Shown piece after piece: positions 1 to 64,000 of a stretch of 64,000 bases of DNA. Below the pieces are notes generated by a model. The model was not told the origin of the DNA and searched no databases. It worked only from the letters and a program-made list of their open reading frames with translations. Each line of letters begins with the position of its first letter. Position 1 is the stretch's first letter. The translations under genes were made by a program, and so were the position numbers. This DNA comes from a virus: positions 1-64,000 of the IMG/VR virus record IMGVR_UViG_3300046002_007491; one strand, given 5' to 3'.

Positions 1-502
1 CGGTTCCTAATTGAACACATACGCGCGTGAATTCGTCTTTTGTGAACATTCCCTTTCCATAGAAGAAAAAAGCTATTTCTATGTCGTCTTTTGAGATGCC
101 GTAGCGAATACTTGCCCAGCGCATAATGAACGCGTAGTTTTCCAAGAAGTCATAAGGTCGTTCGATGAATTTGTGGCGAATACGGACTTGCTTTTCTTTG
201 GCCATTCCTTTTAGTCGTTCTCGGTCAATTACTACCTTTCCGTTTTTGGCAATTGACAAATTGTTCTTTTTTGCGACACCATGGATTCTTTTTTCAGAAG
301 TTCGCTTGTTCCATTGTTCGAAAGTTTCTCCTTCGCGAATTTTTAGAAATTCCTCCATAGATTCAGTTTGGAACCTATTTTTCTTTTGCTTGGCACTTCC
401 GAAATTGTCCTTTTTATCAGCAAGTTTGCCTTGGACTTTGTTTTTGGTTGTGCCGGCAAATCGTCCGTTGTACTTTCTTTTATCTTCTTTATCTTCTGCC
501 AT
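1..502 (-). CDS. Hypothetical phage protein, 3' end truncated by the window edge (MAEDKEDKRKYNG...YDFLENYAFIMRWASIRYGISKDDIEIAFFFY)
   Basis: Hand translation from ATG 502 stays open to base 1; absent from the ORF track because there is no stop; the + strand ORF 165..542 is its shadow. Confidence 0.8.
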   Translation of the reverse strand, partial: MAEDKEDKRKYNGRFAGTTKNKVQGKLADKKDNFGSAKQKKNRFQTESMEEFLKIREGETFEQWNKRTSEKRIHGVAKKNNLSIAKNGKVVIDRERLKGMAKEKQVRIRHKFIERPYDFLENYAFIMRWASIRYGISKDDIEIAFFFYGKGMFTKDEFTRVCVQLGT

Positions 503-616
503 CTCTGATTATTTTTTGCAATTCGCGAATTTTGTCGTTTAATTTCTCGTCATTCGAGCCTTTTAGCATAAGCCTTGTTCTTTTAACTAATAGGTTGTCT
601 AGTTTTTCTTGGTCTG

Positions 617-901
617 TCATTTTTTGTTTTTAAGGCGTGAGTATAATTGATTCGGTGTTTCCCATTCAGATTCAGGTCCGATTTTTCCAAATTCGCGAAT
701 AAAACAATATTCTTCAAGCGATTCTCTGTCAAACCAAATACTCAATAAGTCTATTATCGTATTGACCAATTTATCATTGTGAAATATCGGAAATTCGTTC
801 ATTGAAAACGCCTCTTGAAGCAATTGACCGTTCTTTTTATCATCGTATTTCTGCAATCTCATTGACTCTATTGCTGATGTGAATTGTTCTTGGGAAATCA
901 T
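617..901 (-). CDS. Hypothetical phage protein
   Basis: 94-aa ORF co-oriented with neighbours. Confidence 0.75.
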   Translation of the reverse strand: MISQEQFTSAIESMRLQKYDDKKNGQLLQEAFSMNEFPIFHNDKLVNTIIDLLSIWFDRESLEEYCFIREFGKIGPESEWETPNQLYSRLKNKK

Positions 902-1105
902 AGGTTTGGTTTACTTAAATTTGACGAATTTGCCAATTATTACTCGTGTCTATCTTTAGCATTATGAAAATCTTTCCAAAGCGATCTACAATATTTGTAA
1001 ATGTAGTAAACCGTGAATACTATTAAAATTGCGAAAAGTGCTTTCATCTCGTCGTTGTTATTTGGTTAATTGCTGATTGGGTGAGGGTTTCAAAATCGTA
1101 AAAGA

Positions 1106-1366
1106 TTAAGACCCAAAATTAGGATTATGTTTTTGGTTTTCTTCTAGCCATTGTTTATTATTTTCTCTAGCAATTAACATCCAATCAGCATACCCGTAAG
1201 CGGTTGCAGTAAGCTCTTTTTTAATTTCTTGCAACTCCTCTTTGCCTATCTTTATTCCAAACTCTCCTTTTTCATCATAAAAAGGCATTTTATTTATTAA
1301 TGCTGAAAGAGCAGCGGTTGCAAATTTATCTATTAACTCTTGGCTTTTTTTTGATTTGTTTTCCAT
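1106..1366 (-). CDS. Hypothetical phage protein (DKFATAAL...AYGYADWML motif of small phage proteins)
   Basis: 86-aa ORF with A-rich leader. Confidence 0.75.
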   Translation of the reverse strand: MENKSKKSQELIDKFATAALSALINKMPFYDEKGEFGIKIGKEELQEIKKELTATAYGYADWMLIARENNKQWLEENQKHNPNFGS

Positions 1367-1629
1367 TTTTTTTTAATAATTAGGGTTTTTATATTTTCCA
1401 ACTTTTTCATCGTATTCTAAATCTAGCATTTCTGCAATCTCAATTACTTTATCAACTTTTGGATTTGCAATGTTTAATTTGCTAAAAGCAAAATCAAAAA
1501 TATCTTCATCTGTTAGGTGTTTTTTCATCTTTATTTTATTTTAAGTTAATTATTTCGGTTATCATCCTTTTTTGTTGTTTTGGACGTATAGGTCTTATTT
1601 AATCAGTCGTAGCCACTAGTTATAGGCTA

Positions 1630-1875
1630 TTAATCCTCAACATCGTGTTCAGAAATTTCATCAACTTCTGCAACCCAATCCATACAATCAGCTTCTTTAA
1701 TATTTTCGTGTAACCAATCGGCAGCTTCTCTATATTCTTCTTTCATCATTGTTGGGTCAATTTCAGCCCATTTTTCAGAAGCTAATAATAATTGCTCATA
1801 AACTTCTTTTGGCATTTCTACATCACCTAAACCTACTTTGTAAGTTACTTTAATAGTTAAATCTTCTACTTTCAT
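1630..1875 (-). CDS. Hypothetical protein, cargo of cassette B1
   Basis: 81-aa ORF filling the cassette. Confidence 0.8.
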   Translation of the reverse strand: MKVEDLTIKVTYKVGLGDVEMPKEVYEQLLLASEKWAEIDPTMMKEEYREAADWLHENIKEADCMDWVAEVDEISEHDVED

Positions 1876-1894
1876 AATTCGTGTAAATTTTAAC

Positions 1895-2031
1895 AGCCTA
1901 TAACAAGTGTTTGCAAAAATTAGGGCTTTAGGCTTAACTTGATGGCTTGGTTTGTGTTTGTTATTATTAGTTTTTAATCGAAAATTAGTGCTTACTTTTC
2001 CCTAACTTCTGCAAGCACTCGAACGTTATGT
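1895..2031 (+). repeat. attC-like site B1
   Basis: CCTATAAC-A-AGTGTTTGCA...TGCAAGCACT-CGAAC-GTTATGT. Confidence 0.85.
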
Positions 2032-2038
2032 GAGATTG

Positions 2039-2215
2039 TTACGATTGCGTTTCAAAATACATAAATTCCAAACATTTGTAAACACTTAAATTAGTAAGCC
2101 AACAATCTCGGATATATTCTTTGTACTTTTCAAAATCTTCATCAGTGTATCTGTAACCATCTTCCGTTCTTCTTTCCTTTAATCTTTCAAGATAACTTTC
2201 AAATGTTTCTTTCAT
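2039..2215 (-). CDS. Hypothetical 58-aa protein, cargo of cassette B2 (MKETFESYLERLKE...)
   Basis: Hand translation; start overlaps the stop of 2212..2421. Confidence 0.65.
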   Translation of the reverse strand: MKETFESYLERLKERRTEDGYRYTDEDFEKYKEYIRDCWLTNLSVYKCLEFMYFETQS

Positions 2216-2421
2216 CTTTTAAATGTATAAATGTAAATTGTATCAACTTTTTTTCCTTTACTCTCTAATCTATAATCAGGCTTTATAATTGCCTTGCTTT
2301 CAATTACTTCGTTTCCTGTTTTATCATAAACGAAATAACTTCCAAATCCTATAATTACAATCGATCCCACGATTAAAAGAACTAATAAGCAACCAAATGC
2401 TTCTCCTAATGAATTTCCCAT
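2212..2421 (-). CDS. Small membrane protein, cargo of cassette B2
   Basis: 69 aa with an N-terminal hydrophobic helix. Confidence 0.75.
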   Translation of the reverse strand: MGNSLGEAFGCLLVLLIVGSIVIIGFGSYFVYDKTGNEVIESKAIIKPDYRLESKGKKVDTIYIYTFKR

Positions 2422-2447
2422 AAAAATTTGTTTTAAAAACCCACATC

Positions 2448-2582
2448 CTCACATAACAGCCATTTGGCAATATGGCAAGTTCAGGCTTAATTTATAATTG
2501 GTTTTGTGCCTTACACACTTGTAATAATCCGATAATTCGGGTGTACTTTTTTGCCACATCGCCAAGTGGCAAAACGTTATGC
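2448..2582 (+). repeat. attC-like site B2
   Basis: CACATAAC-A-GCCATTTGGC...GCCAAGTGGC-AAAAC-GTTATGC; closely similar to A6 (18651). Confidence 0.88.
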
Positions 2583-2654
2583 GCTACTTCTCTACCAACT
2601 CCTTTGCGTATTCTTTAGGTGGTTTCATAATTGCTAAAATATTAAAATTGAACT

Positions 2655-2846
2655 TTATACTATTTCAAATGTTCTAAATGATGAAGCAGACAATCCACCA
2701 AAATACATTATTCCGTTTTGAATGTTTGCCGTTACGGTTGGAGACAAATCTATTTTAAAATTGCCGTTACAAGTTAGATTGCCAAATCCTTTAACTTTAT
2801 CGCCTACTTTTACTTCTTTTCCGCGAATGTCTATTCTTGGTTTCAT
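2655..2846 (-). CDS. Hypothetical protein (YopX-like start DIRGKEVKVGD)
   Basis: 63-aa ORF coupled to the upstream gene. Confidence 0.6.
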   Translation of the reverse strand: MKPRIDIRGKEVKVGDKVKGFGNLTCNGNFKIDLSPTVTANIQNGIMYFGGLSASSFRTFEIV

Positions 2847-3127
2847 AATTGGGATTTATAGATTTGTAGGAGTTCTTGAATTGTGTAAAACTCAGCTTTT
2901 TGCAATAAATAATACTTTCCTTTGTGTTCTCCAACTTTGTGAATTTCCGTGCAATTATCGGAAAGCCACTCCGCAAATCCAATAGCGAAGTTGTCTTTTT
3001 GTTCTTGCTCTAACCCCTTAGCTTTGTTAAAAAACCCTGATAAATCATAACAATCAATAAAATTAGTCCATCGTTCTCCATCTGCGTCAAATGTAATTTG
3101 TTCTTTTAACCATTCTACTGCATCCAT
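2843..3127 (-). CDS. Hypothetical protein with the FAEW...ELLQIYK module
   Basis: 94-aa ORF; C-terminal module shared with 12191, 30145, 30357. Confidence 0.75.
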   Translation of the reverse strand: MDAVEWLKEQITFDADGERWTNFIDCYDLSGFFNKAKGLEQEQKDNFAIGFAEWLSDNCTEIHKVGEHKGKYYLLQKAEFYTIQELLQIYKSQL

Positions 3128-3155
3128 AATCTAAATATTTTAACGATTCCTCGTG

Positions 3156-3389
3156 TTAGTGTTTTTTGTGTTGGGTATGTTCTGCTTCAATTACCTTTTC
3201 CAATTCTGAAATGTATCTAAGAACACTAATTGGAACTTGCAAATAATCTTCTTCTGCGTTATTTTTCCAATAGTTTAAGTCTTTCACTTCCTCAATCGTT
3301 TCTTGTTTTGAAACAAAAGTAATTGTAATACCTCTTTCAATTTCTTGTTTTGGTTGTGGAATGATTGGTTTGTTTTCTGTATTTTTCAT
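3156..3389 (-). CDS. Hypothetical protein
   Basis: 77-aa ORF in a tightly packed operon. Confidence 0.7.
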   Translation of the reverse strand: MKNTENKPIIPQPKQEIERGITITFVSKQETIEEVKDLNYWKNNAEEDYLQVPISVLRYISELEKVIEAEHTQHKKH

Positions 3390-3391
3390 AG

Positions 3392-3652
3392 TTATTTAAT
3401 TTGATTGTCCTTGCAATAACTTTTTAAGTTCGCTATAACTTGATCCTTACCTAATTTTGATTCTAAACAATAAAGAGCGTACTCAACCATATCTTTAGCC
3501 GAGAAGTCATTAAAATCATCTTTTTCGGCTATCAAGCTACCATCTTTTTCAAAAACCTGCAATACCACTCTAATCGGATTCAAATCAGAACCATCGCCAA
3601 CAGTCACTAATCTTGAAATTATTACTTCTTTACATTCTATATTCGCTTCCAT
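3392..3652 (-). CDS. Hypothetical protein
   Basis: 86-aa ORF in a tightly packed operon. Confidence 0.7.
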   Translation of the reverse strand: MEANIECKEVIISRLVTVGDGSDLNPIRVVLQVFEKDGSLIAEKDDFNDFSAKDMVEYALYCLESKLGKDQVIANLKSYCKDNQIK

Positions 3653-3656
3653 AATT

Positions 3657-4103
3657 TTAAATCTTTTTACTATTCTCGTTTAACAAATTTTCCTCAGCAA
3701 TTTCTTTTACTTCATTACCGCTTGCGGTCGATTTTTTTTCAACCCCAGATACCTTCACAAAATACCCGAATTCGCCCGCTTTCTTCGCCTTCACAAACGC
3801 AATATTCACCACTTCAGCAGTATCTTTATTCGTGTACTCATTCACATTGGTCCTGATCCAACCAACAAATGAATCCATACGTTCCTCGCTACCTGTCAAT
3901 TTAGCAACTACTTTTTTAATCTTAGGCGACACAGATTCTTTTACAACCAAAGGCGTTAATATTTTATGAACCGCTGTTTTACTCAATCCTACAACTCTAG
4001 CAATCTCTCTTTCAGGCTTCCCTTCATTAAACATCTTGAAAACATCAGCGTTCCTTTTTTCCTTATCCATGACAAATACATTTATTAAATTAATATTTGA
4101 CAA
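3657..4103 (-). CDS. Helix-turn-helix DNA-binding protein (true start probably ATG 4070)
   Basis: MFNEGKPEREIARVVGLSKTAVHKIL is a typical HTH. Confidence 0.75.
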   Translation of the reverse strand: MSNINLINVFVMDKEKRNADVFKMFNEGKPEREIARVVGLSKTAVHKILTPLVVKESVSPKIKKVVAKLTGSEERMDSFVGWIRTNVNEYTNKDTAEVVNIAFVKAKKAGEFGYFVKVSGVEKKSTASGNEVKEIAEENLLNENSKKI

Positions 4104-4115
4104 ATCTAAATACTC

Positions 4116-4312
4116 TTGGTCTCTTTTCCTAATGTTTGGTCACTTTTTTTTATTGAAATTTATTTTATTCCTTTTTCATTGGTCACCATATTTGGTCTTA
4201 AACCTATCTGTTGTTGACTTTAACCTGCTTTGGTCACCACTAAAACTACTCTTTTTACTTGTTTTTGATAGTTTTGGTCACCATATAATACTTCTTGGTC
4301 ACTCTTGGTCAC
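4116..4312 (+). repeat. Cluster of TTGGTCAC direct repeats
   Basis: Exact copies at 4136, 4179, 4230, 4274, 4295, 4305; TTGGTCT variants at 4116 and 4192. Confidence 0.85.
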
Positions 4313-5230
4313 CTCGTTTTGATAGTTTTTAATATAGAAAGAGTATATTACCCCTTAGTATAATACCATGGTTTCTGGGCGCTGATCCTCAAAAGGAAAA
4401 CGATTTTTTTTTTGATACGGGGGTTCTTTTTTTCAATTCCATTTCTAAAACGTTTTGACTTTTATAACTTGATTTACAACGTGTTACGTATAAATTAAAC
4501 TCGTTTTCGTGTTTGGTTCTGGTGCTGAAGTTCATTTTTATAATCTTATTACGATTGTGTTTTAAATTACTAACTTACTAGCTGTCAATGAATTATAATT
4601 TACATTTATGGTTTACTCCGATTTATTGCTTTTGTGATCCTTTCCAGGCTTCGCGTGAAGTGTTGATTTTTAAGGCGTTGCGCCTCTTCGGGTCCTACAA
4701 TATTCCTACAAATTAAATTAAAACATCGTTAAAACGTCGTTAATTACAAGAAATTTAAAAACGATGAAATGATACTATTTTTTTTTATTTGTTTCTTATA
4801 TGGTTTGTGTTTGTGTTTCTTGGAGAGCTGCCGCACTCTTGTTATTGGCAAATCTGAGATATTTCAGGACATTATTAGTCAATTTTATGACATTTTAAGT
4901 CAACAATAATTAAAAATTAAGCGAAATAAGGCACGATAAAGTATTTTAATTAATATTTTAGTCTTTGAATGTTTACTTTGTTTTAAAATAGCGTTTCTTT
5001 TGTTGTGTGTTGGTCCTGGTGTTTGTTTAGTTCCTTTGCTCTGGTGTTTTGCTTGGATAATTGGCAAATTTGCGATATTTCAACTTCAAACCTCAAAAAC
5101 CTCTTTATTCTTGTATGCTTTAAGCATATTTAATCAATCTTATTTGTAAGAATATACTACAATGTTAATGTAGTTCGTCGATAATTAATGTATTTTAACG
5201 ATTTTATTAGTTTGGTTTATATTGTCGTTG

Positions 5231-5238
5231 TAGGTTTG
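5231..5238 (+). promoter_or_regulatory. Bacteroidota sigma-A -7 element (TAGGTTTG) upstream of the early genes
   Basis: Matches TAnnTTTG, about 45 bp before ATG 5281; TTTG at 5211. Confidence 0.6.
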
Positions 5239-5280
5239 GCAAAGAATTAGAAACGAATATAAATTTAATCTTTATTTATT

Positions 5281-5673
5281 ATGCGAACTTTCAACCAAAA
5301 TTTTTTAATCGACGATATTAAAATGCTGAAAATTCAAGAATTGCACGATCTTAAAAATTTGTATTTGAATGCAAAAAAATTTGATAAAGCCGAAGAGATT
5401 CAAGACAAATTAAATAGTTTTAAAAGTTTCTGTAATTGGGCAAATGATGCACAAATTTTAGAAGAGGTTAAAAGTAGGTTAACCGATTTTTATCAAGTTT
5501 TAGCGGGTTATTATTATACAATTGCTGAAGACTTTGCCGAAAATCCATTTATTAAAATTGATAGGCTAAAAAAGGCTGTTATTTGTTGCAATCATTTAAA
5601 GCAACATTGTAAAGACGCTGAAATTTACGCGAACAAATATATTTGTCAACAAAATAGAAACTATTTAAAATAA
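5281..5673 (+). CDS. Hypothetical early protein
   Basis: 130-aa ORF, first gene of the rightward block. Confidence 0.75.
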   Translation: MRTFNQNFLIDDIKMLKIQELHDLKNLYLNAKKFDKAEEIQDKLNSFKSFCNWANDAQILEEVKSRLTDFYQVLAGYYYTIAEDFAENPFIKIDRLKKAVICCNHLKQHCKDAEIYANKYICQQNRNYLK

Positions 5674-6005
5674 TCATTATGCAAAAATTCAATCTTTTAT
5701 CCGACAAAACGCAAGGCAAGATATTGTTATTTATTACGGTGTTTTCCTCTTGTGGTTTACTAGTTCTAATTAGCGAATTCACAAATATTATCAATTTTAT
5801 AATTTAATTATCATGGAAGCATTAAAAATTAGAATTCAATGCCCTTCAGAAAGAACAAAAACCGTAGGAACATTTTTATCGGGAACCGAAACAGGCAAAC
5901 AATATACAAAAACATACTCTTGTGCGGTTGATTTGTTTGACAGTTCAGAATATCAAATTTTAAAAAATAGAATAGAAAAATAATTTAATCTTAATACTTT
6001 AAAAC

Positions 6006-6713
6006 ATGGAAAATTTATCTAAACAATTGACAAATGAAGCATTAAAAAGACAAAATGAAAGTCTTGCTTCTATTCGCAAAATTACTACTAATGAAGCGGG
6101 AAAACTAGAATGGTATTTAATACAATTATTGCCAGCAAGCAAAAAAAGACACACTTTTGAAAGTGTTACAGAATTGAAAAGTTATTTGGTTGATAGGCTA
6201 AAAAATCAAACTATCAAAAAAATTGAATCCTTACAAAAGGAATTAGTATTTAATGAATCATTGCAGGAAATTGAATCTTTAACTATTAACGTTGAATGGG
6301 AAAAATCTAAAATGTGGGGAAACAATCCGAATGCTTCGGCCTATGTTCCTAACGTTGGAGAAGTGTGTAGCGGTTCGATTGGCGGGTGTGGTTATGACAA
6401 AGAAAGTACATCAGTCGCAAAGGTTTTAAATCAAGTTCCCCAATTTAGAAAACTATTATTTGAGCTAAAAAATAAACGTTCAAATTGCAAAAAACAAAAC
6501 CGCGAAGTTTTTGGTTATGGTGCTGGCTATGGTATTTTACCAAGTTTTGAGGGCGGTGTGGGCGTTAATTGTTACGATCGTGTATTTAACGCTATTGGAT
6601 ATAAATTTGAAACTGTTTCAAGTGGTAAAACATTCGACGTTTACCGAGTTTCAAAAGTTACGCCAAAGGAGCAAAAAAGAAAATCTACAAAATTATATAG
6701 TTACTCTAATTAA
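6006..6713 (+). CDS. Hypothetical early protein (GGCGYDKEST motif)
   Basis: 235-aa ORF. Confidence 0.85.
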   Translation: MENLSKQLTNEALKRQNESLASIRKITTNEAGKLEWYLIQLLPASKKRHTFESVTELKSYLVDRLKNQTIKKIESLQKELVFNESLQEIESLTINVEWEKSKMWGNNPNASAYVPNVGEVCSGSIGGCGYDKESTSVAKVLNQVPQFRKLLFELKNKRSNCKKQNREVFGYGAGYGILPSFEGGVGVNCYDRVFNAIGYKFETVSSGKTFDVYRVSKVTPKEQKRKSTKLYSYSN

Positions 6714-6785
6714 AAATCCATGTTGCAAAACAACCGAACACGAAAGTTATTAGGTTGTTTTATTCAACTTTAAAAAATCAAAATT

Positions 6786-7157
6786 ATGCAAACAACTGAA
6801 AAAATATTATCTGAGAATGAACGCATACAAAAGTTCATTAAAGACTACCAATTGAAAAACGATTATAACCCGCGATTTTTTGAGCAGTACAACGCAAAAT
6901 TTAATGCTGAATTTAATCAATTTTTAATTGATGGTAACTTTTCACAACAAACTATTAATTTGTTCTTTACGGGCTGTTTATTTGAAGTTTACCAATTGCA
7001 GCCAGAAAATTTAAAAGAACTTTTACAGCGTTATGATTTTGACAATCTCAACTATAAAGACTGCGAAAATTTGTTAATTGAAGTGCAGAAAATCGGTTAT
7101 ACTTTTGAGTTTGGACTCGACGCGGTTCCGTTTAACTTACAAAATTACACGCCATGA
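6786..7157 (+). CDS. Hypothetical protein, C-terminus paralogous to 9095..9316
   Basis: YKDCE...QKIGYTFEFGLDAVPFNL. Confidence 0.8.
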   Translation: MQTTEKILSENERIQKFIKDYQLKNDYNPRFFEQYNAKFNAEFNQFLIDGNFSQQTINLFFTGCLFEVYQLQPENLKELLQRYDFDNLNYKDCENLLIEVQKIGYTFEFGLDAVPFNLQNYTP

Positions 7158-7587
7158 AATTGACAATTTATAAAAACTGGTTTTTGTGTTACAATGGTAA
7201 AGTTTATGCAAATAAAATTACCGATATTCATTCACGAATTAATAATAAAGCAAATATTAAAAGCGATGAAACAGCAATTTAAAATTATTCGTTTTTGGAT
7301 CGGCGCAAATTTCAATCAATTGTTTTGTGTTTGGTTTTTGGTTTGGTTCCTGGTGCAGGTTTTGCGCTCCCTTTAATTAGCAAATTCAAGATATTTTAAC
7401 CTTTAAATTTTAAAATTATGTATTTACACGTGAGAAAAAATCCGAAAACTGGATTTAAAGAAACCTTAAACAGCGAAATGCGATTTATTAAGGGATGGAA
7501 AAGAGTCAAGTAATACTGAAGAGAATTCAATATTCGAAACGAGGTTTTTGCCTCGTATATTACAAATCAAATTTTAATCTATTAACT

Positions 7588-8028
7588 ATGAAAACAGAAT
7601 ATAAAAAACTCGTAAAATTGATCGACCAAATAATGATTAATTCATTATTCAGATCCGGCGGAACAAAAACAGAAGAAGAAGCAATTAACGCAGCTTATTT
7701 AATTCAATCCCCTAAAAAATACAACGGCACCGGTTTTGAATTGTGCTTTTTAGACAAGGGAAAAACTGAAAAGGATTTTTGTGTTATCGCTATATTTTTA
7801 AATCCATATAACGAACTTGTTTTTAGTTATGGTTATAATTATTACGGCAAAATGTACTACCAACACAAGTTTAAAAGAGAAGAAGAAAAAACTATTTTGC
7901 TGCTGGATTATGTTTTTAAATACGCGGATTGCGAAAACTTTAAAGAAAGAGTTTTTAATTTTATCAATCAAAACGAATCCGAAAAAGTAAAAGAAATTTT
8001 TTCAAATCAAAATTTATTAACCGCTTAA
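7588..8028 (+). CDS. Hypothetical protein (ORF track starts at 7495; ATG 7588 has the better leader)
   Basis: ORF with AT-rich leader. Confidence 0.75.
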   Translation: MKTEYKKLVKLIDQIMINSLFRSGGTKTEEEAINAAYLIQSPKKYNGTGFELCFLDKGKTEKDFCVIAIFLNPYNELVFSYGYNYYGKMYYQHKFKREEEKTILLLDYVFKYADCENFKERVFNFINQNESEKVKEIFSNQNLLTA

Positions 8029-8039
8029 AAAAGCAAAAA

Positions 8040-8264
8040 ATGAAACCGACAAACTTAAATATGTTATTTCAGGACCAAATAAGAAACTTTGCGCACCTGG
8101 TAACAAGCGAAACACAAACTAAAAACGATTTTTTAGCCACAATTAAGCAAAATTACTCGCTTAACAATCCAAAGGTTAATTTATTTTTTATCGCTTGTGA
8201 GAAGTCAGATTTTGAAACTATAAAACTAAATGCTAATCGAGATGCAATTCTCTTCAATCAATAA
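8040..8264 (+). CDS. Hypothetical protein
   Basis: 74-aa ORF in operon. Confidence 0.7.
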   Translation: MKPTNLNMLFQDQIRNFAHLVTSETQTKNDFLATIKQNYSLNNPKVNLFFIACEKSDFETIKLNANRDAILFNQ

Positions 8265-8268
8265 CATT

Positions 8269-8472
8269 ATGACAGACTTAAAATCCTCAACAATCAACTA
8301 CAAAGAAATTACAATTTCGGAACGATACAGAAGCAAATATCAAGTTTCAGTATTTGATACAGAAAGACAGAAAACAACGTACAGAAACTATTTTAAAACG
8401 CTCCAGGAAGCCGAAAAATGTTTTGACGAACTCGTCGAAATCCAACAAGAAAAAATGTGCTATCAATTTTAA
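8269..8472 (+). CDS. Hypothetical protein
   Basis: ORF in operon; likely start ATG 8269. Confidence 0.65.
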   Translation: MTDLKSSTINYKEITISERYRSKYQVSVFDTERQKTTYRNYFKTLQEAEKCFDELVEIQQEKMCYQF

Positions 8473-8484
8473 AAAGTAAATATT

Positions 8485-8829
8485 ATGCAAAATATCAAAG
8501 CATCAAAACAGCTAAATAAAGACAAAACAAAGTTTAGTTTGTACTTCTTTGCTCTATTGAAAGAGGGCGCATATATTGAGCGACAAATAATGATTATTGG
8601 CGGGCGTGAAGTTGTTTCTTATCAACTTAAAAAAGACCTTCACGAAACAGAAGAAAGACCTTATAAAAATACTATTTACGGTCAATTAAATTTTGAAGCC
8701 GTAAAGCAATTTAAAAGTAAAGGTTTTAAAATTCGTGAAGCAAAATTGAAATGCTATGCGGGAGGACAAACCGAACAATTCTTTTTTTCTGACTATCAGA
8801 AACCGATGTTTAACTATTCAATTAATTAA
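8485..8829 (+). CDS. Hypothetical protein
   Basis: 114-aa ORF in operon. Confidence 0.75.
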   Translation: MQNIKASKQLNKDKTKFSLYFFALLKEGAYIERQIMIIGGREVVSYQLKKDLHETEERPYKNTIYGQLNFEAVKQFKSKGFKIREAKLKCYAGGQTEQFFFSDYQKPMFNYSIN

Positions 8830-8831
8830 TT

Positions 8832-9083
8832 ATGGCGCCAGACTTATCAAATTTTCAAAGCAACACTTTTGACTTTGAATTTATCAATGACTTCACAAAA
8901 ATTTCGTGTTATCATTATTACGGAAAACATAAAAAATCTAGCTTTAAAATAATTTGCAATATAGAAAACACAGAAATTTCGACCGTAAAAAAAGCTATTG
9001 CGAGAATTAAAAAAGCTATTGCCGAAGCAAAACAAAATTGTACTCCTTTACATGGATGCACCGATTATTTACCAACAATCTAA
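8832..9083 (+). CDS. Hypothetical protein
   Basis: 83-aa ORF in operon. Confidence 0.7.
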   Translation: MAPDLSNFQSNTFDFEFINDFTKISCYHYYGKHKKSSFKIICNIENTEISTVKKAIARIKKAIAEAKQNCTPLHGCTDYLPTI

Positions 9084-9094
9084 AAACTAACACC

Positions 9095-9316
9095 ATGCAA
9101 GATCTATTCGAAACACCCGAAAAAATTCCACAAGAAGTAAATAAAATCCTCGACAAATATCGTGAGGGAGATTATACTTACACCGACTGCGAAGAGATGC
9201 AGAAAGAACTGCAAAAAGTAGGTTTTACTTTTGATTATTATTTAGATGCTATTCCTTATAATCTTCGTGAGGTTGCGCCAATTAACGAATTTGAACAAAT
9301 TATTCACTCAAAATAA
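9095..9316 (+). CDS. Hypothetical protein, paralog of the 6786..7157 C-terminus
   Basis: YTDCE...QKVGFTFDYYLDAIPYNL; likely start ATG 9095. Confidence 0.75.
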   Translation: MQDLFETPEKIPQEVNKILDKYREGDYTYTDCEEMQKELQKVGFTFDYYLDAIPYNLREVAPINEFEQIIHSK

Positions 9317-9324
9317 CAGAAACT

Positions 9325-9642
9325 ATGAAAACATTCATAATTAAAACAACAGAAGATACTTTTAAAATCGTCGATATTGACTTCTTTAAAAATAGACTGA
9401 AAAGACAAACTTCTTTGGACAACATTCATCGAAAAAACCTATTCAAAGACGATGATAAAAAAGGACTCGCAAATTTTATCAAAGGAGTTATTTCAATTCC
9501 ATTTGATGTTAGTGATTTTGATTTAGCAATAATGAAAAGTGTTTCCGACGAAAACGGAATTTTTCTAGAAAATGTGTATCAAGAAAAAAGAAAATTGTTT
9601 TGGGGAACCATTTACGACAAACAAAAACTTAAAACCGCTTAA
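9325..9642 (+). CDS. Hypothetical protein
   Basis: 105-aa ORF in operon. Confidence 0.75.
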   Translation: MKTFIIKTTEDTFKIVDIDFFKNRLKRQTSLDNIHRKNLFKDDDKKGLANFIKGVISIPFDVSDFDLAIMKSVSDENGIFLENVYQEKRKLFWGTIYDKQKLKTA

Positions 9643-9644
9643 CC

Positions 9645-9827
9645 ATGAACACAAAAACCCTCACTCGGTCAATTGTCAAAACGCTAAATAAATGGTTTAG
9701 AACACCTCAAAGAGTCTCTTCCACACAATTAGCCACAAAAACCGTAATCATTCAAGAAACGTACAAAAACAAGCAAATTTTGAACGTGTACGCAAATATT
9801 AACTCACGCTATTTAGCGAAAATCTAA
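9645..9827 (+). CDS. Hypothetical protein
   Basis: 60-aa ORF in operon. Confidence 0.65.
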   Translation: MNTKTLTRSIVKTLNKWFRTPQRVSSTQLATKTVIIQETYKNKQILNVYANINSRYLAKI

Positions 9828-9832
9828 AAGTT

Positions 9833-10279
9833 ATGGCAAAAATATCAATACCTCAAGCAAAAGAAACTCACGAAAAACTAAGAGAGATTTTAATTAAATA
9901 CGGTTGCGCTGAATACGGCGATTGTATTGTTGACGAAATAAGTTTTTTGTTAGGCTTCCCAACTACACTTTATTATTGCGAAGAAAAGAAACGGCACAAT
10001 TTGCCAAATCGAGTTTTTCAAAGCCCATTAATTGAAGTTGTAAACTTTACCGACGGATCTTTTATCAACCTCATTCGATTGATAAAACCGTACAAAAATG
10101 GCGATGCTTATGCAATTTACGAATCGACCACAAATCCCGAACTCAAAAGCGGAATGTTTAAAACGTATGCAGCAGCAAAAGAAAAATTTGAAAAGTATTT
10201 CAAGATAGAAATTCTTGAAAATGGATTGAGAAACAAAGGCGTAACTTGTAACTTTACAGAAAATAATTATGAAAAATAG
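9833..10279 (+). CDS. Hypothetical protein
   Basis: 148-aa ORF in operon. Confidence 0.75.
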   Translation: MAKISIPQAKETHEKLREILIKYGCAEYGDCIVDEISFLLGFPTTLYYCEEKKRHNLPNRVFQSPLIEVVNFTDGSFINLIRLIKPYKNGDAYAIYESTTNPELKSGMFKTYAAAKEKFEKYFKIEILENGLRNKGVTCNFTENNYEK

Positions 10280-10428
10280 TATAATTTTAATGCTCGTTGG
10301 AATCGCTTTTATTATTGGTGGATTGTTGGCTTGTGAGTATTGGTTGAAGTTTTGGCTTCTCCTGATTCCAATTGGCGGATTAGTCATATTTATTTCAGGA
10401 GCTATGAAATTCATCAAAAATCTAAGCA

Positions 10429-10701
10429 ATGAAAACGACTAAATCTCAACACAAATATTTTCAGTCTAAAGTCAATCGTGATTTTGTAGAGCGTTTTATC
10501 ATCGAAGAAAGTATTATCGGATTCAATCATATTAATTTTAGAGAAAGAATAAATGACGAATTATCGTATCTCGGACTTGAACTAAATGAACTAGCTTCAA
10601 AATGCTACATTAGTACTTCTAGAATGTCGTATGTAATGAATAAAAATACCGAGTTTTTGCCAAGCGAAATTAACTCGATTAAAAAAATATTAGGAATGTG
10701 A
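10429..10701 (+). CDS. Putative XRE-type HTH regulator
   Basis: LELNELASKCYISTSRMSYVMNKNTEFLPSEINSIKKILG resembles a Cro/C1 HTH. Confidence 0.6.
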   Translation: MKTTKSQHKYFQSKVNRDFVERFIIEESIIGFNHINFRERINDELSYLGLELNELASKCYISTSRMSYVMNKNTEFLPSEINSIKKILGM

Positions 10702-10889
10702 TGAAAAAAGCAATTGACAGACACAACCGGATAATTCAAATGAAATGGATTAGTTCAATTCGCAAATTGCCCAAGCACGTAAATTTGTCTTGCGCATACG
10801 ACGAGGATTTTAATTTGCCAATTGTAGAAATTTCACCCGATCAAAAAAGTAATCTTAAAAAATTAATATCTAATGAAGAAACTAACTGA
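10698..10889 (+). CDS. Hypothetical protein
   Basis: 63-aa ORF. Confidence 0.6.
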   Translation: MMKKAIDRHNRIIQMKWISSIRKLPKHVNLSCAYDEDFNLPIVEISPDQKSNLKKLISNEETN

Positions 10890-10955
10890 GAATCAACAAG
10901 AAGTAATAATCAGATTTATGATTATCGCCGCAATCGTATTTATATACTGCATCCT

Positions 10956-11258
10956 ATGAAAATAACTGTAACCAATAATATTTGTGATGTTGAAAACGAG
11001 CATGGATGCAAAAGATTTGAGAAGAATGTATTTACTGTTTTGAAAAGGAATGGTATATTTGGAGAGGTTGTTTGTCTTGACGCTGGTATAATTGACAAAT
11101 TTGATACATTTGCGACAATAGAAATCGACAAAAGAGTAATCCAACTTACCGAGAAAAACATCTTCATAGGAAAAATAGAAACCGCCAAAGAAAAACGAAA
11201 TCTGTTTTTTGAGGTTCTGAACAACCAAATTGAATATTTGAAAACTAAATTAAATTAA
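10956..11258 (+). CDS. Hypothetical protein
   Basis: 100-aa ORF. Confidence 0.7.
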   Translation: MKITVTNNICDVENEHGCKRFEKNVFTVLKRNGIFGEVVCLDAGIIDKFDTFATIEIDKRVIQLTEKNIFIGKIETAKEKRNLFFEVLNNQIEYLKTKLN

Positions 11259-11263
11259 GAATT

Positions 11264-11533
11264 ATGAAAAAGTTAAATGGCATATTAGGAATGGCATTAT
11301 CAATGGCGATGATGTCAGAAACAAATTTTGGTAGAGATAGCGAACCGATGAAGTTTGCGCCACCAAAACCTTTTAAAAAAGTAATTCCGAAAGGTTGTAA
11401 GGAGTATTGGTTTTTTAAATCTGACGGATTTGCCAATGAAAAACCAAACGCGTCTTATGAAGTAGTTTATGAATGTATTGCTAGTTCAGACAAAAAAGCA
11501 ATTGAAAAATTTAATAATTGGAAAAATAAGTAA
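11264..11533 (+). CDS. Hypothetical protein
   Basis: 89-aa ORF. Confidence 0.7.
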   Translation: MKKLNGILGMALSMAMMSETNFGRDSEPMKFAPPKPFKKVIPKGCKEYWFFKSDGFANEKPNASYEVVYECIASSDKKAIEKFNNWKNK

Positions 11534-11535
11534 AT

Positions 11536-11787
11536 ATGAACGCAAACAAACTCATTCCATCATCTGTAATAGAACAGACAAAAGTTTACCAAAAACTAGG
11601 TAAAATCGATCCGAACAAACCTTATTTAAACAATAAGATACACCAAACTCTTTTGGTTAGAAGATTGTCAATAGAATCTATAACACACGCTTTAAACGTG
11701 TACAAAAACACCAATGAAATTCCCTCTAATGTTAGAGGTTATCAACTTGAAGTGGTTAAAGAATTAATTAGCGAATCCAAATATTAA
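11536..11787 (+). CDS. Hypothetical protein
   Basis: 83-aa ORF. Confidence 0.7.
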   Translation: MNANKLIPSSVIEQTKVYQKLGKIDPNKPYLNNKIHQTLLVRRLSIESITHALNVYKNTNEIPSNVRGYQLEVVKELISESKY

Positions 11788-11792
11788 ATCCA

Positions 11793-12155
11793 ATGAAAAA
11801 GAAATCAATCCCCGCATTAAAAGATTTGATTGACCGATATGTAAAATGTATTGAGTTTCAAAATCCTCAAACACCTAAAATAACTCCCGCAGGTAAATTA
11901 TATCTTAAAAGTCAATGGCTCGGTCAAGAGGAAAAACTCTACAAATTAGTCAAGGATTTGGAAATTAAAGTAGTTCAAACAAAAAACCTAACTGAAAGAT
12001 TTGAAACAAGAAGTTGCACATTCCAAATTGGCGTAGATGTACTCGGTTTTCCAACGTACACGACGCATGAAAATTTATGGCAGTACAACTTAGATAGTAA
12101 AAAGAATATTACTGCAACAGCGCTTGTAGATGCAATTCAGTATAACCACAATTAG
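11793..12155 (+). CDS. Hypothetical protein
   Basis: 120-aa ORF. Confidence 0.75.
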   Translation: MKKKSIPALKDLIDRYVKCIEFQNPQTPKITPAGKLYLKSQWLGQEEKLYKLVKDLEIKVVQTKNLTERFETRSCTFQIGVDVLGFPTYTTHENLWQYNLDSKKNITATALVDAIQYNHN

Positions 12156-12190
12156 CAAATCGCTCAATAACAATTTAAAAAAACTAGAAA

Positions 12191-12739
12191 ATGAAAAACT
12201 CAAATTGGATATTCTTACTTTCAATGATTGCCCTTGTTGCCGAATCAATATTTTGGTTTGCCGGAAAAGATACTTTATTTCTTGGTAGTGTTTATGTGGC
12301 TTTAATTTGCACCTATTTTGTAATCAAAGAACTTGAAAAACTCAATGACACAAAGTCGAGGAAGAAATCTGACGAATTTGCTAAGAAAACGCAAGAAGAA
12401 ACTATTGAACAATGGTCTTGGGAATTAGCCAAACAAAAATTTGAAGAAAAATGTAACTATAAACCTAATTTATCTAATCAACAAGATTTATTAGTTGTTT
12501 CTTCTATTCAAGAAGGTATTTTAATTGGCTCTGATTGGCAACAAGAACAAGACTTACTTATGCACGAAAAGCAAAAAGATAAATTGGTTTTTGAAAGTTT
12601 GCACAAAACTTATGAAGCAAATAAATACAGTTTGGCAATTGCCTTTGGAGATTGGTTGAAGTACGAATCAGTATGCTTCCCCGAACACAAAGACAAATCA
12701 ATTGAAGAACTATTAGAAATTTATAAAAAATCGCTGTAA
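12191..12739 (+). CDS. Membrane protein (2 N-terminal TM helices) with the FGDW...ELLEIYK module
   Basis: 182-aa ORF. Confidence 0.75.
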   Translation: MKNSNWIFLLSMIALVAESIFWFAGKDTLFLGSVYVALICTYFVIKELEKLNDTKSRKKSDEFAKKTQEETIEQWSWELAKQKFEEKCNYKPNLSNQQDLLVVSSIQEGILIGSDWQQEQDLLMHEKQKDKLVFESLHKTYEANKYSLAIAFGDWLKYESVCFPEHKDKSIEELLEIYKKSL

Positions 12740-12740
12740 A

Positions 12741-12920
12741 ATGGAAAATCAAGAAATAGAAAATTGGATCGCCACATTGCAATTAAGGTGGTTTGAACAC
12801 GGATTGGGAAAAGACGTACATCCTTCTTATCAAGGAGTAAAAATCAGAAGATTACAACAAATGTGGCAAGGAAGTTTAGGAAATCAAAGGTGGATAGATA
12901 TTCCTACTGTAACTGAATAA
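12741..12920 (+). CDS. Hypothetical 59-aa protein (MENQEIENWIATLQLRW...RLQQMWQG)
   Basis: Hand translation; lies between the previous gene and the terminator. Confidence 0.65.
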   Translation: MENQEIENWIATLQLRWFEHGLGKDVHPSYQGVKIRRLQQMWQGSLGNQRWIDIPTVTE

Positions 12921-12928
12921 AGCAAATC

Positions 12929-12953
12929 AACCATTCGAAAGAGTGGTTTTTTT
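12929..12953 (+). terminator. Intrinsic terminator between convergent blocks
   Basis: AACCATTC-GAAA-GAGTGGTT followed by a T run. Confidence 0.75.
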
Positions 12954-12961
12954 GTTTTAGG

Positions 12962-13240
12962 TTATGCCAAAATGTTTTCGATCATAAATTCTATTTGCTC
13001 TCTAACATCATCATCGTGATTTCTTTCTCTTGCGGAATATTTTATAAAAACTCTATATTTTTTATAATAATGCTGGATTTCAAAAGTTCCTTGGTCTAAT
13101 ATCTCGACACTTTCGGAATGTAAATTTTTGTCTTTAAGTTCTTTTAAAAACCTTTCGCCGACTTTTTTTTCAAAATCAATGTTGGTTTCAAAAGCGTTCA
13201 ATTCAAAAGTTTCTTCGAATAAATATTCTTTATGTTTCAT
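12962..13240 (-). CDS. Hypothetical protein
   Basis: 92-aa ORF downstream of the integrases. Confidence 0.7.
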   Translation of the reverse strand: MKHKEYLFEETFELNAFETNIDFEKKVGERFLKELKDKNLHSESVEILDQGTFEIQHYYKKYRVFIKYSARERNHDDDVREQIEFMIENILA

Positions 13241-13243
13241 TTT

Positions 13244-13513
13244 TTAATTTTTAGCACAATGATCTAAAAACTGACTCAAAGTAAATCCTTCATAACGCTT
13301 TTCTAAGCGCATTTCAAGCTCAGATTTGCCAAGAGAATCTAAAGCCATTTTGCTTAATGAATTCATTGGCATTTTAAGAATCTCCTCTCTTTTCGATTGT
13401 AATTCAAAGTGTTCAGATACAATATCCTTGTTTCCGTCGCTTAAAGATATTGGCGGTTTTTTACAACTACCATCGCAAAAGCATTGTTTGTTCAAACATT
13501 TTTTATTTTCCAT
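13244..13513 (-). CDS. Hypothetical protein with an N-terminal Cys cluster
   Basis: CLNKQCFCDGSC. Confidence 0.7.
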   Translation of the reverse strand: MENKKCLNKQCFCDGSCKKPPISLSDGNKDIVSEHFELQSKREEILKMPMNSLSKMALDSLGKSELEMRLEKRYEGFTLSQFLDHCAKN

Positions 13514-13518
13514 AATTT

Positions 13519-14769
13519 TTAATTTTTAGCGTTCCAATATTCATTTAATTTTTGAGCGTGTTGTTTTTTAGAAATTTTCACGTAATGAAAGAGCATCTGC
13601 TCGTTCTTCCAACCCATTATCGACAATATGCTATCATTGGGAATTTTGCCGTATAAATTACTCGCCATACTTCTTCTAGCAATGTGAGTGGTGAATAACT
13701 CATAACGTTTGAAATATCCCGTTTCTTTTCTATTGGTTTTAGGATTCCATTTTTTACCGAAAACTAATTCATCAAATTTGCAAATTTGCCCAATTATTTT
13801 AATAGATTTCCCAAACTCATAAGTATTCATCTTTGGAGGTAGCTGACCAAAGTTATTTGAAATTATTTCTTTGATTATTGGGTGAACCGGAATAACAACT
13901 TTGATTTTCGTTTTTTGTGTTGTAATTGTAATGAACGAATCTTTGATGTTTTTTAAATCCAGATTCGTCAAGTAATCGCTACAACGAAGTCCGGTAAATA
14001 CGCCCAAAAGTAAATTCTCTTTGGCAATTTGTAATTTCGGATCAAAACTAAAATCAGTATTGTAAATTTTCAAAACTTCTTCTTCGTTCAAATAAACACC
14101 TTCAATCTCACTACTATCATCATCGACAAAAACTCGCTGCGTAAATGCTGAAGAAACTTTTATTCCTTCTTCGGACGCGCGGGTGCAAAAAAACTTCATC
14201 CTGGATAACGTTCTTTTAATTGTGCTTGGGTTGTAGCCTTCATCTTCAAGAAAATTAGCGAAATTGTAGAAATCGTCAATAGACAAATCCTTCAACACCA
14301 ATTTACCATCAAGCATTTTCTCATAATCCAAAAACAATTCTAAAAAGTCCTCGTATTGCTTTTTCAAATACTTTGGCATCGTTTGTTTGGCTGAAATCTT
14401 CCATTGGTCCGCTTTAGTGTTTAGCCAATTATTAGCAAAGTCAGAATAATAAACGAATACATCTGAATTTACTTGTGAGATTTCCTTTGTAGGACGATTG
14501 AAGCACTCAGAAATGATGTTTTTTACAAATTCCTTATCTATTATCGTTCCTTGGATAAAACTCTCGTTGTAGGCTCTTAAAACGTTTGACTTGAGTTCGG
14601 ATAACTTTTGGTTGATAATTGGTGAATTTGCCGATTGCAATTCTTGGTTCCAATCCCCAACTTCCAAACTAATTCCAATACCACAACTAACGTCGAACTT
14701 ATTTTTATAAAGCCGTAGCATTAGCTGATTGCTTTTTTTTCCGATTTGCAAATTGTAAACTATATTCAT
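13519..14769 (-). CDS. int: Phage integrase (Bacteroidota-type tyrosine recombinase: arm-binding, SAM-like and catalytic domains)
   Basis: 416 aa; FTGLRCSD, QKT, HIARRS, MGW, FHY catalytic motifs. Confidence 0.9.
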   Translation of the reverse strand: MNIVYNLQIGKKSNQLMLRLYKNKFDVSCGIGISLEVGDWNQELQSANSPIINQKLSELKSNVLRAYNESFIQGTIIDKEFVKNIISECFNRPTKEISQVNSDVFVYYSDFANNWLNTKADQWKISAKQTMPKYLKKQYEDFLELFLDYEKMLDGKLVLKDLSIDDFYNFANFLEDEGYNPSTIKRTLSRMKFFCTRASEEGIKVSSAFTQRVFVDDDSSEIEGVYLNEEEVLKIYNTDFSFDPKLQIAKENLLLGVFTGLRCSDYLTNLDLKNIKDSFITITTQKTKIKVVIPVHPIIKEIISNNFGQLPPKMNTYEFGKSIKIIGQICKFDELVFGKKWNPKTNRKETGYFKRYELFTTHIARRSMASNLYGKIPNDSILSIMGWKNEQMLFHYVKISKKQHAQKLNEYWNAKN

Positions 14770-14784
14770 AGTAATTTAATTTTA

Positions 14785-15588
14785 TTAAATTGGTAGCGCC
14801 ATTGATTGTAATACATTTGTGCTTACGTGTGTATAAATTTCAGTAGTTTTTACGTTTGCATGACCTAAGTGTTTTTGAATAATCCTTAAATCAGTTCCAG
14901 CTTCTAGTAAAGCCGTAGCGTTGCTGTGACGAAGTAGATGGAAATGATATTTTTTACCTAGATATTGCTTTACAATAGCGTTGCAACTCGTGGGAGAATA
15001 CTGCGCAAGAGTCTGTCCGTTGAATAAATATTCCTTTGGCTTGTACTCGGAATAATACTCCCTAAGTATTTTAATAATCTTTTCAGACAAAGCCACTATC
15101 CTATCTTTTCTGCCTTTAGATTGTCTAATTGTAATAATCATTCGTTTACTATCAACGTCAACTATTTTTAGGTTACATACTTCTGAAACCCTCATTCCTG
15201 TACTATATGCTAAAGCAATAATAGCTTTATGCTTTTTGTTTTCAATTTTTGAAATCTGGTCTAACAGAAACTGCTTTTCAATTATTTGAGGAAGTTTCTT
15301 TTCCGAACGTGGATATTCGATATAACGGAACTTCATAGGTTGTTTAATCGTAATTTTATAAAACAACTTTAAAGCAGAAATAGCGTGGCACATTGCGTTT
15401 CTTGTTTTGAATTGTAACAACCAATCTTTAATGGCTTTTTCATTAATCTTTGCGGGTTCTGTAAAATCTTTTTCTTGGCTTCTTAAAAACATTTCAACTT
15501 GACAAGAGTAATTTTTAATCGTATTATCAGAATAGTTTTTTAAAACTAAATCTTTCCTATACGTTTCGAGGTGCTTAGGAATTTGCAT
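14785..15588 (-). CDS. Integron-integrase-like tyrosine recombinase lacking the IntI-specific insertion; candidate cassette recombinase
   Basis: NYSDNTIKNY SAM-like N-terminus; STGMRVSE, KGRKDR, HLLRHS, LLEAGTDLRIIQKHLGH, TTEIYTHV; ATG lies 52 bp from the first cassette. Confidence 0.9.
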   Translation of the reverse strand: MQIPKHLETYRKDLVLKNYSDNTIKNYSCQVEMFLRSQEKDFTEPAKINEKAIKDWLLQFKTRNAMCHAISALKLFYKITIKQPMKFRYIEYPRSEKKLPQIIEKQFLLDQISKIENKKHKAIIALAYSTGMRVSEVCNLKIVDVDSKRMIITIRQSKGRKDRIVALSEKIIKILREYYSEYKPKEYLFNGQTLAQYSPTSCNAIVKQYLGKKYHFHLLRHSNATALLEAGTDLRIIQKHLGHANVKTTEIYTHVSTNVLQSMALPI

Positions 15589-15600
15589 GGCTTATATATT

Positions 15601-15646
15601 GATTTTATTGGTTATACATTTAATTTTGTACATATAGTAGTTGGCA
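15601..15646 (+). promoter_or_regulatory. attI-like recombination site, crossover G15640|TT
   Basis: GTTGGCAGTA pairs with TACTGCCAAC (16455), but no attC hairpin lies upstream; adjacent to the recombinase start. Confidence 0.8.
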
Positions 15647-15652
15647 GTAATT

Positions 15653-16117
15653 TTACCGAACATTGCGTGCCAATTGCAATTCGAGTTTTTTAATGTTAAT
15701 CATTTGAGAAACTACATTACAAATTGCGTTCGCTTGATTAATGTACGTTTTGTCTTTTTGTACTTTTTGAATAGTATCTAAAAGAATTATACTCAAATCA
15801 TTTTCTTGTATTGCTACAATATTTTTTTCGTTTTCTTCCATTTTATTAGGGTTGAGTTCGTCTTTTTTTACTTGTATTGATACATTTTTTAATTCCATTT
15901 GTCTTTTTTCTAAAACTCCTTCTTTTAGTTTTACTCTTACTGGAATTAAATTCTCAATAAATAAATCTATTTCGTTTTCAAAGAAATTATAAGTTTGCTT
16001 ATCTGTAAAAACAACATAAGTAACTCCTACTTTTTTCCATTTAGTTATAGTGATAATTTTATCCTTATAATTAAATTTCTTATCAATTAATAAATTTAGC
16101 TTTTGTTGCATCTTCAA
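15653..16117 (-). CDS. Hypothetical protein, cassette A1 cargo
   Basis: 154-aa ORF. Confidence 0.8.
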   Translation of the reverse strand: MKMQQKLNLLIDKKFNYKDKIITITKWKKVGVTYVVFTDKQTYNFFENEIDLFIENLIPVRVKLKEGVLEKRQMELKNVSIQVKKDELNPNKMEENEKNIVAIQENDLSIILLDTIQKVQKDKTYINQANAICNVVSQMINIKKLELQLARNVR

Positions 16118-16361
16118 GTTGTTGTTTTAGCTCTAAATTCAAGTCATAAAGTTTTATAATCTCGATTGATAATTTCTTTATTTGCTCGTCTTTGGTTTCT
16201 TTTTCTTCATTCATCGCTCCGTAATATCGGGTGCAAACAGATGTAGCAGTTCTTCCAGTTTTCAATGAAGCAATAAAAAACGCTTCTCTTAAATTATTAG
16301 GGTTTTTTAAAACCTCTTGTTTAATAATTTCTTCTTCTTCTGTTGTCCAATTTTTTGCCAT
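16083..16361 (-). CDS. Myb/SANT-like HTH protein with coiled coil, cassette A1 cargo
   Basis: KNWTTEEEEIIK...GRTATSVCTRY. Confidence 0.7.
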   Translation of the reverse strand: MAKNWTTEEEEIIKQEVLKNPNNLREAFFIASLKTGRTATSVCTRYYGAMNEEKETKDEQIKKLSIEIIKLYDLNLELKQQLEDATKAKFIN

Positions 16362-16454
16362 AATATTATTTTTAGTAAAGTTTTCCTAAAGTGGTCGAAT
16401 TTGACCACTTTAAATATTAAATAGTTAGTAAAATTTTCCTAACATAAAAAAAAC

Positions 16455-16590
16455 TACTGCCAACAGCCGTTTTGATATAGTGGGGTTTTTGTCATCAACT
16501 GAAACACCAGTTTGTACTTGTAATCGTTAGGCATAACCGAAAGACGGTTTTTGTTTTTCCCCACCATCTCAAAGCGGCAGGACGTTATAA
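16455..16590 (+). repeat. attC-like site A1
   Basis: TGCCAAC-A-GCCGTTTTGA...TCAAAGCGGC-AGGAC-GTTATAA. Confidence 0.88.
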
Positions 16591-16597
16591 GAAATAG

Positions 16598-16780
16598 CTA
16601 TAAAACTACTTCAAAGAACCATTTATCGTAATATCTATAATTACCAGTATTGTCTTTTACATAATAATCATCACAATCATCATAATCAGGATATTGTTCG
16701 TAAATTTCACCTACAGTTACATCTGTTACAACGTGTGTCGTTCTTGGAACTGCCATAATACATTTTAGTTTTTTCATCAT
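16598..16780 (-). CDS. Hypothetical protein, cassette A2 cargo
   Basis: 60-aa ORF filling the cassette. Confidence 0.75.
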   Translation of the reverse strand: MMKKLKCIMAVPRTTHVVTDVTVGEIYEQYPDYDDCDDYYVKDNTGNYRYYDKWFFEVVL

Positions 16781-16803
16781 ATTTAGTTTAAATTACCCGC
16801 TAC

Positions 16804-16884
16804 TTCTTATAACAGGTGTTTGTAAATACCAGCCGAAAATACTATGCGTGTAGGCTGGCATCTACAAGCACCGAACCGTTATGT
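16804..16884 (+). repeat. attC-like site A2 (short type)
   Basis: TTATAAC-A-GGTGTTTGTA...TACAAGCACC-GAACC-GTTATGT. Confidence 0.88.
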
Positions 16885-16901
16885 GATAGTTTAAAAGACG
16901 T

Positions 16902-17228
16902 TTATCGTTCATTCCAAACCAATTCTAAAGCTGAAATTCCACCACGTTTAGAAGTTTCATCAATATCTAATTTTTCAATAACTTCAATAGCTTTTTTTAC
17001 ATTGTCAAAATAATCCATTTCTAAATTTAAAGGCGTAACGATTAAGTTTAAAAATCCTTCTTGCTCTAAAACTCCACCTACGAAAAACTCTCCACTTGAA
17101 ACTATGTAACATTCAGGCTTTCCATTTCTCCAATATTCTGTTTTCAAACATAAATATCCATCAAATAAAAATAATCCAATAGGGCATTTACCTAGTTTTG
17201 CCGTTTTTTTTTGTTTCTTAATTAACAT
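16902..17228 (-). CDS. Hypothetical protein, cassette A3 cargo
   Basis: 108-aa ORF. Confidence 0.75.
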   Translation of the reverse strand: MLIKKQKKTAKLGKCPIGLFLFDGYLCLKTEYWRNGKPECYIVSSGEFFVGGVLEQEGFLNLIVTPLNLEMDYFDNVKKAIEVIEKLDIDETSKRGGISALELVWNER

Positions 17229-17518
17229 TTCTTTTCTATTTTTTCAGTTAATAATTTATATAATTCTGTTGGGGTTAATCCTTTAAATGAAACGCTTTTA
17301 CTCTTTCCATTTTTACCTCCGATACAATCTCTAAAATCCATTCTCGTTTGATTTCCTTCTTGAAATACAGATAGTTTCAGTTCATCAATAATATAAGTCA
17401 CTTTTTTAATACAATCTTCTTGGGTTACATCAATGAAGTTTAAATATTTAGTTTCTTCATCTTTTTTTGTAATAGTAAGTCTGATTAAATGAATTGGCTT
17501 CGGTTCGTATATCTTCAT
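17222..17518 (-). CDS. Hypothetical protein, cassette A3 cargo
   Basis: 98-aa ORF. Confidence 0.75.
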   Translation of the reverse strand: MKIYEPKPIHLIRLTITKKDEETKYLNFIDVTQEDCIKKVTYIIDELKLSVFQEGNQTRMDFRDCIGGKNGKSKSVSFKGLTPTELYKLLTEKIEKKC

Positions 17519-17586
17519 AATAAATCTGTTTTTGTTTAATAAAGTAGTTAGCTTTATTGTTACTTTTGAACTTTATCGTAAAAACC

Positions 17587-17723
17587 ATCACATAACAGCA
17601 ACTTGGCAATATGTCGGTTTTAGTCATTAATTTAAACATTGTCTTGTATCTTAAAGTTCAGTCATAAACTGAAAGTCTTGGCTTCCTTAATCCGCCACAT
17701 CGCCAAGTTGCAAAACGTTAGGG
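17587..17723 (+). repeat. attC-like site A3
   Basis: ACATAAC-A-GCAACTTGGC...GCCAAGTTGC-AAAAC-GTTAGGG. Confidence 0.9.
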
Positions 17724-17728
17724 AACAG

Positions 17729-17989
17729 TTATTCAACTATTGTACAATCTAGAAAATTCTCAAAATCGTTACCAAATAAATGATAAATGCTCTCAAACTC
17801 CTTACTTCCTTCGTCCCATATTGCAGGGCAACATTGATTTTCAGTATAAAGTCCATTATCATATTCAAAATCTCCTTCAACCAATGTTATTATTTTTCCT
17901 TCAGTTGCGTAATGTTCTTTTGCATATTGTTTTCCAAATCGGATTTTTACGCCAACTATTAATTTTTCTTCAAATTGTTCTTTTGTCAT
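17729..17989 (-). CDS. Hypothetical protein, cassette A4 cargo (likely start ATG 17989)
   Basis: MTKEQFEEKL...; the ORF-track extension runs into the attC. Confidence 0.75.
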   Translation of the reverse strand: MTKEQFEEKLIVGVKIRFGKQYAKEHYATEGKIITLVEGDFEYDNGLYTENQCCPAIWDEGSKEFESIYHLFGNDFENFLDCTIVE

Positions 17990-18010
17990 TGTGTTAATTT
18001 TAGTAACCGA

Positions 18011-18144
18011 TTCCCTAACAATGCATAACACTAATTACGGTTTCGGTCTTTAATTTATAGTTTAGTTTGTATCAGTGATACGGTTTTTAATCTGAATGTT
18101 TCGGCTTACTTTATCCGTAACTAGAGTTATGCTCAACGATGTGT
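18011..18144 (+). repeat. attC-like site A4 (right core reads GAT)
   Basis: CCCTAAC-AAT-GCATAAC...GTTATGC-TCAAC-GATGTGT. Confidence 0.8.
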
Positions 18145-18158
18145 GCAACGCGCACGTC

Positions 18159-18237
18159 GCACACATCAACCGCGCGCTACACACATCTACGCGCTAAGCG
18201 CAACGTAGACGCAACGCCTAGCGCGCGGTTGTTATGG
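18159..18237 (+). repeat. Atypical GC-rich attC-like hairpin A5 of an ORF-less 93-bp cassette
   Basis: GCACACATC-AACCGCGCGCTA...TAGCGCGCGGTT-GTTATGG; 12-bp perfect stem. Confidence 0.65.
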
Positions 18238-18265
18238 TTAATGCTACAATTCGTTTTTAAATTCA

Positions 18266-18625
18266 CTATCCTTTATAATCTGCTACGGACTGTGAAAATA
18301 TATATTGATTTTTACCTTTTTCAACTTGACTATTAAATTTAGTCAATTCAAGGATGTTTAAAAATTCATCAAAACTTACAGGAGTTCCTTTGTATGTGGA
18401 AATATCGTAACCTTCATCTCCACTACAAGCTCCTGAATAACCCGTTGAAACTTCTATTCTATTTGAAGTGTCGTAATAATTAGGGAATTTTACCTCTGCC
18501 CAATCTTGCCCGCGCCATTCTCCTTTACAGTATCTATGAAAAAAACAAAGACCACTCGACGTTGGTTGTTCTGTTAGTCCTTTAGTTAGTAAAAATTCTC
18601 TAATTTGTTTTTTTAAATCTGTCAT
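18266..18625 (-). CDS. Hypothetical protein, cassette A6 cargo
   Basis: 119-aa ORF. Confidence 0.8.
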   Translation of the reverse strand: MTDLKKQIREFLLTKGLTEQPTSSGLCFFHRYCKGEWRGQDWAEVKFPNYYDTSNRIEVSTGYSGACSGDEGYDISTYKGTPVSFDEFLNILELTKFNSQVEKGKNQYIFSQSVADYKG

Positions 18626-18650
18626 AATTTTTAGTTTTAACTACCCGCAC

Positions 18651-18785
18651 TAACCATAACAGCCGTTTGGCAATATGGCAATATCAGGCTTAATTTATAG
18701 TTTGTTTTGTGCCTTACGCACTTGTAATAATCTTAATAATTCGGTGTGCTTTTTTGCCACATCGCCAAGCGACGAACCGTTATAA
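18651..18785 (+). repeat. attC-like site A6
   Basis: CCATAAC-AGC-CGTTTGGC...GCCAAGCG-ACGAACC-GTTATAA. Confidence 0.88.
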
Positions 18786-18879
18786 GCAAGTGGTGGCTCG
18801 AAGCAATTCAACTTCTTCGGTGTCAGAAGTAAATCTAGCATTTCTGCTTTCAACCAAATTCACCTATGCCACCACCAGA

Positions 18880-18999
18880 CTTATAACAAAGTATAACCGC
18901 AATTTGTAAACAATTCTCTATCTTTATACAGTCTGTTAGATTCCTTGTTCCTTTCGTGTCTGCATCCTACAAACTGCGGTTATACTCGGTACGTTATGC
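18880..18999 (+). repeat. attC-like site A7
   Basis: TTATAAC-AA-AGTATAACCGCA...TGCGGTTATACT-CGGTAC-GTTATGC. Confidence 0.88.
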
Positions 19000-19005
19000 G
19001 TAATT

Positions 19006-19206
19006 TTACCAAACGAACCATCCAAAGAATTTTTCTAAATAAGGCAAAACGCCTAACCACATTATAAATTTGAATATTACATATCCTAAAAATTTACCAA
19101 AATTCACTGATAAAATAATTAGTAAAATATAAAATACGACCTTAAAAAAACGACGCATAACATCGTGTATAAGAGATTGCTTTGATTGGTCTGTATCTTT
19201 CGACAT
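19006..19206 (-). CDS. Small membrane protein, cassette A8 cargo; annotated start lies inside the attC
   Basis: 66 aa, hydrophobic C-terminal part. Confidence 0.65.
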   Translation of the reverse strand: MSKDTDQSKQSLIHDVMRRFFKVVFYILLIILSVNFGKFLGYVIFKFIMWLGVLPYLEKFFGWFVW

Positions 19207-19289
19207 AGTTTTTTAATTTAAAGATTAGTAATATTTTGGAGGTATGGGTTTCAATCGGCGTAGCCTCCTATACACGCCGTCCGTTATAG
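19153..19289 (+). repeat. attC-like site A8
   Basis: GCATAAC-AT-CGTGTATA...TATACACG-CCGTCC-GTTATAG. Confidence 0.85.
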
Positions 19290-19301
19290 TCAACTCCAAT
19301 G

Positions 19302-19331
19302 CAAATGTAAAAAACAATTTTTGATAAACAA
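19302..19331 (-). promoter_or_regulatory. Leftward sigma-A promoter reading into array A and the integrases
   Basis: Minus strand TTG (19331-19329), 19 nt, TACATTTG (19309-19302) fits the Flavobacterium TTG-N19-TAnnTTTG consensus. Confidence 0.7.
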
Positions 19332-19509
19332 TACAATTTCTGTACAATTTTAATTTTAAAACACAATCCTATTCCGATTGTAGTGCAAACACTAACTATT
19401 CAATGATTTCAACACCTTTTAAAAAGTAAGAATTGCTTTACTCCGAGTTTTAAAATACAATTTTTTGTAAAAATAATACAATTATTGTCCGATTATTCAA
19501 AAACATTTA

Positions 19510-19517
19510 TATCTTTG
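19510..19517 (+). promoter_or_regulatory. Rightward -7 element TATCTTTG for the recombination/replication operon
   Basis: TAnnTTTG 30 bp before ATG 19547. Confidence 0.7.
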
Positions 19518-19546
19518 CGTCAGTATAAATCTAAATCACAATAAAA

Positions 19547-19750
19547 ATGACTCTACAAGAACAAAGAAAAGACCTCGATGAAGCGTCAAGATTTTTAGAA
19601 GGTAAAATAGCAGAAATGCAACATCAAAGACAAGTGTTGATAAACGCATTCAATTCTATTGACCAAAACCAAGAAAATATCTTGGAAGGTAAAAGCATTT
19701 TAGCTCAAGAGGCTCAAGAAATAATGAGAAATCTTAAATTCATTCCGTAA
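19547..19750 (+). CDS. Hypothetical coiled-coil protein
   Basis: 67-aa ORF. Confidence 0.7.
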   Translation: MTLQEQRKDLDEASRFLEGKIAEMQHQRQVLINAFNSIDQNQENILEGKSILAQEAQEIMRNLKFIP

Positions 19751-19752
19751 AA

Positions 19753-19980
19753 ATGGCAACAATCAAACACGAAAAGGAAATTGATTCTCTTATGAGAGAG
19801 TTGTTTTACGATGAGAGGTTTGTGACCGAAGACGACTACCAAGAGATTATTGAAGAAACTTTTGCAACAATGGGTATTACTAAGCAACAAATGTCTGATG
19901 AAATTGAAGTCGGTATTGGAAATGGTTATTCGGTTGGTCAGCAAATCGAAATTATAAAAAACGTTCTAAAATCCAAATAA
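19753..19980 (+). CDS. Hypothetical protein
   Basis: 75-aa ORF. Confidence 0.7.
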   Translation: MATIKHEKEIDSLMRELFYDERFVTEDDYQEIIEETFATMGITKQQMSDEIEVGIGNGYSVGQQIEIIKNVLKSK

Positions 19981-20093
19981 AAATGGCAAAATTAAAAAAC
20001 GGTTGTTTTCTAGGTAGTCCTATAGGCTATTGGATGGCGTTACTGTTTTGGATAGTAACAATAATATTGACAAATCTAAATTTTAAATAAAAA

Positions 20094-21503
20094 ATGGCAA
20101 AACAAAAACAAGAATTAGCTGTAATTGATTTCACTCAATTTTCAGTAGCGCAATTACCTGAATTGAAAGGTAAAAAAGAAGAGATTGCTTCGGTTATTGA
20201 GGCTAATCCAATTGTCGAAATCGTAGATAATGCGACGTATGAATCGGCTAAGAAAAGTCGTACTGCGGTTAGATCGTTGCGAACAAGTTTGGAATCCGAA
20301 CAGAAAACCGTAAAAAAGCGTATCAAAGAGAACGTTTTGGACGTTGTGGATAAAGAATATGATTTGTTAGTTGCATTGGTTAAAGGTTCGGAACAATTGC
20401 GCCAAGAGCCAATTGATGCTTGGGAAATCAAAAAAGAAAATGAGCGTAAAGAAAAAGAACGTTTAGAACAAGCGCGAATTGACGACATTAAAACTAGGAT
20501 TTCCGATTATGTTGCTAGTTGGAAAGAGGCTTTTGGTTTTATGGTTTTCGCCAATATAAAAGACGTTTTAGATGATTTCCACGAATCGAATAATACATTT
20601 GACAAAACTTTACTTCAAGAATTTGATGTTTTGTTTGATCGCGAAGTTTCTACTCTTGCCGAATTGCTAGATTCTAAAATTTCTACTTTGAAAGAACAAG
20701 AGCAAATCCGTATTGATAATTTGCTAATCCAAGAAAAAAATGTTGAGCAAACTTTAATTCAAGAATGGCAACGTACTTGGAGTGCAAATATTGATACGCT
20801 TTCTGTTTCCGATATTGCCGATGTAAAGTCTATTTTAGCGAAATCCAAATTAGCCAATTTAAAGCATTATGTTTCGGGTTATGAGGAAATTTACCTTTCA
20901 ACTGAAAAACGACTGCATTCGCAAATAGAATTCGTTTCTAAAGCAGAAGAACAACGAATTGCTCAAGATAAACTTGACCAAGAGAAAAAAGAGTTTGAGG
21001 AAAAACAACTTTTAGCGAGATTTGAAGAACGAAAAAAGAAAGTAATTGAATTGGGATTGGTTGATGATGGAGAAGATAATTTAATTTTGGGCGATTTGTG
21101 CTTTACTTATGGTCAATTGTTTGATTTTACAGACGACAATTTTAATACTTCTTTTGACTTTTTTGAACAAAAAATTCAAGAATCTAAAAAGCCAATTGAA
21201 ACATTTGAAGTTGTTGATGAAGAAATTATTGAGTTTCCTGCGATTGAAAATGTTAGTGGAGTAAAACACGTTGACCCAATAAATGTTTTACCTTCAAACA
21301 CCACGGACAAAATTGAAGAAATCGCCAATAACGATGCTTTTCTTCAAACTGAAGAAGTGCTTTATCACGGAATTTACAAGAACGTATCTGAGCATATAGC
21401 TTCTTTTGAATTGACTTTTAGAATTAGCGATTTGCCGAAATTTGAGCATTTAACCATTAAAGAATTGTTAGAGCCTTACAGTGTTCCGACTTTAAAACAA
21501 TAA
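20094..21503 (+). CDS. Coiled-coil protein of the recombination module (DUF1351-like N-terminus)
   Basis: YESAKKSRTAVRSLRTSLE...; upstream of recT. Confidence 0.7.
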   Translation: MAKQKQELAVIDFTQFSVAQLPELKGKKEEIASVIEANPIVEIVDNATYESAKKSRTAVRSLRTSLESEQKTVKKRIKENVLDVVDKEYDLLVALVKGSEQLRQEPIDAWEIKKENERKEKERLEQARIDDIKTRISDYVASWKEAFGFMVFANIKDVLDDFHESNNTFDKTLLQEFDVLFDREVSTLAELLDSKISTLKEQEQIRIDNLLIQEKNVEQTLIQEWQRTWSANIDTLSVSDIADVKSILAKSKLANLKHYVSGYEEIYLSTEKRLHSQIEFVSKAEEQRIAQDKLDQEKKEFEEKQLLARFEERKKKVIELGLVDDGEDNLILGDLCFTYGQLFDFTDDNFNTSFDFFEQKIQESKKPIETFEVVDEEIIEFPAIENVSGVKHVDPINVLPSNTTDKIEEIANNDAFLQTEEVLYHGIYKNVSEHIASFELTFRISDLPKFEHLTIKELLEPYSVPTLKQ

Positions 21504-21505
21504 TT

Positions 21506-21736
21506 ATGGCAGAAGAAAAAATAATAGAAGTCAATCCAGGAGATAGGATTGTTATCAATGTGAAAAACGAGGATTCCGACAATAGAACCTTTTCAATTAG
21601 CGAATTTGCTAAATTGTGTAACGTTTCTCGTAGCACGATATATCTCAAAATTAATTCCGGCGAAATTTCTACAATTATGATAGGAAAATCGCCAAGAATC
21701 GAAAGTAAATATTTAAACCAATTTAAAAAACAGTAA
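21506..21736 (+). CDS. Excisionase-like HTH_17 DNA-binding protein
   Basis: FSISEFAKLCNVSRSTIYLKINSGEI...GKSPRI. Confidence 0.8.
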   Translation: MAEEKIIEVNPGDRIVINVKNEDSDNRTFSISEFAKLCNVSRSTIYLKINSGEISTIMIGKSPRIESKYLNQFKKQ

Positions 21737-21737
21737 A

Positions 21738-22727
21738 ATGTCAAACGAATTAGCAAAAACAAATCAGGCTCCTATCGTTGGAGTAAAAGCACTATCTAAT
21801 TTCCTTAATTCAGATAGCATTAAAAGTAAATTCGCTGAAGTATTAGGCGATAAAGACAAAGGTGTTGCTTTTGTTACGTCAATCCTTTCTGTGGTGAATT
21901 CTAATGGCCAATTAGCCAGCGCAGACCAAAACTCGCTTTACACCGCTGCGCTAATGGCTGCCACACTAGATTTGCCAATTAATCCAAGTATTGGCCACAG
22001 TTTCTTGGTTCCATTCAACACAAAACAAGCCGATGGGACTTACAAAACGATGGTTCAGTTTCAAATATCGGCCAAAGGACTCAAGCAACTTGCAATGCGT
22101 TCAGGCCAATTCTTAAAAATGAACGATTCAGATGTGCGAGAAGGAGAAATTGAATCTGTAGATAGAATGACCGGAGAAATCAAATTCAATTGGATTCAAG
22201 ACGATAAAGAAAGATTGGCCAAGCCGGTTGTTGGATTCATTTCTTACTTCAAACTTCAAAATGGTTTTGAAAGCACTTTTTATATGACCAAAGAAGAAGT
22301 TGAACTTCACGCTAAAAAATTCTCTCAGACGTACAAAAAGTTTGGAACGGGACTATGGAAGGATATGTTCGAAAAAATGGCCTCTAAAACAGTTATTAAA
22401 TTGCACTTGTCTAAAGATGCTCCGTTATCAACTTCGGTTCAGAAAGCACTTATTTCGGATCAAGCAGTGATTAAAAACGACAAATTTGCCAATTCTACTG
22501 AAGAAACAGTCGATGTAGAAACAGAATACGTTGACCACCAAGAAGTGCCACTAGACGTAGAGGCAGTAAGCGAAGCAAAACAAAGAGCAAGAATTGTAGA
22601 GCATATCGCAAACGCCAAAGACATGGCTTCATTGGAACAAGTAAAATCAAACGTTGACCCCGAAACCGACCTTGGTTTATTCACATTGTACGATGATAAA
22701 GCTAGAGAGTTAAAAGGTAAAAAGTAA
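21738..22727 (+). CDS. recT: RecT-family single-strand annealing recombinase
   Basis: AATLDLPINPSIGHSFLVPF, QFQISAKGLKQLAMRSGQ, HAKKFS, W...FEKMASKTVIK. Confidence 0.92.
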   Translation: MSNELAKTNQAPIVGVKALSNFLNSDSIKSKFAEVLGDKDKGVAFVTSILSVVNSNGQLASADQNSLYTAALMAATLDLPINPSIGHSFLVPFNTKQADGTYKTMVQFQISAKGLKQLAMRSGQFLKMNDSDVREGEIESVDRMTGEIKFNWIQDDKERLAKPVVGFISYFKLQNGFESTFYMTKEEVELHAKKFSQTYKKFGTGLWKDMFEKMASKTVIKLHLSKDAPLSTSVQKALISDQAVIKNDKFANSTEETVDVETEYVDHQEVPLDVEAVSEAKQRARIVEHIANAKDMASLEQVKSNVDPETDLGLFTLYDDKARELKGKK

Positions 22728-22747
22728 TCAATTAAATTTTAAATACT

Positions 22748-23191
22748 ATGTCAAATTTCAAAATTGGTCAATTGTACGACCAAGCGTTTCAAACGCTAAC
22801 GCCTCAAGAGGTAAAAGATAACCTTGATGCTGTTGCTTATGGTATAGAGGAAAGACCTTATACTAAAAATCTTTCTGCTGAGGAAATTGTCGAAAAGAAA
22901 GATGCCTATTCGCAAATTGGACTTACTTTGTCCGAAATTGCGAGAGAGAAAAAAGAAGCGATGGAAAACTTTAAACTTTTGGAGAAAGAGCCAAAAGCAT
23001 TAGCTTCTGAATTGCTTGACGCGATTAAATTCAAGTCAGAGCAAAAATATGGCAAACTTCATTTGGTAGACGACCAAGAAGCGGGGATGATGTATTCATT
23101 TGACGAAAGAGGCGTCTGTGTTGACGCAAGACCTTTGGATAAAAAAGAGCGTCAAACAAAATTAAGAGCAATTAACTCAACTAAAGAATAA
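22748..23191 (+). CDS. Hypothetical protein
   Basis: 147-aa ORF in operon. Confidence 0.8.
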   Translation: MSNFKIGQLYDQAFQTLTPQEVKDNLDAVAYGIEERPYTKNLSAEEIVEKKDAYSQIGLTLSEIAREKKEAMENFKLLEKEPKALASELLDAIKFKSEQKYGKLHLVDDQEAGMMYSFDERGVCVDARPLDKKERQTKLRAINSTKE

Positions 23192-23192
23192 T

Positions 23193-23912
23193 ATGAAAAC
23201 AGAAGAAATTGCAAAAACAGCATTAGACAAAGGAATGACAAGCGTTGTTGTTCTTACAGGAACGGCTCCAACACAACACAACAACAATTGTGTTGACATT
23301 AATGGAAACATCGATGCTCCTCAACGGTTTTTAAAAGGTAGGTTTTCTACTTTTGACAAATTAAGTTCTCATTGCCTTGTTTCTACTTCGGAAGGTAAAA
23401 TTGTGTTGGTTCTTAACGAACAAAGTTCTACCGACAAGTACACGGTTACAGGTACAGTTGAAGTCGCCAAGAAATTTACTTCTTTGGGAATTAACAAATC
23501 CGATGTTGCTTATAGTCCAGAGCAATTGGCTAATAAGCTAAAATTGCTTCGTTCTCTTTTTGTAAGTAATTTAGATCACGCAGGTATCTGTTCTACATTA
23601 AGAAACATCAAAGCAAAAGTTAGCGCTGATGTCGAAAAACTTGACGATAGAAAAGGAAATGTTGAAAGAAATTTCAAGCAAGTGGTAGAAAGTAATATGC
23701 CGGACGCTATCAAATTGAAACTTCCTTTACTTGAAGGCGAACCTGCTATCGAAATCGAAGTGAATGTGATTTTAGAAGTCAACGGCGGTTCCGACATCAA
23801 ATGTTACCTTGAAAGCATCGATGCTGCGGATTTGATTGAATCTCAATTTGAGAAACGAGTAAATGAAGAAGTCGAAGAAATTGAAAAACTTGTAACGGTA
23901 ATTAAGTATTAA
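23193..23912 (+). CDS. Hypothetical protein (possibly DUF2303-like)
   Basis: 239-aa ORF; family assignment is tentative. Confidence 0.75.
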   Translation: MKTEEIAKTALDKGMTSVVVLTGTAPTQHNNNCVDINGNIDAPQRFLKGRFSTFDKLSSHCLVSTSEGKIVLVLNEQSSTDKYTVTGTVEVAKKFTSLGINKSDVAYSPEQLANKLKLLRSLFVSNLDHAGICSTLRNIKAKVSADVEKLDDRKGNVERNFKQVVESNMPDAIKLKLPLLEGEPAIEIEVNVILEVNGGSDIKCYLESIDAADLIESQFEKRVNEEVEEIEKLVTVIKY

Positions 23913-23916
23913 ATTG

Positions 23917-23952
23917 AAAATAGCGAGGTTTTACACAAATCTCGCTATTTTT
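23917..23952 (+). terminator. Intrinsic terminator
   Basis: AAAATAGCGAG...CTCGCTATTTTT. Confidence 0.7.
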
Positions 23953-23966
23953 ACAATAAGTAATCT

Positions 23967-24842
23967 ATGAGCGAATCTAAAGAAGTATTTTTCAGAGCAA
24001 GTTCTTTTGGAAATTTAATGACTGAAAATCAAGGAAGTGTTTTTACAGAAACAATGGCTGAAGAACTTGAAAATCTTTATTACGAACTTGAAAACGGCAT
24101 AAATAAAAACGGCAACAAAGTAAAATGGACGGAAGCAAAAGCTGACAAGTTAAAAAATTTGGTTGCTAAAAGAGATGCACCACCACAATTATCGAAAACC
24201 GCAAAATCAGAAGTCGAAAAAATATGGCGATTGAATAAAAAAGGTTTTTGGGAAGACTTGGAAAACAAGTATCTTATGAAAGGCCTATTTAACGAGGTTG
24301 ATGGAATTGACTTAGTTTCGAAAGCACACAATTCTTTCTACAATAAAAATCAAGAGAGAATATACAAAAACAACATAACCGGCGAATGCGATATTATCGA
24401 CGTTAAATATGGTAAACGAATCGTTATTGACGTAAAAAGTTCTTGGAATCCTAGAACGTTTATGGATGGAGATTTGTCTAAAATTTACGAATTCCAACTA
24501 CGTTGCTATATGTATCTGTATGATGCCGAAGAAGCGTATTTGTGCTATTGCTTAACCGATGCGCCAGAGCATTTAGTCACAAACGAAAAAAAGAAGCAAT
24601 GGTATAAATTCTATTCTGATTCTATGACTCAAGCCGAAGTTGAATTAATGGAAACTAAACTTGAAAGAATCTACAAGCAAATTGAAACTAATATGGTTTA
24701 TTCAAACAATCCAAATTATTCTCAAGAGGAATTGGTCAAAACTTTTAAAATTACTAGAGATTTGGAAATCGAGAAAGAAATGCTTGCTAAAATTCCTTTG
24801 GCGCTGAAATATTATAATTCAATTAAACTTAATCAAGTATAA
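23967..24842 (+). CDS. YqaJ/lambda-exonuclease-family PD-(D/E)XK nuclease
   Basis: FRASS, KGLFNE, TGECD, IDVKSSW, YEFQLRCYM. Confidence 0.85.
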   Translation: MSESKEVFFRASSFGNLMTENQGSVFTETMAEELENLYYELENGINKNGNKVKWTEAKADKLKNLVAKRDAPPQLSKTAKSEVEKIWRLNKKGFWEDLENKYLMKGLFNEVDGIDLVSKAHNSFYNKNQERIYKNNITGECDIIDVKYGKRIVIDVKSSWNPRTFMDGDLSKIYEFQLRCYMYLYDAEEAYLCYCLTDAPEHLVTNEKKKQWYKFYSDSMTQAEVELMETKLERIYKQIETNMVYSNNPNYSQEELVKTFKITRDLEIEKEMLAKIPLALKYYNSIKLNQV

Positions 24843-24844
24843 CA

Positions 24845-25279
24845 ATGAGAAAACTCACAATCGCTGGTTATATTGGAGCCGATGCCCAAATAGCCGATTT
24901 GCCAAGTGGAATGCAAGTAATCAATTTCAACGTTGCTGTTTCCGAAAAAATAAAAGACACTTCAGACTACAAAACAACGTGGTTTAGATGCGCTAGATTT
25001 TCCAATAACGTTTCAATCGCTCCTTATCTTAAAAAAGGAACTTATGTAATTGTCGAAGGTAAACCTGATATTGAAACTTATGTAGATCAACAAGGTGTTA
25101 CTAAAGCAAATTTGAAATGTATCGTTTCTGAAATTCACTTTGGAGGTAATTCTAAAAATGAAGAACCCGCCAATACTACTTCTGAACCGACAAAACAACC
25201 AACAGAACGTCCTTACAATACTTTTGTGGATGAACCGAAAGGACCGACAGAAGAAGAACACGATGATTTACCATTTTGA
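24845..25279 (+). CDS. ssb: Single-stranded DNA-binding protein
   Basis: OB-fold motifs, YLKKGTYVIVEG, C-terminal DDLPF. Confidence 0.95.
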   Translation: MRKLTIAGYIGADAQIADLPSGMQVINFNVAVSEKIKDTSDYKTTWFRCARFSNNVSIAPYLKKGTYVIVEGKPDIETYVDQQGVTKANLKCIVSEIHFGGNSKNEEPANTTSEPTKQPTERPYNTFVDEPKGPTEEEHDDLPF

Positions 25280-25305
25280 TAACTTATTGATTATCAAGTA
25301 TTTAT

Positions 25306-25338
25306 AAACAGCAATTTAAAAATTATTGCTGTTTTTTT
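25306..25338 (+). terminator. Intrinsic terminator
   Basis: AAACAGCAAT...ATTGCTGTTTTTTT. Confidence 0.7.
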
Positions 25339-25380
25339 ATTTATTTTGAATTAATATTTTTTTAATTAATTTATTTGTTT

Positions 25381-25388
25381 TAGATTTG
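25381..25388 (+). promoter_or_regulatory. -7 element TAGATTTG
   Basis: TAnnTTTG 20 bp before ATG 25409. Confidence 0.65.
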
Positions 25389-25408
25389 CTTAAAATAATT
25401 TAATATTT

Positions 25409-25591
25409 ATGGACAGATTAACCACTTCTGAAAAAATTAAAATTGAGCTTTCAAGAAGAAATATGACTCAGGTTGAATTAGCCGAAAAGTTAGGATTGGA
25501 CAAGGTTACTATTAGTAATCGTATGACTTCTAATGCTTGGAAACCGCTTGAAGTTTTTTACATCAAAAACGAACTTGGGTTTGATTTGTAA
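25409..25591 (+). CDS. Cro/C1-type HTH regulator
   Basis: MTQVELAEKLGLDKVTISNR. Confidence 0.85.
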   Translation: MDRLTTSEKIKIELSRRNMTQVELAEKLGLDKVTISNRMTSNAWKPLEVFYIKNELGFDL

Positions 25592-25602
25592 TTCTTGAAT
25601 TT

Positions 25603-26451
25603 ATGGAAAAATTATCTTGGTTTAAATTTACTCCCTCTGATTGGGTAATGGGTAAAATACAGCGGTGTCCAGAGATTACACAAGCTAGATTTATAAGGCT
25701 ATGTTGCGTTTATTGGAACAAAGATTGTGTTTTGACATTTGAGGATGCCGACGTAGAAGTGGATCAAGAACATTTAAATATTTTGATAGCAAAAAAGGTT
25801 ATTAAATTAGAAAGTGGATTTATTGTTATTGAGTTTTTAAATGAGCAAATTAAAGAAATTTATGTAAAGTCAACAAAGAGAAGGGAAGCGGTCAATAAAC
25901 GATGGTCGAATGTAAATAAAAACAATACAATTGTATTAAAAAATGATACAAACGATATACAAAACGATACAGAGGAGAGAAGAGTAGATAAGAGTAGAGA
26001 AGATATTAATATAATATTAAATAAATCTCTTTTGTCAGAAATTAAAATTTCCGACGACAAAAAGTTTTTTCTTTTTAAAGATTTTCAATTAGAAGTTTTG
26101 GAAGAGCAAGTGGATTATTTTAAATCGGCAATTGGCTTTCAAAAATTATTTGTTAAAAACCTCAAAGAAAAAAGTTCTCCGACAACTCAAGTTGAAAATG
26201 CAAAATTCAAAACTTTTGTTGATCCAATTCGATTGATGTTTGAAAAAGACAAGGTTACAATTTTTCAATTACGGGAAGTTTACAATTATTTAGACAGTCT
26301 AGAAGGTGAGTTTTGGAAATCGAATATTTTATCAACTGCAAAACTAAGAGAAAAATTACCAACTCTTCTTGCTAAGAAAAATACAAAGTCGACAATTGAA
26401 GCGAAAAAAGAAGCGTTAGTTCCAAATCCAAGAAAAAGAGGCAAATTTTAA
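25603..26451 (+). CDS. Phage replication initiator (DUF1376/YdaU-like N-terminus)
   Basis: WFKFTPSDW N-terminus, low-complexity linker, FWKSNILSTAKLREK C-terminus; directly upstream of dnaB. Confidence 0.75.
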   Translation: MEKLSWFKFTPSDWVMGKIQRCPEITQARFIRLCCVYWNKDCVLTFEDADVEVDQEHLNILIAKKVIKLESGFIVIEFLNEQIKEIYVKSTKRREAVNKRWSNVNKNNTIVLKNDTNDIQNDTEERRVDKSREDINIILNKSLLSEIKISDDKKFFLFKDFQLEVLEEQVDYFKSAIGFQKLFVKNLKEKSSPTTQVENAKFKTFVDPIRLMFEKDKVTIFQLREVYNYLDSLEGEFWKSNILSTAKLREKLPTLLAKKNTKSTIEAKKEALVPNPRKRGKF

Positions 26452-26452
26452 T

Positions 26453-27961
26453 ATGGATGTAAAAAAAACAAATATTATAAATTTAGAAATTGGTAAAATA
26501 CCTCCGCAAGCTATTGACTTGGAAGAGGCTATTTTAGGCGCAATGCTTGTTGATAAAAGAGGTTTGGATGAAGCTATTGAGATTTTAACGTCTGATGTTT
26601 TTTACAAAGAGGCTCACAGACTTATTTTTGACGCCATTTCCGAGCTTTTTTACAAAAACTCACCCATTGACCTACTTACGGTATCAAGCGAGCTTAAAAA
26701 GGCTGATAAATTAACTTTGGCGGGCGGAGATTTTTATTTGATTGAACTCACTCAAAAAATATCTAGTTCGGCGCATATTGAATTTCATTCTCGAATTGTT
26801 CTTCAAAAATGGATTCAGCGTCAATGCATAAAAATTTCAAGTGAAATTATTGAGGAATCATACGATGAAAACGCAGATTCTTTGGAATTAATTGAAGATG
26901 CTTATCGCGAATACGGTAAAATTTCAGATTTAATTACTCTTGGTAAAAAAATAGATTTTAAAAAAAGCGTCAAAGATTTTTTGAACAAGACAACTCAAAA
27001 AACAAAAGGAGTTCCGTCGTCTTTGTCAAAATTAGACAAGAAATTAAATGGCTACCAAAATTCTGATTTGATAATATTGGCGGCGCGCCCAGGAATGGGT
27101 AAAACCGCACTCGTGTTAAACGAGGTGTTAGAGTGTGGTCTTAGAGGTATTCCTGTAGCTTTTTTTAGCTTAGAAATGAGCGAGAAACAAATAATCGGCA
27201 GAATGTTAAGTACTATTTCTGGGATTGAAGTTACTAAAGTCAATCAAATGGATTTAACTTATAGCGAAATTTTGTATTTAAAAAAGTGTTCTGATATGCT
27301 TTCTGAATTGCCAATTTACATTGACGACACGGGTGGAATTTCTCCAATAGAAATGAAAATAAAATCTAATCGATTAAAAAGAGAAAGCGGAATAAAAATG
27401 ATTGTTGTTGACTACCTTCAGTTGATGAAAGTAAAAAACAAGAAAACTGGTAATCGAGAACAAGAAATATCTGAAATTTCACAGTCTTTGAAAAATTTAG
27501 CCAAAGAACTTGACGTTCCGGTAATAGCGCTTTCGCAACTTTCAAGAAGCGTGGAGCAAAGAGGCTCTTCAAAAAGACCTCTTCTTTCAGATTTAAGAGA
27601 GTCGGGATCAATAGAACAAGATGCTGACGTGGTAATGTTTATTTACAGACCGGAATACTATCATATTGAAGAATGGGATGATGATGAACATTCGCCAACT
27701 GAAAACACCGCGGAAATCGAAGTGGCTAAATATCGAAATGGAGAAACTGGGTTTTGTAGAGTTGCTTGCAGATTGAAGTATATGAGATTTATGGACATCG
27801 AGCATTTAAACGAAGATTTGACGGCAAGATATTTTAGAGATAAAAAAGATGAATTTAAGATAGGGAGTAGCGATATTGATATTCCTAAATTAAATCCAAA
27901 CGAAGCGTTTGATAATAAGAATTTTTATGAAAAAGACGAGGACAGCGACATTCCTTTTTAA
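26453..27961 (+). CDS. dnaB: Replicative DNA helicase DnaB
   Basis: PPQAIDLEEAILG, AARPGMGKT, FFSLEM, VVDYLQL, LSQLSR, SDLRESGSIEQDAD. Confidence 0.97.
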   Translation: MDVKKTNIINLEIGKIPPQAIDLEEAILGAMLVDKRGLDEAIEILTSDVFYKEAHRLIFDAISELFYKNSPIDLLTVSSELKKADKLTLAGGDFYLIELTQKISSSAHIEFHSRIVLQKWIQRQCIKISSEIIEESYDENADSLELIEDAYREYGKISDLITLGKKIDFKKSVKDFLNKTTQKTKGVPSSLSKLDKKLNGYQNSDLIILAARPGMGKTALVLNEVLECGLRGIPVAFFSLEMSEKQIIGRMLSTISGIEVTKVNQMDLTYSEILYLKKCSDMLSELPIYIDDTGGISPIEMKIKSNRLKRESGIKMIVVDYLQLMKVKNKKTGNREQEISEISQSLKNLAKELDVPVIALSQLSRSVEQRGSSKRPLLSDLRESGSIEQDADVVMFIYRPEYYHIEEWDDDEHSPTENTAEIEVAKYRNGETGFCRVACRLKYMRFMDIEHLNEDLTARYFRDKKDEFKIGSSDIDIPKLNPNEAFDNKNFYEKDEDSDIPF

Positions 27962-27971
27962 AATTAATTAA

Positions 27972-28166
27972 ATGAAGTCTGAAATCATAAAACTTCTCCA
28001 AGAAAAATACGATAAAACCTCTCAAGGAATTTTAGTTGTTGGATTGAAAAATGCTTTGAATTTGCCAATTGACGAGTTGAAAATAACGTTAAACGAGCTT
28101 CACAAAGAGAAAAAAATATCGGTAAGACAAGGAATTAACGGAAAACTAATTTATTTAAAAAATTAA
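27972..28166 (+). CDS. Small winged-helix-like protein
   Basis: 64-aa ORF. Confidence 0.65.
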   Translation: MKSEIIKLLQEKYDKTSQGILVVGLKNALNLPIDELKITLNELHKEKKISVRQGINGKLIYLKN

Positions 28167-28249
28167 CCATGGTAAATCGCCCAATAATATTCGCAGCAGT
28201 AATAGTCCTAGGAATGCTAGTTATGAAGTTTTACTTCGATAAAAAAAAG

Positions 28250-28378
28250 CTATAACGTTTTCGGGCTTGGCGAAGTGGCTGACCCCGAAGCTAAATAGGA
28301 TTACTAAACTTTAAAATTAAGACCGAATGATTGATAGAATAACTGAACAGCCATTTTGCCAAACCCGTGTTAGTGGCA
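28250..28378 (-). repeat. attC-like site C3
   Basis: Minus strand CACTAAC-A-CGGGTTTGGC...GCCAAGCCCG-AAAAC-GTTATAG. Confidence 0.88.
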
Positions 28379-29109
28379 GTACTTTTGTGAATGCTGATTG
28401 CTTCGATGTTTTTCCTTTTATTGAGGATAAATCAATTGATGCGATTATTTGCGATTTACCCTACGGAACAACTAACTGTAAATGGGATAGTGTTTTACCA
28501 TTGAATGATTTATGGAATGAATACAAAAGAGTTATTAAAGATAATGGAGTAATAGTTTTGACATCTACTCAACCGTTTACAAGTGTTTTGATTGGAAGTA
28601 ATTTAAAAGAGTTTAAATATGAATGGATATGGCAAAAATCACACGCAACAGGGCATTTAAACTCTAAAAAACAGCCGATGCGACAACACGAAAACATTTG
28701 TGTATTTTATAAAAAACAATGCACTTATAACCCACAAATGATTAAAAAGAGTTATTTAGATAAACGAACCAAAAGCGGTCAAATTGAAAATGTAGATGTT
28801 TATAATAGCTTTACAAAAGTAGATAGGCAAATTGATGTTACTGATGGCTACCCAAAAACAATACAATATTTTGCAACTCCATTTAAAGGCGGTGAAGGAG
28901 GTAAACACCCAACTCAAAAACCATTATCGTTAATGGAGTACCTTATAAATACTTACACAAACGAGGGCGACACGGTTTTAGATAACACAATGGGTTCAGG
29001 AACAACAAATTTAGCCTGTATCAAATTAAATCGCAAATCAATTGGAATAGAAAAGGAAAAACAATATTACGATGTCGCTGTTCGTAGGGCTTCGGAGTAT
29101 TGCCACTAA
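28327..29109 (+). CDS. DNA methyltransferase, N6A/N4C beta class; cassette C3 cargo
   Basis: DLPY (motif IV) precedes HPTQKP and DNTMGSGTT (motif I). Confidence 0.93.
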   Translation: MIDRITEQPFCQTRVSGSTFVNADCFDVFPFIEDKSIDAIICDLPYGTTNCKWDSVLPLNDLWNEYKRVIKDNGVIVLTSTQPFTSVLIGSNLKEFKYEWIWQKSHATGHLNSKKQPMRQHENICVFYKKQCTYNPQMIKKSYLDKRTKSGQIENVDVYNSFTKVDRQIDVTDGYPKTIQYFATPFKGGEGGKHPTQKPLSLMEYLINTYTNEGDTVLDNTMGSGTTNLACIKLNRKSIGIEKEKQYYDVAVRRASEYCH

Positions 29110-29239
29110 CGGATTGGGGCTTTATGAAGTTGGGGTTTTTGAAAGCCGAATGTTGAGTAAAGCACCAAAGTTCAATAGAATACCAAAAGTTGGGGTTTAG
29201 CACTTCCGCCCCAATTTCATAAAACCCTTGTTATCTGCA
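29104..29239 (-). repeat. attC-like site C2
   Basis: Minus strand AGATAAC-AA-GGGTTTTATGAAATTGGGG...CCCCAACTTCATAAAGCCC-CAATCC-GTTAGTG. Confidence 0.88.
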
Positions 29240-29294
29240 TCTGCGGTTTTCAAGGCAGGAAGTTTCAAATTATTCACTAATAAATTAAAATAAA

Positions 29295-30017
29295 ATGTCA
29301 GAATTAAAAGTAAGAAAAGCGTTTCAAGTAGTCATTAGAAAAAAAGAATATGATGTATTTGATATTGAAGGTAAAGAACACGAAGGATATAACGATGTGC
29401 CAAAAACTTGGTGGTTATATTTTTCAGATAGATTACCCGAAGGAACATTGCCGCCACACGATAGTGAATACTTTGTTCCTTATCACGTTAGCATTGAAAG
29501 GTTGAATTGGGATATTAAGTTTACACAAAATACAAGCACCAAAGAAAAATGGGGCGAAACGCAATTTAGAAGTAATACTCATTGTGAAATGTGGTGCAAT
29601 GGTAAATTAGTTTATTCTTTTGGTACAACAGGCGGAAGTAGAGGGATGAGTTTTGCAATGGCAAAAGCACAATATATGCAAACAATGCTATGTGAACACT
29701 CCTTCAATTTTTTAGATGCTCAAAAAGAACAAGGTAGAAAAATATGGTGGTATGGATTACCTGCAACAGTTGGTATTAGAAGTGGCGATGAAAAATGGGA
29801 AATAACTATTATACCTGATTACTCTACTGGAATTGATAAAGAAACTTGGTGGTATGAATTTAAAACTCGTAGGTCAAATATCAATGAAGTAGTTGATAAA
29901 GACAATGATATTGCAGTATTTGATGAAGATGATGACAACAAAGATTATATCAATTGGGGTGATGCTTTTTCTGACCAACATATTGACTGGCATAGAAGCG
30001 GTAATGTTTCAAGTTAG
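29295..30017 (+). CDS. Hypothetical Trp-rich protein, cassette C2 cargo
   Basis: 240-aa ORF. Confidence 0.85.
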   Translation: MSELKVRKAFQVVIRKKEYDVFDIEGKEHEGYNDVPKTWWLYFSDRLPEGTLPPHDSEYFVPYHVSIERLNWDIKFTQNTSTKEKWGETQFRSNTHCEMWCNGKLVYSFGTTGGSRGMSFAMAKAQYMQTMLCEHSFNFLDAQKEQGRKIWWYGLPATVGIRSGDEKWEITIIPDYSTGIDKETWWYEFKTRRSNINEVVDKDNDIAVFDEDDDNKDYINWGDAFSDQHIDWHRSGNVSS

Positions 30018-30035
30018 TAGTATGGTAGCAGTTGC

Positions 30036-30115
30036 AGATAACGTTTGTCGCTTGTACTAGGCGGCTATGCGGTTGCGTATATTCTGCCGCTTAGTACAAA
30101 CGATTGTTAGGGTGC
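30036..30115 (-). repeat. attC-like site C1 (short type)
   Basis: Minus strand CCCTAAC-AA-TCGTTTGTACTAAGCGGC...GCCGCCTAGTACAAGCGA-CAAAC-GTTATCT. Confidence 0.88.
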
Positions 30116-30144
30116 GTAGTGGGTAATTAAAAATAAAAGAAGTT

Positions 30145-30360
30145 ATGACATTAAAAGAAAAACTTTACGAATATTCTGGAGATCCATTGGATTGTAATCC
30201 AGTAGACCAACAGGATGCGCAAAATTTAGTAAAGATAGCCGATGATTACGCTGTCGCATTTGCTAAATGGTATTATTGTAAAAAACTTTTGTTGACTTAT
30301 AGCGCTACAAAAAAAACAAGTGAATTATTAGAAATCTATAAAAAAGAAAAGGGATTATGA
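30145..30360 (+). CDS. Hypothetical protein, cassette C1 cargo
   Basis: MTLKEK...KIADDYA...KKEKGL; paralog of the next gene. Confidence 0.75.
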   Translation: MTLKEKLYEYSGDPLDCNPVDQQDAQNLVKIADDYAVAFAKWYYCKKLLLTYSATKKTSELLEIYKKEKGL

Positions 30361-30554
30361 CACTAAAAGAAAAAATTTTCACTGTATTCTATGAAACTGC
30401 ATCCGCTGATTTAATTGAAAAAATAGCTGATGAATACGCTAAAGAAGTTTTAAGGACTTATATAAGCAGCAGGGCTTTACAATATAAACAAAGTCAAGGT
30501 GATTATAGTTTAGATGAACTGCTAAGTATAATTAAAAAAGAGAAAGGATTATGA
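30357..30554 (+). CDS. Hypothetical protein, cassette C1 cargo; tandem paralog
   Basis: MTLKEK...KIADEYA...KKEKGL. Confidence 0.75.
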   Translation: MTLKEKIFTVFYETASADLIEKIADEYAKEVLRTYISSRALQYKQSQGDYSLDELLSIIKKEKGL

Positions 30555-31366
30555 TAAATAAAGTATTACACGGAGAATGCCTTTATCAAATGAAATTTAT
30601 TCCTGATGGAAGTATTGATATGATACTTTGTGATTTGCCTTATGGATATTTGAATAGAAGTAATGTAATTGCTTGGGATAATGAAATTAACTTAAATAAA
30701 CTTTGGGAGCAATACGAAAGAATTATTAAGCCAAACGGAGCAATTGCATTAACCGCTTCACAACCTTTTGCAAGTAAATTGATTTTAAGTAACGATAAAC
30801 TGTTTAAGCAAGATATTATTTGGTGTAAAAAGGATAGTGCTGATTTTGTTAATGCAAAAAACAGACATCTAAAAGCTCACGAAATAATATTAATATTTTC
30901 AAAGGCGAATATTGCTAATGGCTGTAAAAACAAAATGACTTATAACCCACAAGGATTACAGCTAAAAAATCAAACACGAAATGTTTGTAAAAAAGATGGA
31001 ACATTTATGGGAAAAAGAGAACAACAGGATGATAAAGAGTACGTTCAAGAATTTACAAATTACCCGTTAAGTTATGTGTTTTTTAATAGGAATGATGATG
31101 GTAAAAAAAACATACACCCAACACAAAAGCCAGTTGCTTTATTTGAATATTTGATTAAGACCTACACTAACAAAGGCGAAACGGTTTTAGATAATTGTGC
31201 AGGAAGTGGAACAACAGGAGTTGCTTGTATAAACACAAATAGAAACTATATTTTGATTGAAAAGGAACAAAAGTACTTTGATATTATTAACGAAAGAATT
31301 GACAAACATAACCAATCACAAGCAGGAGAAGTTCTTATGGATGACTTATTCAGCTATGCACCCTAA
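30551..31366 (+). CDS. DNA methyltransferase, N6A/N4C beta class; cassette C1 cargo
   Basis: DLPY, HPTQKP, DNCAGSGTT. Confidence 0.93.
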   Translation: MINKVLHGECLYQMKFIPDGSIDMILCDLPYGYLNRSNVIAWDNEINLNKLWEQYERIIKPNGAIALTASQPFASKLILSNDKLFKQDIIWCKKDSADFVNAKNRHLKAHEIILIFSKANIANGCKNKMTYNPQGLQLKNQTRNVCKKDGTFMGKREQQDDKEYVQEFTNYPLSYVFFNRNDDGKKNIHPTQKPVALFEYLIKTYTNKGETVLDNCAGSGTTGVACINTNRNYILIEKEQKYFDIINERIDKHNQSQAGEVLMDDLFSYAP

Positions 31367-31419
31367 CTACTTGCTAGGTCTTATAAAAGTATTACAAATC
31401 AATTAAAACTACACGCCAA

Positions 31420-31644
31420 ATGCTAGAATTCACTACAAAACATATTGCAAAATACCGTATAAAAAATAACACTCACATAGTTTTTTCTACCGATAAATTA
31501 TGTTACAATACAAAAAGCGGTCGGGTGCTAAAACATATCTTAAAAGGTAGTACTATCGGCTATATAATTGAAGGAAAATTCAAATCATTGACTTTTCTAA
31601 AAACACAACTAGAAAAAATACCAGTTAATAAAATGCCTTTTTAA
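31420..31644 (+). CDS. Hypothetical protein (NUMOD4-like fragment)
   Basis: 74-aa ORF, CYNTKSGRVLK. Confidence 0.6.
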   Translation: MLEFTTKHIAKYRIKNNTHIVFSTDKLCYNTKSGRVLKHILKGSTIGYIIEGKFKSLTFLKTQLEKIPVNKMPF

Positions 31645-31801
31645 ATTATGAAAAACCACAAAATCACAATACACTTCCGCTATGGAAATTTCGAAAAAGA
31701 CTTTGAGGATATTGAAGTCCAAGCAGAAGATGATATTCAAGCCACAGAAATCGCAAAGAAACGCAGACGTTTTGTTTTTAAAGTTGAAATAAATAGTGTA
31801 G

Positions 31802-32470
31802 ATGAAGCCGATAACTAAAAAGTGTAAAATTTGTAAAGAGAAGTTTTCTCCTAAAAGAAGTACTCTCGAGCCGACTTGCGATAATTATGATTGCAAGGTT
31901 GCTTACGCTATGATAATTGTCGAAAAGCAAAAAAATAATCGGTTAAAAGAACAGAAACGCACCGCTGTTGAACAAAAAAAGAAAATGACTATCGATATAA
32001 TGTCGGATGATAAATATCGTTCCTCGGTGCTTCAACCCGTTATTAACGAAATTGCCCGATTGATTGATTTTGGACAGCCTTGCATTGCAACTGAAAACTA
32101 CGGCAAGGAAAACGGCGGTCATTATATATCGGTCGGGGCCAATAGAACAATTTGCCTACACCTACACAACATCCACATCCAGAGTTTCGAAAGCAATCAT
32201 TGGAAAAGCGGAGACACTCTAAAATACCAAGGCGGAATTCGAAAAGTTTACGGAGAAGACTATTTAGCTTTTATGGACGGATTGCAGAAGCACCCGCCAA
32301 TTCAGTTGCGTAAAAAAGAGATGGTTGAAATCTACGAAAACGCTTGTAAAATAAGAATTAAATTGCGCAAAAATCAACAAATAAGAACACCAAAACAACG
32401 CATTGAACTTCGCAATCAAATTAACTTAGAATTGGGTATTTACCAAGAAAAATATTGCGTATTTGAATAA
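31802..32470 (+). CDS. ninG: NinG/Rap-family recombination endonuclease
   Basis: KKCKICKEKF...C....C, RLIDFGQPCI, GGHYISVGA, NIHIQ. Confidence 0.88.
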   Translation: MKPITKKCKICKEKFSPKRSTLEPTCDNYDCKVAYAMIIVEKQKNNRLKEQKRTAVEQKKKMTIDIMSDDKYRSSVLQPVINEIARLIDFGQPCIATENYGKENGGHYISVGANRTICLHLHNIHIQSFESNHWKSGDTLKYQGGIRKVYGEDYLAFMDGLQKHPPIQLRKKEMVEIYENACKIRIKLRKNQQIRTPKQRIELRNQINLELGIYQEKYCVFE

Positions 32471-32795
32471 TAATCTAAATCAAAATAAAATGGGAAAGCA
32501 AATTGAATTATTCGAAGGGTATGAGTTCCCTACAACAAACACAGAAGAAATTTTATTAACTTTGATTCTTCAAGGGCGAGTTTCAATATTCGATTTTCCC
32601 TATCTTTCAGGCTACAGAACTAGAATTTCAGAATTACAATTAACGCACGGACTGAAATTAAATAGAGTTTTGGACAATCGGTCAAACAAATTCGGAAATT
32701 CGTACTCATACGCCATTCACAAACTCCCACCCGAAGAAAAAGACAATGCTATTTTGCTTTACAAGAAATTGAATAAAAACTATAAAAACGAGTAA
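32463..32795 (+). CDS. Winged-helix-like hypothetical protein (likely start ATG 32490)
   Basis: GYRTRISEL...NKFGNSYSY. Confidence 0.65.
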   Translation: MNNNLNQNKMGKQIELFEGYEFPTTNTEEILLTLILQGRVSIFDFPYLSGYRTRISELQLTHGLKLNRVLDNRSNKFGNSYSYAIHKLPPEEKDNAILLYKKLNKNYKNE

Positions 32796-32797
32796 TT

Positions 32798-33019
32798 ATG
32801 GAACCAACAACACAAGCATACGCAAGAATAAATTTAATAGCAAATTCTAAAATACCAGTTTCAGAAGACAGTCCTGTTTATGGTCTATTTCGACATCGTA
32901 GGGAATTATGTAAACGATATACTTTAGTTACTGAGTCAAGTCAAGATGCTTTTTTTGATATGATTTCCCATATTGAAAACGACATAAAACAATTTCTACT
33001 TTTACCCATTACAAAATGA
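32798..33019 (+). CDS. Hypothetical protein
   Basis: 73-aa ORF. Confidence 0.65.
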   Translation: MEPTTQAYARINLIANSKIPVSEDSPVYGLFRHRRELCKRYTLVTESSQDAFFDMISHIENDIKQFLLLPITK

Positions 33020-33145
33020 AAACAGAAATTAAAAAGCTACTAGCGCAATGGTCATTAGATTTTGCTTTTTGGATATTACCCGAATGCGAATTTAAAAAAG
33101 AGTTTGGAAAGTTCTTAATTGATAACATTAAAAAATTGTAGAACT

Positions 33146-33177
33146 AAAAACCCATCTTAATTGATGGGTTTCTTTTT
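33146..33177. terminator. Bidirectional terminator between convergent modules
   Basis: AAAAACCCATC-TTAATT-GATGGGTTTCTTTTT. Confidence 0.75.
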
Positions 33178-36100
33178 GCTGTTTTTTAATTCTTGATATG
33201 CTTTGATAAATTTAGGAGTTACATCAAATTCTATGTATTGCAGATTCCTATCTCTTTCCTTTTTGTCTTTCTCGGACATTCCTTCATCATCTTTGAATTT
33301 ACTGTAGAAAAGAATTGCTTGAATTTGCGGATTTTTTTCTTTTTTCAATCCTAAGTAAAACGGATCACTAACCAAAGTTTTCAATTCTTCTTTGTTGACT
33401 TTTTCAATTATTGACTTTATTGATTTATTGTACAATTCAACATCTCCATCGACCAAAGAATCTACCTTTTGCATAATCTGAAATTTGTTGATTTTCTTTT
33501 CAACGTAGTCTTTCGTCAATTTTTCAACATTCGAATCCAAGATTTTTTCATTGTCTTTTAGTTTTTGGATTTTTACCTTGTATTGCTTTTCTACTAAATC
33601 GTCTGGCATATCTTTAAATCCTTCTTTGGCGCCACCGTAGACATTTGTATTAATCAATCCTGTCCAAGACAAAGCCATCGCTGCTTTACCAAATAGATTT
33701 GGTTGTTCCTCATTCACTTCTTTAAAGTTTTCGAAAATAAGAGGAATTAGATATTTAGATTCTTTGAAATCTACACCGTATTTATCTTCTCGGAATGACT
33801 TTCCTTGATACTCTACTTTTCTCGTTTTAAAGAATCGGTCTAATGCAAATCTTGGTCCAGGAGCAATTTTATTTCCCGCATACTCTAATGGCAAATCAAT
33901 CCAATCTTCATCTTCATATTCTATTCCATACTTTTTGAAATTGCCGTATTTATCAGTTTTGCCACCATTTACCAATCTTGAAAAGGCTACGATCGTAGTT
34001 TTCTTACCTGCCCATGGGTCAATTCGCAAATTACCCGCTTTAATTAACGCAAAATCAGAACTTGTAGGAGTTGTTCCCACAACAATCTTATCTTCATCAT
34101 CATCGTCTTGACCTAAAGCGTACAGCGCCGCTATAGCAAGTAATGAACCTGCTCCGACAATATGATGCGCGACATCGGTCAACGCCATTTTTCTTGCAGT
34201 TGGTGTAAGTGTGTAATACCAATATGGATTCAATTGATTAACGCCGGCGGCCCAATTGGAAAATGACGAAAATATAGTTCCATTTGCTTCACGCAATGCG
34301 GCGGCCGCTTTACTCCCTGTGTTGGCTCTACCTGTCAATGTATTTACCGCAGCAGCAACTTTTCTGTATTCTTGAATATCATCAATCGGATTAAGTCCTT
34401 GCGCTTTTAGCAAATCGGCGCCTTCTTGGAACCGATTAATTCTCATTTGGTTTTCAAAAACAGTTTGACCTCTTTCGAAAATACTAATGATGTTTACATA
34501 GTTTTTGATAATATTTCCTGCTTTTTCATAGCCTTTTGACGCTACATAATTGCCTAAAATATCAAATAACGTGGTTATCGCGTTGTGTTGGAAAACTTCG
34601 GCTTTAGCAGATTCTTTATAGTGAGATTCTACAATTCCCAACTTAGAATCTTTCCATAATTGATAGTTTGGATTTGCTTTTACCGCCTGCATATATTTTT
34701 GTTCAAAGTTTGGGTTCGCCATGGCCTTGAACGTTTTTGCCATTGCATCTCTAAACACTCCTTTTAACTTACCCGTTTTCGCTAAATTAATTAGCGAATT
34801 TGCACCCATTTTGTAAATTTGGGTAACGTTTTGAATACCAACAAAACTTAAATCAGAAGTAAAACTCAAGATTTTAGGAATAGATAAAATATCTTTCAAA
34901 ACATCAAATGCTTTTTGCTCTATTCTTCTGTTTTTAAGTTCTAATTTGTAAACTTCTTTGTCAAAAATTTCTTTTTGTTCGGCAATTTCAGATTTGATTT
35001 TATTCAATTCTACATCGGTCGGAGTCGGTTTTCTTTTTCGTTTCTCAAAATCACCTTTGGCAATTCGCTCTTTTAATGTGGCCAATCTTTTAGAAGCATT
35101 TCTTTTTGCAATTTCAATTAATCTTTCTTCGGCCAATCCAGAATCTTCACGCATTTTTTGAATTTGAGCTTCGTACTCTTTTTTCAATTTACGCATTTCT
35201 TCCAACTTAGCTGAAGTTACTGTTTCGGGTTTTTTAGCATAGTCAATTTCATTAGCGTCGATTTTTTGTTGCAAATCGTCTAGTCTTTTTTGAAGAATCT
35301 TTTCGGCGCGATCAATTTTTTGTTGTTCGGTCAATTCCGGTTTTCCAACAAGTTCATCAAGTTCGGCTTTTTTAGCATCTCTTACCGCTTTTAAGTCTTT
35401 GGCTTCTTGGTCATATTCGATTACAGTTTTTTCACCTTTTCTTTTCTCACCATTGGCAATTTGATTGTCTAATTCTTCGATTTCATTTGACAAACGCTTT
35501 TTGATAGCGTCTAAGGCGGTTTTGTATGCTTTTGTAATATCAGCTTCGGCTAATGGTAAATCTCTCAATAGCGCCTTTAATTTCTTCATCTCAACGCGCT
35601 CTTGCATCGTCGGTTCTCTGCGTTGTTGTCCTGAACGCAATGGTCTTTGCCCTTTATTTACATCTTCCAATCCCGAAGCAATTTTTCCAAGGGATTTCAT
35701 TATGGAAATTTGAACCTCTATTTCATCTGAAGTAGGATTTGAAATTTTACCATAACCGGTAACAATATCGCGAACTTGTCTTTCTGTAAAGTCTAAATCG
35801 GGAAACAATTCTTGAACATCTGTCATTAATGCAGAAACTAGATCATCGATATTGTCGATACCGTTTTCTACTTTTTCTCTAATTAGCGAATGAGGAATAC
35901 GCAATACGCCTTCTTCATCTACCGACATCATTCCTTTTTTGCCCCCATTAACATCAGAATCGTCAAATAAATCAAACAAATCAGATAGCGCTTGTTCTTG
36001 CTCGTCTTTTGATAATTTAGAGTTTCGGATAGAATTTACACCTGCTTTTATAGCATCTGAAATATATCCTGTAGCTATAATTGCTTTGGCCGCCGCGTCA

Positions 36101-39100
36101 ATTGCCAAATCATAAGCAATACTAAATGGAGTGGCCGCGCTTAAATTCGCTCGGTTTGAAATTTTATAAGACAAAAGTTTATCGGCGAATGCTTTCGCTT
36201 TCTGCTTGTCGTTTATTTTAGCATAGGTATTTATTCTTTTTCTACGAGCAACTGCTTCAAGAATATTATTGAACGCTTCGTTTTCTTCTTCAATGCGTTT
36301 TTTAGCTTCTAATTCGGCTAATTTTTCTTCACTTTCTTTGAGTTTTTGCTCTACGTTTTTGAGTTTTTCTAAAACTTCTTTGCTGATTACGCCGTTATTT
36401 TGAGCTTTGTAATCATTGACCATTTTGGTAAGATTGTATCGACCGCCAGAAGAATTGTAAATTTCGGCAAGCGCGGCAATAAATCGACCATTACTTCTTG
36501 AACGATTGTCCAATTCATCAGAAATTTGCCCAAGCAATTCTTGATAATCGGCAATGGCATCTAATTTGTCTTCGCCTTTCAAAAAATTTATTTCTTGTTC
36601 TAATATTTCAATGGTGCGCGCATAAATGAAAGCGCCTTGAGCGCCGTCAATCAATCCCTTTCTAACGGCAATTAACGCATTGTCAACACCAACTTCATCT
36701 ACAAACATTTCAGCCTTTAATTTGGCTTCTTTTTGATTTTCGATTTCGTAATCGAGAGAATATTTGGCAATTGCTTTTTTGATTATAGCGCTATTTCCTG
36801 AAGCACCTCTACCTGCAAAAGATTTTTTACCTTGTTTTCGTTCAAAATCTCTAGGTACATCAACTCCTAATTTTGCTTTTACAAGGTTTTCATCGACATC
36901 GACATTGAAGCGTTCTTTTATAGAAGCTGCTACTTGGCGAATTGCATCGTTTACATCAATACCTTTGCTAATCAATGCTTTTACAGCAGAAGCCACCAAA
37001 TCAATTAAATCATCTTGGGAAATTCCTTGAAGCTTTACATTAGGGTCTTTTATTCCTGGAAGAAGGTCTTTTACTTTTTGAGCAATTCTGTCAACTTCGG
37101 CATTGGCTTTGTTTTTCAGTTGTTGTTTAGCATCAATCTCTTGAGAATTAACCAACCCTATTTTCTTTTCTTGACGCTCAACTCTTCTTCTTAAATCAAC
37201 AATATCTCTTGGAAATTTACCTCCATTTTCTTTCACTCTTTTATTTACCCAATCTTCTTTTACAAATATGATTGTAAATTTGTCAGGTGAGTTTATTGGA
37301 TCAAAACCTCTTGTTTTTTCATTATATTTATTGGACTGTCTTACCCATACATCATCAATTGCAAATACTTTATGCTCTCCATTGCTATATGCTTCTTGTA
37401 CCGGGCCAAAATTTGTAGGCTCTTTTATTTCTTTTATTTCTGGAATTATTTTTTGGTATTTATCTTTTAAATCCTCATATTCTTTTAATTGAGCTTCTAA
37501 AATTGCTAATTTCATTTTGTTTTTAGCAAGGGTTTTAACGGCAGAAACCAATGATGGTAAATCTTTCATTTGAGATTTTTCTGCATAACCCAATTCAAAA
37601 GGAACAGATTCAGAAGAAACTGTAATTGTTTCTCCGTTAGTTTTTTCAATAGTAAATTGATGTACAATATCTCTCCCTGTTGCCGCGCTTGATTCGGCTT
37701 GATCCCAATCAGAAGTTCTTTTTGGCTTCAACTCGCCCTCTCGATTTGGTTGTTCCGTCCATTCGTAAGTCCATTGATAAGAAACTAACTTATTTCCGTT
37801 TGGACCTATTACTGGTTTTTCGAAATCAACTCTTTGAGCTGGTCTAAAGCGGCTACTTGCAGAAATCATCCTGCCTACATTAGTAGGATTTTCAACTTCT
37901 TTGGGTCTAACTTTATTTTTATCTTCAAAATCCATTTCGCTTGTAGAAACTATCTCTCCACTTTCAATTTTGGCTTTTTCTTCTGTAAGTGATTTTATTT
38001 CTTTTTGAGCGTCAGAAATAGCGTTGCGTTCTTTTTCAGTCGCTTTGTTTCGCGCATCGGCATCTACTCTTTCATCAAAAAGTTTGTTTTCAGATTGGCT
38101 TTTTCTTGCTCCAAATAAATCCTCGTTGTCTTTTAACAATTCCTTGTCAAGAGATTTGGCTTTTCTGTCAAGGGCATCTTTGGCAATTCGTAAATTTTCG
38201 TTCGCTTTTTCAAGTTTAGCATTTACTTCTTTTAATTCGGGAGATTCTTTGCTTACAAGTGTTTTTGGTTTTTCAACCGTTTTTACTCCTGGATTAACTT
38301 GTTTGACATTTCTAACCGAATTCGGCGATAACAACTCACCATTTTCAGACAAAATCCATCCGTCAGATTGAATAGTACCCTGCTCGGATATTGGTCCTAA
38401 ATCATAAGTTACTTGTCGGCTTTCGATGTCTTTTACATAGTCGTCAAAACTTTTTTCATTTGAATTAGCAAGTTCAATAATTTCAGCATCAGATAAATAA
38501 TCTAATGCAGATTCTACTTCTTGGATATGCTCTTGTGGAAAATCTTCTTCTTTTTGGTATTCTTGGATTGCCTCTGCGTAATCTTTCTCGTAATCAGATA
38601 AATCTTGTTTTTCTACGTCGTATTTCCCAAGAACAGAAGCAACAGCATCTTGAACGGTTAAATTCCCATTTACCACTTCTTCAATAGCATTTTTTATATC
38701 TTCTGTACTAAGTTTTAATTGGGAATTTTCTTGCGACTCATAAATGTCGTGAGCGATTTTATCAATAGTTTTCCCTTTTGCAGATGCAATTCCGTTAAGT
38801 CCATTACTTCTGGCTTGGCGCTCTCCTTGTGAATTAAAATAATCTTTTGCTATTTTACCTCCTTTTACAAAATAACTTAAAGCCAAAGAAGTTGCGTCTG
38901 TCGGATCAATTTCTGAAGCGGTTTTCCTATCGCCTTTAAATTGTCTTTTAGATAATGCTTTTCTTCCTTGTAGAGAAACTTTTCCTTCTTTGGTGACCTT
39001 TACTTGCTTTTTGCCTTTTTCGACAATAGGGATTGCCCGATTTTCCTCATTGCTATTTTCAACTGCTCCTTGGTCGGCTTCGGCTGTTGCGCTTTCTTTT

Positions 39101-42100
39101 CCATCGTTTAAATATGTTTGATTAATAAAATTTTGAATGTCATCTATGGTTACTTCAACATTACTTTCACCTTTTCCAACGTCAACGGCACTTGGTACAC
39201 TTTCTTTTGCAGTACTTTGTTGCTCGGTAATTCCGTTTTCTCCCATTGGCTCAACTCTAGATTGAACGTTTCCATTAGCAGGAGAATTTGATTTCTGTGA
39301 CTTTTCATTTGTAATAAAATTTTGTCCGCTTAAATATCCAGCATTAAGTTCTTTAGGAATTGCTAATTCTCCCTTATCGTTAATATGATTATTTTCAACT
39401 AGCCAATTTTCAAATTTTTCAGCAAGAGATTTACCACTCATTTTATCAAGTTCCGATTTAGGCACAGATATAATTGCGACGCTATTATTGTTCAAATCTC
39501 TATGAACAACTTCTCCGTTCATTAATCTTTCCGCTTGATTAGTTGCGCTTTCTTGTCCAGAAGCGGTTAGCGTGCTTGATATTCCAGTACCCAAAGAAAC
39601 TGACATTCCATTTTCGGTAATGTTCCTAGCATTATCTTCTGTCGTAACGTGGGTAAATAAATAATTATCATTTGCCAAATTAGAAATATGCTCTTTGACC
39701 TTATCTTTTCCTTCAACATTTGGAGCAACTTTATTTTCACTTAGTACAGAAGTAGGTTCTGTATTAACGGGAATAGGTTCTGTACTTGCTTTTGGATTTA
39801 TTTCTTTTAAAAAAGTATCAGCTTCATCTTTTGTCAGTCCTGTTTTTAAAGCAAAACTTGTATTTTCTTGTTCATCTATTACGTTAAAAGTTCCGTCAGG
39901 AGTTTCTACTAATTTTATCCTATCAAATTGCTCTTGTGTTGCTTTTGGTTGTTTTACTTCCTGCTTTTTGGTCGGTTCTTGTACTTCAACTTCAACTTCG
40001 GTTTCGGTAATTGGAATTTCAACTTTTGCATCTTTTTCTTCTATTTTAGGCATTGTTTTTTCGCCAGATAATATATCAACTCTATCTTTTTCAAGTTCAT
40101 TAAATTTAGTGCTAAAATCAGACAAAAGCTGTTTTTTGACATCATTAGACAATCCGTCTTGAGTTTTTATCTCAACTGCTTTTTCTTTTAATTTCGCTTG
40201 TTCGTTTTCTATTCTAAGGATTTCTTGGAAATTTTCGTTTGACATTTTTGAAATGTCTTTTACTTGTTTTTTAAGTAAATTTTCAGTTGTTTTCTTAGAT
40301 TCTTCAAAATTAGTTTGAATGATTTTTTTAGCGTCTTCAGATAAACTAGGATTTGCTAATTCTTTTTCTAAAGCAAGTGTTCTTTTGGCTGAATTTTGAA
40401 TTTTGTTGTCTATAGAGAATGGTTTTGCAGCAATAGCTATATTTCCTGCAAAAAATGGAATTAATGCGCCCATTGCCCCACCCGCACCTCCGGCATCTTT
40501 CATTCCTTCAGTAAATGGTTTTCCGTCAATAAGGTTTTCAACTCCTTGAGTAGCCATTTCATCTGTAGCTTCGTAAACGCCACCTTTTACCGTTTGCCCT
40601 CCTACATCTAAGAGTTTTCTTGCTACCGTTTGGCTAATTAATCTTCTTTCGGGTTGAGTAGCACTTGCTAAAACTCTAGCAGCGCCTTTCATAATATGAG
40701 CATCAACTAAAGCAGAAGCGGTTTCGGCAATTCCAAATCCAACAGGTTTCCAAGCTAATTCAGCATTAGAATAATTTTTTAGTATTTGACCTTCAACAGG
40801 GTGATCGGGATTCATTTCTTGAACCATGTCGCCATACTTTGTCCCTAACGAACTGCCTCCCAACGCAACTATTCCGCCAGTACCCGTAGCGATTAATCCA
40901 TAAATAGGAATTTGATTAGCGATTACAGTATTAGCCATCCAATCACCAAAATCTCCAACGTCTTCAATATTGTCAATATTTATCGGCTTAGCAATTCTAT
41001 CTCTTATGCTTTTAGAAGCACCTTTAAGACCTGTAACAATTTCGCTACTTTCTTTTGGACCAGTATCAACTCCTAAAGCGCCATAAGCGGCATTAAATCC
41101 GTAATCAACTATTCCAAATCCACCGGCCGTCAAATCTAAGGCTGTTGCGCCTATATTAGAAACAAAATTATTTACCTTTCCATATTGTCTTTTAAACAAA
41201 TCTAAATTGGTCTTTAAATCACCTATTTTATCTCTATTTTCTGCAAATTGATTATCGGTTTTTTGAACGTCTTTGATAATATCGTTGTGATATTTTATAG
41301 CGTAATTGTATTCATCGACAAATTCTGGGGTTGGTTGCTGATTGTTCTTTTTGAAATTTGCTAATTGCTGATTTAATTGATTAAGCCTATTATCGCTATC
41401 CTTTAAAGCAGGCTCAAGCATAGCTTTTTGCTTTAAAAGTTCTTTGTCTTTATTAGAAATTTTGGAAAATTCTATATTAGCGCCTTTTTGTAAGTCTTCA
41501 AAATCAATGTCTGTATCAGACAAAAAATCTTTTTTACGAGATTCTACATCTGAATCATTTAGCTTTTGAACTTTAATTTTTTTAGCTAATTCTAAAACGG
41601 AATTGTAATTGATGTCTTTAGGATTGACACCCTGTTTAATCATTAAATCTTTAGCCTCTTTTTTTTCTTCGCCTAAAGGTTCTGTATTTGCTTTAAGTTG
41701 TTTTAATCCCGCAAAAATAGGCGCATTAGACATACCTTCTATTGCCGTATTGTAGACTTCTTTACCAAAAGATGCAACGTTATTTAAAAACCCAACACCA
41801 TTGGCTTCGTCTTCCGCTTTTTGAATATTTTCCTTTTTTCTTTCGTCAGTAAGCGCACTAAATTGCTTAAACTTTTCATATTTAAGCGCGTTGTTTTGTT
41901 CGGCTTGAATAGTAGATTTTGATTTTGGCGGATTTGCCAATTGTTCAACCGTTTTTAAATCAGGTTTAAGTCCAGGAACTCCTAAATTTTGGTCAATAGC
42001 AGGAAAACCATTAGAGCCTACTATATCCAAAGAACCAGTATTCGTTTCCGAATCCAAATTTTGATTTTGAGCAGTAACGTCGGAGTTGTCTTTTTTTTTT

Positions 42101-42228
42101 AATGCTTCATCTGAAAACAAAGAAGTGTAGTCAGAAGCCATTTTTTCAACATCTTCATTGCTGCCACCATTGGCAATTAATTCCTTGATATTAGAATCTA
42201 ATTGTTTTGCGTATTTTGGCTGTAACAT
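33157..42228 (-). CDS. Giant (3023 aa) internal virion/ejected polyvalent protein
   Basis: Last gene of the morphogenesis operon; long coiled coils, Gly/Ala-rich membrane-like segments, ART-like insert. Confidence 0.8.
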   Translation of the reverse strand: MLQPKYAKQLDSNIKELIANGGSNEDVEKMASDYTSLFSDEALKKKDNSDVTAQNQNLDSETNTGSLDIVGSNGFPAIDQNLGVPGLKPDLKTVEQLANPPKSKSTIQAEQNNALKYEKFKQFSALTDERKKENIQKAEDEANGVGFLNNVASFGKEVYNTAIEGMSNAPIFAGLKQLKANTEPLGEEKKEAKDLMIKQGVNPKDINYNSVLELAKKIKVQKLNDSDVESRKKDFLSDTDIDFEDLQKGANIEFSKISNKDKELLKQKAMLEPALKDSDNRLNQLNQQLANFKKNNQQPTPEFVDEYNYAIKYHNDIIKDVQKTDNQFAENRDKIGDLKTNLDLFKRQYGKVNNFVSNIGATALDLTAGGFGIVDYGFNAAYGALGVDTGPKESSEIVTGLKGASKSIRDRIAKPINIDNIEDVGDFGDWMANTVIANQIPIYGLIATGTGGIVALGGSSLGTKYGDMVQEMNPDHPVEGQILKNYSNAELAWKPVGFGIAETASALVDAHIMKGAARVLASATQPERRLISQTVARKLLDVGGQTVKGGVYEATDEMATQGVENLIDGKPFTEGMKDAGGAGGAMGALIPFFAGNIAIAAKPFSIDNKIQNSAKRTLALEKELANPSLSEDAKKIIQTNFEESKKTTENLLKKQVKDISKMSNENFQEILRIENEQAKLKEKAVEIKTQDGLSNDVKKQLLSDFSTKFNELEKDRVDILSGEKTMPKIEEKDAKVEIPITETEVEVEVQEPTKKQEVKQPKATQEQFDRIKLVETPDGTFNVIDEQENTSFALKTGLTKDEADTFLKEINPKASTEPIPVNTEPTSVLSENKVAPNVEGKDKVKEHISNLANDNYLFTHVTTEDNARNITENGMSVSLGTGISSTLTASGQESATNQAERLMNGEVVHRDLNNNSVAIISVPKSELDKMSGKSLAEKFENWLVENNHINDKGELAIPKELNAGYLSGQNFITNEKSQKSNSPANGNVQSRVEPMGENGITEQQSTAKESVPSAVDVGKGESNVEVTIDDIQNFINQTYLNDGKESATAEADQGAVENSNEENRAIPIVEKGKKQVKVTKEGKVSLQGRKALSKRQFKGDRKTASEIDPTDATSLALSYFVKGGKIAKDYFNSQGERQARSNGLNGIASAKGKTIDKIAHDIYESQENSQLKLSTEDIKNAIEEVVNGNLTVQDAVASVLGKYDVEKQDLSDYEKDYAEAIQEYQKEEDFPQEHIQEVESALDYLSDAEIIELANSNEKSFDDYVKDIESRQVTYDLGPISEQGTIQSDGWILSENGELLSPNSVRNVKQVNPGVKTVEKPKTLVSKESPELKEVNAKLEKANENLRIAKDALDRKAKSLDKELLKDNEDLFGARKSQSENKLFDERVDADARNKATEKERNAISDAQKEIKSLTEEKAKIESGEIVSTSEMDFEDKNKVRPKEVENPTNVGRMISASSRFRPAQRVDFEKPVIGPNGNKLVSYQWTYEWTEQPNREGELKPKRTSDWDQAESSAATGRDIVHQFTIEKTNGETITVSSESVPFELGYAEKSQMKDLPSLVSAVKTLAKNKMKLAILEAQLKEYEDLKDKYQKIIPEIKEIKEPTNFGPVQEAYSNGEHKVFAIDDVWVRQSNKYNEKTRGFDPINSPDKFTIIFVKEDWVNKRVKENGGKFPRDIVDLRRRVERQEKKIGLVNSQEIDAKQQLKNKANAEVDRIAQKVKDLLPGIKDPNVKLQGISQDDLIDLVASAVKALISKGIDVNDAIRQVAASIKERFNVDVDENLVKAKLGVDVPRDFERKQGKKSFAGRGASGNSAIIKKAIAKYSLDYEIENQKEAKLKAEMFVDEVGVDNALIAVRKGLIDGAQGAFIYARTIEILEQEINFLKGEDKLDAIADYQELLGQISDELDNRSRSNGRFIAALAEIYNSSGGRYNLTKMVNDYKAQNNGVISKEVLEKLKNVEQKLKESEEKLAELEAKKRIEEENEAFNNILEAVARRKRINTYAKINDKQKAKAFADKLLSYKISNRANLSAATPFSIAYDLAIDAAAKAIIATGYISDAIKAGVNSIRNSKLSKDEQEQALSDLFDLFDDSDVNGGKKGMMSVDEEGVLRIPHSLIREKVENGIDNIDDLVSALMTDVQELFPDLDFTERQVRDIVTGYGKISNPTSDEIEVQISIMKSLGKIASGLEDVNKGQRPLRSGQQRREPTMQERVEMKKLKALLRDLPLAEADITKAYKTALDAIKKRLSNEIEELDNQIANGEKRKGEKTVIEYDQEAKDLKAVRDAKKAELDELVGKPELTEQQKIDRAEKILQKRLDDLQQKIDANEIDYAKKPETVTSAKLEEMRKLKKEYEAQIQKMREDSGLAEERLIEIAKRNASKRLATLKERIAKGDFEKRKRKPTPTDVELNKIKSEIAEQKEIFDKEVYKLELKNRRIEQKAFDVLKDILSIPKILSFTSDLSFVGIQNVTQIYKMGANSLINLAKTGKLKGVFRDAMAKTFKAMANPNFEQKYMQAVKANPNYQLWKDSKLGIVESHYKESAKAEVFQHNAITTLFDILGNYVASKGYEKAGNIIKNYVNIISIFERGQTVFENQMRINRFQEGADLLKAQGLNPIDDIQEYRKVAAAVNTLTGRANTGSKAAAALREANGTIFSSFSNWAAGVNQLNPYWYYTLTPTARKMALTDVAHHIVGAGSLLAIAALYALGQDDDDEDKIVVGTTPTSSDFALIKAGNLRIDPWAGKKTTIVAFSRLVNGGKTDKYGNFKKYGIEYEDEDWIDLPLEYAGNKIAPGPRFALDRFFKTRKVEYQGKSFREDKYGVDFKESKYLIPLIFENFKEVNEEQPNLFGKAAMALSWTGLINTNVYGGAKEGFKDMPDDLVEKQYKVKIQKLKDNEKILDSNVEKLTKDYVEKKINKFQIMQKVDSLVDGDVELYNKSIKSIIEKVNKEELKTLVSDPFYLGLKKEKNPQIQAILFYSKFKDDEGMSEKDKKERDRNLQYIEFDVTPKFIKAYQELKNSKKKPIN

Positions 42229-42233
42229 AATTT

Positions 42234-43724
42234 TTATTTAAAAATTGGTTTACCTGTTTTTGGGTCAATACCTGCGTAAACTTTTTTGGCACTTGATTTT
42301 TCAGTAGGTTTTTTAGCGTTTGGATTCTTCTTTTCTAATATATCAATTGCTTTTGCGTAATCTAATCCTACTGCACCAAGGACAACATTTGCCTCATCTT
42401 CGCTAGGAACTCTTCGAGTAAAGTTTCCGTAATTGTTAGCCACATTGTAAGAGGCTAAAGCGGCTTGAGCTTCTGCATTGTTATTTGCTGCCATTTCTTG
42501 AACAGTTTCAAAATTAACAGTTTGTCCTCCTACAACAAATTTAGCGTTTTTAGTTTTTAGCGCTTTACCTGTGAAAACAAGGTCTCCAGTTGCTTTGTCT
42601 TTTGTAAAACCTAAAACCTGAACCATATTCAAACCAGAATTTTCACCTCCTAAGTTGGCTATTCCAATAGGCTTAGTAAACGAGACTCCGTTTGTATAAA
42701 CTGTTTTTGGATCTACTACAATGTTTACAAAATCATCTTTTCTTGCGTTGTCAAATTTGAAATCTGTAATTTTTACTTGGTCTTTTTCCGCAGCTTTCTT
42801 TGCTAAACCATAATTCAACATTCCAGAATCTAACTTTTGAGTTTGTCCTTCTGGAATACTTGTAAGGAAATCTTTCTCTAGCTTAACACGTAACTTTTCA
42901 GGGTCTTTTTCGTTAAACAAGAACTGAGCTTCGTAAATTTTATTTGGGTCGTTTATAATAACGTCTGCATAAGTTTTAGACTGCTCTACATTTTTAGGAC
43001 TGATTCTTTTACCTTCGATAATTACCGCCCCTTTTTGAGTTCCAAATTCATCAGGTTTCACATTCTTTAAAGTGTCGTCTTTGTACTTTTCGTAGCTGAA
43101 GGCTAATTTTGGTTGAAAAGCATTAGCTAAATCGCCCAACGAAGTTTCTTTTAAAACTCCCGTAGGCTTTCCATTTTCATCAGTATCATATATTTTAACC
43201 GAAGCAACACCTCTATCATTGTAGTCTAATTCGTACTTGCCAGTTTCTAAATTTTTAGCAATTTTTCCTATAAAATCTACATCTCTAGAATTATACTTAC
43301 CCGCTTCAATACCTTCCTGCAAGTCTTTGACTTTTTGCTTTATTAATACAGGGGTTTGATTGGCAATATCGAAAGATTGTGCCAGTTTATTCCTTTCGGA
43401 CATTAGCGCTGCTTTTTTATTGAAATCGGTAGCAGCGTATAATTCCCTATTGATGTCGGCTGCTCTTTGTTTGGCTTTCATAGCCATTCCTATTAATGGA
43501 TCGTCAATGCTAGAATTACCAATTATTTTCGGGTCAAATTTACCGTCCCAATCAGAATAATCTTTTAACTTAGCATCTTCTTCTGCTTTTTTTAATGCTT
43601 TTGCTTTGGCATCTTCTTCTCGATACTTAAACGCCATTTGCTCGGTGTACTTCATAGCATCACCGATAGTGTCATTAACGGGCTTATCTGTGGCAAATGA
43701 GCCGACTTTTCCTATCGCTGGCAT
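42234..43724 (-). CDS. Putative internal virion (ejection) protein
   Basis: 496 aa; lies between the pilot-like gene and the giant protein. Confidence 0.65.
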   Translation of the reverse strand: MPAIGKVGSFATDKPVNDTIGDAMKYTEQMAFKYREEDAKAKALKKAEEDAKLKDYSDWDGKFDPKIIGNSSIDDPLIGMAMKAKQRAADINRELYAATDFNKKAALMSERNKLAQSFDIANQTPVLIKQKVKDLQEGIEAGKYNSRDVDFIGKIAKNLETGKYELDYNDRGVASVKIYDTDENGKPTGVLKETSLGDLANAFQPKLAFSYEKYKDDTLKNVKPDEFGTQKGAVIIEGKRISPKNVEQSKTYADVIINDPNKIYEAQFLFNEKDPEKLRVKLEKDFLTSIPEGQTQKLDSGMLNYGLAKKAAEKDQVKITDFKFDNARKDDFVNIVVDPKTVYTNGVSFTKPIGIANLGGENSGLNMVQVLGFTKDKATGDLVFTGKALKTKNAKFVVGGQTVNFETVQEMAANNNAEAQAALASYNVANNYGNFTRRVPSEDEANVVLGAVGLDYAKAIDILEKKNPNAKKPTEKSSAKKVYAGIDPKTGKPIFK

Positions 43725-43730
43725 ATTTTA

Positions 43731-43913
43731 TTAGTTTTGGTATTTACGGTCTAATTCATTAAACTCTTTAATTTGACTTTCGGTAAAAGAATCAATATCT
43801 ATAACGAATCCAATTGGAGCATCCTTTTCAATTAGTTGCTCTGCTTTTATATTCTCATTACTTTTTTTATTAAAAAAAGCTAATAGCTCCTTGAATCTTT
43901 TTTCTGCTTCCAT
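43731..43913 (-). CDS. Hypothetical protein
   Basis: 60-aa ORF fitting the gap exactly. Confidence 0.6.
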   Translation of the reverse strand: MEAEKRFKELLAFFNKKSNENIKAEQLIEKDAPIGFVIDIDSFTESQIKEFNELDRKYQN

Positions 43914-43921
43914 AATTAATT

Positions 43922-44656
43922 TTATCGGTTATAATACCCTGATTGCGGGATTCTTGGTTGAGAAAATATTCCGCCTCCAAACTGCCCAAATTGAGTTGTA
44001 GGATATGGGGACGCCATCATTCGATTTGGCGACGTAGCAAAGCCAGCAGGTTGCATTGTGCTTGCTACTTGTTGTTGCTCTTGTTGAGTAGTCGGCTGTC
44101 CCATTGCCGATAAAGAATTTCCTAACATTCCTACACCCATTACTGCATTACCTATCCCCGTATTTTCATCTTGCTTACCTGATTGATATTGAGAAGACAA
44201 CGCTGATATGTCTGCATTTTCACGACTCTCTTGCATACCTCGTATGTTTGCATCATCTTGAGCAATCGCGGCATCAATCTCTTTTTGTTGCATATCTAAA
44301 TTTGCTCCAATTTGCTGATTGACATTTTGATTTCCAACCTCAACTCGACCTAACCCACCTACTAATCCACGAGTACCTGCTGCTTGCAAAGCAGAAACTT
44401 GAGTTGCGGCTAATCGAGCTTGCTCTTCACGCTGTATATTTGCTCCTAATGTAGAAACTGTACGTTCTTTTTGAACGTTTTCTAATTCTTGACGTTTGTA
44501 ATTTGCCAACGCGCTTCGAGCATTGTTTTTTTCTTCTGAACCTTTAATTGCTTGGTAAATTCCTAATCCTGCTCCTACTGCTCCTGCTGCTGCTCCCATA
44601 ACTTTATAATTTATAAAAATACTGCCCAAATCCTTTATCGCCTTCAATAAAACCAA
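43922..44656 (-). CDS. Putative DNA ejection/pilot protein (likely start MGAAAGAVG, near 44599)
   Basis: Gly/Ala-rich N-terminus, Gln-rich coiled coil. Confidence 0.7.
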   Translation of the reverse strand: MVLLKAIKDLGSIFINYKVMGAAAGAVGAGLGIYQAIKGSEEKNNARSALANYKRQELENVQKERTVSTLGANIQREEQARLAATQVSALQAAGTRGLVGGLGRVEVGNQNVNQQIGANLDMQQKEIDAAIAQDDANIRGMQESRENADISALSSQYQSGKQDENTGIGNAVMGVGMLGNSLSAMGQPTTQQEQQQVASTMQPAGFATSPNRMMASPYPTTQFGQFGGGIFSQPRIPQSGYYNR

Positions 44657-45002
44657 GTTCTAATAAAATATTTGCTACTTCTTGATTTGAAGTTGGAAAA
44701 TATATCATTTTTTGTTTTTTCTTTTTAGCGTATTCAATAACTTTTGTTAGTAAAAATTGAATTCCTCCAATTCTTTTTTTGTAATTCACTCCTTTGTTTG
44801 AAAGTATGAACGTAACTATTGATAGCTTGCTGTTTGTAAACCAAAACCAAACCATATAAATAGGCAATTCATCTTTGTAACAAACAAATGCGTATTCGGG
44901 CAATAAGTCGATATTCCAAGCGGTAAAATGATGCAAAGCACTCATTCTTTCGTAATCTGAATAAATATCTTCTTTCTTTACTTGTTTTACTTCAAACGCC
45001 AT
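44604..45002 (-). CDS. GNAT-fold virion-module protein (T7 gp13-like position)
   Basis: 132 aa, GGIQFLL...AKKK...LLELGF pattern. Confidence 0.6.
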   Translation of the reverse strand: MAFEVKQVKKEDIYSDYERMSALHHFTAWNIDLLPEYAFVCYKDELPIYMVWFWFTNSKLSIVTFILSNKGVNYKKRIGGIQFLLTKVIEYAKKKKQKMIYFPTSNQEVANILLELGFIEGDKGFGQYFYKL

Positions 45003-45020
45003 ATAATTAATTTGCTTTTA

Positions 45021-45028
45021 CAAATATA
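45021..45028 (-). promoter_or_regulatory. -7 element TATATTTG
   Basis: TAnnTTTG 19 bp before ATG 45002. Confidence 0.6.
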
Positions 45029-45034
45029 GTAATT

Positions 45035-48000
45035 TTACATATAGGACTTTATCACCTCGGCGTTCAAAGCATAAATTTCTTGTTGCGTGTTGCTAGAAAA
45101 AGATGCGTCAACTTGCATAAAATATCCAAGAATTCCTTGTTTTTCAACGCTTTCAGGTTTTGATGCTAATACGAAATCTCCCGAAACAATATTATTTACC
45201 GTATCTAATGTTAGCGAATTGGCGGTTTTGCTTAAAATTATACCTACAATTTGCAAATTTGAATTTAAAACCACATCCCCAACGGAAATAATAGAATCCA
45301 ATTCGAAACTAAATTGCAAAGTCAATCCACTAATAACCGCGTTTCCAATACCTTGAAAACTTAACTGAGAAGTATTTAGCTCCCCGTTTTTGCCTCTTAC
45401 ATACGCGTCCCAAACACCTTCTTCCCATTCGAAGTCTGATTTGTTGATATAGCCTTTTTCAAGGTCTGTTTCACAAGCAATTTGCAAATTAGTAGTTCCT
45501 TCTATTGATATTGCTTTATGTATTTTTCTCGTACTTGGCTCTTGGCTAAAATTGAATTTGAAAGTCGTATCTGACTCAACTCCATAAAAAGTATTGAACA
45601 AAGTATCGGAATTATGCAGCCAAATTTCACCGTTTTTAAACGAAATAAACTGAGAATTTACTCTACACATATCTTCTGGATTAAAAGTCAATCTCGTAAG
45701 CCATCCATTAACTTTGTCAGAAAACGCCCACGTTACATATTTCGAAACGCCATTTTTATCGGTGTATTTTATGTTAAGTAAATAGTAATCGTAAAATTGA
45801 TCGTATCGGCCAATTATTTCATTTATGGTATTATCTCTAAATAGTTTTTTGAAATATGTTCTCATTCCCAAAGAAGAAATCTCAAACAATCCATTTCCAC
45901 CCTTTTTTACAACAACTCCACGCTTAAAATCAGTATGGTAAGAAGTGTTTTCGTAATAGTCATAACTATCGGCGTGAGTAGAAATACCATACTCTCCATC
46001 GTAAACTTTTTGCTGTCCTAATACTTCTTGAATACGAGATAAGTTAGTTGTACCATCGGCATTGAAAAGCATATCTTTCCCGTAGAATACAAGTGAATCT
46101 CTATCTTCTTGGCAAACTTCTAAATTTGTGTCTTTGCCACGCATTTTGTAAATAGGTCCATAAATACTTTCCATATCATCTTTGAAATTCGCCAATGATA
46201 AATTAAAAGAATTTAGCTGATTTACATTTGTATTAGAATTATAAATTCCGCTATAAGTAATATCTTTAAATCTACGGACTTGTCTGTAACCGTCTTCGCT
46301 AACCGCTGTAGGGCAAAAATCAATAGCTAGTTCTTTTTCATTAAAAGCATCTCTTATTTGGTAACTTTCTGCGCCATTTCCAAAACAAATACAATTAAAC
46401 GCATTGGTTAATAAATGGTCAGTAAACTCATAATTTCCATTTACAATATTGTAAGTTTCTGGAGTTTCATAAAATACATCATTAGTAATTTCTTTTGGCT
46501 CCGTTTCAAAGATAAAAAACCCATCAACAGCTCTAATTTGTAAAGTACCTTTAGCTCGATTAAAAGAACCCAATCCGTTTGCAGGACAAAACACTTTAAG
46601 GTATCTTTGACTGCCACTATTTATAAAAGTAAAACTATCCCAAATATTAGTTGCTTGAGTTATGAATGGCAATGTAGGAACTATTACAGCATTCCACCAA
46701 TCTTCAAAACTAGCATAATCATTTTGAACATTCCATACTTTATTTAAAGAGAAAACATTACCCCCGGAACTAATATAATTATTTTCTCCTTCTATATTTA
46801 GTTCAACAACCGAACCTTGATTTAGCGGTATATCTACATAATTCGTTCCGTCAAAACGCTTTAATCCCCCAAAAGACAAAGGAACTCTATCTCCAGATTC
46901 AAAATCATTATCGGTGTATGTTTGAAATTCATTAGGGTCATATCTAATCTCAAAATTAGTAGGTTTTATTTTAAAATAAAGTCCTGCCGGTTCTACTAAA
47001 AGAGCTCCATTGCTGTCTAAGTTTCCAGAAATAAAATCTTTAGGTTGGTTTATAACTTCCAAAACTTTTACCTTTACTAAATTAAATAAAGGTCCGTTAC
47101 TGTCTTTTTTAACTGTTAAAACATCACCTTCTAAAACTTTGTTTTTATTTACTCCATCCATTTTTATCCAACGATAATCTCCGTCTTCAAAAAATATATT
47201 AGCAATAATTTGTTCGTAATGCCCTCTATTTTGCTTAATGCAAAATTTGTATCTATTAAATCCAACAGGTACTTTTTGTGTGCTAGGAATTGTAACTTTA
47301 ATTTGGTTTTGAGTAACTGAGTTTGCTATAGGAATAAATAACGTATTGTTATTGCTAACTAAAGCTGTGGTTTTTCTACCTTGAGGGTCTAAAAATATTT
47401 GACAAATCTCATAGCTTCTAATTGATTTTAGAGAGGTTGACCTTGCTATATTTCTGTAGTTTACCATAGTATTAATGTCTGCAAAATAATCGTAAGTAAA
47501 AGTGTTTGGGTCAGGAGTACCGTCAATCTCATATTTTATAACAGGAAAATCAATAAGCATTATACTTCCTGAATTGGTAACATCAAAACCTTTTAAAATT
47601 ACATAAGGAGGAATATACCCATCAGGAGGCGATACGCCCCCGTTAAATTCAAAATAAGATGTAAATTGAACCTCTAACGTATCTACAAAATTTGAGTTTG
47701 CGAGAAGGTCGGTTACATCTATATAATTGTCCTCTAAAATATAACTGAAAGTTTTATTAAAGTTTAAATCTAAAGGAGTACTTGTAATATTGAAATTTAT
47801 AAATAAAGTAAAGCCTTTAACCAAAGAAAGCCCTACTAAATCAAAAGAGATTAATCCTTTAATAACATCTACAGAAGGAGTTTCGAAATCATAAGTTTTA
47901 GTTTCCGTAGTTACATCTAAATTGCCTGTAACTAAGTTAGTAGCTATTAACTCAAGAGTGTAATCCATTAATACCCTATTGCCATTAATATCAATTAAAT

Positions 48001-49015
48001 CTCGGTCTTCCAAATAATTTCCGAAAGCTATTCTATTGCCTATTACCGCTTGGGCAATTGCTTGATGTGGCACGTTGTCATAACTTCTATAAAATTCACT
48101 TTCAGGCAATACTGCGTAAACTTTAGAATTATTAAATTCTATTGTTATATTTTGATTATTGCCCCAACCTTCATCTAATTTTATGAATTTGTCTATTATG
48201 TAAGGAGTATATTCTTTAGAATATTTGAATATTAAATCTATTCCTACAACATCTCTTGGACCTGTGTTAAAAGTTAAATTAACCGCGTTGTAAATATTCA
48301 ACATTCCTAAATTCTCAAACGTGTCAAAATCTATATCAAAATCACCTGGAACAAAAAAGTATTCGGACCAAGTAGAAATAGCGGAATATTGCCCATCTGT
48401 ATATTTATAACGATGCGCAAATGACAAAAATCTATCCTCTAAAAAGTTTGATTCAGGATTTTCAGTTGAGATTAAAGGCGTTAGTGTAATAGGAAATGAA
48501 GGTGGCGCTTTAATAAGTGAAATTTCTTGCTCAGAAAATCCGTTAATTGCCCAAGTTTTAGCAGTTTTGATATTTAAACATCTTGGCGGGTTTAAATCTC
48601 CACTAAAACACAATAAATCTCCATTACCTTCGGGGTCTACAATTATATCTACATTGGTTATTCTTACGTTTGGATCAAAATTTAGCAATTGCCCAATTGT
48701 AGACTGTGCGACAATTACCGAATTCCAAGTAATAACATCAGTTTCTACAACGTAATCATAAACACTACCCGATACAAGATTATAAACTTTACTTTTTGAA
48801 GACAAAACGCCATGACCAATTGTTTTAGCTCCAACAATATTCAAATTTGTTTTTTTGATATTTCCGGTAACGTTTTTCAATACGCCCGCATTAGAACCTT
48901 CAGAAGTTATTACAATAGCGTTTTCAGCATCGATAAGTTCGTCGGGAGAAACGAAACGTTCATCAAAATCTTTTTGGACTGTACCCTTGGCAAATATGTT
49001 TTTTATTTGTGTCAT
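45035..49015 (-). CDS. Tail nozzle/stabilization protein (crAss-like muzzle, P22 gp10 analogue)
   Basis: 1326 aa; KDFDER...DAEN start, FAHRYKY, FGNGAES, YSGIYN, YGISTHADS motifs. Confidence 0.75.
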   Translation of the reverse strand: MTQIKNIFAKGTVQKDFDERFVSPDELIDAENAIVITSEGSNAGVLKNVTGNIKKTNLNIVGAKTIGHGVLSSKSKVYNLVSGSVYDYVVETDVITWNSVIVAQSTIGQLLNFDPNVRITNVDIIVDPEGNGDLLCFSGDLNPPRCLNIKTAKTWAINGFSEQEISLIKAPPSFPITLTPLISTENPESNFLEDRFLSFAHRYKYTDGQYSAISTWSEYFFVPGDFDIDFDTFENLGMLNIYNAVNLTFNTGPRDVVGIDLIFKYSKEYTPYIIDKFIKLDEGWGNNQNITIEFNNSKVYAVLPESEFYRSYDNVPHQAIAQAVIGNRIAFGNYLEDRDLIDINGNRVLMDYTLELIATNLVTGNLDVTTETKTYDFETPSVDVIKGLISFDLVGLSLVKGFTLFINFNITSTPLDLNFNKTFSYILEDNYIDVTDLLANSNFVDTLEVQFTSYFEFNGGVSPPDGYIPPYVILKGFDVTNSGSIMLIDFPVIKYEIDGTPDPNTFTYDYFADINTMVNYRNIARSTSLKSIRSYEICQIFLDPQGRKTTALVSNNNTLFIPIANSVTQNQIKVTIPSTQKVPVGFNRYKFCIKQNRGHYEQIIANIFFEDGDYRWIKMDGVNKNKVLEGDVLTVKKDSNGPLFNLVKVKVLEVINQPKDFISGNLDSNGALLVEPAGLYFKIKPTNFEIRYDPNEFQTYTDNDFESGDRVPLSFGGLKRFDGTNYVDIPLNQGSVVELNIEGENNYISSGGNVFSLNKVWNVQNDYASFEDWWNAVIVPTLPFITQATNIWDSFTFINSGSQRYLKVFCPANGLGSFNRAKGTLQIRAVDGFFIFETEPKEITNDVFYETPETYNIVNGNYEFTDHLLTNAFNCICFGNGAESYQIRDAFNEKELAIDFCPTAVSEDGYRQVRRFKDITYSGIYNSNTNVNQLNSFNLSLANFKDDMESIYGPIYKMRGKDTNLEVCQEDRDSLVFYGKDMLFNADGTTNLSRIQEVLGQQKVYDGEYGISTHADSYDYYENTSYHTDFKRGVVVKKGGNGLFEISSLGMRTYFKKLFRDNTINEIIGRYDQFYDYYLLNIKYTDKNGVSKYVTWAFSDKVNGWLTRLTFNPEDMCRVNSQFISFKNGEIWLHNSDTLFNTFYGVESDTTFKFNFSQEPSTRKIHKAISIEGTTNLQIACETDLEKGYINKSDFEWEEGVWDAYVRGKNGELNTSQLSFQGIGNAVISGLTLQFSFELDSIISVGDVVLNSNLQIVGIILSKTANSLTLDTVNNIVSGDFVLASKPESVEKQGILGYFMQVDASFSSNTQQEIYALNAEVIKSYM

Positions 49016-49750
49016 TTATGCTTTTTTAATGGCATTATATTCTTTTAATTTTTTTTGAAATGCTTCGCTTGCGTCAAGTTCATTATTAAAATACCCTAAA
49101 TTATACGTGATTCCATTTCGCTTTAGTTGAGCCTTCCATTTTTTAGAAGGTTTATGCCAAGCTACTCCTTTGTATTCTGACGCATATTTTTTCTTTTTAA
49201 TTTTAATAGTTTTTAAATTACCATCACTTTCTACTATTTTCAATGCGTTTTGATAATATTTAGACGCTTCCAATTCATCTGTGAAACATCCTAAATTTAT
49301 TTTAATTTTATTTACAACGATTCTTGCTCGCCATTTTTTACTTGTTTTATGTAAATAAACCCCTGTGTGTTTAGAAGCTCCTTTTCTGTCTTTTGATAAA
49401 TTTTCTCTATTGGTAATTAATTGTAAATTTTCAAGTCTGTTATCGTGCCTAATGTTGTTTTTATGGTCTACTATTTCATTGTATCCGCAAGGAACGTGGC
49501 CTAAAAAAGCCATCGCCATTAATTTTTGAACTTGAAAAGATTTTCCTTTTTTATTTTTACGAAGACAAACGCCCCTGTATCCATTATTGTTGCAACTTTT
49601 TAAAATTTTCTCTTTTGAAATATAAAATCCAAAGCCATTAAATATTTCTCTGCTTAAAGATTTTACATTTCCCAAGTCGCTTATTTGATAAATTCCTTCA
49701 TAATTTAAGATGTCTTTCCAAATTTCTAATTGTTGATTTGTGTTTGTCAT
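49016..49750 (-). CDS. NUMOD4-HNH-AP2 homing endonuclease
   Basis: EIWKDILNYEGIYQISDLGNVKS, VDHKNNIRHDNRLENL, two AP2-like repeats. Confidence 0.92.
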   Translation of the reverse strand: MTNTNQQLEIWKDILNYEGIYQISDLGNVKSLSREIFNGFGFYISKEKILKSCNNNGYRGVCLRKNKKGKSFQVQKLMAMAFLGHVPCGYNEIVDHKNNIRHDNRLENLQLITNRENLSKDRKGASKHTGVYLHKTSKKWRARIVVNKIKINLGCFTDELEASKYYQNALKIVESDGNLKTIKIKKKKYASEYKGVAWHKPSKKWKAQLKRNGITYNLGYFNNELDASEAFQKKLKEYNAIKKA

Positions 49751-49852
49751 TTTGCTGAAAATTAAATGTTATGCTGAAAAAAAATAAATAGGGAAACTGT
49801 TTCAGCGTCAGTTTTCAAAAAGGTTTATAAGTCCTTTTCTATCCCTATATTT

Positions 49853-50731
49853 CTATCTTATCCAAATTTTTCCTTGTTTAAATTGCTGGATGAATTCGGC
49901 TGGTTTAATTCCTAACATTCTAACGCGAGCATTTCTATACAAAGTATCGTAAGTTCTTTTAATATTCCTTTTTTCATAATCTGGCAATCGAATGGAATTT
50001 TTAGAAAGTCGGTCATTGATATATGCGTACAGCGCGTCTTCTGCGTACTTATGAATTTTCATATCCTTTTCCAACAATTCATTCCCGTCCGAAATATATT
50101 CCAACAAAATAATTCTTTCAGCATTTTCAGAACTAAAATGTATTCTTTTTTCATCAACATTAAAAGTTCCATTGGCATTTAACCGAGTATCTAATCTCCA
50201 ATTTTGATTAATGCTATACCAATTTCCCCATCCATACGCACCGTAAAAACCAGCAATGTTTAAATTATCCGTATCGTGACGTTTTAAAGTATCGTTGATA
50301 TGCTCAATAGCTGTTGTTCCAATCAAAATATCTCCTTCATTGTCAAATAATATCTCCGCAGAATTATCTTGCAAATGAGCAATTCCTAATGGCGTTTTTG
50401 TATTTACAGACATTGGATGAATTTGCCCTGTTTCTTTATTTACCCAAGAAATTCTAATGTAATCAACGTAATCGTAAGGTTTGATGATATCCAAATTATC
50501 TCCAAGTTCTAATTCTACTACTTTAGGGCTTTTTAATGCTCCAAAAGTAAATTCTCGAATACCTTGTTTTGCTTGGTAAATAACTTTCGATCGAGGAATA
50601 TTTCCGTGCAAAGTATCATCTCCTAAATAGTTCTGAGTGAAGTTATTTACGATTTGCTCGATTGGCACGAATTGATAATTTCCGTGGTTATCTTCGTCTT
50701 CGTAATAAATCTGAGGATTTTGTGCGCTCAT
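49853..50731 (-). CDS. Putative head-tail adaptor/ring protein
   Basis: 292 aa between capsid and tail genes; PYDYVDYIRISWV, LEYISDG. Confidence 0.65.
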   Translation of the reverse strand: MSAQNPQIYYEDEDNHGNYQFVPIEQIVNNFTQNYLGDDTLHGNIPRSKVIYQAKQGIREFTFGALKSPKVVELELGDNLDIIKPYDYVDYIRISWVNKETGQIHPMSVNTKTPLGIAHLQDNSAEILFDNEGDILIGTTAIEHINDTLKRHDTDNLNIAGFYGAYGWGNWYSINQNWRLDTRLNANGTFNVDEKRIHFSSENAERIILLEYISDGNELLEKDMKIHKYAEDALYAYINDRLSKNSIRLPDYEKRNIKRTYDTLYRNARVRMLGIKPAEFIQQFKQGKIWIR

Positions 50732-50747
50732 TGATATTAATTTACAA

Positions 50748-50755
50748 CAAAGATA
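50748..50755 (-). promoter_or_regulatory. -7 element TATCTTTG
   Basis: 17 bp before ATG 50731. Confidence 0.65.
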
Positions 50756-50814
50756 GAAAAAAATGATACTTGTTTGAGTTTTGATATTATTTTCTTATGG
50801 TTATCGTAAAACAT

Positions 50815-50844
50815 AAAAAAGCCACTCGGTTAAGAATGGCTTTT
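50815..50844 (-). terminator. Intrinsic terminator
   Basis: AAAAAAGCCA...TGGCTTTT. Confidence 0.65.
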
Positions 50845-50865
50845 AAAATATACATCGATTAACGA

Positions 50866-51966
50866 TTATCCAATAGCTTGTTTTAGATATTCATAGAATG
50901 CCATTCCTTTTCCAGACATTAAATATTCGGCAATTGCGTCATATTCGTCTTGGTTTCTTGAAACTTCTACTAAAACCTCTTTGTTTTCATTCAGCCATTT
51001 ATAATTGCTGTAACTGATAACTCCGCGATATAACGCAGTTTTAGCAACGCCTTTTATTTCTAGGGTTGGTTGATTTGCCAATTGTAAGAATTTAGCAGGA
51101 CTTTTTGCAACAGCGCTATACAACGAACGTTTTAATTCAGCAGGAACCCATTCTTCTTTGTAATCAGAACACATCAATCTTGCAACGGCATCTTGCTTAA
51201 TCGGACTAATTGAACGAACCAAACTTTGTGCTTCATACAATCTATCTTCTTTTTCGATTTCAAGACTTGCTTCTTTTCCAGGATCATATTCTTCAAAAAT
51301 AGAGCCTCCATTTGCTTTGTTGTCTGGGTGAATTGCCAAGAACTTTTGAAGTGGAATTTCGTTTTTGTTGGTTTTTAACATTCCGTATTTAACCTCAATC
51401 GGCGTAACAACAACGTCTCCTTTTTGTTTCTCCATAAAGAAAGAAACTTGGTTTACCGAATAACGCAAAGCATAAGTTTGATTAGTTTTCGGATTCAAAT
51501 AGGTCAAAGGACTTAATGGTGCTTTACTTCTGTTTCTGATTCCTCTTGATGGCGGTTTTTCGCCGTTACATAGAACGTAAATTCTGTCTTTTACTTCGAA
51601 ATCTTCAAGTCCTGGAATATCGTCAAAGTTTTCGTCTTTGGTAGATAATGGTTTGTAGATTTCTTTTTGGACTTCTTTTTGCTCAACAATTGGTTGTTGA
51701 ATTGGCAAATTTGCCATTGCTTTCGCCACTTCTTGAGCGACTAAATCACTTACTTGTGATAAAGGAATGCTTGGCTCTTTTTCTTCTACGATTTCTGCTG
51801 GCTTTTCGACAATTTCATCAACTACTTCAATTTTACTTGCTAGTCCTTGATTTTCGGTTCCCGATTGGTCGCCTTGTTCAGCTAACTTTTTAGCATCTTC
51901 TTCTTTCGCTTTTAGTTCTCTACCTTCTTTTGATAGATGATGCGGTTTTGCAACTTGGTTTTCCAT
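50866..51966 (-). CDS. Capsid-associated protein downstream of the major capsid gene
   Basis: 366 aa; LRYSVNQVSFF, LQKFLAIHP motifs; position. Confidence 0.65.
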   Translation of the reverse strand: MENQVAKPHHLSKEGRELKAKEEDAKKLAEQGDQSGTENQGLASKIEVVDEIVEKPAEIVEEKEPSIPLSQVSDLVAQEVAKAMANLPIQQPIVEQKEVQKEIYKPLSTKDENFDDIPGLEDFEVKDRIYVLCNGEKPPSRGIRNRSKAPLSPLTYLNPKTNQTYALRYSVNQVSFFMEKQKGDVVVTPIEVKYGMLKTNKNEIPLQKFLAIHPDNKANGGSIFEEYDPGKEASLEIEKEDRLYEAQSLVRSISPIKQDAVARLMCSDYKEEWVPAELKRSLYSAVAKSPAKFLQLANQPTLEIKGVAKTALYRGVISYSNYKWLNENKEVLVEVSRNQDEYDAIAEYLMSGKGMAFYEYLKQAIG

Positions 51967-51991
51967 TTTGATTTAATTTAAGATTTAATTT

Positions 51992-52023
51992 AAAAAAAAG
52001 GCTTGCTGTTACACAAGCCTTTT
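51992..52023 (-). terminator. Intrinsic terminator after the major capsid gene
   Basis: AAAAGGCTTG...CAAGCCTTTT. Confidence 0.75.
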
Positions 52024-52041
52024 CACTTTATTTATTGTTGA

Positions 52042-53349
52042 TTATCCAACGCATCGCAACAGGTTGTTGCGGCCAGTTACCATAAGACAACGCTCTGTCA
52101 AAAATTCAGTCTCACGACCGTCAACTTTGTTCGTTCCATCATCCCATGATCTCATGGTCATTTTGTATTTACGATTAGTTGCGGCAGACGCTCTGTATTT
52201 AACGTGAAGCATTGGTACAGTAGCATTTTTTCCTTCCATTACATCGTACACTTTTTTAGAAGCCGAAGGAATAAAAATTGCGTGTGTTTTAGTTGCTCCA
52301 ACAGCAGAACCTTCAGTTGTAGGGTTATCTAAGAATCTCCAATTAGATTTGTAGAAATTGTAGTTTCCGTAATTGAAGTCTTTAAATCCTAACTTAATAC
52401 CTTGTTCTTTATTGTCGAAAGCACCCCAAGCAGAACCAGTAACGTTTTCCGCTTTAATCATTCGGTCAATTAAACGGTTTTGAGCAGAAGTACCATAGAT
52501 GTAGTTTTCTGAAATCATACCTTGAGCGTTAAAACGGTCAATGATTGAATCGAAATCATCTAAATCTACAGCAGGTCCTTCAAAGATATTTCCTTCGTCA
52601 GCGCAAGAGAATAAACCTTGAGTACCAATAACTCCGGCAGTCGCTAAGTCACCAGTCCAATTTTCTCCTAAAATAAGACCGTTTTCTTGTGCGTTGTTAA
52701 AACGTTTTTTGGTGTCGTTTAAGTTTTTGTAGTACCACAAGAATCCTTCTCCGGTATCAACCCAAGTACGCAACGCCATGTTAGAATCATTTTCTTTTAA
52801 GAATTCTTTAATGATAACAGGGTTTTGAGTAAATTGCTCAACTTGGCTATTCAAACCACCGCCTAAAAATTCAGAACCTTTAGCGTATTCGTTAGAGTAA
52901 GCGTAAACAGTAAGAGCAGTAGTACCTACGTCAGTCCAAGTTCCTGTACCACATAAAGCGGTAAATCCGTTAGTTGTAACAGCATTAATTTGACCTTTTT
53001 TAAGTACGGAACCGTCAGCATTTCTTACAGAAATGGTTTCGTTAAGTCTGAAAGTGTGAGCAGTTGATGTAAACACATCGGCAGCACGAGTAACGCCTTC
53101 TGCTAATTGCGTAAGACGACCTTCTTCATTCCATTTAATTAAATCCGCTTGAAACGGACTTTCTTTGCCTAATTCGGCAAGCATACCAGTAATCATTTGA
53201 GAGCCAAATCGGTCTACAATTTGAGCTTCTAACTCAGGAATAAACTGAGTTAACAAGTTGTACTCGCTATCACTAATGTAATTAAGCGGAGTAGGAACTT
53301 TTGTCGGTGAAGGAGTTAATACAACTCCAGGAACATTTAATAATGCCAT
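52042..53349 (-). CDS. Major capsid protein
   Basis: 435 aa after portal and scaffold; IKWNEEGRL, FLTERCL...GRNN; high-expression codon usage; followed by a terminator. Confidence 0.82.
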   Translation of the reverse strand: MALLNVPGVVLTPSPTKVPTPLNYISDSEYNLLTQFIPELEAQIVDRFGSQMITGMLAELGKESPFQADLIKWNEEGRLTQLAEGVTRAADVFTSTAHTFRLNETISVRNADGSVLKKGQINAVTTNGFTALCGTGTWTDVGTTALTVYAYSNEYAKGSEFLGGGLNSQVEQFTQNPVIIKEFLKENDSNMALRTWVDTGEGFLWYYKNLNDTKKRFNNAQENGLILGENWTGDLATAGVIGTQGLFSCADEGNIFEGPAVDLDDFDSIIDRFNAQGMISENYIYGTSAQNRLIDRMIKAENVTGSAWGAFDNKEQGIKLGFKDFNYGNYNFYKSNWRFLDNPTTEGSAVGATKTHAIFIPSASKKVYDVMEGKNATVPMLHVKYRASAATNRKYKMTMRSWDDGTNKVDGRETEFLTERCLMVTGRNNLLRCVG

Positions 53350-53420
53350 TTTTCCTTAATTTTTTTGGTTGTTTTTATCTTTTTACTTTGATTGAAACAA
53401 CAATGCGAAAACTTTTACGA

Positions 53421-54533
53421 TTATTCTTCGACTTTCCAACGCTTACCTTGATTGCCTGTTTGAATATTTTTCACTCCTTGAACTTGTACGTTCTTAGATT
53501 CTTTTTCTTCAATTTCAAGTTGTTTTGCCATTCCAATTTTAATGAAATGTTCGGCAACTTTTTCAGGATTCATAGCAAAATGCAATGCTTTGTAATATCC
53601 TTCTGCGTCTTTCAACTTACCGGATTCGTCAAAGAATTTTTTGTCAAAATTGCTTAAATCAGAAAGCGTTTTTTTCGTTTCCTCAACATTTTCAGGATTA
53701 ATACTAAATTCTTCGTCTCCTACTTTAACTTTGAAACCTTCAAAATTTGAAGAGAAAACTTCATCAGTTTTAGACTGAAAATCTTTAGCTGTCTGTTCGA
53801 AAGCAACTTTGTTTTCTTCTTGTTGTTTAATGTAACTATCAGCAAATTCCTTGGCTTTTACAAAATCTTCTGGTATCGATTCGTCAAGACCCTTGGCGAC
53901 ATTATACTTTTCTTTTTGACTTTCTAAAAGTTTTAGACCTTTTTGATAATCTCTTTCTATATTAATCTCCTTGTCCGTGATTTCATCTTCATCTGCGAAT
54001 TCGGGAGCAACATATTCTTTTTGATACAATCTTTCAATTTGCTTATCAGTAAGAGTTGGGTTTTCCAATCTTAGATTTTGCAATAGAATGTTCTCTTTTG
54101 GCTCGGCGGACCAGTCCTTTTGTGTTTCCAAGAATTCTTGGTAGCCTCTGCCTGTTTCTTTTTTGTATTCTAAATACTTTTCAATCTCGGGATCTAATTT
54201 GGCAATTTCTTTAGGTTTTAAATCATCCAAAGATTTTGCGTCAAATCCGTACTTTTCATTCAGTTCTTTTAGAATAACATTTTCGTCAATAACTAAAGGA
54301 GCGATTGGTTGTTCAGCAGGTTTTTCCTCGGCTGGCTTTTCTTCAGCAGGGACTTCAACTACTTTTTCAATAACTTCTACAACTTCTTCTTTCGGTTGTT
54401 CTAAAAAAGAAGGGTGAACTTCAGGCTTGTCATCTACAACAGCCCATTGCTTTACTTCTTCGGCTGCGGGTTGCTCAACAACTGTTTCTACAACTTCAGC
54501 GGGTTCGTTTTTTTCTATTTCGTCTTGTGGCAT
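53421..54533 (-). CDS. Capsid scaffolding-like protein
   Basis: Acidic, KYLEYKKETGR, AMNPEKVAEHF; between portal and capsid genes. Confidence 0.7.
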   Translation of the reverse strand: MPQDEIEKNEPAEVVETVVEQPAAEEVKQWAVVDDKPEVHPSFLEQPKEEVVEVIEKVVEVPAEEKPAEEKPAEQPIAPLVIDENVILKELNEKYGFDAKSLDDLKPKEIAKLDPEIEKYLEYKKETGRGYQEFLETQKDWSAEPKENILLQNLRLENPTLTDKQIERLYQKEYVAPEFADEDEITDKEINIERDYQKGLKLLESQKEKYNVAKGLDESIPEDFVKAKEFADSYIKQQEENKVAFEQTAKDFQSKTDEVFSSNFEGFKVKVGDEEFSINPENVEETKKTLSDLSNFDKKFFDESGKLKDAEGYYKALHFAMNPEKVAEHFIKIGMAKQLEIEEKESKNVQVQGVKNIQTGNQGKRWKVEE

Positions 54534-54565
54534 TTTGATTTGAATTTAGATTATGAATTTATTGA

Positions 54566-54573
54566 CAAAGATA
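54566..54573 (-). promoter_or_regulatory. -7 element TATCTTTG
   Basis: 33 bp before ATG 54533. Confidence 0.65.
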
Positions 54574-54625
54574 TAAATATTTTCTATCGTAAAACAAAAC
54601 ACTATATGATTTTTCTATACAAACG

Positions 54626-54657
54626 AAAAAAGCCACATTATTATATGTGGCTTTTTT
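54626..54657 (-). terminator. Intrinsic terminator
   Basis: AAAAAAGCCACAT...ATGTGGCTTTTTT. Confidence 0.75.
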
Positions 54658-54678
54658 ATAAAAACTTAAATCTTGTTG

Positions 54679-54915
54679 TTATTTGATTTGCAGGTCTTGA
54701 ATCATAATTCCAACAAAATCATCATCAAATTTCTTTTCGTCGTGATCGTGATTTGTCAAGAACGGATATTGCTTTTTCAAATCTTTTACTGAAAAATACA
54801 CGTTGTTGCCTTCTGCTTTTAAAGGAATCTTTGCTTGAACCAACTCTACTCTTGTTGGGATTGCTTTTACCAAATCTTCTGTTGTTTCTTCTACTTTTTT
54901 CTTTGCTTTTGCCAT
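54679..54915 (-). CDS. Hypothetical protein
   Basis: 78-aa ORF. Confidence 0.65.
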   Translation of the reverse strand: MAKAKKKVEETTEDLVKAIPTRVELVQAKIPLKAEGNNVYFSVKDLKKQYPFLTNHDHDEKKFDDDFVGIMIQDLQIK

Positions 54916-54930
54916 GGTTGTTTTTTATGG

Positions 54931-57366
54931 TTAATCTTCTAATTCGAATATTTCTTCGTTGACTTCTTTAGCATTGAAATCAATTGGTTCCGCTGATTCT
55001 TGCTTTCGCTGTTTAATCATTTCTGAATTTCTAGTAGCTTCCGCAACCGAACGTTCATCTTTTCTGTCTTCAGCACTATTTTGTTTTTGAATTTGACCTG
55101 TAACTTCCAATTGCTTTAGTTGGTAATCTCCTACAAACTTCGCTTCATTTGTCTGTCTGTCTTCGTTCCCTTTGATTTGCTCTTTTTGAATTAGTCCTTG
55201 ATTAACCAATTCTTGTTTTTGCATTTCAATTTGTCCAATAATTTGCGCGGTCTGCTGACGAGCGCCTTCCGCCGCCTCTGCCGACTGAGAATTTGCTTGA
55301 GCCTGAGCCTGAATTTGTTCCATCTTAGCTTTCTCAACTTCCTTCATTCGCTTATCTCTCAAAATAGAAGCGTAATTTACAGCGTATTTGAAATTAGGAA
55401 TAGACAATATTTTGTATTTATCAGCAAAACTTAAAGTGCCATTTTGTATTTCAACCGACAAATCCGCTTCTAATTTAGCTTTTTCTTCAATGTCTAAATA
55501 CAAATCGATGAAAATTCCAAAATCAAATAAATGCAATTTCATAATTTCTTCCAAATCCATTACGGCGGTTGCACCAATTTTTCTTGCAAAATCTTCTTTT
55601 AAATCTGAAAATTTTAGCAAGTCTGCTATTCTGTAATTTACACCTTCGGCAGAACCTTTAATAATATATTTTTTCCCAAATAAAATGTGACGAGTTGCTA
55701 GATTGCTATTTAATGCGGCAAGTTTTTGAATACCTACCAAAGAGTCTTTTTCAGGAGTTGATGCGTCAGAAGCCTTGTTTAATCCAATAACATCTCGCAT
55801 TAAATTTAAGTAACCATCTCGCTCTATTCTTAATGATTGAAGTTTGTTTAGCGAATCTCCCGTTCTTAATTCAGTAATTGGTTTGCTGTACATCGGGTCG
55901 CCATTAGCGCCAAAACTTCTCGCAAAAATACTACCGGTTTGGAAGAACATATCGATAATATTTTGAGGACTGTAAACTGTACCGCCACCAAAATCTAATT
56001 CGGCAATTGCGTCTGGATCAATAATAAATCCATCAGGCTGTATTTTCTGAATAATCTGTTCGGCTTTTAACTCTAAAATATTCAATTTATCCTCAACCGG
56101 AATCATTCTAGCAACAAGCGAATCAATGTAACCTCTTTCTTTGTTTGGCGCTACACCTATGTATTGGTCAATTACTTTTTGCTTATTTGATTTCGGACGC
56201 GACATATTTTCAGAAACTTTCCATTCAAGCAAAATGTCAGTACCCAAAACTAACGCTCCTTCCATAAGTATTTCTTCCGCAACAGTTACGGTTTTGTACT
56301 TTCTAAAATCTTTTTTCTTATTTCCGTCTTTTGTGAATTCGCCAATTTCCTTAGAACCTGAATCTAAATCAATAATCTTTTTTACCCTATCTCTAGTAGT
56401 TTTATAGGTGAAGTAAAGGACATTTGTAGTTCCTTTTATTTGTTGGTCTTGAGTAATTCTATGGTAGTCCCACCATTGAACCGCCGAACTCGCTAATTGT
56501 TCTTTTTTATCTGCATTTCCTGGTTCGTTTAACCATTGATATTGTATTAGAACTTCGCTAATTGGAACAACTTTAAATTCGCCATGGTAAAAACAATCTT
56601 TAAAATAAGGGTCGTCAGTATATGATTGTATTTTGTTTTCCGGATTGACGTATTCTAAAACAATTCCTCTATCGTGGTAAAACTTATTTTTAACCCATGC
56701 AAGTCCACATACGGTCAAATCGGTTGTTATCTGCTTGTCAATAGTGTCTTCAAATTTGTTTTCTTTGAAAACTTCGTCAATGGCTAATTCTGTGGAAATT
56801 TCCATTGATTGCTTGTACTCCAATTGCATGTGCAAGTCTAACTCTAATTTAGACTCTGGAATTTGGTCAATTGGCAAATTACCTACATCAACACCCAACT
56901 TTTGTTGAGCAGCAATAATAAAATCTTTTGCGTATTGGTCGTCTTCAATTCTTTTTCTATAAGCAATTCGCTCACTTGTAGAGGCTGGGTCAATAGCGGT
57001 TGCTCTAACAGAATATCCGCGATCACACATTCCGTTTACAACAATATCAACTAATTTTGGAATAATAGAAATTGGCTTGGAAGATAAATTCAAAAATGAC
57101 TTATCGCCTTCAGATTCAAATTGCTTCATATACTGACGCATATCTTGAAGTCCTTTGGCGTACATTCTTCTTTCGATTAGCTGATTCCGTTGGGTGTAAA
57201 ATTTGCTGATTTGCTGATTTGCAATATTATAGCCGAAAAACCACTCACTAGTAACTGCTTGAGCAAGTCTAAGCCCCCACTCATGCGTTTTCTTTTCTTC
57301 AAATGGAGATAATTGGCTTGGAAAAGCCACCGTTGCAGATATAAATTCTTTATTGTTGTTATTCAT
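54931..57366 (-). CDS. Portal protein
   Basis: 811 aa after the terminase; PISIIPKLVDIVVNG, RDVIGLNKASDAS, Gln-rich C-terminal coiled coil. Confidence 0.88.
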   Translation of the reverse strand: MNNNNKEFISATVAFPSQLSPFEEKKTHEWGLRLAQAVTSEWFFGYNIANQQISKFYTQRNQLIERRMYAKGLQDMRQYMKQFESEGDKSFLNLSSKPISIIPKLVDIVVNGMCDRGYSVRATAIDPASTSERIAYRKRIEDDQYAKDFIIAAQQKLGVDVGNLPIDQIPESKLELDLHMQLEYKQSMEISTELAIDEVFKENKFEDTIDKQITTDLTVCGLAWVKNKFYHDRGIVLEYVNPENKIQSYTDDPYFKDCFYHGEFKVVPISEVLIQYQWLNEPGNADKKEQLASSAVQWWDYHRITQDQQIKGTTNVLYFTYKTTRDRVKKIIDLDSGSKEIGEFTKDGNKKKDFRKYKTVTVAEEILMEGALVLGTDILLEWKVSENMSRPKSNKQKVIDQYIGVAPNKERGYIDSLVARMIPVEDKLNILELKAEQIIQKIQPDGFIIDPDAIAELDFGGGTVYSPQNIIDMFFQTGSIFARSFGANGDPMYSKPITELRTGDSLNKLQSLRIERDGYLNLMRDVIGLNKASDASTPEKDSLVGIQKLAALNSNLATRHILFGKKYIIKGSAEGVNYRIADLLKFSDLKEDFARKIGATAVMDLEEIMKLHLFDFGIFIDLYLDIEEKAKLEADLSVEIQNGTLSFADKYKILSIPNFKYAVNYASILRDKRMKEVEKAKMEQIQAQAQANSQSAEAAEGARQQTAQIIGQIEMQKQELVNQGLIQKEQIKGNEDRQTNEAKFVGDYQLKQLEVTGQIQKQNSAEDRKDERSVAEATRNSEMIKQRKQESAEPIDFNAKEVNEEIFELED

Positions 57367-57388
57367 TGCGAATCGGTATATTTATCAA

Positions 57389-57396
57389 CAAAGATA
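57389..57396 (-). promoter_or_regulatory. -7 element TATCTTTG for the portal gene
   Basis: 23 bp before ATG 57366. Confidence 0.65.
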
Positions 57397-57438
57397 GAAA
57401 AAAAATATAGACTTATGTTTTGCGATAAAAATAATTTA

Positions 57439-57545
57439 TATCTTTGCAATGTAGTTACGGTTTGGCGACATAGTAACAAAAGCACACGCTTACGACCCTC
57501 GTTGAAGAAACAAATGCCAAACCTTGTTTTAGATTCGAGGGTTGT
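57439..57545 (+). promoter_or_regulatory. Promoter (TATCTTTG) and structured leader of the HNH-AP2 gene
   Basis: Two hairpins with complementary loops GGTTTGGC / GCCAAACC. Confidence 0.6.
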
Positions 57546-57565
57546 TTCGTTTAAAAAATTAAGAT

Positions 57566-58051
57566 ATGAAACAAATACCGCTTACTCAAGGAAAATTTGC
57601 ATTGGTTGACGACGAAGATTTTGAATTTTTAAATCAGTTTAAATGGCATGCTTATAAATCAAGAAATACTTATTATGCTGGTAGGAAATTAAGGCTTGGC
57701 GTAAACAAAAGGCAAATTATTATAATGCACCGTCAAATATTAGGATTAGAAGACCCTAGCATTAAAGGCGACCATATTGACCATAACGGATTAAACAATC
57801 AAAGGTGTAATTTAAGAATGGCCACAAACGCCGAAAATTGTAAGAACCAAAAGCCTAAAAATGGATATTCTTCAAAATATAAAGGTGTTTGTTGGCATAA
57901 AAGAGATAACAAATGGAATGCAACAATTTTTGCAGAAGGAAAGAAAAAACACCTTGGTTATTTTATTGACGAAATAGAAGCTGCTAAAGCGTATGATTCG
58001 GCAGCTAAAATTTATTTTAAAGAGTTTGCTTGTTTAAATTTTAAAGACTAA
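57566..58051 (+). CDS. HNH-AP2 homing endonuclease, inserted antisense between terminase and portal
   Basis: IPLTQGKFALVDDEDF, MHRQIL, DHIDHNGLNNQRCNLR, SKYKGV, AAKAYD. Confidence 0.93.
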   Translation: MKQIPLTQGKFALVDDEDFEFLNQFKWHAYKSRNTYYAGRKLRLGVNKRQIIIMHRQILGLEDPSIKGDHIDHNGLNNQRCNLRMATNAENCKNQKPKNGYSSKYKGVCWHKRDNKWNATIFAEGKKKHLGYFIDEIEAAKAYDSAAKIYFKEFACLNFKD

Positions 58052-60699
58052 TATGTTCTGATTTTAAAACCCAATGCTTTTCTTTCGGATTGCTGTGGCT
58101 TATAGCTTTTCCTATTGACTGCAACCAAGGCGTAGCCGGAAGCAATAGTAATATCGTAATCCGTACGTTTTCCCACATTGAATTTTGACCAATCTCTAAG
58201 CATTCTATTGAAAGGACAAGAGCCAATTTCGTTTTCCTCTCTTACCGGAACCAAATCATCACCTTGCTCGTAATATCCAACGTATTTGTTTACGTATGCT
58301 TCAATTGCCGTCCAATGTATGTTTATAACATCGGCACTATTTGACGGAATTCCCCCAAGCAATTTTTCAGTCGGCGAAAGTCTATTGGTTTCTTTGTCAA
58401 ATCGGCTAAGTGAAAATCCACGATAACCGCGATTCTTAAAATGATATAACATTCTTGCTTTGTTGCTTTCAATAAGAATAGGCATCCCATAAAAGACACA
58501 AGCTAACAAAGCGTCTTCAAAGAAGATTTCCGCTGTCTGTGGCCTAGCAATATATTCTAAAAAAAAGAAATTACTCGGAACGTTTTTCATAGAGAAACCT
58601 GTAACTCCTGAAATCGCTCCTTTAGACCCCGAATCATATTCAGACCCGTTTTCAGTATTTTCTAATTTAGCACCCGCCGTTGCGTCAATATCATACGTAT
58701 CAGCGCCAAAACAGCCTAAATCTTCGTTCAATGGATGTTTACTTCTGCCGCCAAATTGATTATTTTTTTCAATCCAACGATTTTGAAGTTCTTTTGGCGG
58801 CAACCAGGCAATTAAAAATCTTCCTTTATGATTTGGTCGCCAAACAACAGTTGTGTCCTTAATACCGCCTTCCCATTCGAAATTGCCACGAACTAATGTG
58901 TTTTCGATATCGATGTTTGTATTGTGATCAATTTGGTCGTTAAGTTTTTCAAGATTAAACAAACTGCCTTTTGCTTCATCGCGGAATGCTTCTTCAATAG
59001 TCATTGGATTAGCTCGAAGTTCTTCATTATAAAGAATGTCAGATTGCCTTCTTTTTTGTTTTCTTATTTCTTCCAAATACTGAATAGATCCTTTGGTTTT
59101 TTTTATTCCTTGCGCGTTGTAAAAATATCCGCAGTCTGGAACAACGGTATGACAAACGCCGTACTTATCAATAAATTCTTCCATGTTCTTGTGCGCTGGA
59201 AGAAAGTAAGCGTAAAGACCTGTTGTTGTTCTTTGAGAATCAACATCTCGTTTAGAAACTATTGAGCCATAGTACATTTTGTGAAACTCTAGGCCTCCTT
59301 TTGAGAAAGGGTTGACCGTCGATCCAACGTATATTTTCCCTACTATACGACCTCCGTTATTAATGGTTGGAGATACCCTCCCCCAATATGTTATTAAATT
59401 AAATGGAGGTAGCGGCTTGCTTGCTTCGTCAATTAACAATCTGAACATTTTTTGTCCGTCATAACTTGACTCGGTTGTGTTTCTCCAATTAAAAATTGTA
59501 TTCAAATAATCATCGGTGCTATTATCTTTTTTCTTCTTGGCTACTTTTGATGAATCTGAAGGTTTTGAAAATTCAACTTCTGTTTTGCTGTCGATTTTTC
59601 CTTTAATTACTGGAATGAAAAAAAACGGCAAATTTTGAATTCCATAAGTCAGTTTTAAAAACGCTTCTTGAGCATCAATACCTGTTTTAGATATAATTCC
59701 TAATTTTGAATTATTGGTTATGGTCCCATCATTTATAAATTCGCAAATAATTTGGTAAGTGAACCCCGTTCTTCTAGACTTACAAAATATTTCTCCGAGG
59801 CATCGCGCATCAATAGCGCACGCTCTAGTGAAATAAAACATATCTAATTGAGCGTAACGAAACCCCATAAAATTGCCATCGTCAAGCATTTTTACCCATT
59901 GCATCGCTAAATAGTGCGCTGGGGTAAGATAAACAGGCTCTCCATTATTCATAAACCATACGCCGGTTCTTCTCCTTTCGAATTCTTTCATTATGTAATC
60001 TACATACACATCTTCGTTATCAGGAGTCAATCCGCTTGGCAAATCGGATCTTCGCCAATATTGTTCTTCTTTTGGTAAATTTGAAAACAATATTTCTTTT
60101 TTAGCAGGAACTTTAGGCAGCATAATATTCAATCCGTCTAGAGTAATGACTTTTCCTTTAGTGCCTAAAGGGCAAATCATAACCGAATCAGTTGCTTCAT
60201 CATGCCATTCTTTATGATAATCTTTGGCGGGAAAAAATTCTTGATTGGCAAATTTCTCTACAAAACCCCTAGAAAATTCCCTTGATTTTAAATCTATTTT
60301 ATCAGCGTCTAATTGTAGTCGTAATTGTAGAACGCCTGAATTTATTTCAGATATTGCTTTGAAAATTAAAGGCTTTGCTTTTGCCGATTTTCCGTGGTTC
60401 TCAGGATCTACCTCATTTGGATCAATATCTTTTCTTAAAGCAAATCTTAAAACTTCAATAGCGCTTTCTCCTGCGTCTACTAAATCCTGAACGTATTTTC
60501 TAAGTTTTGTTTCTTTGGGGGCATTTAATGAGTTTTGCCAAGTAAGAATAAGCTCTTTGGCTGAAGCAAACGTATCAATTTTAGAAGACATTACCGCTTG
60601 TAGTTTTTCGCTTTTGACTTCTACAATATCTACATCAAAATTTAATACGTCAATACAGTTTGCAATGGCGTATTCAACATCTTTTGATAAATCTTTCAT
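58048..60699 (-). CDS. terL: Terminase large subunit with an N-terminal extension of about 150 aa
   Basis: KSRRTGFT Walker A, LIDEASK Walker B, FGADTYD nuclease motif, LIESNK, YDITIASG. Confidence 0.9.
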   Translation of the reverse strand: MKDLSKDVEYAIANCIDVLNFDVDIVEVKSEKLQAVMSSKIDTFASAKELILTWQNSLNAPKETKLRKYVQDLVDAGESAIEVLRFALRKDIDPNEVDPENHGKSAKAKPLIFKAISEINSGVLQLRLQLDADKIDLKSREFSRGFVEKFANQEFFPAKDYHKEWHDEATDSVMICPLGTKGKVITLDGLNIMLPKVPAKKEILFSNLPKEEQYWRRSDLPSGLTPDNEDVYVDYIMKEFERRRTGVWFMNNGEPVYLTPAHYLAMQWVKMLDDGNFMGFRYAQLDMFYFTRACAIDARCLGEIFCKSRRTGFTYQIICEFINDGTITNNSKLGIISKTGIDAQEAFLKLTYGIQNLPFFFIPVIKGKIDSKTEVEFSKPSDSSKVAKKKKDNSTDDYLNTIFNWRNTTESSYDGQKMFRLLIDEASKPLPPFNLITYWGRVSPTINNGGRIVGKIYVGSTVNPFSKGGLEFHKMYYGSIVSKRDVDSQRTTTGLYAYFLPAHKNMEEFIDKYGVCHTVVPDCGYFYNAQGIKKTKGSIQYLEEIRKQKRRQSDILYNEELRANPMTIEEAFRDEAKGSLFNLEKLNDQIDHNTNIDIENTLVRGNFEWEGGIKDTTVVWRPNHKGRFLIAWLPPKELQNRWIEKNNQFGGRSKHPLNEDLGCFGADTYDIDATAGAKLENTENGSEYDSGSKGAISGVTGFSMKNVPSNFFFLEYIARPQTAEIFFEDALLACVFYGMPILIESNKARMLYHFKNRGYRGFSLSRFDKETNRLSPTEKLLGGIPSNSADVINIHWTAIEAYVNKYVGYYEQGDDLVPVREENEIGSCPFNRMLRDWSKFNVGKRTDYDITIASGYALVAVNRKSYKPQQSERKALGFKIRTY

Positions 60700-60721
60700 T
60701 TAAATTTTAATTTAGAATATT

Positions 60722-60729
60722 CAAAGATA
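60722..60729 (-). promoter_or_regulatory. -7 element TATCTTTG
   Basis: 23 bp before ATG 60699. Confidence 0.65.
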
Positions 60730-60748
60730 TAATAAATTATTTGGCAAT

Positions 60749-60775
60749 AAAAAAGCCTCTCTATTAGAAAGGCTT
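60749..60775 (-). terminator. Intrinsic terminator
   Basis: AAAAAAGCCT...AGGCTT. Confidence 0.6.
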
Positions 60776-60797
60776 AATTTTTTGAATTGGCGAATTC

Positions 60798-61397
60798 TTA
60801 AACTACCAACAATCCAATTTTAATTGCGGCATTAAACGCGGCAGTTCCAACGTTAGTAACGGTTACTACAGCAGAACCCGAACCAGGCACTACAGTAATA
60901 ATTGCTTTTCCTGTTCCTGCAACCATATTTACCATTGATACGATATTTGAAGCAGTTGTAATTTTACTATTCGTAAAAGTAAAACTAAAAGCGGCATCAG
61001 CGGCATCGGTAAGCACTACGGTTGTAATAACTGTATTCAAAGTTTCTGAAGCTACAGCAGTAGTTTTAGACGTTATTTGAGTTACAGTTCCTTTGTCAGA
61101 AATCAAATCGTTTACAGACGCGTTTGACGGACCTGCTACTAAATTAGCTAAAGCTAATGAGAAAGTTTCGAAATCCGCGTAAGCAGTACTACCTGAATCT
61201 ACGAATGCGGTGTAAGGCAATGGATTTTTCCAAGGCACTTGTTGTCTGATTGGAGAATTTCCAATTGGAGTTGCTTTTGGTCTTAGGAATACTAAATTTG
61301 AAGGATTAACCTCGATCTCGTAATCGCCTTTCAAAAAGCTCACTGTACCGACTTTAAAGACGGTGCTTGACATTGAAGTCAATTTAATTGCTGCCAT
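60798..61397 (-). CDS. Putative structural (decoration/fibre) protein
   Basis: 199 aa, Thr/Ala/Val-rich; has its own promoter and terminator. Confidence 0.6.
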   Translation of the reverse strand: MAAIKLTSMSSTVFKVGTVSFLKGDYEIEVNPSNLVFLRPKATPIGNSPIRQQVPWKNPLPYTAFVDSGSTAYADFETFSLALANLVAGPSNASVNDLISDKGTVTQITSKTTAVASETLNTVITTVVLTDAADAAFSFTFTNSKITTASNIVSMVNMVAGTGKAIITVVPGSGSAVVTVTNVGTAAFNAAIKIGLLVV

Positions 61398-61427
61398 TTT
61401 GTTGTTTTTTTAATGGATTAATAATAG

Positions 61428-61435
61428 CAAAGATA
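61428..61435 (-). promoter_or_regulatory. -7 element TATCTTTG
   Basis: 31 bp before ATG 61397. Confidence 0.65.
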
Positions 61436-61444
61436 TAGAATTTT

Positions 61445-61993
61445 TTAATTCAAAACCGCCATTACTTTTTTATTGCGCACTAAATAAAGTTTTTCTCCAA
61501 AAATTTCAAATAGGTATTCTGAGAAACTGCCTAAAGCTAATCGCGCGCCTTGTATTACTCCTTGTGATTCCATTGTTGGGTTTACGTACTTGGCAAATCC
61601 TTGATTTTTTACAGTCTGTTTTCCAAGCCAAAAATCTTCTTCGACAATAGGTTCTACGAAAATATAATCATCGCTTGACATTATTTTACCATCGCGAACA
61701 ACTGCGTAAATAATATCGGGAGTTACGCCGAATAGATTGTCTTTAATAAAATTATCTGATTGTCTTGGAATTCCACGATCATCGAGAGTGATTCTAAAAA
61801 CGTTGTGTTGGACCACTACTAAATCGCCTTTTTTAATGAATCCAGAATAGGTAAGCGGCAAAGATTCAACGACTCCAATTCTTTGTACGTCTTCAGCTTC
61901 TTCTATGCTTGTGTTGACGATTAAATTGCCTATTTCGTTTATGTATTGCTCGTTGTTAATTGGCGAAATTATGAACTTGTAAGGTGCTGTCAT
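61445..61993 (-). CDS. GroES-like co-chaperonin (tandem GroES-like folds)
   Basis: IGVVESLP...IKKGDLVVV, YIFVEP...GEKLYLV. Confidence 0.6.
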   Translation of the reverse strand: MTAPYKFIISPINNEQYINEIGNLIVNTSIEEAEDVQRIGVVESLPLTYSGFIKKGDLVVVQHNVFRITLDDRGIPRQSDNFIKDNLFGVTPDIIYAVVRDGKIMSSDDYIFVEPIVEEDFWLGKQTVKNQGFAKYVNPTMESQGVIQGARLALGSFSEYLFEIFGEKLYLVRNKKVMAVLN

Positions 61994-62238
61994 ACGTCTA
62001 AAAAATATTCAACTGTCACTAAATTATTTTTAGGCTCGTCTTTCCAATGGAATACTTCATCGCCTTTTTTTAACCAAAGCTCATAATGAGTTTCGCATTC
62101 GTCTATTCGGGCTAAATTAAACTTCTCTGGCTTATTATCGATAGTGGCCCAATAAACCGCTTTTTCATCATTTACAACATAGTGGAAACGGTCTTTTACT
62201 TCCGCACCAATTGACAATTTTCTTATTTTTTGACTCAT
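61990..62238 (-). CDS. Hypothetical protein (IRKLSIG start)
   Basis: 82-aa ORF. Confidence 0.7.
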   Translation of the reverse strand: MSQKIRKLSIGAEVKDRFHYVVNDEKAVYWATIDNKPEKFNLARIDECETHYELWLKKGDEVFHWKDEPKNNLVTVEYFLDV

Positions 62239-62249
62239 TTTAATTTAGA

Positions 62250-64000
62250 TTAAACCATTACACATCTCTCAATAATTGTGGCCACACCGCCGATTGCAGC
62301 ACTTCCATTGTCAGCAGCTACAAAATAATTCCCTACCGTACCTAATGGTGTTCCTGTACCTGCGGTTTTAATTTTGTATTCGGTTCCAATAATAAGACTT
62401 CCTGCATTTACATCTCTTTTTAGCAAATAAGCGGCATTTATTGGTAGCGGATAAGTTTTAGCATTTTGTTTGCTAGTAAACATTATTAGGCTTTCAATAA
62501 AATTACCTCCGATTGTGTTTACGGCAGATACCAAATTACCTGTTGTTAAATCTGCTTTTGTTGTGTCAATAACACCAGTAGATAAAACATTTTCTGTGAA
62601 ACGAACATTCCATAAATTTGCCGATTCAAAAACATTTGTAATTGTTAATTGATAACCACTTATAGAATTAGTAACTTCTAAAGTTACCGTTGGAGTTCCT
62701 ATTTTTTTAAATAAATTGTCTGCCGACCCTGTATATGAAGAATTTTGCGATACATAAATTGGAATATACCCATCTAAAGGTTCAAAAACTATTCCCGAAT
62801 CTCTATTTGGATCTGAATATAAATTAAAAAAACTTGTTTCTGAACCACTAAATTTTCTTACTTGCCCACCTGTTTGATAAAAAGCTTTTAAATTTGTATT
62901 GATTGTGGTTCCTGTTCCTCCTGAAAGCAATTTTCCGTAAATGTCTATTCTGCTGTTTCCGACTACTTTGTAAACTCCTTGGTATTCCGCTCTTAGGTTA
63001 CAATAAATATTAAAAGTGGTGTTTCCGTCATTATTATTTGCAGGAGTTGTTACGCCAGAATTTATAATGTATTTACTTATATTGTTTGTCGCAGAATATA
63101 TAGTTCCTGTGCCTAGTAATTGAATGCTTTTAGCTGTTGCGTATGTTGTGCCTCCTGCATCGTTTCCACTATTATTGAATCCGTCTCCTTGAATTTGAAA
63201 AATCACGCCTTCTTCTACTTTTATAGTTACAGTAGAATTGTCTTGGTCAAAAGCTGTAGCATCATCTAAATCCAATATTAATCCAGATTTTTGAGACAAT
63301 ACATTTCCTTGAGCTACCAAATTTAAACCTGTATAGTTTAAATCTCCTTTTCCAGATGATGGATTTGGAAATATATGAGTTCCTTGATTGTTTTGAATTA
63401 TAACAATTTGCCCTATTTTTTCAGGAGCCAATCTTGTTCCACTTCCTACATAAGCATCCAAAGCATTTTGAATAGCGGTATTTGCTGTATCGGTAAAAGC
63501 AGTTGTCGTTGTATAGTTTCTACTATCTGTAAAAGGTTTTGAAAGCGTTCCTTCTCCTTTGTATAAAAAAGATGGATTCGAAATTAAATTTCCACCGCCA
63601 TTAACCCAATCATCATAAGTTGGCTTGTAAAGGTTGTTTACATATAGCCCAGGAATAGATGCTGTATCAGGAACTTCTATTAAAACATTTCCTGTTTCTA
63701 CTAACGACACTACTTCTTTTGTAATGTTTAAAGTTGTAGATTTTAAATTGTAAAATTCGTCTACTTTAGAAGTTGCGTTAAGCCCTTTGTAAATCTGAAT
63801 TCCATTTCCTAAATTAACTCCTGCTTTCTTTTCAAAATTTACTCCATCAGTTTCAATAGTTACATCAAATCCTACCGACTTTGCTTTTCTAAATTCGTGC
63901 AATTTAGAAGTTGCATTAAGTCCTTTGTAGATATTTACTCCATCAACCCCAACATTAACACCTGCTTTGCTTTCAATTACAGTATTTTGTCCGTCAATAG
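62250..64000 (-). CDS. Tail fibre/spike-like protein, 5' end beyond the window edge
   Basis: Frame stays open from 63902 to the window end; repeated KAGVN..G...IYKGLNATSK..EF; Gly/Thr/Asn-rich beta-helix-like body. Confidence 0.7.
   Translation of the reverse strand, partial: IDGQNTVIESKAGVNVGVDGVNIYKGLNATSKLHEFRKAKSVGFDVTIETDGVNFEKKAGVNLGNGIQIYKGLNATSKVDEFYNLKSTTLNITKEVVSLVETGNVLIEVPDTASIPGLYVNNLYKPTYDDWVNGGGNLISNPSFLYKGEGTLSKPFTDSRNYTTTTAFTDTANTAIQNALDAYVGSGTRLAPEKIGQIVIIQNNQGTHIFPNPSSGKGDLNYTGLNLVAQGNVLSQKSGLILDLDDATAFDQDNSTVTIKVEEGVIFQIQGDGFNNSGNDAGGTTYATAKSIQLLGTGTIYSATNNISKYIINSGVTTPANNNDGNTTFNIYCNLRAEYQGVYKVVGNSRIDIYGKLLSGGTGTTINTNLKAFYQTGGQVRKFSGSETSFFNLYSDPNRDSGIVFEPLDGYIPIYVSQNSSYTGSADNLFKKIGTPTVTLEVTNSISGYQLTITNVFESANLWNVRFTENVLSTGVIDTTKADLTTGNLVSAVNTIGGNFIESLIMFTSKQNAKTYPLPINAAYLLKRDVNAGSLIIGTEYKIKTAGTGTPLGTVGNYFVAADNGSAAIGGVATIIERCVMV

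Follow-up and report, generated by a model that had tools for sequence, protein, structure and literature searches.

Does a phage carry a gene-capture platform of its own, in which a recombinase, an entry site and a chain of swappable cassettes work together? This question is raised by positions 14785–19289 of a 64,000-nt stretch of viral DNA (positions 1 to 64,000 of IMG/VR record IMGVR_UViG_3300046002_007491; hereafter the window), which a first-pass annotation, made from the sequence alone, had interpreted as an integron-like system with a recombinase, an attI-like site, eight attC-type cassettes and crossover at G|TT. Covariation in the hairpins, linkage of enzyme and array, conservation of the entry site and breakpoints at the core bear this interpretation out, and we consider it probable that the locus represents a phage-borne site-specific gene-cassette platform, integron-like in its working and not an integron by its enzyme. 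Its components are listed below, with bit scores from the hairpin model R1 and complementarity counted as the perfect match outward from GTT/AAC.

14785–15588, minus strand: cassette recombinase P0001, 267 aa, intact ORF; tyrosine recombinase, XerA-like, lacking the IntI insertion
15589–15642, no strand assigned: attI-like site, no hairpin (12-locus alignment A2)
15641–16584, plus strand: cassette A1; ORFs 15653–16117 and 16083–16361 (minus strand), hairpin 16455–16593; 10-nt complementarity; 95.7 bits
16585–16878, plus strand: cassette A2; ORF 16598–16780 (minus strand), short hairpin 16804–16887; 10-nt complementarity; 56.3 bits
16879–17717, plus strand: cassette A3; ORFs 16902–17228 and 17222–17518 (minus strand), hairpin 17587–17725; 10-nt complementarity; 125.3 bits
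17718–18138, plus strand: cassette A4; ORF ~17729–17991 (minus strand), hairpin 18011–18146; 9-nt complementarity; 94.4 bits
18139–18231, plus strand: cassette A5; 93 bp in length and rich in G+C, ORF-less, hairpin 18159–18240; 9-nt complementarity, GATGTGTGC/GCACACATC
18232–18779, plus strand: cassette A6; ORF 18266–18625 (minus strand), hairpin 18651–18786; 10-nt complementarity; 117.5 bits
18780–18993, plus strand: cassette A7; no credible ORF, hairpin 18880–19001; 8-nt complementarity; 35.8 bits
18994–19291, plus strand: cassette A8; ORF 19006–19206 (minus strand), hairpin 19153–19291; 9-nt complementarity; 89 bits

All eight annotated units were present, each closing in an imperfect hairpin of 82–139 nt, and the tyrosine recombinase ORF proved intact, with the first GTT core starting at 15640, 52 bases from its ATG. 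Two of the eight units (18139–18231 and 18780–18993) are without a credible ORF. All array ORFs are encoded by the minus strand; they run antisense to the attC top strand, in the direction of the recombinase. The right core of A4 is GAT in place of GTT, and the terminal core of A8 is G|TTATAGTC. A scan of the same 72.8-kb phage genome returned five further units in two other places:

1619–2585, plus strand: cluster B; half-site at 1619, two cassettes, minus-strand genes; 10- and 10-nt complementarity; hairpins 1895–2034 and 2448–2585 (119.4 and 120.7 bits)
28247–31367, minus strand: cluster C; mirror orientation, three cassettes, plus-strand genes; 10-, 10- and 10-nt complementarity; hairpins 28247–28378, 29101–29239 and 30033–30115; half-site GCACCCTAAC ending at 31367

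Model R1 scores in cluster C were 90.4 and 86.4 bits; under default filters the model did not recover its seed site at 30033–30115 nor, at E ≤ 0.01, the A5 hairpin at 18159–18240, although this too was a seed site. Cluster C lies downstream of a DnaB-like helicase gene, and two of its three cassettes encode DNA methyltransferases (PHROG 67 DNA methyltransferase, 8.4e-73). Neither B nor C has a recombinase alongside. Each of the three clusters opens with a half-site that has no hairpin, and the units all close with one; the entry sequences of B and C, AAC|TA(C/G)T, resemble attI.

Each array unit was said to begin with the reverse complement of its own left core, which was confirmed for all eight pairs, and offset complementarity of 8–10 nt was seen in 13 of 13 cassettes (eight array units and the five in clusters B and C). 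Within a single hairpin, the two cores match over 1–6 nt only. As a control, the match averaged 4.1 nt over 195 other core pairs of the genome, and the five pairs reaching at least 8 nt were similar boxes of other cassettes. In the array of phage 6H, by inspection, two of about six units break the offset rule, and a 90% identical copy of the A2 hairpin stands there between different, unrelated ORFs on both sides; hairpins and genes can thus be uncoupled.

Folding of the bottom strands, also part of the original proposal, was borne out for five of the eight array hairpins, whose minus-strand folds reached z ≤ −2.6 (including A3, −21.4 kcal/mol, z −4.95; A5, −25.5 kcal/mol, z −4.55; and A7, z −4.57), whereas the remaining three (z merely −0.70 in A4, and −1.66 and −0.44) are by energy alone indistinguishable from shuffles and rest instead on family alignment and covariation. 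The minus strand outfolded the plus strand at all eight sites. Across 25 sites from three phages, paired cells amounted to 82.3%, compared to 60.7% in shuffles, and the covariation score was 0.52 versus 0.17 (none of 500 shuffles reached 0.52; slid controls 0.09–0.14). The corresponding values for 79 chromosomal sites, which were left out of model building and whose alignment was fitted to the model, were 95.8% versus 68.4% and 0.685 versus 0.175. The folding strand is laid out as 5' ..AAC, a 5-nt bulge, a ~19-bp stem, a variable loop, 1 nt, GTT.. 3'. The stem has one invariant G.T pair (22/22 phage sites, 79/79 chromosomal sites) and a frequent C.A mismatch; no canonical extrahelical bases were seen in the folds or the family alignment.

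Such hairpins might act at the transcript level, as terminators, stabilisers or processing sites, with mosaicism arising through homologous recombination between repeats. Indeed, the strand that folds better in the phage, G.T (G.U) pairs included, is the transcribed sense strand, repeats of 80–140 nt can support homologous exchange, and the A2 hairpin recurs in phages with different neighbour genes. However, the same strand-specific features are antisense to the genes in chromosomal arrays: phage genes have the folding strand as their coding strand, chromosomal genes as their template strand, which suggests that the constraint follows the DNA site and not the mRNA. Furthermore, cassette-specific complementarity across each gene has no terminator role, the attI-like site is without a hairpin and its junctions share AAC only, and a scan of Rfam families gave no match. 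We therefore regard a transcript-level origin as very improbable.

P0001 matched Pfam PF00589 (6.6e-39) and retains a complete catalytic set (R133, K158, H217, R220, H243, Y252). Its top NCBIfam model was XerA_Arch (187 bits, under the cut-off of 220); the IntI model TIGR02249 gave 145.6 bits where the cut-off is 265, with the match split into two stretches, and a second curated IntI model 95.4 bits against 435. When aligned to VchIntIA (2A3V), P0001 has 31 residues at the place of 79 in IntI, so that the ~48-residue IntI-specific insertion, which holds the extrahelical bases of folded attC, is absent. A profile scan of the two ORFs at 13519–15588 found an IntI-type insertion in neither. The missing domain, together with IntI scores far under the cut-offs, rules out P0001 as an integron integrase. 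The integron layout first described thus stands as regards a recombinase beside an attI-like site and array, but not as regards the enzyme.

Classical integrons (class 1; Vibrio cholerae chromosomal) share with the phage system a tyrosine recombinase beside a hairpin-less attI, imperfect hairpins with RYYYAAC/GTTRRRY-type cores bounding the cassettes, a G|TT crossover giving offset complementarity, one strand folding better than the other, the occurrence of cassettes without an ORF and, in the hosts, long chromosomal arrays of near-uniform sites. An ordinary integron with canonical integrase and attC sites, merely sited in a phage, would fit this layout of recombinase, attI and G|TT-core hairpins as well as the partial TIGR02249 match, and a site from a related Polaribacter phage was recombined by IntI1, according to the available part of PMC9892861. 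The phage system differs, however, in its XerA-like enzyme, in unpaired spacers that differ between the two arms (5 nt and 1 nt), in the invariant G.T and frequent C.A mismatch that replace recognisable extrahelical bases, and in genes that all run antisense to the attC top strand. A canonical integron is contradicted by the IntI domain test and is, in our judgement, extremely improbable.

On the plus strand, the attI-like site ends in the core ...TAGTAG|TT, which on the gene strand reads AA|C-TACTATATG. In alignment A2, 12 of 12 loci are similar over the interval between the AAC core and the recombinase ATG, and nothing is conserved past the core. The window was also compared with contigs of runs X1 and X2. 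One lake-metagenome contig (record 11, run X2) showed 0 differences to the window over 14739–15642, including the recombinase, and parted from it at 15642; its remaining 357 letters were not placed on the window. Loose ends were located at or near further cores (16582, 16882, 17720 and 18137). Run X2 had a depth of 0 over 15840–16307 within A1, and the bin with the A2 hairpin had an X1 depth of 567 versus ~80 in adjoining bins.

The gain and loss of units at G|TT envisaged in the first-pass annotation was found in related phages, the near-identical lake contig and the Polaribacter phages Freya_1 to Freya_10 both breaking at the core. What varies among the Freya phages is the set of units, with gains and losses falling exactly at AAC|. 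A 4,938-bp block of 12 ORFs distinguishes Freya_10 from Freya_1, between ..TTTACAAC| and ..TTGCTAAC|ACCCC; on the attC top strand it starts with TT and ends with hairpin and G, in agreement with the choice of top strand made for the window, where all three clusters place the half-site first and the hairpin last. In Freya_1, 5, 6, 9 and 10 a different unit end is joined straight to AAC|ACCCCTATAAC, Freya_8 is without a 902-bp unit, and a 441-bp unit of Freya_6 is absent from Freya_10. The sequence shared at these junctions is merely ~3–4 bp. This series, the clearest case of gain and loss, belongs to a distant relative, the Freya recombinase being 34% identical to P0001, and the Freya hairpins match model R1 weakly (37 and 25 bits).

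A P0001 homologue was present at 33 viral loci, of which 24 have at least 430 bp upstream and could be assessed for linkage. Same-strand hairpins lay within 1 kb upstream of the homologue in 23 of these 24 (the other, L033, gave weak hairpin matches only), and the linked homologues were 49–85% identical to P0001. At locus L007, a 93% identical copy of the A8 hairpin adjoins the recombinase.

Hairpins were detected at E ≤ 1e-6 in 87 of the 101 Flavobacterium genomes searched. A P0001 homologue (E ≤ 1e-45) was present in 58 of the 101, and 57 of these 58 had hairpins, a co-occurrence not made up of independent events, since genomes of one genus are related. In three chromosomal arrays, 84 of 85 hairpin matches (E ≤ 0.01) fell inside three runs, with 20 to 36 per array; a P0001 homologue stood at the attI end of the two arrays whose end was covered, and ~10 kb past the stretch examined in the third. 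Hairpin family, core and recombinase family (38–49% identity) are common to phage and chromosomes, but in the chromosomes the genes run the same way as the attC top strand and the recombinase gene points into the array, both being flipped in the phage.

The phage arrays might be viewed as passive cargo, CALIN-like relics assembled by or acquired from hosts that own homologous recombinases and large arrays, with the phage recombinase serving another purpose, for example dimer resolution or prophage integration. Clusters B and C, which have no neighbouring recombinase, would suit this view, as would published phage attC clusters without an integrase (available part of PMC9892861) and the Freya protein, the sole annotated integrase, taken to indicate a temperate lifestyle (available part of PMC8776804). 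Against it, the array in 23 of the 24 assessable viral loci is bordered by the recombinase gene and the conserved site without a hairpin, always in one orientation, a separate 416-aa integrase adjoining P0001 is available for integration, and co-isolated phages gain and lose units at the recombinase-proximal site. The opposite gene polarity, moreover, indicates that phage cassettes are not simply copied host arrays. We consider passive cargo unlikely; a host homologue could catalyse some or all of the phage events, because host genomes carry a homologous enzyme.

If the locus is a phage-borne cassette platform, as we prefer, P0001 would be its catalyst: the short XerA-like recombinase would join a folded single-stranded hairpin, presumably from the better-folding strand and acting as an attC-like site, to the double-stranded hairpin-less attI-like site that directly precedes its own gene. 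Strand cleavage within the AA|C / G|TT core would let a circular cassette enter beside the recombinase gene, its hairpin lying on the distal side and the outer half of that hairpin's stem on the proximal side, and this split of the stem would give rise to the offset complementarity. Excision, hairpin with hairpin or hairpin with attI, would remove units, and cassettes may also have been placed at the two secondary genome sites (clusters B and C). The phage cassette genes are probably read from a predicted promoter in the 19292–19540 spacer at the far array end. The cargo consists of accessory genes, of which orphan DNA methyltransferases, plausibly with an anti-restriction role, are the sole recognisable ones in this phage, and would presumably be of benefit. 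A Flavobacterium-type phage would then store small accessory genes as swappable hairpin-bounded cassettes beside a short Xer-like recombinase, on a platform built and varying like an integron, without the integron-defining enzyme domain and with genes facing the opposite way.

CTX-phi-type IMEX elements likewise combine an Xer-family recombinase on mobile DNA with a folded single-stranded site, and in the pdif modules of Acinetobacter plasmids genes are flanked by inversely oriented sites. Both depend on XerC/XerD of the host acting at dif-like sites of 28 bp, and to our knowledge neither builds arrays beside a dedicated recombinase gene. The phage system resembles them in an Xer-family recombinase acting on mobile DNA, but its enzyme is element-encoded and its sites are hairpins of 82–139 nt.

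The first-pass annotation knew of no described equivalent, which was too broad: integrons and attC clusters in phages have been published (Qi et al. 2023, PMC9892861). A phage-encoded Xer-type recombinase of this kind is, however, not reported in the available part of that article, the words 'Xer', 'Flavobacterium' and 'Bacteroid' have zero occurrences in the text of PMC9892861, and no published account of the Xer-type version was found in the literature. As far as the available part goes, Qi et al. describe Polaribacter phage P12002L as having an attC cluster without integrase (CALIN) and methyltransferase cassettes, and, unlike in our reading, treated its sites as canonical attC and assayed them with IntI1 (PMC9892861). 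No P0001 homologue from P12002L (E ≤ 1e-20) was found among the matches listed (40 of 46), and P12002L matched model R1 weakly, with 28 bits at best. Like the phage of the window, P12002L is a Flavobacteriaceae phage with methyltransferase cassettes flanked by hairpin sites; its CALIN is, like clusters B and C, without an adjacent recombinase, and the cluster C methyltransferases are homologous to their P12002L counterparts, with 54% and 44% identity.

The 72,769-bp single virus record, of which the window makes up the first 64 kb, belongs to a tailed phage as judged by PHROG matches to a portal protein (8.9e-102) and a large terminase (4.1e-147), with further matches to virion structural proteins, a DnaB-like helicase and a RecT-like protein. 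All nearest DNA matches of the window in the phage collection were Flavobacterium phages. A first-pass annotation had described here an integron-like system, consisting of a tyrosine recombinase, an attI-like site and eight cassettes. Two further groups of cassettes (clusters B and C) were located by a simple scan followed by reading of the sequence. The features were as follows:

Features of the cassette system
1619–2585, genes on the minus strand: cluster B, two cassettes with two hairpins
14785–15588, minus strand: intact tyrosine recombinase of 267 aa (P0001)
15589–15642: attI-like site
15641–19291, upstream of P0001: array A, eight cassettes (A1–A8)
28247–31367, mirror orientation with genes on the plus strand: cluster C, three cassettes with three hairpins, directly downstream of the helicase gene

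The first GTT core of array A, at 15640, lies 52 bases from the P0001 start codon, and units of the array end in imperfect hairpins of 82–139 nt. When perfect complementarity was counted outward from the GTT/AAC cores, the first bases of the eight units were complementary to their own left core over 10, 10, 10, 9, 9, 10, 8 and 9 nt, compared with only 1–6 nt between both cores within one hairpin and a mean of 4.1 nt for all other core pairs in the genome (195, of which five reached 8–9 nt and were similar boxes of other cassettes). The five units of clusters B and C showed 10 nt of offset complementarity each, bringing the property to 13/13 cassettes of the genome. The initial observation of a recombinase with eight offset-complementary hairpin units is real and far beyond chance.

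All array A ORFs lie on the minus strand, and the units at 18139–18231 and 18780–18993 hold no credible ORF. Throughout A, B and C the ORFs are antisense to the strand previously assigned as the attC top strand (plus in array A), so the co-orientation of genes and sites that marks integrons is absent. Eight array A proteins searched against Pfam and PHROGs gave nothing above curated cut-offs. Two cluster C cassettes encode DNA methyltransferases; in a local tblastn of 12 cassette ORFs (14, leaving out B1 and B2b of cluster B) against all fetched loci, homologues were found for these two only, together with a 22-residue piece of ORF c8.

A hairpin-less half-site opens each cluster, and each unit closes with a hairpin. 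The entry points of the three clusters read AAC|TACT, AAC|TACT and AAC|TAGT on the gene strand, and arrays A and C, if emptied of their cassettes, would give an identical sequence, AGTAG|TTATAG. Clusters B (two hairpins) and C (three) have no adjacent recombinase and, as candidate CALINs, fit the description of two or more attC sites away from any integron integrase. The final 8.8 kb of the genome were free of sites.

The hairpins are one structured family. In an alignment of 25 sites taken on their better-folding strand (13 from the window, six from Flavobacterium phage 6H and six from phage snusmum6-1), RNAalifold recorded compensatory changes at 11 of 12 predicted pairs. A hand-drawn structure, with a 4-bp core stem, a 5-nt bulge on the 5′ arm, a 19-bp stem and 1 nt before GTT, had 82.3% of cells paired across the 25 sites versus 60.7% in shuffles, and a covariation score of 0.52 versus 0.17, which was reached by 0/500 shuffles (slid controls 0.09–0.14). 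One G.T position was kept in 22/22 sites and another position was unpaired, mostly as C.A, in 18/25. The spacers are asymmetric (5 nt versus 1 nt), and a canonical extrahelical base was not evident in the alignment. In bottom-strand folding, proposed earlier as a check, the minus-strand fold was the better one at 8/8 window sites; by folding energy alone, only 5/8 clearly beat shuffles. Together with the G.T position, which the same strand carries, this lends indirect support to the idea that the bottom strand would be recombined as a folded single strand. Conserved hairpin loops read by eye for a Bacteroidetes-type promoter gave no convincing match.

P0001 carries a phage-integrase catalytic domain (Pfam, 6.6e-39) and an N-terminal SAM-like domain. 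The Xer dimer-resolvase families are its nearest, yet their curated thresholds were not reached:

Scores of P0001 against protein family models, with cut-offs (bits)
NCBIfam XerA_Arch (best): 187.1, cut-off 220
NCBIfam XerC: 160.4, cut-off 335
NCBIfam XerD: 158.5, cut-off 330
TIGR02249 integron integrase: 145.6 in two stretches, cut-off 265
NF011946 integron integrase: 95.4, cut-off 435

Archaeal XerA structures (5HXY, 4A8E) aligned with P0001 end to end, while the integron integrase VchIntIA (2A3V) aligned in two blocks, between which stand 79 IntI residues (183–261) versus 31 in P0001 (181–211). The IntI-specific additional domain is absent from P0001, which places the enzyme outside the integron definition. 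The catalytic residues R133, K158, H217, R220, H243 and Y252 are all in place. Taken together, the missing insertion, the end-to-end XerA alignment and the full catalytic set mark P0001, as far as its sequence can tell, as a Xer-like recombinase that looks active but has no IntI-specific domain. According to a published classification, the IntI-type insertion 'is not fully conserved' in an 'integron-like' subgroup (PMC8138268). Directly downstream of the P0001 gene lies another tyrosine recombinase, 416 aa long (13519–14769, minus strand; PF00589 at 2.5e-07 and a SAM-like N-terminal domain). Integration of the phage is probably the task of this larger enzyme, in which case the short enzyme P0001 would be free for cassette work.

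Homologues of P0001 with 34–36% identity, annotated 'integrase', were found by tblastn in cultured flavobacterial phages, including ten co-isolated Polaribacter phages, Freya_1 to Freya_10, with genomes of 43,978 to 48,920 bp. A 4,938-bp block with 12 ORFs, immediately upstream of the recombinase gene, distinguishes Freya_10 from Freya_1. Its left junction reads ..TTTACAAC|GGATA, followed by a hairpin, and the right junction ..TTGCTAAC|ACCCCTATAAC, with AAC as the sole sequence common to both. Single units vary likewise: the proximal 304-bp unit is missing in Freya_9 and a 902-bp unit in Freya_8, Freya_5 stops after the 902-bp unit, and Freya_6 has an extra 441-bp unit that is not in Freya_10. 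The ACCCCTATAAC sequence, about 45 bp ahead of the start codon, stays the same but is joined to five different unit ends: ..TACAAC, ..TACCAAC (twice), ..CTACCAAC and ..TGCTAAC. Read on the non-coding strand, the Freya block starts with TT and ends with a hairpin plus G, which is the form of an integron cassette and agrees with the orientation originally assigned. The opposite orientation, in which cassettes would be read on the gene strand as ORF then hairpin with the recombinase distal, was rejected: the three clusters would then open with a hairpin and close with a half-site, and the Freya block, too, opens with a hairpin on the gene strand. In the 441-bp unit of Freya_6 (locus L042, 465–935) a small ORF (520–735) seemingly sits inside the long loop of the hairpin, with a second ORF after it; an ORF in a variable hairpin loop would be unusual.

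Parts of the window were also recovered as contigs in four lake-water metagenome runs. One contig of run X2 was identical to the window over 14739–15642, its remaining 357 letters not being on the window, and depth over cassette A1 was zero in that run. Loose contig ends at 16582, 16882, 17720 and 18137 fell at or within a few bases of cores (contig joints with sides of <30 letters were left out). As contigs, these data show variant arrangements and not activity. Comparison with relatives, recommended in the first-pass annotation, thus revealed units gained or lost at the core among the Freya isolates and lake contig breakpoints at or near cores. Summed contig depth in the bin covering the second hairpin of the array (16776–17009) was 567 in run X1 and 125 in run X3, versus ~80 and ~5 in neighbouring bins, an excess which indicates that a variant of this hairpin is multi-copy in the lake metagenomes.

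A related-locus search yielded 33 viral contigs with P0001 homologues of 49–85% identity, of which the 24 with 430 bp or more of sequence ahead of the gene could be assessed. Matches to a model of the hairpin family (R1) were present on the strand of the recombinase gene, no more than 1 kb ahead of it, in 23/24 loci, seven of them (L003, L006, L007, L011, L027, L029, L035) being missed by R1 at default settings and requiring filters to be turned off; the 24th, L033, gave weak matches only. Up to seven hairpins precede the recombinase gene (e.g. L019, L010, L009, L012). In the 5′ flanks of 12 loci, similarity extended from the ATG up to the AAC core and then ceased, with a different cassette end beyond it in each, and BLAST similarity between the closest loci and the genome stopped likewise at 15642–15646. 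An adjacent attI-like site is thus recognisable as a conserved, hairpin-less stretch from core to ATG in 12/12 loci, and by the joining of five Freya unit ends to one site. The cassettes in turn have the integron form, with inverse-core hairpins, a G|TT crossover and the offset in 13/13, covariation, and breakpoints inside AAC.

Two viral records had arrangements of their own. The contig L028 contains back-to-back arrays (4536–9771), with seven minus-strand hairpins at 4536–7372 and six plus-strand hairpins at 7694–9771, the latter set leading to a recombinase at 10001. Phage 6H (L001) has at least seven family hairpins at 4331–8111, two units of which break the offset rule, but is absent from the matches listed for P0001 at E ≤ 1e-20; the protein of its cassette at ~5234–5969 has a KxDG nucleotidyl-transferase motif, ligase-like by eye.

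The same hairpins are widespread in Flavobacterium chromosomes, with R1 matches at E ≤ 1e-6 in 87/101 genomes sampled and at least 32 in the richest one. In three chromosomal stretches that were retrieved, 84/85 matches (E ≤ 0.01) fell into three arrays, with runs of 36, 28 and 20 hairpins. Both arrays whose attI end was covered had a P0001 homologue there (40–41% identity, without the insertion); in the third, the homologue lay ~10 kb past the fetched stretch. A homologue at E ≤ 1e-45 occurred in 58/101 genomes, 57 of which also had hairpins, while the remaining one was among the 14 hairpin-less genomes; related genomes are not independent events. An alignment of 79 distinct chromosomal sites, fitted to R1, had 95.8% of cells paired and the G.T position kept in 79/79. 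Chromosomal ORFs of at least 90 aa ran opposite to the model strand in 16/20 and 18/21 cases. The chromosomal arrays therefore have classical integron polarity, with the recombinase gene pointing into the array, whereas the phage array has genes and recombinase the other way round. The strand-specific hairpin signature is common to phage and chromosomal sites; since the strand that folds is the sense strand in the phage arrays and the antisense strand in the chromosomal ones, the constraint acts on a DNA site and not on mRNA structure. A homologue search of bacterial genome contigs, which reached close relatives only, returned 15 loci. One of them, a 7.2-kb contig from a MAG labelled Fibrobacter (L051), combines a 38% identical recombinase (2999–3808) with a 104-bit hairpin (6973–7110) located 3 kb from it on the other strand, and may in fact come from a phage or from Bacteroidota and have been mis-binned.

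The integron-like reading of the first-pass annotation is supported by this comparative evidence. By enzyme domain and by gene polarity the system is not a member of the integron family, but the platform most likely works like an integron. From sequence comparison, we consider it quite probable that the proposed cassette mechanism would operate with P0001 as its recombinase. With somewhat less assurance, we favour a broader view in which Bacteroidota and their phages would share a second, IntI-independent integron-type lineage, built on a minimal XerA-like enzyme without the I2 domain, folded single-stranded hairpins and an AA|C core. Phages' own reverse-polarity copies would serve to swap anti-defence and other accessory genes between phages within one bloom, and the 'integrases' of Freya, Danklef, Leef and Ingeline would be cassette rather than lysogeny enzymes.

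To our knowledge, integron-type gene capture has barely been documented in the phylum Bacteroidota. One review does name Bacteroidota among integron-bearing phyla (PMC8618304). In Qi et al. 2023, an IntegronFinder and HattCI screen of 10,705 phage genomes produced three complete integrons, each with a canonical IntI and all in temperate phages, and 17 integrase-less attC clusters (PMC9892861). Among these clusters is one in Polaribacter phage P12002L with cassettes that encode methyltransferases; IntI1 recombined one of its sites (PMC9892861). Between P12002L and the window, the methyltransferases share 54% and 44% identity; P12002L itself matches R1 weakly (28 bits at best). P12002L was absent among the matches listed (40 of 46) for P0001 homologues at E ≤ 1e-20. 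Our literature search, outside which most subscription journals lay, found no account of a short Xer-type recombinase cassette system in Bacteroidota or their phages.

Integron recombination is held to depend on an IntI-specific domain gripping extrahelical bases of the folded attC. If the present system works with a plain Xer-like enzyme, an integron way of life is possible without that domain, and a simpler enzyme and site pair would become available for studying structure-specific recombination. Integron-type gene capture would also extend to Bacteroidota, with phages as owners of the platform beyond being carriers of fragments, and there would be a concrete mechanism for fast turnover of small accessory and anti-restriction phage genes.

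For several marine flavobacterial phages in culture, the 'integrase' would then need re-reading. In the Freya, Danklef, Leef and Ingeline records the gene so named is the cassette recombinase homologue, and Freya has no other annotated integrase. The paper on these phages takes this gene as a hint of temperate behaviour, and the words integron, hairpin and cassette do not appear in it (PMC8776804). Since Freya_1 to Freya_10 and their host are cultured, the mechanism is directly testable there.

Rfam at gathering thresholds returned 0 matches across the whole window. By eye, the motif TTGGTCAC(C) occurs in ~7 copies within roughly 220 bp at 4100–4320, upstream of a minus-strand ORF (3657–4103), and these repeats may be operator or iteron-like.
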